Shown here: positions 1 through 12,775 of the stretch, piece after piece
How the letters are laid out: the number at the start of each line of letters is the position of its first letter
Numbering within the stretch: the stretch's first letter is position 1
Source of the DNA: an uncultured archaeon
Lineage (GTDB): Archaea > Iainarchaeota > Iainarchaeia > Iainarchaeales > CSSED10-239
Reading direction: 5' to 3'
DNA: 12,775 bases
Assembly: GCA_964586355.1 (NCBI GenBank)
Contig: CAZPGO010000020.1
Span: 1 to 12,775 of the forward strand
The notes under the pieces: generated by a model
What the model saw: only the letters and a program-made list of their open reading frames with translations
What the model was told of the DNA's origin: nothing
Databases searched by the model: none
Program-made: the position numbers and the translations under genes

Positions 1-491
1 CCGTCTGAATCTGTGTTTGTAGATAGTTTCTTTCCTTCTGAATCTACTTGATTTGTTAACTTTAAATATTCTTCTAACTGTTGACCAAATTTATCTTTGT
101 ATACAAAGTCTTTTCCGGTATTATATGGTGGATCAATGTAAATCATTTTTATTTTTTCAAAATAAGACTTTTGTAAGATTTTAAGAACTTCTAAGTTATC
201 TCCTTCAATAAAAAGATTTTTAGTTGTATCAAAATCTACTGATTCTTCTCTTACTGGTTTTAATGTGCCTGTTGTTCTATCTTGGATTATTTGAAAACAC
301 CTTGCTTTTCCGGCCCACATCATTCCATACTTTTCTTTTTCAAGATCTATTTCTTCTCCAAGAGTTAATTTTAGTTTATCAAAATCTATCTTCCCTTCTG
401 TAACTATTTCAGGGAATAATTCTTTTAATCTATTTATATTTTCTGATTTAATATCCTTTGAATTGAGATCTACTTTCAATATTTCAGTCAT
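1..491 (-). CDS. mod: Type III R-M Mod-like DNA methyltransferase (beta-class N6A/N4C MTase). Only the N-terminal ~163 codons are present; the gene continues past the left edge.
   Basis: Absent from the supplied ORF track because it runs off the window. Hand translation from the ATG at 491..489 stays open to nt 1: MTEILKVDLNSKDIKSENINRLKELFPEIVTEGKIDFDKLKLTLGEEIDLEKEKYGMMWAGKARCFQIIQDRTTGTLKPVREESVDFDTTKNLFIEGDNLEVLKILQKSYFEKIKMIYIDPPYNTGKDFVYKDKFGQQLEEYLKLTNQVDSEGKKLSTNTDSDG. Catalytic motif IV DPPY lies at 123..134 (aa 120-123). It is preceded by the NLFIEGDNLEVLKxL block typical of Type III Mod / N6_N4 MTases. A GGTGA SD at 496..500 sits 4 nt from the ATG. Confidence 0.85.
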   Translation of the reverse strand, partial: MTEILKVDLNSKDIKSENINRLKELFPEIVTEGKIDFDKLKLTLGEEIDLEKEKYGMMWAGKARCFQIIQDRTTGTLKPVREESVDFDTTKNLFIEGDNLEVLKILQKSYFEKIKMIYIDPPYNTGKDFVYKDKFGQQLEEYLKLTNQVDSEGKKLSTNTDSD

Positions 492-553
492 AATTTCACC
501 AATATTTATTTTTAATACTAAATTTATTTAAATATATTTAATGTATTTTAATT
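492..553 (-). promoter_or_regulatory. Intergenic leader of mod: SD GGTGA (496..500) and a TATA-like TTTAAATA box (minus strand, 532->525, ~34 nt upstream of the ATG)
   Basis: Minus-strand reading: ...ATATATTTAAATAAATTTAGTATTAAAAATAAATATTGGTGAAATTATG. The 23-nt block at 514..536 recurs at 3467..3489 upstream of the HerA-like gene (21/23 identical). TATA-like strings are common in DNA this AT-rich, so the promoter call is weak. Confidence 0.35.
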
Positions 554-1681
554 TTAATTTTCTAAAAAATAATTCAGATCTTTATCATTATGATCTTTAT
601 TATATACTTTTAAATATAATAGATCTACAATTCTATTTGAGTTTTCTCCGTTTGAACCAAATTCAATCTTTCTTAAAATATCTGGAATAATGGTGGCATT
701 TTTACCATATCCGGGAGATTCTGATGTCGGACCATAATTTCTACTATATATTCCATCTATTGTATCGTTATATTTTGAATTAGAAAAATTTTTAATAAAA
801 ATAATGTCTGTGTTTTTATCAACACCATGATCTCCAATATATTTACCAATTTTTAAATAATTTATCTCATTATAATTTAAATCATAAATGTGCCCTATTC
901 TCTGATCTATAATACTTTGTTTAAAATACAAATGATTTTGATCCTTATATAAATATAAATAATTAGTATCATCTCCAAATCTAAAAATTTCACCCACATA
1001 ATCAATAGTTAGATCATTAAAATATAATCCCAAAAATATTGTATAATTTTGATCTTCTGATAATTTAACAATCCCTTTTGTGTTTTTTGTAATTGTTAAT
1101 GCCATTTGATCATTAATTTTAGATTTAGATAATATTTTAGAATAAACTAAAGCATCATTTCTACAATTAGAATAATCTAATAAATAATAATAAGATGAAA
1201 ATCCAGTTGATGTGGTTCTTTCAACATTAAGATCTAATATTTTATTATCACACAAACCACTTTTATATAAATTAATTAATTCATTAAACCCACTATTATA
1301 ATCTGAAATATTTTTATTAACATCCACAGCAAAATTATAATAATTTAATTTACAATCATTATTTTCTTTTGTTACTTGATCTAAATTAGATTTGATTTTA
1401 TCACAATCAACTTTTGCAGATAATAATGAATTATTTAAATTTAAATATTCTTCGTTAGCGGTTTTTAAATTTTTTGACAATTCTAAATTTCTATTATTTA
1501 CTGAATTATTTTCTACAATAGAAATAAATAATAAAAAACTTAAAATTAATATCGCAATTGTTGAGCCAGCTAATCTTTTAGATTTAATATTAGCTCCACA
1601 TTTAGAACAATGCCTTGCATTAATTCTATTTTCGTGCCCACAACTGGAACATATTTTTTTATCTTTTAAACTTTTTGTCAC
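554..1681 (-). CDS. Zinc-ribbon single-pass membrane protein with a Cys-containing stalk and a beta-rich (possibly LamG/ConA-like) C-terminal domain; function unknown
   Basis: 375-aa ORF. GTG start at 1681 overlaps the upstream stop as GTGA, and a GGTGA SD at 1688..1692 sits 6 nt upstream. CxxCG-x9-CxxCG zinc ribbon at aa 11-28 (nt 1598..1651). Hydrophobic helix LAGSTIAILILSFLLFISIV at aa 37-56 (nt 1514..1573). A short coiled-coil-like stretch follows, then a Y/N/I-rich region predicted to be beta-rich. The C-terminal ...IVDLLYLKVYNKDHNDKDL resembles the end of LamG-type jelly rolls; this is a weak by-eye impression only. Confidence 0.75.
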   Translation of the reverse strand: MTKSLKDKKICSSCGHENRINARHCSKCGANIKSKRLAGSTIAILILSFLLFISIVENNSVNNRNLELSKNLKTANEEYLNLNNSLLSAKVDCDKIKSNLDQVTKENNDCKLNYYNFAVDVNKNISDYNSGFNELINLYKSGLCDNKILDLNVERTTSTGFSSYYYLLDYSNCRNDALVYSKILSKSKINDQMALTITKNTKGIVKLSEDQNYTIFLGLYFNDLTIDYVGEIFRFGDDTNYLYLYKDQNHLYFKQSIIDQRIGHIYDLNYNEINYLKIGKYIGDHGVDKNTDIIFIKNFSNSKYNDTIDGIYSRNYGPTSESPGYGKNATIIPDILRKIEFGSNGENSNRIVDLLYLKVYNKDHNDKDLNYFLEN

Positions 1682-3432
1682 AATTTTTCACCACAACAAT
1701 CACAATAATCTGATTTTGTTTTTAATAAAAGACCACACTTGTTACAATATTTTGAATTTTTTAAATTAGTTTTATCAAAATCACCATATTCTTCTGCTAA
1801 CTCTAATACTTGCTTAGACTTGCGTTCTGTATTCAATAAATATTTAATATTTTTTAATTTGTTAGACAATTCTGATATGTTTCCTTCTAAAGAAAGCATA
1901 ATTGATTTATCTTTTTCTAATTTGTTTTCTAAATCAGATATAATTTTTATTTGATCTTTATGTTTAGTTTCTAATAACTGAAATTTATCAAAAAGAATTT
2001 TCTTGCTTTTTACTAAATCAGACAATTCAGATTTTAAATCAATTAACTGCTTTTCTAATTTTTCTTTTTGATTAGATTGCTCAGCAAGTTCTTTTTTAGA
2101 ATCTGCAATTTCAGCAGCATATTTTGATACTTTGCCAGATAAATCACTTATTTGATTAGTTAAATCAATTATTTTATTTTCTTTATGTGATAATCTTAAA
2201 TTTTGTTCTTTTGAGATTTTAATATATTTTTCTAATTCTCGCTTTATTCTTTCTTGTTCCTGAATTTTTCTTTTTTCTATATTCACACTTGCATTAAAAT
2301 ATTCTGAAAATTTGTCTTCATCAAAATTTTTTTCAATTTTATCAAAACCAGGACGATCTTTTACTAAAGTAATTTTTAATTTTTGCGCTTTATTTGTAGA
2401 TGAAAATAAAGAATAACCTAAACCTGGGGATAACAAATTTCTAAAATTAGATTTATCTATTTGAAAAATTTTAGATAATGCAATAGCGTCTTTATCAGAA
2501 TTTGCTCTAAAACCAAGATATGCACCAGTATTTGCTCTTATAATTTCAGAAAAATCATCAGCACTTTGAGAAGCTAAAATTATACCTAGTCCGTATTTTC
2601 TAGATTCTCGAAGTATTTTATCAATAGGAGAATCTTCATATGCTAACCTGTGTGCTTCATCAATTACACAATATAATTCTAAATCAGATTTCCCTTTTAT
2701 ATATAAGTGATTAATTAATTTGCGTAATATTATTTCTGCAATTAAAGACTTTACCTCGTCTGTTGGATAATCGTTTAATTTTAATACGCTTGTTTTAGTT
2801 AAAATTTCTTTAAAAGGAATTGTTGTTTCGTTAGCATTAACAAATAAGGGTGTATCAAATATCACTCCAATTTTAGAAATTAATTTTTCAACATCAGGAT
2901 TAATTTTAGGCTCTTTTTCTCCTTTCGGGTCAAAAATCATTTTTTGAGAAAGCATAATTTTTTTAAATACAATAAATGGGAGTAATTGTACTGGTTTTTC
3001 ATTTTTTTGATGTAGATCTATAATTTCAGATTGAACATAAAATTCTTTTATAGATTCTCTAATAATACTAAATTGTATATCCCCTAAATGAAATATGTTC
3101 TTAAACATTTGACTAACTCTATAAGCAACATCTATTGGTCTTTCATTTGGTTGAATTTCAAGAGGATGAATTGTTGCACCGGTTTTTTCGAAATCAATTA
3201 TATTGTCTGACAATTGTTTGAAATCATCGTGAAAATCGATAACTAACGTATTAATTTTATTTTTACTTAATTCGAAAATAATTGATTTAATGGTTTCTGT
3301 TTTTCCAGAACCAGAACCCCCAATTAAAAGTAAATGTGGGTTGTGTTCATTCTGTGGAACCCAACAAATGTTAGAGTCTATTTCTGTATTTCCTGAATAT
3401 CCTTTACCTAAAAATATTTCTAATTTTTGCAA
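1678..3432 (-). CDS. HerA/FtsK-like (DUF87-type) P-loop ATPase with a ~180-aa C-terminal coiled coil and a terminal zinc ribbon
   Basis: 584-aa ORF. TTG start at 3432 with an AGGTGA SD at 3437..3442 (4-nt spacer). Walker A LLLIGGSGSGKT at aa 35-45 (GGSGSGKT = nt 3298..3321). Walker B LYCVIDEAHRL (VIDEAH = nt 2650..2667, aa 256-261). The block RESRKYGLGIILASQSADDF is typical of HerA/FtsK/VirB4-clade ATPases. Residues ~370-555 are heptad-like and K/E/L-rich. The C-terminus YCNKCG-x10-CDCCG forms a zinc ribbon (Cys codons span nt 1693..1746). Confidence 0.85.
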   Translation of the reverse strand: MQKLEIFLGKGYSGNTEIDSNICWVPQNEHNPHLLLIGGSGSGKTETIKSIIFELSKNKINTLVIDFHDDFKQLSDNIIDFEKTGATIHPLEIQPNERPIDVAYRVSQMFKNIFHLGDIQFSIIRESIKEFYVQSEIIDLHQKNEKPVQLLPFIVFKKIMLSQKMIFDPKGEKEPKINPDVEKLISKIGVIFDTPLFVNANETTIPFKEILTKTSVLKLNDYPTDEVKSLIAEIILRKLINHLYIKGKSDLELYCVIDEAHRLAYEDSPIDKILRESRKYGLGIILASQSADDFSEIIRANTGAYLGFRANSDKDAIALSKIFQIDKSNFRNLLSPGLGYSLFSSTNKAQKLKITLVKDRPGFDKIEKNFDEDKFSEYFNASVNIEKRKIQEQERIKRELEKYIKISKEQNLRLSHKENKIIDLTNQISDLSGKVSKYAAEIADSKKELAEQSNQKEKLEKQLIDLKSELSDLVKSKKILFDKFQLLETKHKDQIKIISDLENKLEKDKSIMLSLEGNISELSNKLKNIKYLLNTERKSKQVLELAEEYGDFDKTNLKNSKYCNKCGLLLKTKSDYCDCCGEKL

Positions 3433-3505
3433 GTTGTCACCTATGATAATCTATAAATATATTATAAATACTTAACTTATTTAAATATACTTTATTATTA
3501 TAATT
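3433..3505 (-). promoter_or_regulatory. Intergenic leader of the HerA-like gene: SD AGGTGA (3437..3442) and a TATA-like TTTAAATA box (minus strand, 3485->3478)
   Basis: Minus-strand reading: AATAAAGTATATTTAAATAAGTTAAGTATTTATAATATATTTATAGATTATCATAGGTGACAACTTG. The 23-nt box at 3467..3489 matches 514..536 at 21/23 positions. Confidence 0.35.
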
Positions 3506-4435
3506 TTAAATTAATTTATCTAATTTAAAATGTAATTTATAAGTATAAAATGATATGTTCTTTGTAACACTTAGTGCGCGTCTTATTCTTATATCGTCTT
3601 CAAATGCAACAATTATACCTTTTACTATTTGACCTTTTTCTAATAGTTCATCTTGTACATAGCCCATATATCTTTGTATTTGACCTACAACAATGTCGCT
3701 TGCTCTACCTTTTTTTAATTCTATTACTAATAGTTCTTTCTTATCTCTGCTTATTGCTAATATGTCAATATTACCTGTGTCACTGGGGTATTGTTGTCCA
3801 ACAATTTCCCCATCTTCTGTAAATATATCATATTCTCTTCCTAGTTCTGTTTTTGACCAATTTTTTATTAAAAATTCTTCTAAATGTTGCTCTAAAGCAA
3901 AAACACTAGCATCTTCGATTGTTTCATCTGTTGAAATTATTTTTGGAGGTTTACATCCAGACATTAATGATTCTATTTCAGATTCATATTTTGAAATATT
4001 ACTTACTGTTCCTATAGATCCTGTTGAATTTTTAAGTTCTTGACTCATTTCATCTCTATTAATTGTTTTTAAATACCATTTCACTGCTCTTCTATGAGGC
4101 AATTGTTGATCTGCTTTATATTCATAATTACTTACAACTTCTCCCACATAATAATTACCAATCCCATCTGGACATAAAACAACGTCTCCAATTTGTATTC
4201 CTTTAATTATTGTCCAAAGCATCCCACAAGCAAGTCCTGCTGATATTTTTATTTTATCTGGATTTTGTTCTAAAAATACAGGTATAAATTCTTTATTAAA
4301 ATCTCTCCAATTATCTACTAAATGATTAGATAAATCTTTAGATTTTATTAACTCTGCACCAATATAATTTCCTTTATATGATTCTTCAGCAAATACACTT
4401 TTTTTACCTAACATTATTCTATAATATTTTTTCAT
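3506..4435 (-). CDS. NucS/DUF91-like PD-(D/E)xK endonuclease domain (C-terminal) fused to an unassigned ~165-aa N-terminal domain
   Basis: 309-aa ORF with an ATG at 4435 and a GAGGGT SD-like site at 4446..4451. The C-terminal half reads LEQHLEEFLIKNWSKTELGREYDIFTEDGEIVGQQYPSDTGNIDILAISRDKKELLVIELKKGRASDIVVGQIQRYMGYV. This is the D...E-x-K core (IDIL / IELK) followed by the GQ(I/L)xRYMG helix characteristic of NucS C-terminal/DUF91 nucleases. The N-terminal half (YYRIMLGKKS...GLACGMLWTIIKGIQIGDVVLCPDG...LPHRRAVKW) recalls a conserved bacterial family that I cannot name with certainty. Confidence 0.75.
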   Translation of the reverse strand: MKKYYRIMLGKKSVFAEESYKGNYIGAELIKSKDLSNHLVDNWRDFNKEFIPVFLEQNPDKIKISAGLACGMLWTIIKGIQIGDVVLCPDGIGNYYVGEVVSNYEYKADQQLPHRRAVKWYLKTINRDEMSQELKNSTGSIGTVSNISKYESEIESLMSGCKPPKIISTDETIEDASVFALEQHLEEFLIKNWSKTELGREYDIFTEDGEIVGQQYPSDTGNIDILAISRDKKELLVIELKKGRASDIVVGQIQRYMGYVQDELLEKGQIVKGIIVAFEDDIRIRRALSVTKNISFYTYKLHFKLDKLI

Positions 4436-4471
4436 AATATTTTCAACCCTCTTATTTTTTAATTATTTAAT

Positions 4472-5215
4472 CTAATCAATTATTTTATGTAATATCTCTT
4501 TAAAGTCAATATATTTATTCTGATTATATAATTCTTCAATTTCTTTAAGACTAAACGGTTTAGTTTCATTATTAATATTAATTTTAGGCTTTAATTTATC
4601 ATTCTTAACTATATAATATGGACTAGCACTAAATTTAAATAAAGGAAATATATAGTTAAAAATTTCGTCATCTTCTGATTTCTTTGTTTCAAAAGTTTCT
4701 TTAAATTTTTTATTTACATTATTATAGCTTTCAAATATATAAAATATCTTTTTCTTGTCTATTTTAAATTCATTTGATAATTCTTCAACTCTATTAAAAT
4801 AATTTTTATTTTCAATTAGTTTACGATCCCAACCAATAGTGGTTTTTATTTCTATAATTGCTTGATTTTTACCATCTTTTTTAATCAAAATATCTGGTCG
4901 CAATTTATTTTGTTTTTCTTCTAATATAATCTCATATTCTTCTGGCAAAACATTTTTTAAATAAAAAGCGATTATATCTTGAAATATATCAGATAAAGAA
5001 GAATATATTTTTCTTTTAAACTCTATTTTATGTCTCCATTGTGCCAATCTTATTGAAAATAAATCTAAATATATTAATTTAGAAATGTCCTCTGTTTCAG
5101 AAATTTTATTTTTTTCTAGAAAAGCATCTAGAAACAAAGCATATTTGTCTCCAATTTTTGATTTAAACACAATCATTTCCCTTTTTATTTTCTTTTTTTG
5201 GTAATTCATTAACAT
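4472..5215 (-). CDS. Small PD-(D/E)xK (restriction-endonuclease-fold) protein; start uncertain (ATG at 5215, 5209 or 5176)
   Basis: 247-aa ORF. The core EEYEIILEE...LRPDILIKKDGKNQAIIEIKT (nt 4841..4900) gives a textbook E...PD...(E)xK arrangement (PD at aa 107-108, EIK about 14 aa later). It overlaps the upstream gene by 53 nt if the start is 5215, or by 14 nt if the start is 5176. No strong SD supports any of the three candidate starts. Confidence 0.6.
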   Translation of the reverse strand: MLMNYQKKKIKREMIVFKSKIGDKYALFLDAFLEKNKISETEDISKLIYLDLFSIRLAQWRHKIEFKRKIYSSLSDIFQDIIAFYLKNVLPEEYEIILEEKQNKLRPDILIKKDGKNQAIIEIKTTIGWDRKLIENKNYFNRVEELSNEFKIDKKKIFYIFESYNNVNKKFKETFETKKSEDDEIFNYIFPLFKFSASPYYIVKNDKLKPKININNETKPFSLKEIEELYNQNKYIDFKEILHKIID

Positions 5216-5891
5216 AATTTATTATTAAATTATCAATTAATTTTGGTTTAGGCATGATAATTTGTTTTCTTTCTAAATTTTTATAATATTTGTCTATATC
5301 GTTTTTTTTATTATTAAGTAATTCTTTGCCTAAATTTAATACTTTTAAAAAAGATCGACATTGCTTATCAGATCGCCCATAAAATGTTATTATTTTTGAA
5401 GTGTAAGCATTATCCATTGGAATAATTAAATCTGGTAATAAAAAATGAAGTGTTTTTGAAATTGAAACAAATTTAGATTCTGATTTTTTCTCTTGCTTAT
5501 TAACTGTTACAAAAGATAGATTTGTAAATAATTGATTAAACTTCTTACCAATCTCTGAGTTTTCTGATATTTCTTCTTTTATATTTTCTAATTTTTTAAT
5601 TTTCCAAAAATATTCTAAATTTGAGCTTTGACTTTGTAATTGTTTTTTAAAATCTTCAAATGAAACTAACCAACTTTGCCCCCTATTTAATCTCCAAGCA
5701 ATTAAACAAGCATAACATCTTTCTAGAAATTGATCATTATCTAGTTTATCTGATATTGACAGATCTTTTGATTCTAATATTTTTATATAAAAATATTCTG
5801 ATGCAGGAGAAAACATTTCTTTTTCATCTATTGCTAAATATTTAGAAATATCTTTATTACAAAAAATTTTGAATTCTTCTAAATTAGTCAT
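5163..5891 (-). CDS. Hypothetical, mostly alpha-helical protein (~243 aa); family not recognised, with a weak resemblance to HhH-GPD/OGG-fold proteins
   Basis: The ORF track gives 5163..5933, but that uses a TTG start lying inside the helicase gene. The first ATG (5891, MTNLEEFKIF...) lies 7 nt after the helicase stop (5899) and is preferred. There is no nucleotide-binding or nuclease motif. The segment SKTLHFLLPDLIIPMDNAYTSKI resembles the (K)xLHFxxP-x-hhPhxD stretch of OGG-fold/HhH-GPD-like proteins. This comparison is from memory and unverified. Confidence 0.6.
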   Translation of the reverse strand: MTNLEEFKIFCNKDISKYLAIDEKEMFSPASEYFYIKILESKDLSISDKLDNDQFLERCYACLIAWRLNRGQSWLVSFEDFKKQLQSQSSNLEYFWKIKKLENIKEEISENSEIGKKFNQLFTNLSFVTVNKQEKKSESKFVSISKTLHFLLPDLIIPMDNAYTSKIITFYGRSDKQCRSFLKVLNLGKELLNNKKNDIDKYYKNLERKQIIMPKPKLIDNLIINYVNELPKKENKKGNDCV

Positions 5892-5898
5892 ATTTTTC

Positions 5899-8598
5899 TC
5901 ACATCCCTTTTTCTTTCCTATATTGCTCAACAATAGATCTCGTGATCGGATTGTGATCTGTTGGCTTGATCTTTTCTAGATCTTTAATAAAAGTTTCTGG
6001 ATCGATCTTCCAGTCTACAATGATCTGAATGTGCTTGGTGATAGTGCCTATGGCACTTGATCTTGGCTTGGAGTCGTCAAGAGTCTTATCAATGGTACCA
6101 TCATTAATTGTTTTTTTTAAAGAGACATACCCAATAGCTACTTTAATCTTTTCTTTTGGAATAGAGTGAGTGTAAGAAAAAATATTCTTATAAAGCTCTA
6201 GTTGCTGACGATGCGCTCCTGCTGTTTTTGTATTCTTGTCTGTCTTCCAATCTACTATTAAGTATTCATCTGTTTCTGGGTTTCTAAAGATTGCGTCTAT
6301 CTTTCCAGTAAAAGTGAGATCGCTTGGAATTGTGGTTACAACATAAAGTGGAACCTCTCTAAAACCAAGCTCTGCTGCTATAACTTCTGAATATGTGGAT
6401 TTTATCTCAGAGATAAGGTATTTAGAGTTGTCTAAGATTTCGTGTGTTTCTTCATCAAGAATGGATAGATCTATTGGTTGATCTTTTAATAATTGCTCAA
6501 TAAGATTGTGAATGTCTGATCCTCTTGTTAGTGCTTTAGAAAATTGTGTTAACTTTAGTATTCTTTGTGTTAAATATTTCTCTGGATCTGTCTCTATTCC
6601 TGAATAGGAAAGATGATTAAGGTTTTCAAAATGTCTTGTAATATAGTCAATTATCCAAGAAGTATTATTTTCTAATTGTTTTTTTGCATTTTCATAATCT
6701 TTATTTACAAATAAGGAAAAAGCTTTTTTGTTAATATCTGAAAAATCAATAACACTTTCTTCTGGAACAATATTTTCTAAAAGAACTGAGTATTCATTTT
6801 TATAGTCTGGAGCTTTAGAAGTTAAAATATATAATTCTTCTTTAGCTCTAGTTACTGCAACAAAATCAATTCTGTTAGGTTCTTCTTCCAGTTCTTCTTT
6901 TGGATTTTTATTTAGACTATTTAAGATGGCAATAGTGATTGCATCTTGAAAGTTTTCATTATCATTGGTTTTACTTGGAACATAAATTACTTTTTCAAAT
7001 TGTCTACCTTTTGATTTATGAACTGTTGTTAAAATAACTTTATTTTCTGTTTTAATCTCTTCAGCTAATTGTTCAGCAGACAACAAAAAATTACAAAGAT
7101 TTTCTAGAGTTTTGTTTTCTAGAAGATCAAGGGCTTCAATTGTTGCTCTTTGCATGTTTATACAGGAGAGTGTGTAATCTCTTCCATAGGAAACAGCAAC
7201 AGGAAGTATGTTGTTTTTAAAAATGTTGTCTAAATCATTAATGTTACTAATAGATTCTCTTAATTCCTTATATTTTGGATATTTATCATAAACCTCTTCA
7301 AGAGTTAATTTATTATTTTCAGCAAGTTCAAAAGCATCTTGTAAGCAAATAGGAAAAAATGGTGTAAACATAGATGCTTTTATTAAATTTATATCTTTAC
7401 TTAATAGTCCTTTTAAAAAACTAATAATATTTTCCTTAGCTTCATCACTTGAAGTTAAATATGTTGAAGAAAAAGATATTCCATTTATCTCTAGCTCTTT
7501 AGCAAACTTATATAGTTGTGAATTTTTTCTTGCAATTATTGCAATTTCTTTATTTTCCTTCATTTGTTGTTCTTTAATAAAATAGGCAATAAAAGAGGGA
7601 ACATTATCCTTTACTGCAATAATTGATGGTTTTTCTCCTTTTTTAGCTGTTGCACTTTTTAGATCTTTAATTTCTTCAAGATCTGATTTATCTGCAGTCT
7701 TAGAAGAAAACAATTCTTTAGAATAATTTAAAATTTCATCTGTACTTCTAAAATTATCAGAAAGAACAAACTCTTTACCTGAATTAAACTTTAAAAAATT
7801 ACCTATAGATCCACCTTGAAAACCAAAAATTGCTTGTTTTTTATCTCCAACCACAACAAATTTTTCACAAACAGACAAAGCAATATCTGCTTCCATATCA
7901 TTAACGTCTTGTAGTTCATCTACTAATACCCATTTGAATTTTGGTTTATTTTTAATTTCTAAAAAATTTATTAAAATATCTGTATAATCTAATCCCTTTT
8001 TTTTCTTAAAATTTTCATATCTTTCAAAGATCTTAATAAAGTGTTCTAAATAAGACTCTAATTGCTCTTTATCATAGGTTTTAAATTCAGTAATATGTGT
8101 TTTAACATCATCTATATTTATTTTAGAAGGAATTATACCAAAACTTTTTAAATATCTAATTGCATTTTCAATTTTAGGAACAATTGTCTCTAATAAATAA
8201 TTATCTCCATAGTTTAGTACTTGGTTTTCAATCAAGTAAGAATAAATCTCATATCTTAAGAGATTAGAGGAAATAATTTCATTATCTTCTAGATTATCCA
8301 AAGAAAAAGCATGAAATGTTTGAATATTAATCTGAGATAAATCAATTTCTAGATTTTCAGTTTCTACAAGATTTAAAATTCTTTCTTGCATTTCCCCACA
8401 GGCTTTTTCAGTAAAGGTTAGACAAAGGATGTCTTTTGGAGAAATTCCTTGATATAATAAATAAACATATTTGTATGCAAGAAGTTTAGTTTTACCAGTT
8501 CCTGGGTTAGCTATAACAATTGTAGAATCATTATGTTTAATTGCATTCTTTTTTTCCTGATTAAGATCAGCCATTTCTATAAACTCAATTTCATTCAT
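5899..8598 (-). CDS. UvrD/Rep/PcrA-type SF1 helicase fused to a C-terminal RecB-family PD-(D/E)xK nuclease domain
   Basis: 899-aa ORF. Walker A ANPGTGKT (nt 8488..8511). Motif II VLVDELQD (nt 7906..7929). Further helicase motifs: VVGDKKQAIFGFQGG, DNFRS, TTVHKSKGRQFEKVIYV and VAVTRAKEELYIL. The C-terminal nuclease reads GSDIHNLIE...GKIDAIF (D768, nt 6295..6297)...YLIVDWKT (D783/K785, nt 6241..6255)...QQLELY. No Cys cluster is present, so it is not a Cas4/AddB-type Fe-S nuclease. The ATG at 8598 overlaps the Bro-N stop as ATGA; M9 (8574) is an alternative start. Confidence 0.9.
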   Translation of the reverse strand: MNEIEFIEMADLNQEKKNAIKHNDSTIVIANPGTGKTKLLAYKYVYLLYQGISPKDILCLTFTEKACGEMQERILNLVETENLEIDLSQINIQTFHAFSLDNLEDNEIISSNLLRYEIYSYLIENQVLNYGDNYLLETIVPKIENAIRYLKSFGIIPSKINIDDVKTHITEFKTYDKEQLESYLEHFIKIFERYENFKKKKGLDYTDILINFLEIKNKPKFKWVLVDELQDVNDMEADIALSVCEKFVVVGDKKQAIFGFQGGSIGNFLKFNSGKEFVLSDNFRSTDEILNYSKELFSSKTADKSDLEEIKDLKSATAKKGEKPSIIAVKDNVPSFIAYFIKEQQMKENKEIAIIARKNSQLYKFAKELEINGISFSSTYLTSSDEAKENIISFLKGLLSKDINLIKASMFTPFFPICLQDAFELAENNKLTLEEVYDKYPKYKELRESISNINDLDNIFKNNILPVAVSYGRDYTLSCINMQRATIEALDLLENKTLENLCNFLLSAEQLAEEIKTENKVILTTVHKSKGRQFEKVIYVPSKTNDNENFQDAITIAILNSLNKNPKEELEEEPNRIDFVAVTRAKEELYILTSKAPDYKNEYSVLLENIVPEESVIDFSDINKKAFSLFVNKDYENAKKQLENNTSWIIDYITRHFENLNHLSYSGIETDPEKYLTQRILKLTQFSKALTRGSDIHNLIEQLLKDQPIDLSILDEETHEILDNSKYLISEIKSTYSEVIAAELGFREVPLYVVTTIPSDLTFTGKIDAIFRNPETDEYLIVDWKTDKNTKTAGAHRQQLELYKNIFSYTHSIPKEKIKVAIGYVSLKKTINDGTIDKTLDDSKPRSSAIGTITKHIQIIVDWKIDPETFIKDLEKIKPTDHNPITRSIVEQYRKEKGM

Positions 8599-9467
8599 TT
8601 TTTTTCTTTTTTATAAATTATTTTCTTATTTTTGGGAGATTTTAATAATCTTTTTTTCTTTTCAGAAATTGTTAAATAATTATCTTTTGTAGATATTTTT
8701 CTGCCAAGGCCCTTTTCAATTTCTTTACGTGCATTGCCTGCAGCAGTTCCACCAATTTCAGCAACTTTTTTCAGTTTTTTAAATTCAGCTTCTTTTTCTT
8801 TAATAGTTAATTCCTTAGTTACACTTTCTCCAAGCATTGTAAATATTAATTCCATATCATCCATATGATCTATTAAGTTTTCTTTTTTTAAACCTTTAAA
8901 TTTTTTATATTCAGAGGGGGTCATATTAAACGTAGCTTTTGAGATTTCAGCAGTTAATATTGAAAAGTCTTTTTCTTGCTTAACTCCTTTTTTTTTCCAC
9001 TCGTCTGTTAATTCATCTCTAACTATTATTCCTCTTATTCTTTTTTCAATCCAAGCTTCAGAATACCCTTTTGATATATATAGCTCTCTCATTCTTGTTT
9101 GTGCAAGTTCTGGGTTTTCGATCTCTTGAACTCTTTGATAACCAACATTTGCTAACCATTGTTTAAATGGTTCTGCTTTTGGAGAAGGTATTGATTGAAT
9201 CAAACGAAACAACCATTTAACATTTAAACAATCAGTACCATAATATTTTCCATCTATTGCAGGCATTTTAAGTTGGTTACAAAATGTAACCAACTCACTA
9301 CCTTCTTCTTTTAATCTAAATTTTAAAACTTTCCAATAATTTCTGGAATCTTGACTATCTGTTAAAACACTAACAACATCAATAACAGAAAACCACCATT
9401 CGTTATTAAACCAAACTCTTCTTATTTTTTTATCTTGAAAAACAATTAGTCCTTTTTCTTTTTCCAT
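8595..9467 (-). CDS. Bro-N domain protein with a DinD-like C-terminal region
   Basis: The ORF track's 9497 start is a TTG inside the upstream gene. The ATG at 9467 (MEKEKGLIVF...) lies 8 nt after that gene's stop, with an AGTGA SD-like site ~9 nt upstream. N-terminal region: FQDKKIRRVWFNNEWWFSVIDVVSVLTDS...NYWKVLKFRLKEEG...LFRLIQSIPSPKAEPFKQWLA, the Bro-N signature. C-terminal region: ELTDEWKKKG...FKGLKKENLIDHMDDMELIF...GGTAAGNARKEIE, which resembles E. coli DinD-like proteins. Confidence 0.85.
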   Translation of the reverse strand: MEKEKGLIVFQDKKIRRVWFNNEWWFSVIDVVSVLTDSQDSRNYWKVLKFRLKEEGSELVTFCNQLKMPAIDGKYYGTDCLNVKWLFRLIQSIPSPKAEPFKQWLANVGYQRVQEIENPELAQTRMRELYISKGYSEAWIEKRIRGIIVRDELTDEWKKKGVKQEKDFSILTAEISKATFNMTPSEYKKFKGLKKENLIDHMDDMELIFTMLGESVTKELTIKEKEAEFKKLKKVAEIGGTAAGNARKEIEKGLGRKISTKDNYLTISEKKKRLLKSPKNKKIIYKKEKK

Positions 9468-9475
9468 ACTTTTTT

Positions 9476-10846
9476 TCACTTTTTTATAATTTCCCAATGC
9501 CCACCTTTATCAGGACCAACTCTTTTTATTTTGCCTTCTTTCTTTAATTTAGAAAGATTATATTTTATACCGTCTTCTGTTATATTACCTATTAATGCTG
9601 TTAATTTTTTTATAGAATATGCTGAATTTTCGGTAAGTAAATCTATTATTTTCTGGGTAGTTTTCTGGGTAGTTTTCTGGGTAGTTTCTATCGTGTTATT
9701 ATTTTGAGCGTCATCTATTGATTCACTAGGTGTTTTCTGTAATGGCTTATAAAAAATAACATCAAACCAATTTTTACTTATATTAAATTTTAATTTTAAA
9801 TTATATTCTTTCATAGCCTGCTTAATTCTAGTTATTCCTGATCCTACTCTTTCCCCTAAATCAAGTCTTAACATTAAATCAAAAAGAAGAGGATTTCTGG
9901 GCATGCTTTTCTTATCTATGTCCTTTTTAGATAATCCTGATACTAATCCTCCAGGATTTGTTATTTCAACTCTATCATAAAATATATCAACTTGTATTTG
10001 ACCGTTAGAAAAATAATCTCTATGAGCAATAGCATTAATTAATGCTTCTCTTATTGCTTTTTCTGGAATTTCTAATTTATTAATTCGATTTTTTCCTTCT
10101 ATAATATAATTTGTATTTAATCTTGAACAAATATAATCAAAAGCATTATCAAAATTAGAGTATAGATCTGCATCAAAGTCTTTTTTATCTAAAATATCTA
10201 ATTTATTTCTACCTTTGTATAATATACAAGTAATTCTGGCATTTATAAAAAACTTAGTTATTCTGTGGCAAAATATTAAAACTCCTGCATTTTTTAGATT
10301 ATTTCCATCTAATAACGATAAATTTCTTAATAAATCTAATTGTGATAAATTATTAGTAATATTTGCTTTTTTTAGAAAAAATTCATAAACTGATTTATTA
10401 AAATCATCGTTTAAATCAAAATTAAAATTTGGTTTTTCATCAAATAATACTTGTCTTTCATTTTTAAAAAAATCTCTTAATTCATTTCTATTCATTTTTT
10501 GAGAAGTTGCACCTATTCTTATATAGTATTGCCCAGAATGTGCATAAGGTTTATCTTCTCCTTCAGGAACAGTAATCACAGTTAGTTGATTATCTATTTG
10601 TTTTATAAAAACAATAATAGAAGGATCTATATGTCTAGCAATATCTTGAATTTTAGAAGCAATAGAATTATTTAGCTTAAATCCTTTAACTTCTCCATTA
10701 TCTTTAACACCTAAAATTATCTTTCCACCAGAAGAATTTGCAAAAGCGCAAATGGTTTTACCAATAGTATCAGTATATGACTCTTTAAACTCAAGAGTGT
10801 ACCCCTCTCCAACTTTAATTAAATCTAAAACTTCTGATCTATTCAT
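9476..10846 (-). CDS. AlbA_2 (Schlafen-like, 'divergent AAA') + HATPase_c_4 + C-terminal winged-helix protein; putative DNA-binding or sensor regulator
   Basis: 456-aa ORF with an ATG at 10846 and an AAGGAAA site upstream. N-terminal region: EGYTLEFKES...ICAFANSSGGKIILGVKDNGEVKG (AlbA_2 signature). Middle: REALINAIAHRDY...ITNPGG (HATPase_c_4-like). C-terminal region: IIDLLTENSAYSIKKLTALIGNITEDGIKYNLSKLKKEGKIKRVGPDKGGHWEI (wHTH). The linker contains TTQKTTQKTTQK, encoded by a 12-bp tandem repeat. Confidence 0.85.
   Translation of the reverse strand: MNRSEVLDLIKVGEGYTLEFKESYTDTIGKTICAFANSSGGKIILGVKDNGEVKGFKLNNSIASKIQDIARHIDPSIIVFIKQIDNQLTVITVPEGEDKPYAHSGQYYIRIGATSQKMNRNELRDFFKNERQVLFDEKPNFNFDLNDDFNKSVYEFFLKKANITNNLSQLDLLRNLSLLDGNNLKNAGVLIFCHRITKFFINARITCILYKGRNKLDILDKKDFDADLYSNFDNAFDYICSRLNTNYIIEGKNRINKLEIPEKAIREALINAIAHRDYFSNGQIQVDIFYDRVEITNPGGLVSGLSKKDIDKKSMPRNPLLFDLMLRLDLGERVGSGITRIKQAMKEYNLKLKFNISKNWFDVIFYKPLQKTPSESIDDAQNNNTIETTQKTTQKTTQKIIDLLTENSAYSIKKLTALIGNITEDGIKYNLSKLKKEGKIKRVGPDKGGHWEIIKK
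9649..9688. repeat. Perfect 12-bp tandem repeat ttttctgggtag, 3 full copies plus 4 nt, in frame within the AlbA_2-family gene
   Basis: Direct reading: 9649..9660, 9661..9672 and 9673..9684 are identical, and 9685..9688 (tttc) starts a fourth copy. It encodes (T)TQK x3 in the linker before the wHTH domain. Confidence 0.95.
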
Positions 10847-10918
10847 TTGTTTTCCTTTTAACTATTATTATATTTTATAACCAATTTCTTTTAAAATAAA
10901 ACTTTTATCTAAAATCTT

Positions 10919-12133
10919 TTAATTTTCTGGTTCAATTATAGATATTAAATAATTGTCTAATAATTTTTTTGTTGCTATTTTAATATCTTCAACAGATAAT
11001 TTTTCTAAATCTTTTATTCTATTTTCATTAGCAATTTTATATTCAAAGAATTCATTTAATACTTCTTTGTCTGCTAACAAAAAAGGATATTGATCTGTTT
11101 TTTTATAACTTTTTAAACATTTTTTTTTAATAAAATTAAATTCCTTTTTATCAATAGTTAATAATTTATTTAATTCTTCAAAAATTGAATTTATTGCAAG
11201 ATCAGTATTATTAGAGTCAATTGTTGTTTTTATTAAAAACAAACCAGTTTCTTGAAATGGTACATTTACTGAATAAATGTTATAAGTTAATCCTAGTTTT
11301 TGTCTAACAGCATCATTTAAGTTAATAGATTTTCCTAAACTTAATAACAAATCAATTGTTTCAAAAGCAATATATTCTTGATCTGTATATTTAGGAGATA
11401 AAAATCCTATTCCTAAATGGTTTTTTGTGATGCCGTTCTTCTTTTTTTTAATTTTTAATTTATTATTAAAATCAGGTATTGTTATTTTGCTATCTTTTAG
11501 ATCTCCAATAGGCAAAGTAAAATATTTTTCTATTAATGGAAATGGATCTTCAATATTTCCAATAACTACTATAATCATATTATTTGCAACATAATATTTT
11601 TCATAATGTTTTACTAGTTGTTCTCTAGTAAAAGATTTAATATTCTCTTCAGTTCCAATAAGTGGCAATTCTAAAGAATGTCCTTTAAAAATATTTGAAT
11701 AAATTGTTTTGTTTAATAGATCATCTGGATCATCATCATATCTTTTATATTCATCCAATATAACATTTCTTTCTCTTTCTATTTCTTCTATATCAAAATT
11801 AGGATTACAAATAATATCCATAAATTTTTTCAAAAGTTCTTCAAAATATCTTTTTTTTGAAGAAATAAAATGAACAGTTCTTTTATGGGTTGTAATTGCA
11901 TTAAAATTACCCTCTATTGATCTAAGATATTCTCTTATTTCTTTTTGAGTATAGTTTTTTGATCCTTGCCAAATTAAATGTTCTACAAAATGAGTTATGC
12001 CATTATTTTCTTTGGTTTCATTCTGGGAGCCTACTTTAATATGTGCTTGTATTGACATTCTAGAAGATTTATTTTTAACATGGATAATTTTCAATCCATT
12101 GGGTAGGATTTTTCTTATAATTTCAGATCTCAT
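10919..12133 (-). CDS. M16-family (pitrilysin/insulinase-like) zinc metallopeptidase
   Basis: 404-aa ORF. The inverted zincin motif HxxEH appears as HFVEH at aa 48-52 (nt 11978..11992), within GITHFVEHLIWQGS. Downstream EGNFNAITTHKRT is typical of M16 N-terminal domains. The two-lobed length is appropriate for the family. A GTGAT SD-like site lies upstream of the ATG at 12133. Confidence 0.85.
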   Translation of the reverse strand: MRSEIIRKILPNGLKIIHVKNKSSRMSIQAHIKVGSQNETKENNGITHFVEHLIWQGSKNYTQKEIREYLRSIEGNFNAITTHKRTVHFISSKKRYFEELLKKFMDIICNPNFDIEEIERERNVILDEYKRYDDDPDDLLNKTIYSNIFKGHSLELPLIGTEENIKSFTREQLVKHYEKYYVANNMIIVVIGNIEDPFPLIEKYFTLPIGDLKDSKITIPDFNNKLKIKKKKNGITKNHLGIGFLSPKYTDQEYIAFETIDLLLSLGKSINLNDAVRQKLGLTYNIYSVNVPFQETGLFLIKTTIDSNNTDLAINSIFEELNKLLTIDKKEFNFIKKKCLKSYKKTDQYPFLLADKEVLNEFFEYKIANENRIKDLEKLSVEDIKIATKKLLDNYLISIIEPEN

Positions 12134-12267
12134 TAATAATCACAGATATATTATAGTTGCAAAATGTTTATAAACACATACTTGTTTTTTTAAATTTGTT
12201 CAAAATTATTTGAATAAAGTTAATATTTATAAAACCTATCATCTTATTTATTATTGTGATTAAAACT
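12134..12267. promoter_or_regulatory. Divergent intergenic region between the M16 peptidase and the CARF-like gene; holds SD-like TGTGATTA on each side and several TATA-like boxes
   Basis: The minus-strand gene is preceded by CTGTGATTATTAATG. The plus-strand gene is preceded by ATTGTGATTAAAACTATG (12254..12270). TTTATAAA-type boxes occur around 12167 and around 12226. No transcription data are available, and AT-rich background makes the box calls weak. Confidence 0.3.
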
Positions 12268-12775
12268 ATGAAAAAAATATTGATCAGCAACGCTTATGAC
12301 TTTACTCCAATGGTTGGAGCAATTACAAAGATCGGACCAGATGTTGTTTATGCAGTTATGAATAATACTCCTGAAACACATCAAAAAGAAGCATTAAAGA
12401 AACTTAAAAACACATTTAAACATATAGAGTTCAAAGAGATCAAAACAGAGATCTATAAAGTTTATGAAGTAGCAAAAGAAATAGTTAAAGCAATAGATCA
12501 AATATATGTTCAAGACACAGAGATCTATTTAGATATAACCTCTGGAAGAAAAACAAAATCTATTGGAATACTTCTTAGTGGGTATCAAAGAGCAGATAAG
12601 ATTAAAGATATTCTTTATTTTACACAAGAAATTAATCAAATGGTAACTTTACCAAAACTTTCTTTTGAAATTAGTAAAAAATCAGCAGATCTTCTAACAA
12701 TTGTTTCAAAAAAACCAATAACTTTGCCAGATCTTGCAAATAATAAAAAACTAAATTCAATGGGAAGAACTTCTG
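12268..12775 (+). CDS. CARF-like Rossmann domain followed by the start of a wHTH (Csa3-like regulator architecture); partial, continuing past the right edge
   Basis: Absent from the ORF track. Hand translation from the ATG at 12268 stays open to the window end: MKKILISNAYDFTPMVGAITKIGPDVVYAVMNNTPETHQKEALKKLKNTFKHIEFKEIKTEIYKVYEVAKEIVKAIDQIYVQDTEIYLDITSGRKTKSIGILLSGYQRADKIKDILYFTQEINQMVTLPKLSFEISKKSADLLTIVSKKPITLPDLANNKKLNSMGRTS... The first strand plus Gly-rich loop is followed by LDITSGRK at about aa 97-104, which matches the position and form of the CARF D-x-T/S-x-G-x-R/K motif. The segment after it (ADLLTIVSKKPITLPDLA) looks like the beginning of a wHTH, as in Csa3. Confidence 0.5.
   Translation, partial: MKKILISNAYDFTPMVGAITKIGPDVVYAVMNNTPETHQKEALKKLKNTFKHIEFKEIKTEIYKVYEVAKEIVKAIDQIYVQDTEIYLDITSGRKTKSIGILLSGYQRADKIKDILYFTQEINQMVTLPKLSFEISKKSADLLTIVSKKPITLPDLANNKKLNSMGRTS

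Follow-up and report, generated by a model that had tools for sequence, protein, structure and literature searches.

In Type III restriction-modification (R-M) systems, host DNA is methylated and unmethylated invader DNA is cut after ATP-driven communication between sites. Other relatives of the genes considered here belong to the PDC families, which rest on a 'guilt-by-embedding' rationale (Payne et al., bioRxiv 10.1101/2024.01.29.577857). PDC-S02 and PDC-S13 are candidate families on these authors' own account, and anti-phage activity was confirmed for seven embedded candidate systems, not necessarily including HEC-05 (bioRxiv 10.1101/2024.01.29.577857). The 12,775 nucleotides of DNA analysed here (the window) come from a genome of 25% G+C and hold the beginning of a Type III mod gene together with full-length members of both PDC families, for which a defence role is a candidate assignment. 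In our judgement, the locus is probably an island of defence genes next to an M16 peptidase gene, at a site prone to recombination, and is built of several stacked modules and not of one system. Such an island is an ordinary kind of feature, here in what is probably a small archaeal genome, the host being a probable DPANN-type archaeon. Less ordinary are a recurring three-gene nuclease cassette and the confident predicted fold of one of its products, unk242, which has no known match. The features of the window are the following.

1..491 (coding 3..491), minus strand: 5' part of mod, Type III R-M methyltransferase, first 163 aa including DPPY (PADLOC MTase_III, 5.9e-71)
514..536, minus strand: 23-nt element copy 1, AATACTWAAYTTATTTAAATATA on the plus strand, in the spacer upstream of mod
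554..1681, minus strand: ZnTM375, zinc ribbon (Zn_Ribbon_1, 2.3e-5), one transmembrane helix, C-terminal region without assignment
1678..3432, minus strand: HerA584, DUF87-type HerA/FtsK-like P-loop ATPase (DUF87, 1.7e-9) with coiled coil and C-terminal zinc ribbon
3467..3489, minus strand: 23-nt element copy 2, in the promoter region upstream of HerA584
3506..4435, minus strand: PDC-S02 member (PADLOC PDC-S02, 4.3e-159, profile positions 1-305 of 308)
4472..5170, minus strand: unk232, PD-(D/E)xK protein of predicted restriction-endonuclease fold (conserved motif and model); 247 aa if started at 5215 instead
5163..5891, minus strand: unk242, predicted all-alpha protein (AF2 model); 256 aa if started at the TTG at 5933 instead
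5899..8598, minus strand: UvrDnuc899, UvrD/PcrA-type SF1 helicase (UvrD-helicase, 2.5e-42) with C-terminal PD-(D/E)xK nuclease (Cas4/AddB-type)
8595..9497, minus strand: Bro-N protein (Bro-N, 2.3e-12), full-length PDC-S13 (3.1e-116)
9476..10846, minus strand: AlbA456, AlbA_2/Schlafen domain (1.3e-23), HATPase_c_4 (1.4e-20) and C-terminal winged-helix-like tail
10919..12133, minus strand: M16 (insulinase-type) zinc peptidase (Peptidase_M16, 2.6e-32; M16_C, 2.3e-27)
12268..12775, plus strand: CARF/Csa3-like gene (PADLOC CARF3, 1.6e-36), divergent from M16 and cut by the window end

An earlier reading made from the sequence only had described nine co-directional minus-strand genes in 1..10846 with gaps of at most 73 nt. 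This layout was confirmed, with spacings from Mod rightwards of 62, -4, 73, 36, -8, 7, -4, -22 and 72 nt; the -22 nt between 8595..9497 and 9476..10846 becomes +8 if the ATG start called by JGI is used. The domains claimed at that stage are present in seven of the nine island genes. Both P-loop motors, the DNA methyltransferase and the Bro-N and AlbA_2/Schlafen-like proteins were recovered, and three of four proposed PD-(D/E)xK domains are supported (3506..4435, 4472..5170 and 5899..8598). A fourth was not found in the window, where 5163..5891 is all-alpha and 554..1681 carries a zinc ribbon and a transmembrane helix. No tRNA, Rfam family or long terminal repeat was found in the window, in agreement with the earlier view on tRNAs and terminal repeats. 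The co-directional cluster goes on leftwards with the remainder of mod, then res and a gene for 187 aa. Transcription-unit limits, which were drawn from spacing and promoter-like sequences only, suggest three putative units: TU1 (AlbA_2 regulator, Bro-N, UvrD-nuclease, unk242, unk232 and PDC-S02; gaps of at most 36 nt), TU2 (HerA584 and ZnTM375, overlapping by 4 nt) and TU3 (Type III mod, res and the 187-aa gene).

The mod gene extends past the left end of the window, which contains only its first 163 codons. A complete Type III pair is found on a near-identical contig (L040; 99.76% identical to window 1..8263), where a 620-aa Mod is directly followed by a 977-aa Res (ResIII and RE_endonuc), so that Res lies just outside the window. 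As in Type III systems of the EcoP15I type, mod is the leading gene, for an N6-adenine methyltransferase with a DPPY motif; the gene right after it, res, codes for an SF2 helicase and an endonuclease domain, and the target-recognition region of Mod varies among strains. The ends of Mod from L040 and L042 are 85% identical and the middle is unalignable, which shows a swap of the target-recognition domain between strains. Unlike in the EcoP15I type, there is an extra 187-aa gene after res, and the genes immediately upstream form a DptH/mad8-like ATPase operon whose promoter element matches. Because the mode of action of Type III systems is established, the enzyme would be expected to methylate host DNA and to cleave invader DNA that lacks this methylation, once sites have communicated in an ATP-driven process. 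The promoter element comprises 23 nt, and its first copy includes an archaeal TATA-like TTTAAATA; a GGTGA Shine-Dalgarno-like sequence precedes the ATG of mod in the alignment. Two exact copies stand against 0.02 expected, for a pattern that was itself derived from the same two copies, and both are kept in all near-identical contigs spanning both positions. The HerA584 operon may be co-regulated with mod-res via this common element.

HerA584 starts at a TTG preceded by AGGTGA and overlaps ZnTM375 by 4 nt. Its ATPase domain (residues ~1-350) aligns with the C-terminal ATPase region of DndH (PADLOC, 4.9e-31) and with full-length mad8 (2.3e-22). On plasmids, the relatives of HerA584 comprise DptH and small DUF87 proteins; the best match on a Priestia plasmid is a DUF87 protein directly after DptG, i.e. 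in the DptH position, and the match on a second Priestia plasmid is annotated as DptH. Unlike DptH/DndH and MADS loci, the window is without DndF/G, DndA-E and Mad6/7, and HerA584 differs from DptH, DndH and Mad8 by an added coiled coil of ~200 aa with a zinc ribbon and by its translational coupling to a membrane-anchored zinc-ribbon protein with nearly no relatives. Membership in MADS was rejected, as MAD6, MAD7 and MAD8 are all required and just a mad8-like match is present; Dnd and HerA–NurA repair were rejected as well, the latter with 21 bits for anti-phage HerA against a cut-off of 800 (NCBIfam). ZnTM375 consists of a zinc ribbon (residues 8-32), a transmembrane helix (38-56; hydropathy peak 2.5 at residue 38) and a C-terminal region of ~315 aa, and has only four homologues among 5.8 billion proteins. 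One of them (L097, 62% identical) accompanies a 71% identical HerA-like gene, again with a 4-nt overlap, showing the two as a conserved pair as judged by homology and gene arrangement. HerA584 may act as a DptH/mad8-type motor that is held at the membrane by ZnTM375.

The PDC-S02 member combines an N-terminal half labelled DUF8426 (in Pfam annotation precomputed for the contig genes) with a C-terminal NucS_C/YhcG-type PD-(D/E)xK nuclease (NucS_C, 9.6e-8). Its match to NucS in the PDB (2vld, 0.0047) covers the nuclease domain alone, and a role as NucS mismatch repair enzyme was rejected at 37 bits against an NCBIfam cut-off of 216. For unk232, 38 homologues were found, and E84, P92-D93 and E107-x-K109 are invariant in 37; the best Foldseek matches of its AF2 model (pLDDT 90) in the PDB are weak (E 0.02-0.1) and all restriction-endonuclease-fold proteins (EndoMS/NucS, BstEII, BbvCI and PfoI). 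The C-terminal half of the PDC-S02 member and unk232 share this fold and the catalytic D...ExK signature with NucS/EndoMS and Type II endonucleases. Unlike NucS, both are without the N-terminal DNA-binding domain and score far under the NucS equivalog cut-offs, and unlike in Type II restriction, the window has no cognate Type II methyltransferase next to them. The third protein, unk242, has no match in Pfam, NCBIfam, PADLOC or PHROG and no sequence match in the PDB, and Foldseek comparison of its confident model (pLDDT 91.3, pTM 0.89) with PDB and BFVD gave no match. Its family is without a Pfam model and numbers 1519 clusters (50% identity) matching at E<=1e-3; K146, H149, D160, K217 and D220 are invariant. 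Neither unk242 nor unk232 has relatives in IMG/VR or PLSDB.

Homologues of unk242 occur within R-M operons, between HsdR and HsdM (L026) or between Mod and Res (L039), and adjoin Mrr (L024), a DUF2779 Cas4-like protein (L021), a GmrSD-like (DUF262) protein recognised by eye in the translated sequence (L017) or a PLD-helicase, MmeI-type methylase and RloB module (L098). DNA methyltransferases are the commonest PADLOC matches among 89 flanking genes. Among distant homologues no neighbour is constant, and several of them stand beside housekeeping genes. unk232 pairs with a DUF2779 protein more often than with unk242, and one homologue adjoins a Dcm methylase (L060/L061). The order unk242, unk232 and PDC-S02 is the same as in the window in L049/L050; in L051 (34% G+C), a PDC-S02-like gene, unk232 and unk242 share one strand in a different order, and in L057 unk242 is followed by unk232. 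By shared gene content, these loci show a recurring cassette in other lineages. The PDC-S02 member and unk232 would bring PD-(D/E)xK active sites to a degradation module of TU1, with unk242 as a possible non-nuclease partner that serves recognition or regulation or acts as an enzyme via its conserved K/H/D cluster. The proposal of 554..1681, 5163..5891 and 4472..5215 as candidates for new defence components is supported, but the three are not equivalent: the latter two belong to the cassette with PDC-S02, and 554..1681 goes with the HerA-like ATPase as its obligate partner.

Besides the helicase domain, UvrDnuc899 matches UvrD_C (3.9e-17) and PDDEXK_1 (1.3e-10). As in Gabija, its helicase scores best against GajB profiles (PADLOC, 1.6e-44), but GajA, the OLD-family ATPase-TOPRIM nuclease, is absent, and Gabija membership was rejected; here a PD-(D/E)xK domain joined to the helicase provides the nuclease, like in AddA/AddB or RecB-type enzymes. 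Together with the three small TU1 proteins, it could form restriction-like DNA degradation modules. AlbA456, with TATA-like and SD-like sequences in its upstream spacer, probably binds DNA as a regulator or sensor and opens the long transcription unit, and AlbA_2 and Bro-N may both serve TU1 as DNA-binding regulators or sensors.

The right boundary of the island had been placed at 10847..10918, where no step in base composition was found. It lies instead inside the 3' third of the Bro-N gene, at about 8633..8889 as located by alignment, because AlbA_2 and Bro-N go with M16 in two comparisons, with a co-occurring strain (L001) and a relative (L011), all comparison contigs being short metagenome contigs. 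The strain contig is 99.95% identical to window 8878..12775, a span that takes in M16, AlbA_2 and Bro-N for the first two-thirds of its length. In L001, a deletion between AAGAAAA microhomologies cuts Bro-N off past residue ~197. Beyond this point follow a non-orthologous 1094-aa UvrD-nuclease, 26% identical to UvrDnuc899, and a GmrSD gene (HEC-05, 7.7e-135). The helicase and what comes after it are replaced for at least 5.3 kb, the contig stopping short of the cassette's far end; the alignment shows cassette replacement at strain level, which begins within the helicase gene, 13 nt from its start. Between 8077 and 8985, many contigs break. The relative keeps the order M16–AlbA_2–Bro-N–UvrD-nuclease–unk242 at 48, 60, 75, 66 and 60% amino acid identity, with two genes inserted between Bro-N and the UvrD-nuclease, followed by unrelated genes including a DEAD/MZB helicase, MazG, an SLFN-type helicase and Dcm. 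AlbA_2, Bro-N, UvrD-nuclease and unk242 are therefore fairly stable and not freely variable. The expectation of a variable island beside a conserved M16 flank was borne out by the cassette swap, but not for AlbA_2 and Bro-N. M16, identical on seven metagenome contigs, is indeed a conserved anchor gene outside the defence content, but not its edge: this content extends beyond M16 to the CARF/Csa3-like gene (HFX_2341_N, 8.5e-10; Csa3_N, 0.0028), which is itself variable, since L003 departs from the window at 12713 and has a version of 159 aa.

The strong PHROG matches of the Bro-N protein (phrog_15286, 6.7e-91) and AlbA456 (phrog_12156, 3.9e-68) make a viral or mobile origin possible. The block could then be the remnant or cargo of a provirus or an integrative or conjugative element, with Bro-N and AlbA_2 as viral-type regulators and the HerA/FtsK-like ATPase and its membrane partner as a DNA-transfer or packaging motor. 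The C-terminal ATPase part of HerA584 matches a terminase-large-subunit PHROG (1.6e-13), weak NCBIfam similarity links it to CedB, CedD and VirB4 (1e-13 to 9e-12), and presence or absence differs between strains. We consider this unlikely: no integrase, tRNA, attachment-type repeat, capsid, portal or relaxase was found in the window and a 16.5-kb extension, unk242 and unk232 are absent from the virus and plasmid collections named above, and the best match of the ATPase is the DptH/mad8 defence clade. The occupation of the same site beside M16 in the relative at 48-75% identity also argues for a long-lived chromosomal site. Such stability, and a UvrD-nuclease at this site in both the relative and the alternative strain, would also suit housekeeping DNA repair or recombination, in which the UvrD-nuclease is an AddA/RecB-like end processor, the NucS-like protein an archaeal mismatch endonuclease and HerA an end-resection motor.

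Domain-level similarity to PcrA/UvrD/AddA (1.2e-40 to 2.2e-28), NucS (1.3e-9) and the HerA/FtsK family is in line with repair, but all NCBIfam scores stay far under equivalog cut-offs (for PcrA 140 versus 911 bits), and no window protein matches NurA, Mre11 or Rad50 families in Pfam or NCBIfam. The alternative of repair or replication genes, named earlier as one that would refute a defence island, did not pass the membership tests. The exchange of the helicase between flanks of 99.95% identity is unlike a housekeeping orthologue, and the surroundings consist of Type III R-M genes and PDC families, plus GmrSD in the variant, which leaves repair very improbable. Hardly credible to us is a single BREX-, DISARM- or MADS-like methylation-associated machine made of Mod, both motors and all nucleases. 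The genes are co-directional and tightly spaced, the mad8/DndH-like ATPase adjoins the methyltransferase, and their operons have the promoter element in common. However, the parts are found independently: unk242 occurs elsewhere without the others, the HerA584-ZnTM375 pair recurs on a short contig that is bounded by the two genes and so offers no neighbours for comparison, the relative and the strain continue differently around the UvrD-nuclease, and PADLOC matched no BREX or DISARM core gene. Strain replacement, the complete Type III pair and the PDC-S02 and PDC-S13 members all support the accessory defence and R-M island.

Compared with defence islands and hotspots (Makarova-Koonin), known and candidate defence genes are clustered here as well, and cassettes are exchanged between near-identical strains while one flank is conserved. 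Unlike in such islands, no mobility genes were seen here, and a fairly distant relative keeps AlbA_2, Bro-N, UvrD-nuclease and unk242 in synteny. The locus resembles the PADLOC 'embedded' candidates in its full-length PDC-S02 and PDC-S13 members and in the GmrSD-like HEC-05 member of its alternative cassette, but those families were defined in bacteria, whereas the host here seems to be an archaeon of low G+C and small genome size.

The window (G+C about 25%) holds a genuine defence island made up of several modules, in which cassettes are exchanged between strains. Ten genes in a row occupy the minus strand, followed by a single plus-strand gene at the right end, which is cut by the window end:

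3..491, minus strand, N-terminus of a Type III DNA methyltransferase (Mod)
554..1681, minus strand, ZnTM375, zinc-ribbon membrane protein
1678..3432, minus strand, HerA584, DUF87 ATPase
3506..4435, minus strand, PDC-S02 family member
4472..5170, minus strand, unk232, nuclease-like protein
5163..5891, minus strand, unk242, all-alpha protein
5899..8598, minus strand, UvrD-nuclease
8595..9497, minus strand, Bro-N protein
9476..10846, minus strand, AlbA_2 gene
10919..12133, minus strand, M16 peptidase gene
12268..12775, plus strand, CARF/Csa3-like gene

A dense, co-directional array of nine genes beside M16 had been described by the sequence-only reading, and this layout holds: from mod rightwards, the intergenic spacings are 62, -4, 73, 36, -8, 7, -4 and -22 nt, followed by 72 nt to M16. 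The cluster is nevertheless longer than nine genes. Metagenome contigs encoding identical proteins were recovered and extend the view past the window; on one of them (L040; 16.5 kb, 99.76% identical to window 1..8263), mod, res and a 187-aa gene continue the co-directional cluster to the left, which brings it to eleven genes. Beyond the 187-aa gene, the strand flips and unrelated genes follow (SNase-like, HIT-family and weakly TrmB-like, the latter match being under the Pfam cut-off with an E-value of 5.7e-4). Based on spacing and promoter-like sequences, the analysis suggests three transcription units. The first would run from the AlbA_2 gene through PDC-S02, with a TATA-like box upstream, internal gaps of at most 36 nt and SD-like sequences; the second would comprise HerA584 and ZnTM375, with a 4-nt overlap between them, and the third mod, res and the 187-aa gene.

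Profile searches bore out most of the domains named from the sequence, namely the Type III methyltransferase, the DUF87 HerA/FtsK-like ATPase, the UvrD helicase-PDDEXK_1 protein, Bro-N, AlbA_2-HATPase_c_4 and M16. Three of the four proposed PD-(D/E)xK domains found support (PDC-S02/NucS_C, the PDDEXK_1 domain of the UvrD-nuclease, and unk232), but the fourth did not. Families linked to defence are clustered here in PADLOC terms: a Type III Mod, PDC-S02, PDC-S13, a GajB-like helicase-nuclease, a DptH/mad8-like ATPase and the CARF gene. The Bro-N protein matches PDC-S13 over its full length (3.1e-116; residues 11-291 against positions 1-283 of 286), in addition to its Bro-N domain (2.3e-12), and the same holds for the PDC-S02 member (4.3e-159; residues 1-305 against profile positions 1-305 of 308). 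Both PDC-S02 and PDC-S13 were introduced as single-gene candidates whose defence activity is untested according to their authors (bioRxiv 10.1101/2024.01.29.577857).

The Mod fragment matches the PADLOC profile MTase_III (5.9e-71 over residues 6-162) and contains the motif IDPPYNTG. Since L040 carries the full-length mod (620 aa, N6_N4_Mtase domain) and an adjoining Res outside the window (977 aa, ResIII and RE_endonuc domains, beginning 1 nt past the mod end), the fragment is part of a complete Type III pair: an N6/N4 methyltransferase with a DPPY motif, and an SF2 helicase with an endonuclease domain directly downstream. A comparison of two Mod alleles (L040, 620 aa, 7773-9635; L042, 656 aa, 8621-10591) showed ends that are 85% identical around a middle that cannot be aligned. 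Conserved ends flanking an unalignable middle are the classic pattern of target-recognition-domain exchange, and the difference between these two strains looks like such an exchange.

The content of the island differs between relatives, while its flank is conserved. A co-occurring strain variant (L001) is 99.95% identical to window 8878..12775, a stretch that takes in the CARF, M16 and AlbA_2 genes and the initial two-thirds of Bro-N. In this variant, the 3' end of Bro-N lacks about 245 nt between two AAGAAAA microhomologies (L001 3915-3962 versus window 8585-8632 and 8878-8914), and the 43 nt that surround the stop of Bro-N and the start of the helicase gene remain, such that MNEI starts both helicases. 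The cassette swap begins 13 nt into the helicase gene; from the fifth codon on, the variant encodes a different UvrD-nuclease of 1094 aa, which is 26% identical to the 899-aa protein of the window. It is followed by a GmrSD protein matching HEC-05 at 7.7e-135. HEC-05 is one of the GmrSD-like Hma-embedded candidates of Payne et al., who reported seven systems with confirmed anti-phage activity (bioRxiv 10.1101/2024.01.29.577857). Several further contigs stop between 8077 and 8985. Contig ends of this kind are to be expected at a branch of the assembly graph. Taken together, L001 and the window provide a clean natural example of cassette replacement between strains with 99.95% identical flanks.

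The more distant relative L011 (171-kb contig) shows the order M16 (48% amino acid identity), AlbA_2 (60%), Bro-N (75%), two inserted genes, UvrD-nuclease (66%) and unk242 (60%), beyond which unrelated genes follow, including a DEAD/MZB helicase, MazG, an SLFN-type helicase and Dcm. The insert before the helicase (including 5587-7227) contains another AlbA_2/HATPase_c_4 paralogue, whose C-terminal domain is Fic-like. As a separate observation, the tblastn match of Bro-N on this contig (4055-4860) shifts its reading frame past codon 214 of the gene, which suggests a frame shift in the L011 Bro-N gene. The sequence-only reading had placed the boundary in the spacer at 10847..10918 and had raised the question of whether the island varies beside a conserved M16 flank. 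The variability itself is confirmed by both relatives, whereas the AlbA_2 and Bro-N genes behave as part of the flank, and variation begins inside Bro-N. From these comparisons, the site beside M16 is a long-lived location of defence-type genes, with a flank-like AlbA_2/Bro-N part and a distal part that turns over. M16 itself does not limit the defence-related content, as a CARF/Csa3-like gene (HFX_2341_N; PADLOC CARF3 1.6e-36) is located on its far side, divergent from M16. Contig L003 (1-330) leaves the window at 12713 inside this gene and encodes a shorter 159-aa version; neither cas genes nor a CRISPR array are in view beside it.

The ATPase of HerA584 falls within the DptH/mad8 clade of DUF87 proteins. 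For the neighbouring ZnTM375, which combines a zinc ribbon with one transmembrane helix, a search of 5.8 billion proteins yielded only four homologues. One of these, 62% identical, again overlaps a HerA584 homologue (71% identical) by 4 nt, and because this overlap recurs, we regard the two genes as a conserved pair. The JGI label of ZnTM375 as ribosomal protein L40E probably reflects nothing more than the zinc ribbon (18 bits for NCBIfam L40e versus a cut-off of 54). The spacers that precede mod and HerA584 are similar over about 56 nt (504-559 and 3457-3512). Both contain the exact 23-nt element AATACTWAAYTTATTTAAATATA (514-536 and 3467-3489), each with a TATA-like TTTAAATA and followed, ahead of the start codon, by a GGTGA resembling a ribosome-binding site. 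Two copies compare with 0.02 expected, for a pattern taken from the same two copies, and both are kept in all near-identical contigs covering both positions. The element may be a promoter or regulator site common to both units, or else a duplicated promoter; its presence hints that the HerA584-ZnTM375 and mod-res units may be co-regulated. A DptH/mad8-type ATPase would thereby be linked to a membrane partner and, via the promoter, to a Type III system.

The second candidate module involves unk232, for which 38 homologues were found, the closest named one belonging to 'Candidatus ainarchaeum sp.' (69% identity). E84, P92-D93 and E107-x-K109 are invariant in 37 homologues, and the best PDB matches of the structural model (pLDDT 90) all have the restriction-endonuclease fold (EndoMS/NucS, BstEII, BbvCI and PfoI; E-values 0.02-0.1). 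Its neighbourhoods were taken from 48 metagenome loci. In L049 and L050, unk242, unk232 and PDC-S02 are ordered as in the window; in L051 (34% G+C), a PDC-S02-like gene, unk232 and unk242 follow each other on one strand in an order unlike that of the window, and L057 has unk242 followed by unk232. Linkage that survives a change in gene order is the usual mark of functional coupling, and for this reason we treat the three genes as a candidate cassette. The island also suggests that PDC-S02, catalogued as stand-alone, may act with two partner genes in some lineages. The PDC-S02 gene of L049 (1341-2271) and L050 (1749-2679) is 84-87% identical to that of the window and is interrupted at codon 151/152 by a frame shift of one base, reflecting either a pseudogene or a common sequencing error; the adjacent unk232 and unk242 are only 62-68% identical to those of the window.

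Other partners of unk232 were also found. At no fewer than seven distinct loci, i.e., at least those of L045/L055, L047, L053, L062, L076, L091 and L093, it adjoins a DUF2779 protein of about 480-640 aa in which a Cas4-like nuclease is joined to a DFET-motif domain; in L076, the order is DUF2779, a 232-aa gene, unk232 and a 968-aa UvrD-type helicase. An unk242 homologue in L021 is also located beside a DUF2779/Cas4-like protein. The genes for unk232 and DUF2779 may form a separate two-gene module. In L060 (2252-4189) and L061 (5168-7105), the gene after a unk232 homologue encodes a C-5 cytosine methyltransferase (Dcm; 9.2e-90). This layout matches that of a Type II restriction-modification pair, so that part of the unk232 family may be conventional restriction endonucleases.

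The unk242 family is far larger, with 76 word-indexed homologues and profile matches to 1519 clusters (50% identity) at E<=1e-3 and 1187 at E<=1e-10, spanning many archaeal and bacterial phyla. The best GTDB match is from Nanoarchaeia, and the best match in the genome-contig scan is only 37% identical. Taken with the G+C of 25% and the 'Candidatus ainarchaeum sp.' homologue of unk232, the Nanoarchaeia match makes it probable that the island belongs to a DPANN-type archaeal genome. Searches with unk242 against Pfam, NCBIfam, PADLOC, PHROG and PDB sequences gave no match. Its all-alpha AlphaFold model (pLDDT 91.3, pTM 0.89) likewise found nothing by Foldseek in the PDB (best E-value 0.54, TM below 0.21) or BFVD. 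Eight residues are invariant (K146, H149, P153, P158, D160, P216, K217 and D220). The motif VSKTLHFLLPDLxxPxD resembles the K...D spacing of EndoIII and was the source of the idea of an HhH-GPD glycosylase (EndoIII, OGG, AlkA), which was rejected for want of fold or profile similarity, with no glycosylase among the Foldseek PDB matches.

Distant unk242 homologues have no constant partner. They nevertheless recur in restriction-modification settings, flanked by HsdR and HsdM in L026 and by Mod and Res in L039, next to Mrr in L024, beside GmrSD-like and Cas4-like proteins (L017, by-eye reading of translations) and beside a cluster of PLD-helicase, MmeI-type methylase and RloB (L098). DNA methyltransferases are the commonest PADLOC matches near GTDB homologues (89 genes, at most two positions away). 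Fusions to DUF7669, zinc ribbons or DUF4268 occur in part of the family (P0157, P0176, P0196, P0239, P0142) and may point to its function. The UvrD-nuclease as an obligate partner was rejected, being true only of the close relatives L011-L013; the single GTDB locus with a nearby UvrD-type helicase (L033) is a weak match, two genes off. Likewise, 241-aa and 321-aa genes in L045 showed no BLAST similarity to unk242 and the 321-aa gene of L011, respectively.

A tentative and, taken as a whole, rather unlikely proposal is that unk242, unk232 and PDC-S02 form an unrecognised three-gene nuclease defence system, with the unk242 family as a general restriction-modification accessory, and that HerA584-ZnTM375 is a new membrane-anchored DptH/mad8-type motor co-regulated with the Type III system via the promoter element. 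Within the three-gene system, PDC-S02 would work with a second PD-(D/E)xK nuclease and unk242.

The strong PHROG matches of Bro-N and AlbA_2 give some support to a reading of the block as a mobile element, but neither an integrase nor attachment repeats nor structural genes turned up, and searches for tRNAs, Rfam families and long terminal repeats in the window were negative, as the sequence-only reading had noted for tRNAs and repeats. G+C varies from 0.19 to 0.35 across the window, with a step at neither edge. Carriage by viruses or plasmids was rejected for unk242 and unk232, as both are absent from IMG/VR and PLSDB. Repair assignments fail as well. Against NucS/EndoMS, the PDC-S02 protein scores 37.4 bits versus a cut-off of 216, with an alignment limited to residues 204-297; it lacks the NucS N-terminal domain, and the PDB match to NucS is confined to the nuclease domain. 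A HerA-NurA/Mre11-Rad50 repair operon fares no better, with HerA scores of 17-21 bits versus 22 (Pfam HerA_C) and 800-850 (NCBIfam), and no window protein matching NurA, Mre11 or Rad50 families in Pfam or NCBIfam.

Gabija, Dnd and MADS, three further defence systems compared with the window, fail as assignments and match in single components. In Gabija, GajA is an OLD-type ATPase/TOPRIM nuclease encoded beside GajB; here, only the GajB-like helicase matches, and GajA matches no window protein (PADLOC). Full-length DndH has about 1,700 aa, and the Dnd/Dpt (DndFGH) match is limited to positions 1340-1642 of 1715 of the DndH profile, with none for DndF/G and a weak coiled-coil match to DndD (8.3e-6). 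The MADS detection model has MAD6, MAD7 and MAD8 as mandatory components (bioRxiv 10.1101/2023.03.30.534895). Of these, a mad8-like match (2.3e-22) is present alone, with MAD6 and MAD7 missing. The interpretation as a defence island was largely right, apart from its boundary, nuclease count and cluster extent. The unk242 family stands out as widespread, without a Pfam model or a PDB/BFVD structural match, and repeatedly inside Type I and Type III operons, and the island offers candidates for testing from an archaeal lineage that is probably of DPANN type and has been little sampled. Defence islands holding restriction-modification systems together with candidate genes are well known; the island itself is an ordinary feature of this kind and mainly confirms the first reading, and the three specific leads, i.e., the PDC-S02 cassette, the unk242 family and the HerA584-ZnTM375 pair, are candidates of probably modest novelty.

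Follow-up and report, generated by a model that had tools for sequence, protein, structure and literature searches.

A DndH-like ATPase and a zinc-ribbon membrane protein form an undescribed two-gene module of DPANN archaea, often beside restriction genes

The window analyzed here, a stretch of 12,775 nucleotides from an uncultured archaeon, carries two overlapping genes for a P-loop ATPase and a membrane protein, and it raises the question of whether the two form one machine and what that machine might do. A sequence-only reading of the locus had proposed a candidate two-gene module, possibly a membrane-tethered ATPase with a role in defense. All features given with coordinates below lie on the minus strand.

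The ATPase gene occupies 1678..3432 (584 aa, TTG start) and the partner gene 554..1681 (375 aa, GTG start), and the stop codon of the former overlaps the start codon of the latter as GTGA at 1678..1681, as expected for translational coupling. A Shine-Dalgarno-like GGTGA for the partner (1688..1692) falls within the final ATPase codons and precedes the GTG by 6 nt, and a second GGTGA lies at 3437..3441, 4 nt ahead of the TTG that starts the ATPase. The coordinates, overlap and partner GGTGA site of the initial reading were all reproduced by ORF and sequence analysis. In the 73-nt AT-rich spacer above the GGTGA of the ATPase, TTTAAATA at 3478..3485 fits an archaeal TATA box, though such boxes were read by eye and are weak evidence in DNA of ~25% GC. 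The 4-nt gene overlap was also observed in loci L002, L003, L070, L139, and L141, and it is 1 nt in L143 and ~19-20 nt in L111 and L103. With the same overlap and architecture recurring in homologous pairs whose ATPases are 36-79% identical, the pair is confirmed not to be a chance arrangement.

The ATPase is a DndH-C-domain-like P-loop protein of the HerA/FtsK superfamily whose tail runs through a coiled coil to a zinc ribbon at the C-terminus. In the AlphaFold model, based on a 43-sequence alignment with a mean pLDDT of 84, the P-loop core (residues 1-365, 2338..3432, with invariant columns in 43 homologues) is predicted with pLDDT above 90, and the tail helix falls below 60 beyond about residue 480. 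Walker A (GGSGSGKT, residues 38-45, 3298..3321) and Walker B (YCVIDEAH, residues 254-261, 2650..2673) are intact as had been stated, and K44 is indeed the Walker A lysine. The RESRKYG motif (2590..2610) and the sensor Q289 in LASQS (2563..2577) show no variation among the 43 homologues. The tail was modeled as a single long helix of residues 372-548 (1789..2319), with weak matches to SMC, DndD, and JetC, and it is followed by the ribbon CNKCG-x10-CDCCG, that is Cx2C-x10-Cx2CG, at residues 563-581 (1690..1746), in agreement with the ~180-aa coiled coil ending in a zinc ribbon noticed at the outset.

To place the core, profiles and folds were compared. Pfam DUF87 matches the ATPase at 1.7e-9, and the PADLOC profiles of DndH and mad8 match at 4.9e-31 and 2.3e-22, respectively. 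The best PDB profile match of the core is 7es4 (E 1.3e-26), which is also its best fold match (Foldseek E 2.8e-19, TMt 0.76, rmsd 3.7), while VirB4 was found by Foldseek with a TMt of 0.69. Defense HerA, FtsK, VirB4, and CedB match less well than DndH/DptH, whose C-terminal HerA/FtsK-type domain is the nearest counterpart of the core. The model has just two short strands ahead of the P-loop, and the HerA N-terminal barrel is absent from the core. As such, the earlier assignment to HerA/FtsK-like ATPases holds at the superfamily level and is refined to the DndH/DptH C-domain.

The partner begins with an N-terminal zinc ribbon (Cx2C-x10-Cx2CG, residues 11-29, 1595..1651), whose four cysteines are invariant in the four close homologues, followed by a transmembrane (TM) helix in the hydropathy scan (residues 38-56, 1514..1570). 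Since 10 Lys/Arg residues read from the sequence precede the TM helix, the topology is taken as N-in, placing the ribbon in the cytoplasm. In the AlphaFold model, which is of moderate confidence (pLDDT 63, four sequences only), a helical stalk extends to about residue 141, and a beta-sandwich with a lectin-like jelly-roll fold follows at residues 148-361 (599..1240), its strands having pLDDT of 60-79. The conserved C144 and C173 are located at or inside the start of this sandwich. These features match the cytoplasmic ribbon, single TM helix, and beta-rich extracytoplasmic domain that had been read from the sequence. The top Foldseek matches of the ectodomain were the PilC lectin module 7oa8 and BoNT Hc with E ~2e-6, at TM scores of only 0.3-0.4. 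Pfam returned only weak zinc-ribbon matches, and the partner has no family in PADLOC, NCBIfam, or PHROG. A word-indexed search retrieved only three close relatives, and more distant partners were located through synteny. Neither protein of the pair has a toxic effector domain in the Pfam, PADLOC, and NCBIfam profiles.

The ATPase family is very small, with 70 clusters in 1.84 billion proteins, and sporadic, with about 33 of 185,579 GTDB species in a pattern scan; all of its sequences come from uncultured DPANN metagenomes. Its members differ in what is attached to the core. Type A, to which the window ATPase belongs, has the coiled coil and the zinc ribbon, and type B has the coiled coil alone. 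In type C, found in Aenigmarchaeota, a charged linker and then one to four TM helices are fused to the ATPase C-terminus. Type D is a bare core that is always preceded by a conserved soluble partner, the protein "U" of ~330 aa, which has no match in Pfam, PADLOC, or PHROG and does not match the N-terminal regions of fused relatives of 600-900 aa.

The adjacent zinc-ribbon and TM protein follows the ribbon tail closely. It was present in all ten evaluable ribbon-tailed loci (the window, L059/L141, L002, L070, L143, L139, L111, L103, L017, and L032) and in none of 63 others (Fisher 1.6e-12), so that the synteny by which the module had been proposed to stand or fall is kept. The ribbon-tailed ATPases represent about six lineages of less than 70% identity scattered on the tree, and the Cx2C-x10-Cx2C spacing is identical in all nine ribbon pairs tabulated. 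In L003/L065, an ATPase without a ribbon keeps a 4-nt-overlapping partner homologue that likewise lacks the ribbon and has motifs in common with the L143 partner, which does carry one. The ORF downstream in L147 opens with a TM or signal segment, with no ribbon in the 35 residues available. Based on the co-occurrence of ribbon tail and ribbon-TM protein and on the ribbon-less pair of L003/L065, the partner is best read as the membrane tether of the ATPase, and the TM helices fused to the Aenigmarchaeota ATPases lend the tether idea independent support. Because the L003/L065 pair remains coupled without ribbons, the ribbons cannot be the sole contact. When an HMM of the fused TM tails was searched against 7,283 ORFs of the loci, the best real non-self match was the L003/L065 partner, and since its E-value is only 0.015, homology between the fused tails and the separate partner TM region is suggestive.

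Partners of some loci have one TM helix and others more, and their ectodomains are variable or absent; those of L111, L103, and L032 are essentially without one. Adhesin-like ectodomains (lectin fold, GLUG repeats) occur among the rest. The envelope sensor that had been offered as an example does not stand as a conserved role, and sensing would be lineage-specific at most.

As to genomic context, restriction or restriction-modification genes (types I, IIG, III, McrBC, and GmrSD) lie near nine of the ten type A loci, the tenth contig being too short for judging its context. Restriction nucleases or a UvrD-PD-(D/E)xK protein are likewise adjacent in 9/10, and no single nuclease accompanies the pair throughout. 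The start of the ATPase is overlapped by HsdR in L070 and, in L143, by a C-terminal fragment that was judged HsdR-like by eye. N-terminal sequences, also read by eye, gave a fragment resembling HsdM in L017 and a type I system close to L032. McrC is found upstream of the pair in L141, and MmeI and GmrSD downstream of it in L002 and L139, respectively. Bare-core relatives adjoin PglX-like and type I methylases, a NERD-helicase, and GmrSD.

In the window, the pair is flanked by a Type III Mod gene and the PADLOC candidate PDC-S02. Downstream is the N-terminus of Mod, a fragment matching MTase_III at 5.9e-71 (PADLOC), and the upstream protein, 309 aa long with a NucS_C-like PD-(D/E)xK domain, matches PDC-S02 at E 4e-159. 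This NucS-like protein was weighed as a possible third component but discarded, being a single-gene candidate that is not conserved next to the pair; of the two neighbors whose conservation was to be checked, only the ribbon-TM partner is retained beside ribbon-tailed ATPases. The DUF8426 domain of PDC-S02 occurs elsewhere on an McrB-like protein. A UvrD-PD-(D/E)xK helicase-nuclease (5899..8598, Pfam) is a possible associated component: its orthologues, 46% and 42% identical, are encoded just upstream of the pair in L078/L139 and L111, and L002 also has such a protein. No fixed five-gene system emerged: the window proteins p256 and p247 and two L139 proteins of 225 and 224 aa have no mutual similarity, and none of these has a Pfam, PADLOC, or PHROG family where scanned. 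The recurrence of restriction genes upholds the defense context that had been suspected; a defensive function itself is inferred.

The pair was then compared with known systems. In DndFGH/DptFGH, DndH contains the same type of ATPase domain as its C-domain, sharing Walker A/B, an arginine upstream of strand 4, and the sensor Q with the ATPase here, and both proteins reside in restriction contexts (PMC10853773). However, DndH is a protein of ~1,700 aa with helicase-like, TRD, inactive methylase, and REase domains that works with DndF and DndG, whereas the 584-aa ATPase here has a free-standing ATPase domain from residue 1, then the coiled coil and ribbon, and a membrane partner. None of the TRD, inactive methylase, and REase domains was found in it, and no window protein matches DptF or DptG; L146 provides a true locus for comparison. 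The "HerA/FtsK capture" anti-invader systems (PMC10853773) and the BREX-related capture systems (PMC12839542) likewise place a DndH-like translocase in defense neighborhoods with nucleases and fast-evolving accessory domains, and the proposed logic is that the translocase moves to the DNA of the invader and drives it into reach of a nuclease (PMC10853773, PMC12839542). The described versions are cytoplasmic and paired with Orc/Cdc6, D5 helicase, wHTH, REase, or PglZ (PMC10853773, PMC12839542), and none is described with a membrane anchor, a coiled-coil tail, or zinc ribbons in a pair. Orc/Cdc6, D5-type helicase, and wHTH components were absent from the window in Pfam, with Cdc6 only near TM-fused relatives.

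SIR2-HerA and DUF4297-HerA (Nezha) resemble the pair in ATPase superfamily, two-gene layout, and defense-island location, but there HerA carries a HAS barrel at its N-terminus and is paired with a soluble enzyme as effector. Their models gave partial and weak matches only (PADLOC HerA 5e-10 over residues 216-322; NCBIfam HerA_antiphage 21 bits against a cut-off of 800), and the window has no SIR2 or DUF4297 gene. The mad8 profile of MADS (bioRxiv 10.1101/2023.03.30.534895) covers the whole core (residues 4-349 against positions 2-294 of 314), and a DNA methylase is next door in both cases; however, the methylase here is Type III Mod instead of mad2, mad8 has neither the coiled-coil/ribbon tail nor a membrane partner, and mad1-mad7, including the kinase and specificity subunit, have no match in the nine window proteins. 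FtsK/SpoIIIE and Ced (CedA/CedB) are also membrane-associated DNA motors of the superfamily, and the TM-fused relatives can be seen in concept as an FtsK turned around, its motor at the N-terminus and its anchor at the C-terminus. In contrast with FtsK/SpoIIIE, the alpha and gamma domains are absent, and anchoring falls to a second protein, apparently linked via zinc ribbons. For the CedA channel of Ced and its small companions CedA1 and CedA2, the window offers no polytopic protein, the partner having one TM helix. The PDB profile match to FtsK is only 2e-5. The ATPase lies outside conjugation and DNA-import loci; CedB, CedD, VirB4, and TraD score 15-51 bits against cut-offs of 520-700: CedB and CedD reach ~50-51 bits (cut-offs 700 and 600), VirB4_plasma 43.5 bits (590), and TrwB_AAD_bind covers residues 26-71 only. 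No PADLOC model covers the pair and we found no paper describing it, consistent with the initial failure to match it to a named system.

Considering that the pair lies nearly always within or beside restriction systems, the module most likely belongs to the defense repertoire. Our main reading, to which we give a probability of about 0.5, is an operon-level DPANN module in which the ATPase motor would be anchored at the membrane by its partner and would act in defense as a "HerA/FtsK capture" device at DNA entry. By homology, the ATPase is probably a ring-forming, possibly hexameric, dsDNA translocase bearing a ~180-residue helix tipped with a C4 ribbon. The partner would be an anchor with a cytoplasmic ribbon of the same type, at least one TM helix, and an ectodomain particular to its lineage, in the window a lectin-like jelly roll. 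Probably the two ribbons cooperate, by mutual binding or through a common ligand, and would so hold the motor at the inner membrane face, where the device may engage foreign DNA as it enters or close by and expose it to neighboring nucleases. A bolder version, which we consider rather doubtful, is an envelope-level interceptor: a ring translocase hung from the membrane on coiled-coil stalks and docked by zinc ribbons to a surface-exposed anchor would seize DNA crossing the membrane, whether to hand it to restriction nucleases or to draw it inside, where it could be salvaged or recombined.

Other roles were weighed against the same data. The family might instead be a housekeeping translocase, the membrane-anchored counterpart of FtsK/SpoIIIE in DPANN archaea, whose task would be to clear or segregate the chromosome during division; the ribbon-tailed pairs would then sit in islands incidentally. 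The TM-fused Aenigmarchaeota members do lie amid exosome, NAC, and tRNA-synthetase genes. In L023, L025, L031, and L116, ScpB follows downstream after 26 nt, and genes of a Cdc6/Orc-like family recur in L028, L030, and L039 (Pfam-confirmed in L030). These neighbors suggest a part in cellular DNA segregation for at least some members; the L003/L065 pair is likewise surrounded by MutS, topoisomerase, and radical-SAM genes. For the family as a whole we find this role unlikely, given its sporadic spread, the restriction genes beside ribbon-tailed and bare-core members in every locus long enough, nearest outside relatives that are DndH-type defense proteins, and an FtsK_SpoIIIE Pfam score of 20.4 bits against a cut-off of 24 in a protein without the gamma domain. 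It is similarly unlikely that the motor draws DNA from the surroundings or from the host across the envelope, the action proposed for CedB and T4SS coupling proteins, serving recombination or nucleotide salvage in a nucleotide-auxotrophic episymbiont with an ectodomain that binds the host surface or substrate. Such import would suit the weak similarity to CedD, CedB, and VirB4, the adhesin-like ectodomains, the helicase-nuclease beside the pair in four loci, and the RadA and OB-HD nuclease of L111, which fit DNA repair or uptake as well as defense. However, the scores are 10-fold under family cut-offs, DndH is the best match by sequence and fold, several partners have no ectodomain, and a single TM helix, as in the window partner, is unable to form a DNA pore alone. 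No transfer genes are adjacent, and no relaxase, pilin, or polytopic channel of the CedA/ComEC type was present in the window or the type A loci examined.

An abortive-infection system, in which the ectodomain senses virus attachment or envelope damage and signals through the TM helix and ribbons to an ATPase that oligomerizes and depletes ATP or activates a neighboring nuclease, could explain the fast-evolving, variable ectodomains as an arms-race sensor, the long coiled coil as a signal carrier, and the defense-island context. We consider it quite improbable, as the partners of L111, L103, and L032 and the TM-fused relatives have essentially no ectodomain and the pair has no toxic effector domain. 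Least probable is a role in genome packaging, plasmid partition, or conjugation on an integrated element, even with weak PHROG terminase and FtsK-like matches and integrase, ORF6N, RhuM, and Bro-N genes near type B members. A Bro-N gene is also present within the window (Pfam). We rejected a mobile-element origin: 2.9 million viral contigs gave a single distant match (28%), plasmid tblastn matches were at most 30% identical with true DptH among them, and capsid, replication, and relaxase genes are absent from the window and type A loci.

Taken all together, the pair is a real, undescribed two-gene module and a variant of HerA/FtsK-based defense-island machinery. Its impact is limited by a very small family confined to uncultured lineages. 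HerA/FtsK motors are emerging in many anti-invader systems, and every described version is cytoplasmic, whereas a motor tethered by a separate, fast-evolving surface protein would bring restriction-linked DNA handling to the point of entry. The interceptor, if true, would be an undescribed membrane-sited use of such a motor, with zinc ribbons as a modular dock between motor and anchor, and the ribbon covariation and fused-TM relatives make this docking a clear, testable hypothesis. A role would thereby be given to one class of the abundant unannotated archaeal "zinc ribbon + TM" proteins, and the module would widen the known defense repertoire of DPANN archaea.

The GC content of the window is about 25%, and all of its genes but one lie on the minus strand. 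Among them, the ATPase ORF (1678..3432, minus strand, 584 aa) begins with a TTG preceded by a GGTGA 4 nt upstream (3437..3441, minus), and the ORF of its partner, a zinc-ribbon and transmembrane (TM) protein, occupies 554..1681 on the same strand (375 aa, GTG start). The sequence-only reading had described a GTGA overlap of the two genes and a GGTGA site near the end of the ATPase gene, and both were borne out by ORF reading: the ATPase stop and the partner start share 1678..1681 (minus), and the GGTGA at 1688..1692 (minus) is located 6 nt ahead of the partner GTG. The Walker motifs, which had been called intact, read GGSGSGKT (residues 38-45, including K44) and YCVIDEAH (residues 254-261), and RESRKYG and Q289 of the ATPase are invariant among 43 homologues. 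Identical ATPase and partner sequences were found in metagenome assemblies only, and those homologues that carry a name come from Woesearchaeota and Aenigmarchaeota, which makes the organism a DPANN archaeon.

In the AlphaFold2 model of the ATPase (mean pLDDT 84, 43-sequence alignment), residues 1-365 form a compact P-loop core with pLDDT above 90, residues 372-548 are predicted as one helix in which confidence falls past about residue 480, and a terminal zinc ribbon ends the protein. When the family profile was compared with all PDB sequences, its top match was the C-domain of DndH/DptH (7es4, E 1.3e-26), followed by HerA (4e-16), FtsK (2e-5) and VirB4 (9e-5). Foldseek likewise returned 7es4 (E 2.8e-19, TMt 0.76), with TMt values of 0.69 for VirB4 and 0.49 for HerA, and PADLOC gave DndH (4.9e-31) and mad8 (2.3e-22), its defence-HerA models matching in part only. 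The NCBIfam models CedD, CedB and VirB4 scored 43-51 bits, for cut-offs of 590-700. Considering these results, the label HerA/FtsK-like used by the sequence-only reading is right at the superfamily level, and the profile, Foldseek and PADLOC place the core nearest the DndH C-domain; the core is DndH-C-domain-like and does not have the N-terminal barrel of HerA. When 1.84 billion representatives were searched exhaustively with HMMER, the family came to only 70 clusters at E <= 1e-30. The next relatives beyond it are either 600-900 aa long or, at the size of DndH, 1,500-1,850 aa long, and have the domain at their C-terminal end.

Loci holding ATPase homologues (numbered L) were compared, 50 of them taken from GTDB species genomes, 80 from JGI metagenomes and 14 through exact-protein look-ups; ORFs were called in each locus and the ATPase tails were sorted by type. 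Type A, the form in the window, carries a coiled coil and, at its C-terminus, a ribbon. Type B (about 455 aa, marine Woesearchaeota) has a coiled coil without a ribbon, type C, the fused-TM alternative of a sister lineage (Aenigmarchaeota), has a charged linker and 1-4 TM helices joined to the C-terminal end of the ATPase, and type D is a bare core of about 354 aa, with a conserved soluble protein of about 320-360 aa and no known family upstream in 9 of 9 loci checked. The neighbourhood analysis agreed with the proposal of a two-gene module, since a zinc-ribbon and TM partner adjoins the ATPase in every evaluable type A locus (the window, L059/L141, L002, L070, L143, L139, L111, L103, L017 and L032) as opposed to 0 of 63 type B, C and D ATPases (Fisher 1.6e-12, a count inflated by relatedness). 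The L103 partner starts with ATG at 2045, and the L032 partner is convergent with the ATPase and has its ribbon at the C-terminus. Type A ATPases comprise about six lineages of less than 70% identity, scattered among B and C forms on a neighbour-joining tree. In all nine tabulated ribbon pairs, both proteins have the spacing Cx2C-x10-Cx2C. The paired ribbons are of one type, present together and absent together. In L003/L065, a ribbon-less ATPase overlaps by 4 nt with a multi-TM partner that is also without a ribbon and that has the LIWHPxF and HGDPxxxQGPH motifs in common with the ribbon-bearing L143 partner. Since these loci lack both ribbons yet keep a partner with shared motifs, ribbon gain or loss appears to be coordinated between the two genes. 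In L017 (7276..10342), the ATPase ORF ends at 330 aa, tblastn similarity runs on to query residue 583, an overlapping HsdM-like N-terminal fragment stands ahead of it and an intact partner follows; the module here seems to survive as a decaying copy.

As for the partner, Pfam gave zinc-ribbon matches alone, every one sub-threshold, and PADLOC, NCBIfam and PHROG searches returned no family. Its AF2 model (pLDDT 63, built on 4 sequences) predicts a ribbon, a long helix at 26-141 in which the TM segment occupies residues 38-56, and then a beta-sandwich at 148-361. The closest PDB folds are lectin-type jelly rolls, the PilC lectin module (7oa8) and botulinum Hc, at E of about 2e-6 and low TM-scores of 0.3-0.4, so the beta domain is likely, though not certainly, a jelly roll. 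Because 10 K/R residues precede the TM helix, the ribbon is predicted to be cytoplasmic and the beta domain outside. The partners of the window and L002 have a probable jelly-roll ectodomain, that of L139 (592 aa) carries GLUG repeats, L070 has a Cys-rich region and L017 another beta-rich domain, and the L111, L103 and L032 partners have no ectodomain. Since the ectodomains vary so widely, what is conserved in the partner is the ribbon and the TM helix, best taken as an anchor and not as a sensor. Of the envelope sensor proposed earlier, the zinc ribbon and TM helix stand, and a sensing ectodomain would be a feature of particular lineages at most.

The ribbon-tailed form sits consistently in restriction islands. 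In the window, the pair lies between a 309-aa protein upstream (3506..4435, minus) and a Type III Mod fragment downstream (MTase_III, 5.9e-71). The Type III mod gene had been noted correctly, and the NucS-like protein can now be specified as PADLOC candidate PDC-S02 (E 4e-159), with a NucS_C-like PD-(D/E)xK domain and DUF8426. DUF8426 also occurs on an McrB-like AAA protein in L002 (1624..3228), which suggests that it is a DNA-reader domain of modification-dependent restriction enzymes. Elsewhere, McrC is upstream in L141, and the L002 pair has McrBC upstream and is followed after 14 nt by an MmeI-type enzyme. By eye, HsdM, HsdS and HsdR (from N-terminal sequences) precede the ATPase in L070, where its start overlaps the HsdR stop; an HsdR-like C-terminal fragment overlaps the ATPase start in L143, and a type I system lies about 1.4 kb off in L032. 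The HsdM-like fragment is upstream of the disrupted ATPase gene in L017, and a long coiled-coil form in L148 is followed by an HsdM-like ORF. The L103 contig, too short at 2.4 kb, was left out of the context judgement.

Next in the window is a block (4472..8598, minus) of an 899-aa UvrD-PD-(D/E)xK helicase-nuclease (5899..8598) followed by two small overlapping ORFs of no known family, one with a weak Cas4/PD-(D/E)xK-like match. Orthologues of the helicase-nuclease (42-46% identity) lie close upstream of the pair in L139/L078 and L111, the matching regions being L139 1885..5892 and L111 4253..6913; L002 also holds a UvrD-PD-(D/E)xK protein, and no orthologues were found near type B, C and D forms of the fetched loci. 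L139 reads UvrD-PD-(D/E)xK, two small ORFs, ATPase and partner (spacings -4, -11, +1 and -4 nt) and then GmrSD, and L111 an OB-HD nuclease, UvrD-PD-(D/E)xK, ATPase and partner in series with a divergent RadA. The pair may belong to a larger system including the UvrD-nuclease and small ORFs. Within the UvrD-like gene, local GC is 0.35 at 6001..6500 compared with about 0.25 elsewhere, and GC skew is reversed. A Bro-N protein (8595..9497, minus; PDC-S13, E 3e-116) comes next; homologues lie 95 nt downstream of type B ATPases in L013, L014, L075 and L073, and an ORF6N protein is upstream of the ATPase in L005-L008. Overlapping the Bro-N gene is that of a Schlafen/AlbA_2 and HATPase_c_4 protein (9476..10846, minus), and the pair has homologues of this protein close by in L002 (44% identity) and L009 (32%); parts of the island are therefore conserved between distant DPANN genomes. 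The sole plus-strand gene (12268..12775, running off the end) encodes an HFX_2341_N/Csa3_N protein (CARF-like Rossmann, E 8.5e-10, DITSGRKT motif), which may regulate the island or module. A member of this family with a wHTH is directly upstream of a ribbon-tailed homologue in L147.

Four rival readings stand beside the main one. A housekeeping segregation motor is one: type C surroundings are housekeeping (L018-L031 and L080-L098), the ATPase being followed after 26 nt by ScpB in L023, L025, L031 and L116, with Cdc6/Orc-like genes nearby in L028, L030 and L039, and type C could be a cellular DNA motor of an inverted-FtsK kind. A mobile-element function is another; type B is surrounded by RhuM, ORF6N, integrases and nucleotidyltransferases mixed with housekeeping genes, and essentially no members of the family occur in viral contigs or close plasmid records. 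Type D neighbours are a PglX-like methylase, a type I methylase, a NERD-helicase and GmrSD. In L099-L109 (e.g. L104 5921..8008, L106 2651..4712) the protein upstream of type D has no Pfam, PADLOC or PHROG match, and the two are a candidate second two-gene module on the same motor. DNA import or salvage and an Abi-type sensor complete the rivals. The pair departs in at least one defining feature from each of Ced, T4SS, FtsK, DndFGH, SIR2/DUF4297-HerA and MADS. The earlier failure to match a named system was repeated here, as no PADLOC 2.0 model (PADLOC-DB from 2023, so that very recent naming is possible) covers the partner or pair, and full-text literature searches gave no account of a zinc-ribbon-tethered HerA/FtsK module.

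Taken together, the two genes are a conserved, translationally coupled pair with a DndH-like ATPase core, and we put the probability of a real module with a membrane tether at about 0.85. The fused-TM relatives supply an independent Rosetta-stone argument that the motor works at the membrane, with a marginal sequence link between their tails and the partner TM region (E 0.015). In the proposed mechanism, the paired ribbons would dock the motor to its membrane anchor, the motor, because of its homology with HerA/FtsK and DndFGH, would be a ring dsDNA translocase, and the module would engage foreign DNA at the membrane in the service of defence. Translocase activity is reported for the DndFGH complex (PMC11662687, PMC10853773). 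A defence role is slightly favoured, and the specific capture mechanism is rather doubtful. The defence reading matches the concept of HerA/FtsK capture, in which such motors are taken up time and again by defence systems, at times from cellular segregation machinery (PMC10853773, PMC12839542), and the housekeeping-context type C may be the cellular source of the captured motor. Although tempered by a very small family, uncultured lineages and an inferred role, the interest of the pair lies in its clear docking hypothesis and its placement at the membrane.

Follow-up and report, generated by a model that had tools for sequence, protein, structure and literature searches.

The stretch of archaeal DNA analysed here (12,775 nucleotides at its full length, referred to below as the window) is best explained as part of a hypervariable defence island, where a helicase-nuclease gene conserved in its lineage (Hel) stands together with two independently mobile genes (M and S), a reading to which we give a probability of roughly 0.6. 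On this reading, Hel holds its position beside the gene for an M16 peptidase, and the genes on either side of it turn over. In such an island, foreign DNA, which may be modified, would be nicked or cut by the endonucleases S and PDC-S02 (Mrr-like), and Hel would load at breaks and translocate 3' to 5' with ATP, its C-terminal nuclease degrading the DNA in the manner of a one-polypeptide AddA/RecB. M could serve as an accessory sensor, a regulator or a second-line effector of nuclease-based restriction.

Gene content and spacing

The following genes were identified in the window, all of them on the minus strand:

554-1681, minus strand: Zn-ribbon protein (Zn_Ribbon_1), with a 4-nt overlap with the ATPase gene at 1678-3432
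1678-3432, minus strand: coiled-coil, Zn-ribbon ATPase of the HerA/FtsK type (PADLOC DndH 5e-31, mad8 2e-22; Pfam DUF87, TrwB)
3506-4435, minus strand: Mrr/NucS_C-like nuclease (PADLOC PDC-S02 4e-159; Pfam NucS_C 1e-7)
4472-5176, minus strand: S, predicted stand-alone PD-(D/E)xK endonuclease, start ATG 5176 or GTG 5170, about 232-234 aa
5163-5891, minus strand: M, all-alpha protein, ATG 5891 to TAA 5163, 242 aa
5899-8598, minus strand: Hel, predicted UvrD helicase with RecB-type PD-(D/E)xK nuclease, ATG to TGA, 899 aa
8595-9467, minus strand: Bro-N domain protein (Pfam Bro-N 2e-12; PADLOC candidate PDC-S13 3e-116)
9476-10846, minus strand: Schlafen AlbA_2 and HATPase_c_4 protein with a C-terminal HTH (Pfam 1e-23, 1e-20)
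10919-12133, minus strand: M16 family peptidase (Pfam Peptidase_M16, Peptidase_M16_C), the conserved flank

The open reading frames, spacings and catalytic residues given in a preliminary description of this DNA were confirmed by a sequence check together with Pfam searches and an orthologue alignment. The stop codon of Hel lies 7 nt from the ATG of M, whose homologues share the start MTNLEEF, and the end of the Bro-N gene and the start of Hel share 4 nt. For S there are three candidate starts, ATG 5215, ATG 5176 and GTG 5170, which lead to overlaps with M of 53, 14 and 8 nt, respectively, and a start at 5176 or 5170 is favoured by the homologue alignment and by database gene calls of 232 aa. 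The tight coupling proposed for the three genes is real as far as the spacings go, but it is not special to them, as the whole run of eight genes on this strand, between 10846 and 554, has gaps of -14 to +73 nt. Since the eight genes are equally tight, the Hel-M-S spacing reflects a compact genome and not a delimited cassette, and this compactness is probably all that places Hel, M and S on a common transcript with their neighbours. The genome is very AT-rich and, judged by the names of the sources of homologues, probably that of a DPANN archaeon. A setting of defence-type DNA degradation had also been proposed, and this agrees with the flanking genes, which include matches to the PADLOC candidates PDC-S13 and PDC-S02, the Schlafen/AlbA_2-HTH protein and the HerA/DndH-like ATPase.

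The helicase-nuclease and its neighbourhoods

Hel has Pfam matches to UvrD-helicase (2.5e-42), UvrD_C (3.9e-17) and PDDEXK_1 (1.3e-10), and it carries K36, DELQD at 227-231, D768, D783 and K785. Across 20 orthologues, where mean column identity is 62%, DELQD, D768, D783, K785, Q799 and Y803 are invariant and K36 is present in at least 90%. Hel is accordingly annotated here as a putative fusion of an SF1A UvrD-type helicase with a RecB/Cas4-like PD-(D/E)xK nuclease at its C-terminus. Among 8000 candidates scored, 709 homologues were found at E <= 1e-30; among the 120 matches listed, those from rank nine down show 45-50% identity at lengths of 867-916 aa, and the orthologue sources are, by name, DPANN or Thermoplasmatota archaea. 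Judged from these comparisons of sequence, Hel is a gene widely conserved in DPANN-type archaea and would act as the anchor of the island.

Fusions of UvrD with a Cas4-like nuclease (PF12705) have been predicted to act as an ancillary enzyme that unwinds and cuts DNA and is common to repair and several defence pathways, where the fusion class occurs in non-conserved defence contexts, including R-M and Dcm/Vsr loci, and where the Schlafen AlbA_2/HATPase_c_4/HTH type of protein has been reported beside it (Hudaiberdiev et al., 2017; PMC5704561). Judged by architecture and context, Hel appears to match this class, with which it shares a UvrD SF1 helicase at the N-terminus followed by a PF12705 nuclease at the C-terminus, an occurrence in mesophilic archaea, and varied defence contexts that include Schlafen-HTH and R-M genes. 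It differs in that residues 600-899 hold no cysteines, so that the Cas4/AddB-type Fe-S cluster is absent from its nuclease domain, and Type III R-M and Dcm/Vsr genes are missing from the window itself.

Hel resembles AddA/RecB in having an SF1A motor and, at its C-terminus, a RecB-type nuclease with the D...DxK...QxxxY motifs, and by analogy it probably degrades DNA from ends. However, it is much shorter (899 aa), its NCBIfam scores of 99 and 36 bits are far under the AddA/RecB equivalog cut-offs of 860 and 1697 bits, and the window has no AddB or RecC partner, M and S being unrelated to those, all of which agrees with the earlier view that this is not AddAB/RecBCD. Gabija had been set aside as well, and rightly so: GajB HMMs match the UvrD core of Hel (1.6e-44), but a PADLOC search found no GajA (ATPase-TOPRIM) in the window, and we know of no nuclease fused to GajB.

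Seven contexts of Hel were sampled. In four related genomes (the window, L001, L085 and L086) Hel lies near an orthologous M16 peptidase gene, with tblastn identities of 39-48% for L001, L085 and L086, which marks these as the same chromosomal site. Downstream of Hel, the window has M-S-PDC-S02; L085, with a Hel that is 89% identical, has GmrSD-MmeI-PLD/SNF2, and L086 (79% identical) has genes for an unknown protein of 151 aa, one of 383 aa and Cas12a, with M and S absent from both. In the 66% identical relative L001, M is followed by a different nuclease in third position, a PD-(D/E)xK-like 321-aa protein that weakly matches PDDEXK_4 and bears the motif TDIE...IIEAKKGW. In L085, a RhuM gene occupies the place of the Bro-N (PDC-S13) gene. 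A more distant Hel orthologue (L087) adjoins GmrSD and a Dcm-like methylase, while another (L088, 46% identical) lies in an integrative or conjugative element, where the order is Hel, a 92-aa gene and a DUF6308 gene, the last being a relative of M two genes downstream.

It was considered whether Hel is purely a housekeeping enzyme of double-strand-break repair in DPANN archaea, one that takes no part in defence and simply neighbours an integration hotspot. This would fit its high conservation and widespread orthologues, its stable position next to the M16 gene, and the housekeeping surroundings of the more distant orthologue in L089, where an S24 (LexA-like) peptidase gene lies upstream, but defence or mobile-element genes directly flank Hel on both sides in six of the seven contexts, and the fusion class has the published link to R-M and Dcm/Vsr loci described above (PMC5704561). 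In addition, the identity of Hel across L001, L085 and L086 (66-89%) is well above that of the flanking M16 gene, and a purely housekeeping role is highly improbable. This difference in conservation suggests that Hel may itself be exchanged between lineages, as opposed to being inherited strictly vertically.

The all-alpha protein M

No match to M was found in four HMM libraries (Pfam, NCBIfam, PHROGs and PADLOC), and its AF2 model, which is all-alpha with a pLDDT of 92.3, resembles no PDB or BFVD structure in a Foldseek search, in keeping with the preliminary description of the middle protein as unrecognised; the suggestion that it is glycosylase-like finds no support in a high-confidence model without a PDB match. 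The family comprises 1517 clusters at 50% identity, where K146, H149, P153, P158, D160, P216, K217 and D220 are invariant and D154 is conserved in at least 90%, and this conserved K/H/D/D/K/D set hints at an active site or a pocket for a ligand. A profile of the M family matches the DUF6308 protein of L088 with 20.8 bits (E 2e-7), and M and DUF6308 (PF19827) have two ordered motifs in common, AW-x-M and SK-x-L-x4-P-x-L-x-P, although M falls below the Pfam model, which no member of the family matches even at E <= 1. DUF6308 has not been characterised either, and a literature search turned up no paper that mentions it. M represents a large uncharacterised all-alpha family that is distant kin of DUF6308, and it is new, the most novel element here.

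R-M operons may harbour embedded genes; the EcoprrI locus, for example, carries that for the anticodon nuclease PrrC. Homologues of M are likewise often embedded in R-M operons or located beside solo nucleases. The embedded order is hsdR-M-hsdM in L016 (Type I) and mod-M-res in L029 (Type III), where M is 1-2 nt from its neighbours or overlaps them by 4 nt, but M has no sequence or fold similarity to PrrC/RloC, and ABC-ATPase and HEPN motifs were not detected in it. M also adjoins genes for PDDEXK_1 (L007, where M follows with zero gap), DUF2779 (L011, where M comes first), Mrr (L014) and HSDR_N (L023). In L023, the order is N6-MTase, UvrD, ExoVII/HRDC, M and HSDR_N nuclease, which places a nuclease-less UvrD two genes upstream of M. 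M is also seen fused to DUF4268, a GmrSD-associated domain. Outside the lineage of the window, the 26 genome loci at which M was found all lack a Hel orthologue, and M appears to be an independently mobile defence-island gene. Neither M nor S was found in IMG/VR viral contigs or PLSDB plasmids.

Another explanation is a modular system, in which a UvrD-type helicase(-nuclease) works with a protein of the M/DUF6308 superfamily and a swappable small PD-(D/E)xK endonuclease, where M as a sensor or adaptor licenses the endonuclease and the helicase-nuclease then destroys the target. Consistent with this, the Hel-M pair is kept between the window and L001 despite the change of the third gene, a DUF6308 relative of M follows Hel in L088, and nuclease or helicase genes lie near M in L023, L007 and L011; the first two of these are also counter-signs to the defence-island reading. 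However, the 89% and 79% identical Hel orthologues have neither M nor S, M has neither a nuclease nor a helicase beside it at about half of its loci, S is together with M only in the window and the close relative L037, and non-homologous partners in variable order are the pattern expected from co-residence in a defence island, which makes a modular system rather unlikely.

The nuclease S and its partners

S has no Pfam match. In 36 homologues, Q53/D54, E73, D82 and E96-x-K98 are invariant (numbered from ATG 5176; Q66, D67, E86, D95, E109 and K111 in the numbering of the homologue alignment), and the top Foldseek PDB matches of its AF2 model (pLDDT 90.6) are all PD-(D/E)xK proteins, namely EndoMS/NucS, BbvCI, SfsA and PfoI, although these matches are weak (E 0.015-0.1, probability 0.25-0.9). 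S is predicted to be a stand-alone Mg-dependent PD-(D/E)xK endonuclease of the HsdR-N/NucS-like type, and with the PDDEXK_1 domain of Hel this bears out the presence of two independent PD-(D/E)xK domains.

The most frequent neighbour of S is DUF2779, which it adjoins in at least eight distinct loci, and at other loci it lies beside PDC-S02-like, HsdR, WYL and AIPR genes. DUF2779 proteins have been described as a solo-Cas4 with an RNase H-like exonuclease (PMC13621843; PMC3985635). They resemble Hel in that a Cas4/RecB-type nuclease is joined to a second nucleic-acid-processing module, but they have no helicase and no detectable similarity to Hel, and they are absent from the window. The order S then PDC-S02 is kept in the close relatives L037 and L038, and in L039 a PDC-S02-like gene comes before S. 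From these neighbourhoods, S appears to be a separate, independently mobile island gene whose usual partner is the DUF2779 nuclease.

M and S might instead form a self-contained two-gene unit (toxin/immunity or nuclease/regulator), in which M restrains or directs S and Hel is unrelated. The overlap of the M stop and the S start by 8-14 nt points this way, as does the order M-S in L037, kept at 62% and 65% identity, and HMM searches (Pfam, PADLOC and NCBIfam) found no methyltransferase in the window that could shield the host from S. Yet beyond the window and L037 no M gene stands beside S at any of the S loci whose flanks could be read (roughly 28), no S gene is present at the 26 M loci, L038 has S-PDC-S02 without M, and S is far more often paired with DUF2779, all of which makes such a unit very unlikely.

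The comparison of neighbourhoods also decides against the dedicated three-gene system that had been proposed, since the helicase is conserved (709 homologues) with downstream genes that differ between the window, L085, L086 and L001, and the two small genes are only sporadically found beside it, with no Hel orthologue at the 26 M loci and with S mostly beside DUF2779. A fixed Hel-M-S system was rejected on the grounds that Hel is conserved without M and S in L085 and L086, and M and S are found separately elsewhere. Further counter-signs to the defence-island reading come from S, which in L035 and L064 follows other UvrD-type helicases in one apparent operon, as a modular system would have it, and from L037, where M-S-PDC-S02 is kept as a whole.

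Gene spacing across the island

The gene description behind the earlier proposal, that Hel, M and S form a dedicated three-gene system for nucleic-acid degradation, was accurate, and its ORFs, 7-nt Hel-M spacing and catalytic residues were all confirmed. The window (G+C ~25%) carries nine long ORFs, every one on the minus strand, which are listed here in order of transcription.

10919-12133, minus strand: M16 peptidase (first)
9476-10846, minus strand: Schlafen AlbA_2/HATPase_c_4/HTH protein (second)
8595-9467, minus strand: Bro-N protein, matching the PADLOC candidate defence family PDC-S13 (third)
5899-8598, minus strand: Hel, a UvrD + PDDEXK_1 helicase-nuclease fusion (fourth)
5163-5891, minus strand: M, a protein of no recognised family (fifth)
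4472-5176, minus strand: S, a small nuclease (sixth)
3506-4435, minus strand: Mrr/NucS_C-like nuclease, matching the PADLOC single-gene candidate PDC-S02 almost end to end (4e-159) (seventh)
1678-3432, minus strand: HerA/DndH-like ATPase (eighth)
554-1681, minus strand: Zn-ribbon protein (ninth)

The ATG of M at 5891 lies 7 nt from the Hel stop codon (5899-5901), and M ends at 5163, with candidate starts of S at 5215, 5176 and 5170. Homologues and database gene calls favour 5176 or 5170, which gives an M/S overlap of 8-14 nt; of the 14-53 nt given in the preliminary description, the 53 nt would need the less favoured start at 5215. Hel, M and S are likely co-transcribed, which is uninformative about a system. 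Because all gaps across the eight-gene array from 10846 to 554 fall between -14 and +73 nt, tight coupling is no mark of a three-gene unit, and the spacing cannot delimit a cassette as had been supposed. Where a genome is compact, close packing of genes is not enough to define a system, and comparison with relatives dissolves the apparent three-gene cassette. Per-gene GC and GC3 do not set M and S apart by a clear compositional break. A sigma-70 promoter/terminator scan returned 48 sites against 49.6 expected and is uninformative; the sigma-70 model does not apply to archaea. The tRNA and Rfam scans of the window gave no match. None of the nine window proteins has a methyltransferase domain, so that the cognate methyltransferase of a classical R-M system is absent from the window, which also contains no cas genes.

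Two further features of the array were observed. Within the Schlafen/HTH gene, positions 9649-9687 form a perfect tandem repeat of 12 nt (TTTTCTGGGTAG x 3.2), which on the coding strand encodes the peptide repeat TTQKTTQKTTQK just N-terminal of the C-terminal HTH. At 554-3432 (minus strand), the HerA/FtsK-type ATPase, which is similar to MADS mad8 and to the C-terminus of DndH, carries a terminal Zn ribbon as well as a long coiled coil. The 3' end of its gene overlaps by 4 nt the start of the next gene, whose 375-aa product bears a Zn ribbon at its N-terminus; the two genes may make up a further island module or belong to an apparatus for DNA transfer.

Hel and its genomic neighbourhoods

Hel matches Pfam families PF00580 (2.5e-42), PF13361 (3.9e-17) and PF12705 (1.3e-10). 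Its DELQD motif (residues 227-231) and nuclease residues D768, D783 and K785 are invariant in 20 orthologues, and Walker A K36 is kept in at least 90%. The earlier view that Hel is part of neither Gabija nor AddAB/RecBCD is borne out. PADLOC models of GajB match Hel at 1.6e-44, but over the generic UvrD core only, and the ATPase-TOPRIM nuclease GajA has a match in 0 of 9 window proteins. Likewise, Hel scores far below the equivalog cut-offs of TIGR02784 (99 vs 861), PRK13909 (95 vs 650) and RecB (36 vs 1697), and M and S have no matches to AddB, RecC or RecD families.

A closer counterpart has been described in the UvrD-Cas4-like (PF12705) fusions, a monophyletic group found in bacteria and mesophilic archaea (Hudaiberdiev et al., PMC5704561). 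Their genes stand alone or lie in non-conserved defence contexts that include Type III R-M, Dcm/Vsr, WYL and Schlafen-HTH genes, and they have been predicted to play an ancillary part in unwinding and cleavage at specific sites (PMC5704561). Hel resembles this class in that a UvrD helicase is fused to a PF12705 nuclease and in its defence-type, non-conserved neighbourhood with a Schlafen-HTH neighbour, as opposed to its nuclease domain, where the absence of cysteines from residues 600-899 means that the four-cysteine Fe-S cluster of Cas4 is lacking. By architecture and context, Hel fits as a further member of this class, Fe-S cluster aside.

In a search of 5.8 billion proteins, at least 709 matches with E <= 1e-30 were found among the candidates scored. 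Among the matches listed, the eight closest relatives are 50-100% identical to Hel, and the other 112 are full-length proteins (867-916 aa) with the same domains and 45-50% identity. Homologues with a named source come from Nanoarchaeota, Woesearchaeota, Micrarchaeota, Nanobdellota or Thermoplasmatota, for which reason the organism is called a DPANN-type archaeon.

Gene content around Hel orthologues in other genomes (identity of Hel to that of the window in brackets)
L085 (89%): Cas4-Cas1-Cas2, M16, RhuM, Hel, GmrSD, MmeI-like methylase, PLD/SNF2
L086 (79%): M16, Hel, 151-aa protein, 383-aa protein, Cas12a, Cas4-Cas1-Cas2
L001 (66%): M16, Schlafen, Bro-N, two more genes, Hel, M, 321-aa protein, further genes
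L087 (50%): GmrSD, Hel, with a Dcm/Eco57I-type methylase further on
L088 (46%): two unknown genes, Hel, 92-aa gene, DUF6308, beside T4SS and integrase genes
L089 (46%): S24 peptidase and Hel among housekeeping genes

The M16 genes flanking Hel are orthologous by tblastn (39-48% identical), and by the same method neither M nor S is present in L085-L089. Hel is thus conserved and its downstream neighbours vary, the very pattern that the preliminary description had set against its own proposal; a three-gene system does not exist as a conserved entity. The window is best read, at a probability of roughly 0.6, as a defence-island mosaic in which Hel is the stable resident, with M and S as separate cargo. 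On this reading a defence-gene hotspot would have as its fixed anchor an archaeal helicase-nuclease that is widely conserved, in keeping with the role in several pathways predicted earlier for such fusions. A purely housekeeping Hel, a role to be set beside both the L089 surroundings and the defence-type neighbourhood of the window, is highly improbable. Judging from the protein families, the island endonucleases (S and the PDC-S02 protein) would cut foreign DNA; starting at these breaks, Hel would act like AddA/RecB in a single polypeptide, unwinding in the 3'->5' direction and degrading the DNA. If genes embedded in R-M loci, such as prrC, are a guide, M may have an accessory part, as sensor, regulator or second-line effector.

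Several other observations concern these relatives. In L085, L086 and L001, Hel is 89, 79 and 66% identical to that of the window, as opposed to 48, 42 and 39% for the M16 peptidase, and this may mean that lineages have exchanged Hel or the island, or that the two genes are under very different constraints. In two close relatives of the source organism a Cas4-Cas1-Cas2 adaptation module lies near Hel (L085:1-4131 and L086:6765-12096), with Cas12a (Cpf1) also in the latter. The same-strand run of five genes at L088:3680-9633 (403 aa, 367 aa, Hel at 46% identity, 92 aa, DUF6308) adjoins T4SS pilin/TraC-like genes, an N6_N4 methylase and an integrase, and because of these neighbours it is probably an integrated conjugative element. 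L001:9725-10852 and L086:5595-6746, both downstream of Hel, encode coiled-coil proteins (375-383 aa) that share 66% identity and have no counterpart in the part of the island covered by the window; from their sequence they look RmuC-like, with a possible D...DAK nuclease motif.

S and its partner genes

S is predicted to be a member of the PD-(D/E)xK superfamily from its D...ExK motif and from a model with a restriction-endonuclease-like fold, the fold matches being weak. Residues E73, D82, E96 and K98, numbered from the ATG at 5176, are invariant in 36 sequences (D82, E96 and K98 correspond to D95, E109 and K111 of the original alignment). The model is confident (pLDDT 90.6), with EndoMS/NucS, BbvCI, SfsA and PfoI as the best Foldseek matches in the PDB (probability 0.25-0.9, weak E of 0.015-0.1). 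There are 38 close homologues, the closest with a name being from 'Candidatus ainarchaeum', and 48 loci in the metagenome scan.

Among the neighbours of S, a DUF2779 protein is the commonest: at least eight distinct loci encode one immediately upstream or downstream, often overlapping. Such proteins have been predicted to combine a solo-Cas4 nuclease with an RNase H-like 3'-5' exonuclease (PMC13621843, PMC3985635); as relatives of the Hel C-terminus they were rejected, there being no similarity. The adjacent S-DUF2779 pair occurs in many metagenomes (L030:6001-8117, L031/L043, L041/L042, L050, L078, L079, L081), often beside Type I R-M genes. This recurrent two-gene module is a candidate uncharacterised defence pair and a reasonable choice for experimental defence-system discovery; like M, it merits further study.

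PDC-S02-like nucleases adjoin S in the window, L037, L038, L039 and L041; the order S then PDC-S02 recurs in L037 and L038, and a 26%-identical PDC-S02-like gene precedes S in L039. Other neighbours are HsdR (L074), a WYL regulator (L072) and AIPR (L058). The window and its close relative L037 (M-S-PDC-S02) are the only loci in which M accompanies S, and in the related L038 S and PDC-S02 are present but M is not; that M and S form a toxin/immunity pair is very improbable. UvrD-type helicases adjoin S in two cases. In L035, on a conjugative-like element, the neighbour is a UvrD + PDDEXK_1 protein of 1070 aa. At L064:4342-10679, on a 1-Mb metagenome contig, genes for DUF2779 (638 aa), an unknown 232-aa protein, S, and a UvrD protein with Top1-type Zn ribbons (968 aa) form an apparent four-gene operon, in which 4-nt overlaps join the first three genes and ~80 nt separate S from the helicase.

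The gene after M in L001 encodes a 321-aa, possibly PD-(D/E)xK, protein that is non-homologous to S and was dismissed as an S homologue for lack of similarity. Also rejected were the 252-aa gene of L011 as S and, again without similarity, the 308-aa protein of L035 as a PDC-S02 homologue. Neither S nor M had a match in IMG/VR viral contigs or PLSDB plasmids.

The M family

The main positive by-product of the analysis is M, which has a confident model and is without a known structural relative; its family numbers about 1,500 clusters and spans archaea and bacteria. M was correctly regarded as belonging to no recognised family: Pfam, NCBIfam, PHROGs and PADLOC gave no match, a sequence-profile search of PDB chains found nothing, and Foldseek comparison of the all-alpha model (pLDDT 92.3) with the PDB and BFVD gave a best E of ~1 and TM scores of at most ~0.24. 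A glycosylase-like role had been suggested for M, and its motif SKTLHFLLPDLxxPID is reminiscent of HhH-GPD; M as an HhH-GPD DNA glycosylase was rejected, with no Pfam match and a best Foldseek E of 1.1 against the PDB (TM <= 0.22).

There are 76 close matches, and a profile search of 1.84 billion representatives placed 1517 clusters in the family at E <= 1e-3. Invariant residues include K146, H149, P153, P158, D160, P216, K217 and D220, and D154 is kept in at least 90%. A scan with one genome per GTDB species found 26 loci in very diverse archaea and bacteria, none with a Hel orthologue, a synteny result which goes against the proposed system. M is solitary or amid housekeeping genes in about half of the loci, and is repeatedly inserted in Type I and Type III R-M operons or beside solo nucleases. 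It lies inside complete R-M operons at L016:4419-8845 (hsdR-M-hsdM, Nitrospira MAG) and L029:6298-10843 (Mod(N6_N4)-M-Res, uncultured archaeon), 1-2 nt from its neighbours or overlapping them by 4 nt. Elsewhere, M directly follows a PDDEXK_1 gene (L007) or comes after an Mrr gene (L014), is followed by DUF2779 (L011), is flanked by a UvrD/ExoVII-HRDC pair on one side and an HSDR_N nuclease on the other (L023), is near PLD and Type IIG genes (L006), or adjoins a WYL regulator (L025).

These contexts bear on a looser arrangement than a three-gene unit, in which a helicase(-nuclease), an M-superfamily protein and an interchangeable small nuclease make up a modular system. The Hel-M pair kept in L001, Hel with DUF6308 in L088, the L023 operon, and the UvrD helicases beside S in L035 and L064 all speak for it; however, neither small gene accompanies the two closest orthologues of Hel, and the partners are non-homologous and variable in order, as expected for co-residence in an island. 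Such a system, the chief alternative to the mosaic, is possible but unlikely.

M is probably a distant relative of DUF6308, itself uncharacterised, since an HMM of 174 M sequences aligned with the L088 DUF6308 protein over 141 residues (20.8 bits, E 2e-8 to 2e-7) with both conserved motifs in register. An hhalign comparison gave E 0.0014-0.02 at low probability, and 0 of 50 M members matched Pfam PF19827 (DUF6308) at E <= 1. It is rather doubtful that M and DUF6308 make up a new all-alpha superfamily, with a fold absent from the PDB, that acts as sensor, adaptor or second-line effector of nuclease-based immunity and, together with a UvrD-type helicase(-nuclease) and an interchangeable small PD-(D/E)xK endonuclease, forms a previously undescribed modular defence system of which the window is one instance.

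The 223-aa gene after S in L035, which has a similar ASKYLHFHVPIFPIYD motif, was rejected as an M homologue (hhalign E 0.0015, probability 16%; HMM E 0.07-0.9). Fusion proteins of the M family (P0264, P0283, P0302, P0355, L013:7314-8534) carry Zn ribbons and DUF7669 at either end, and one carries DUF4268, which is otherwise characteristic of Type IV restriction enzymes of the GmrSD kind (PMC4619093).
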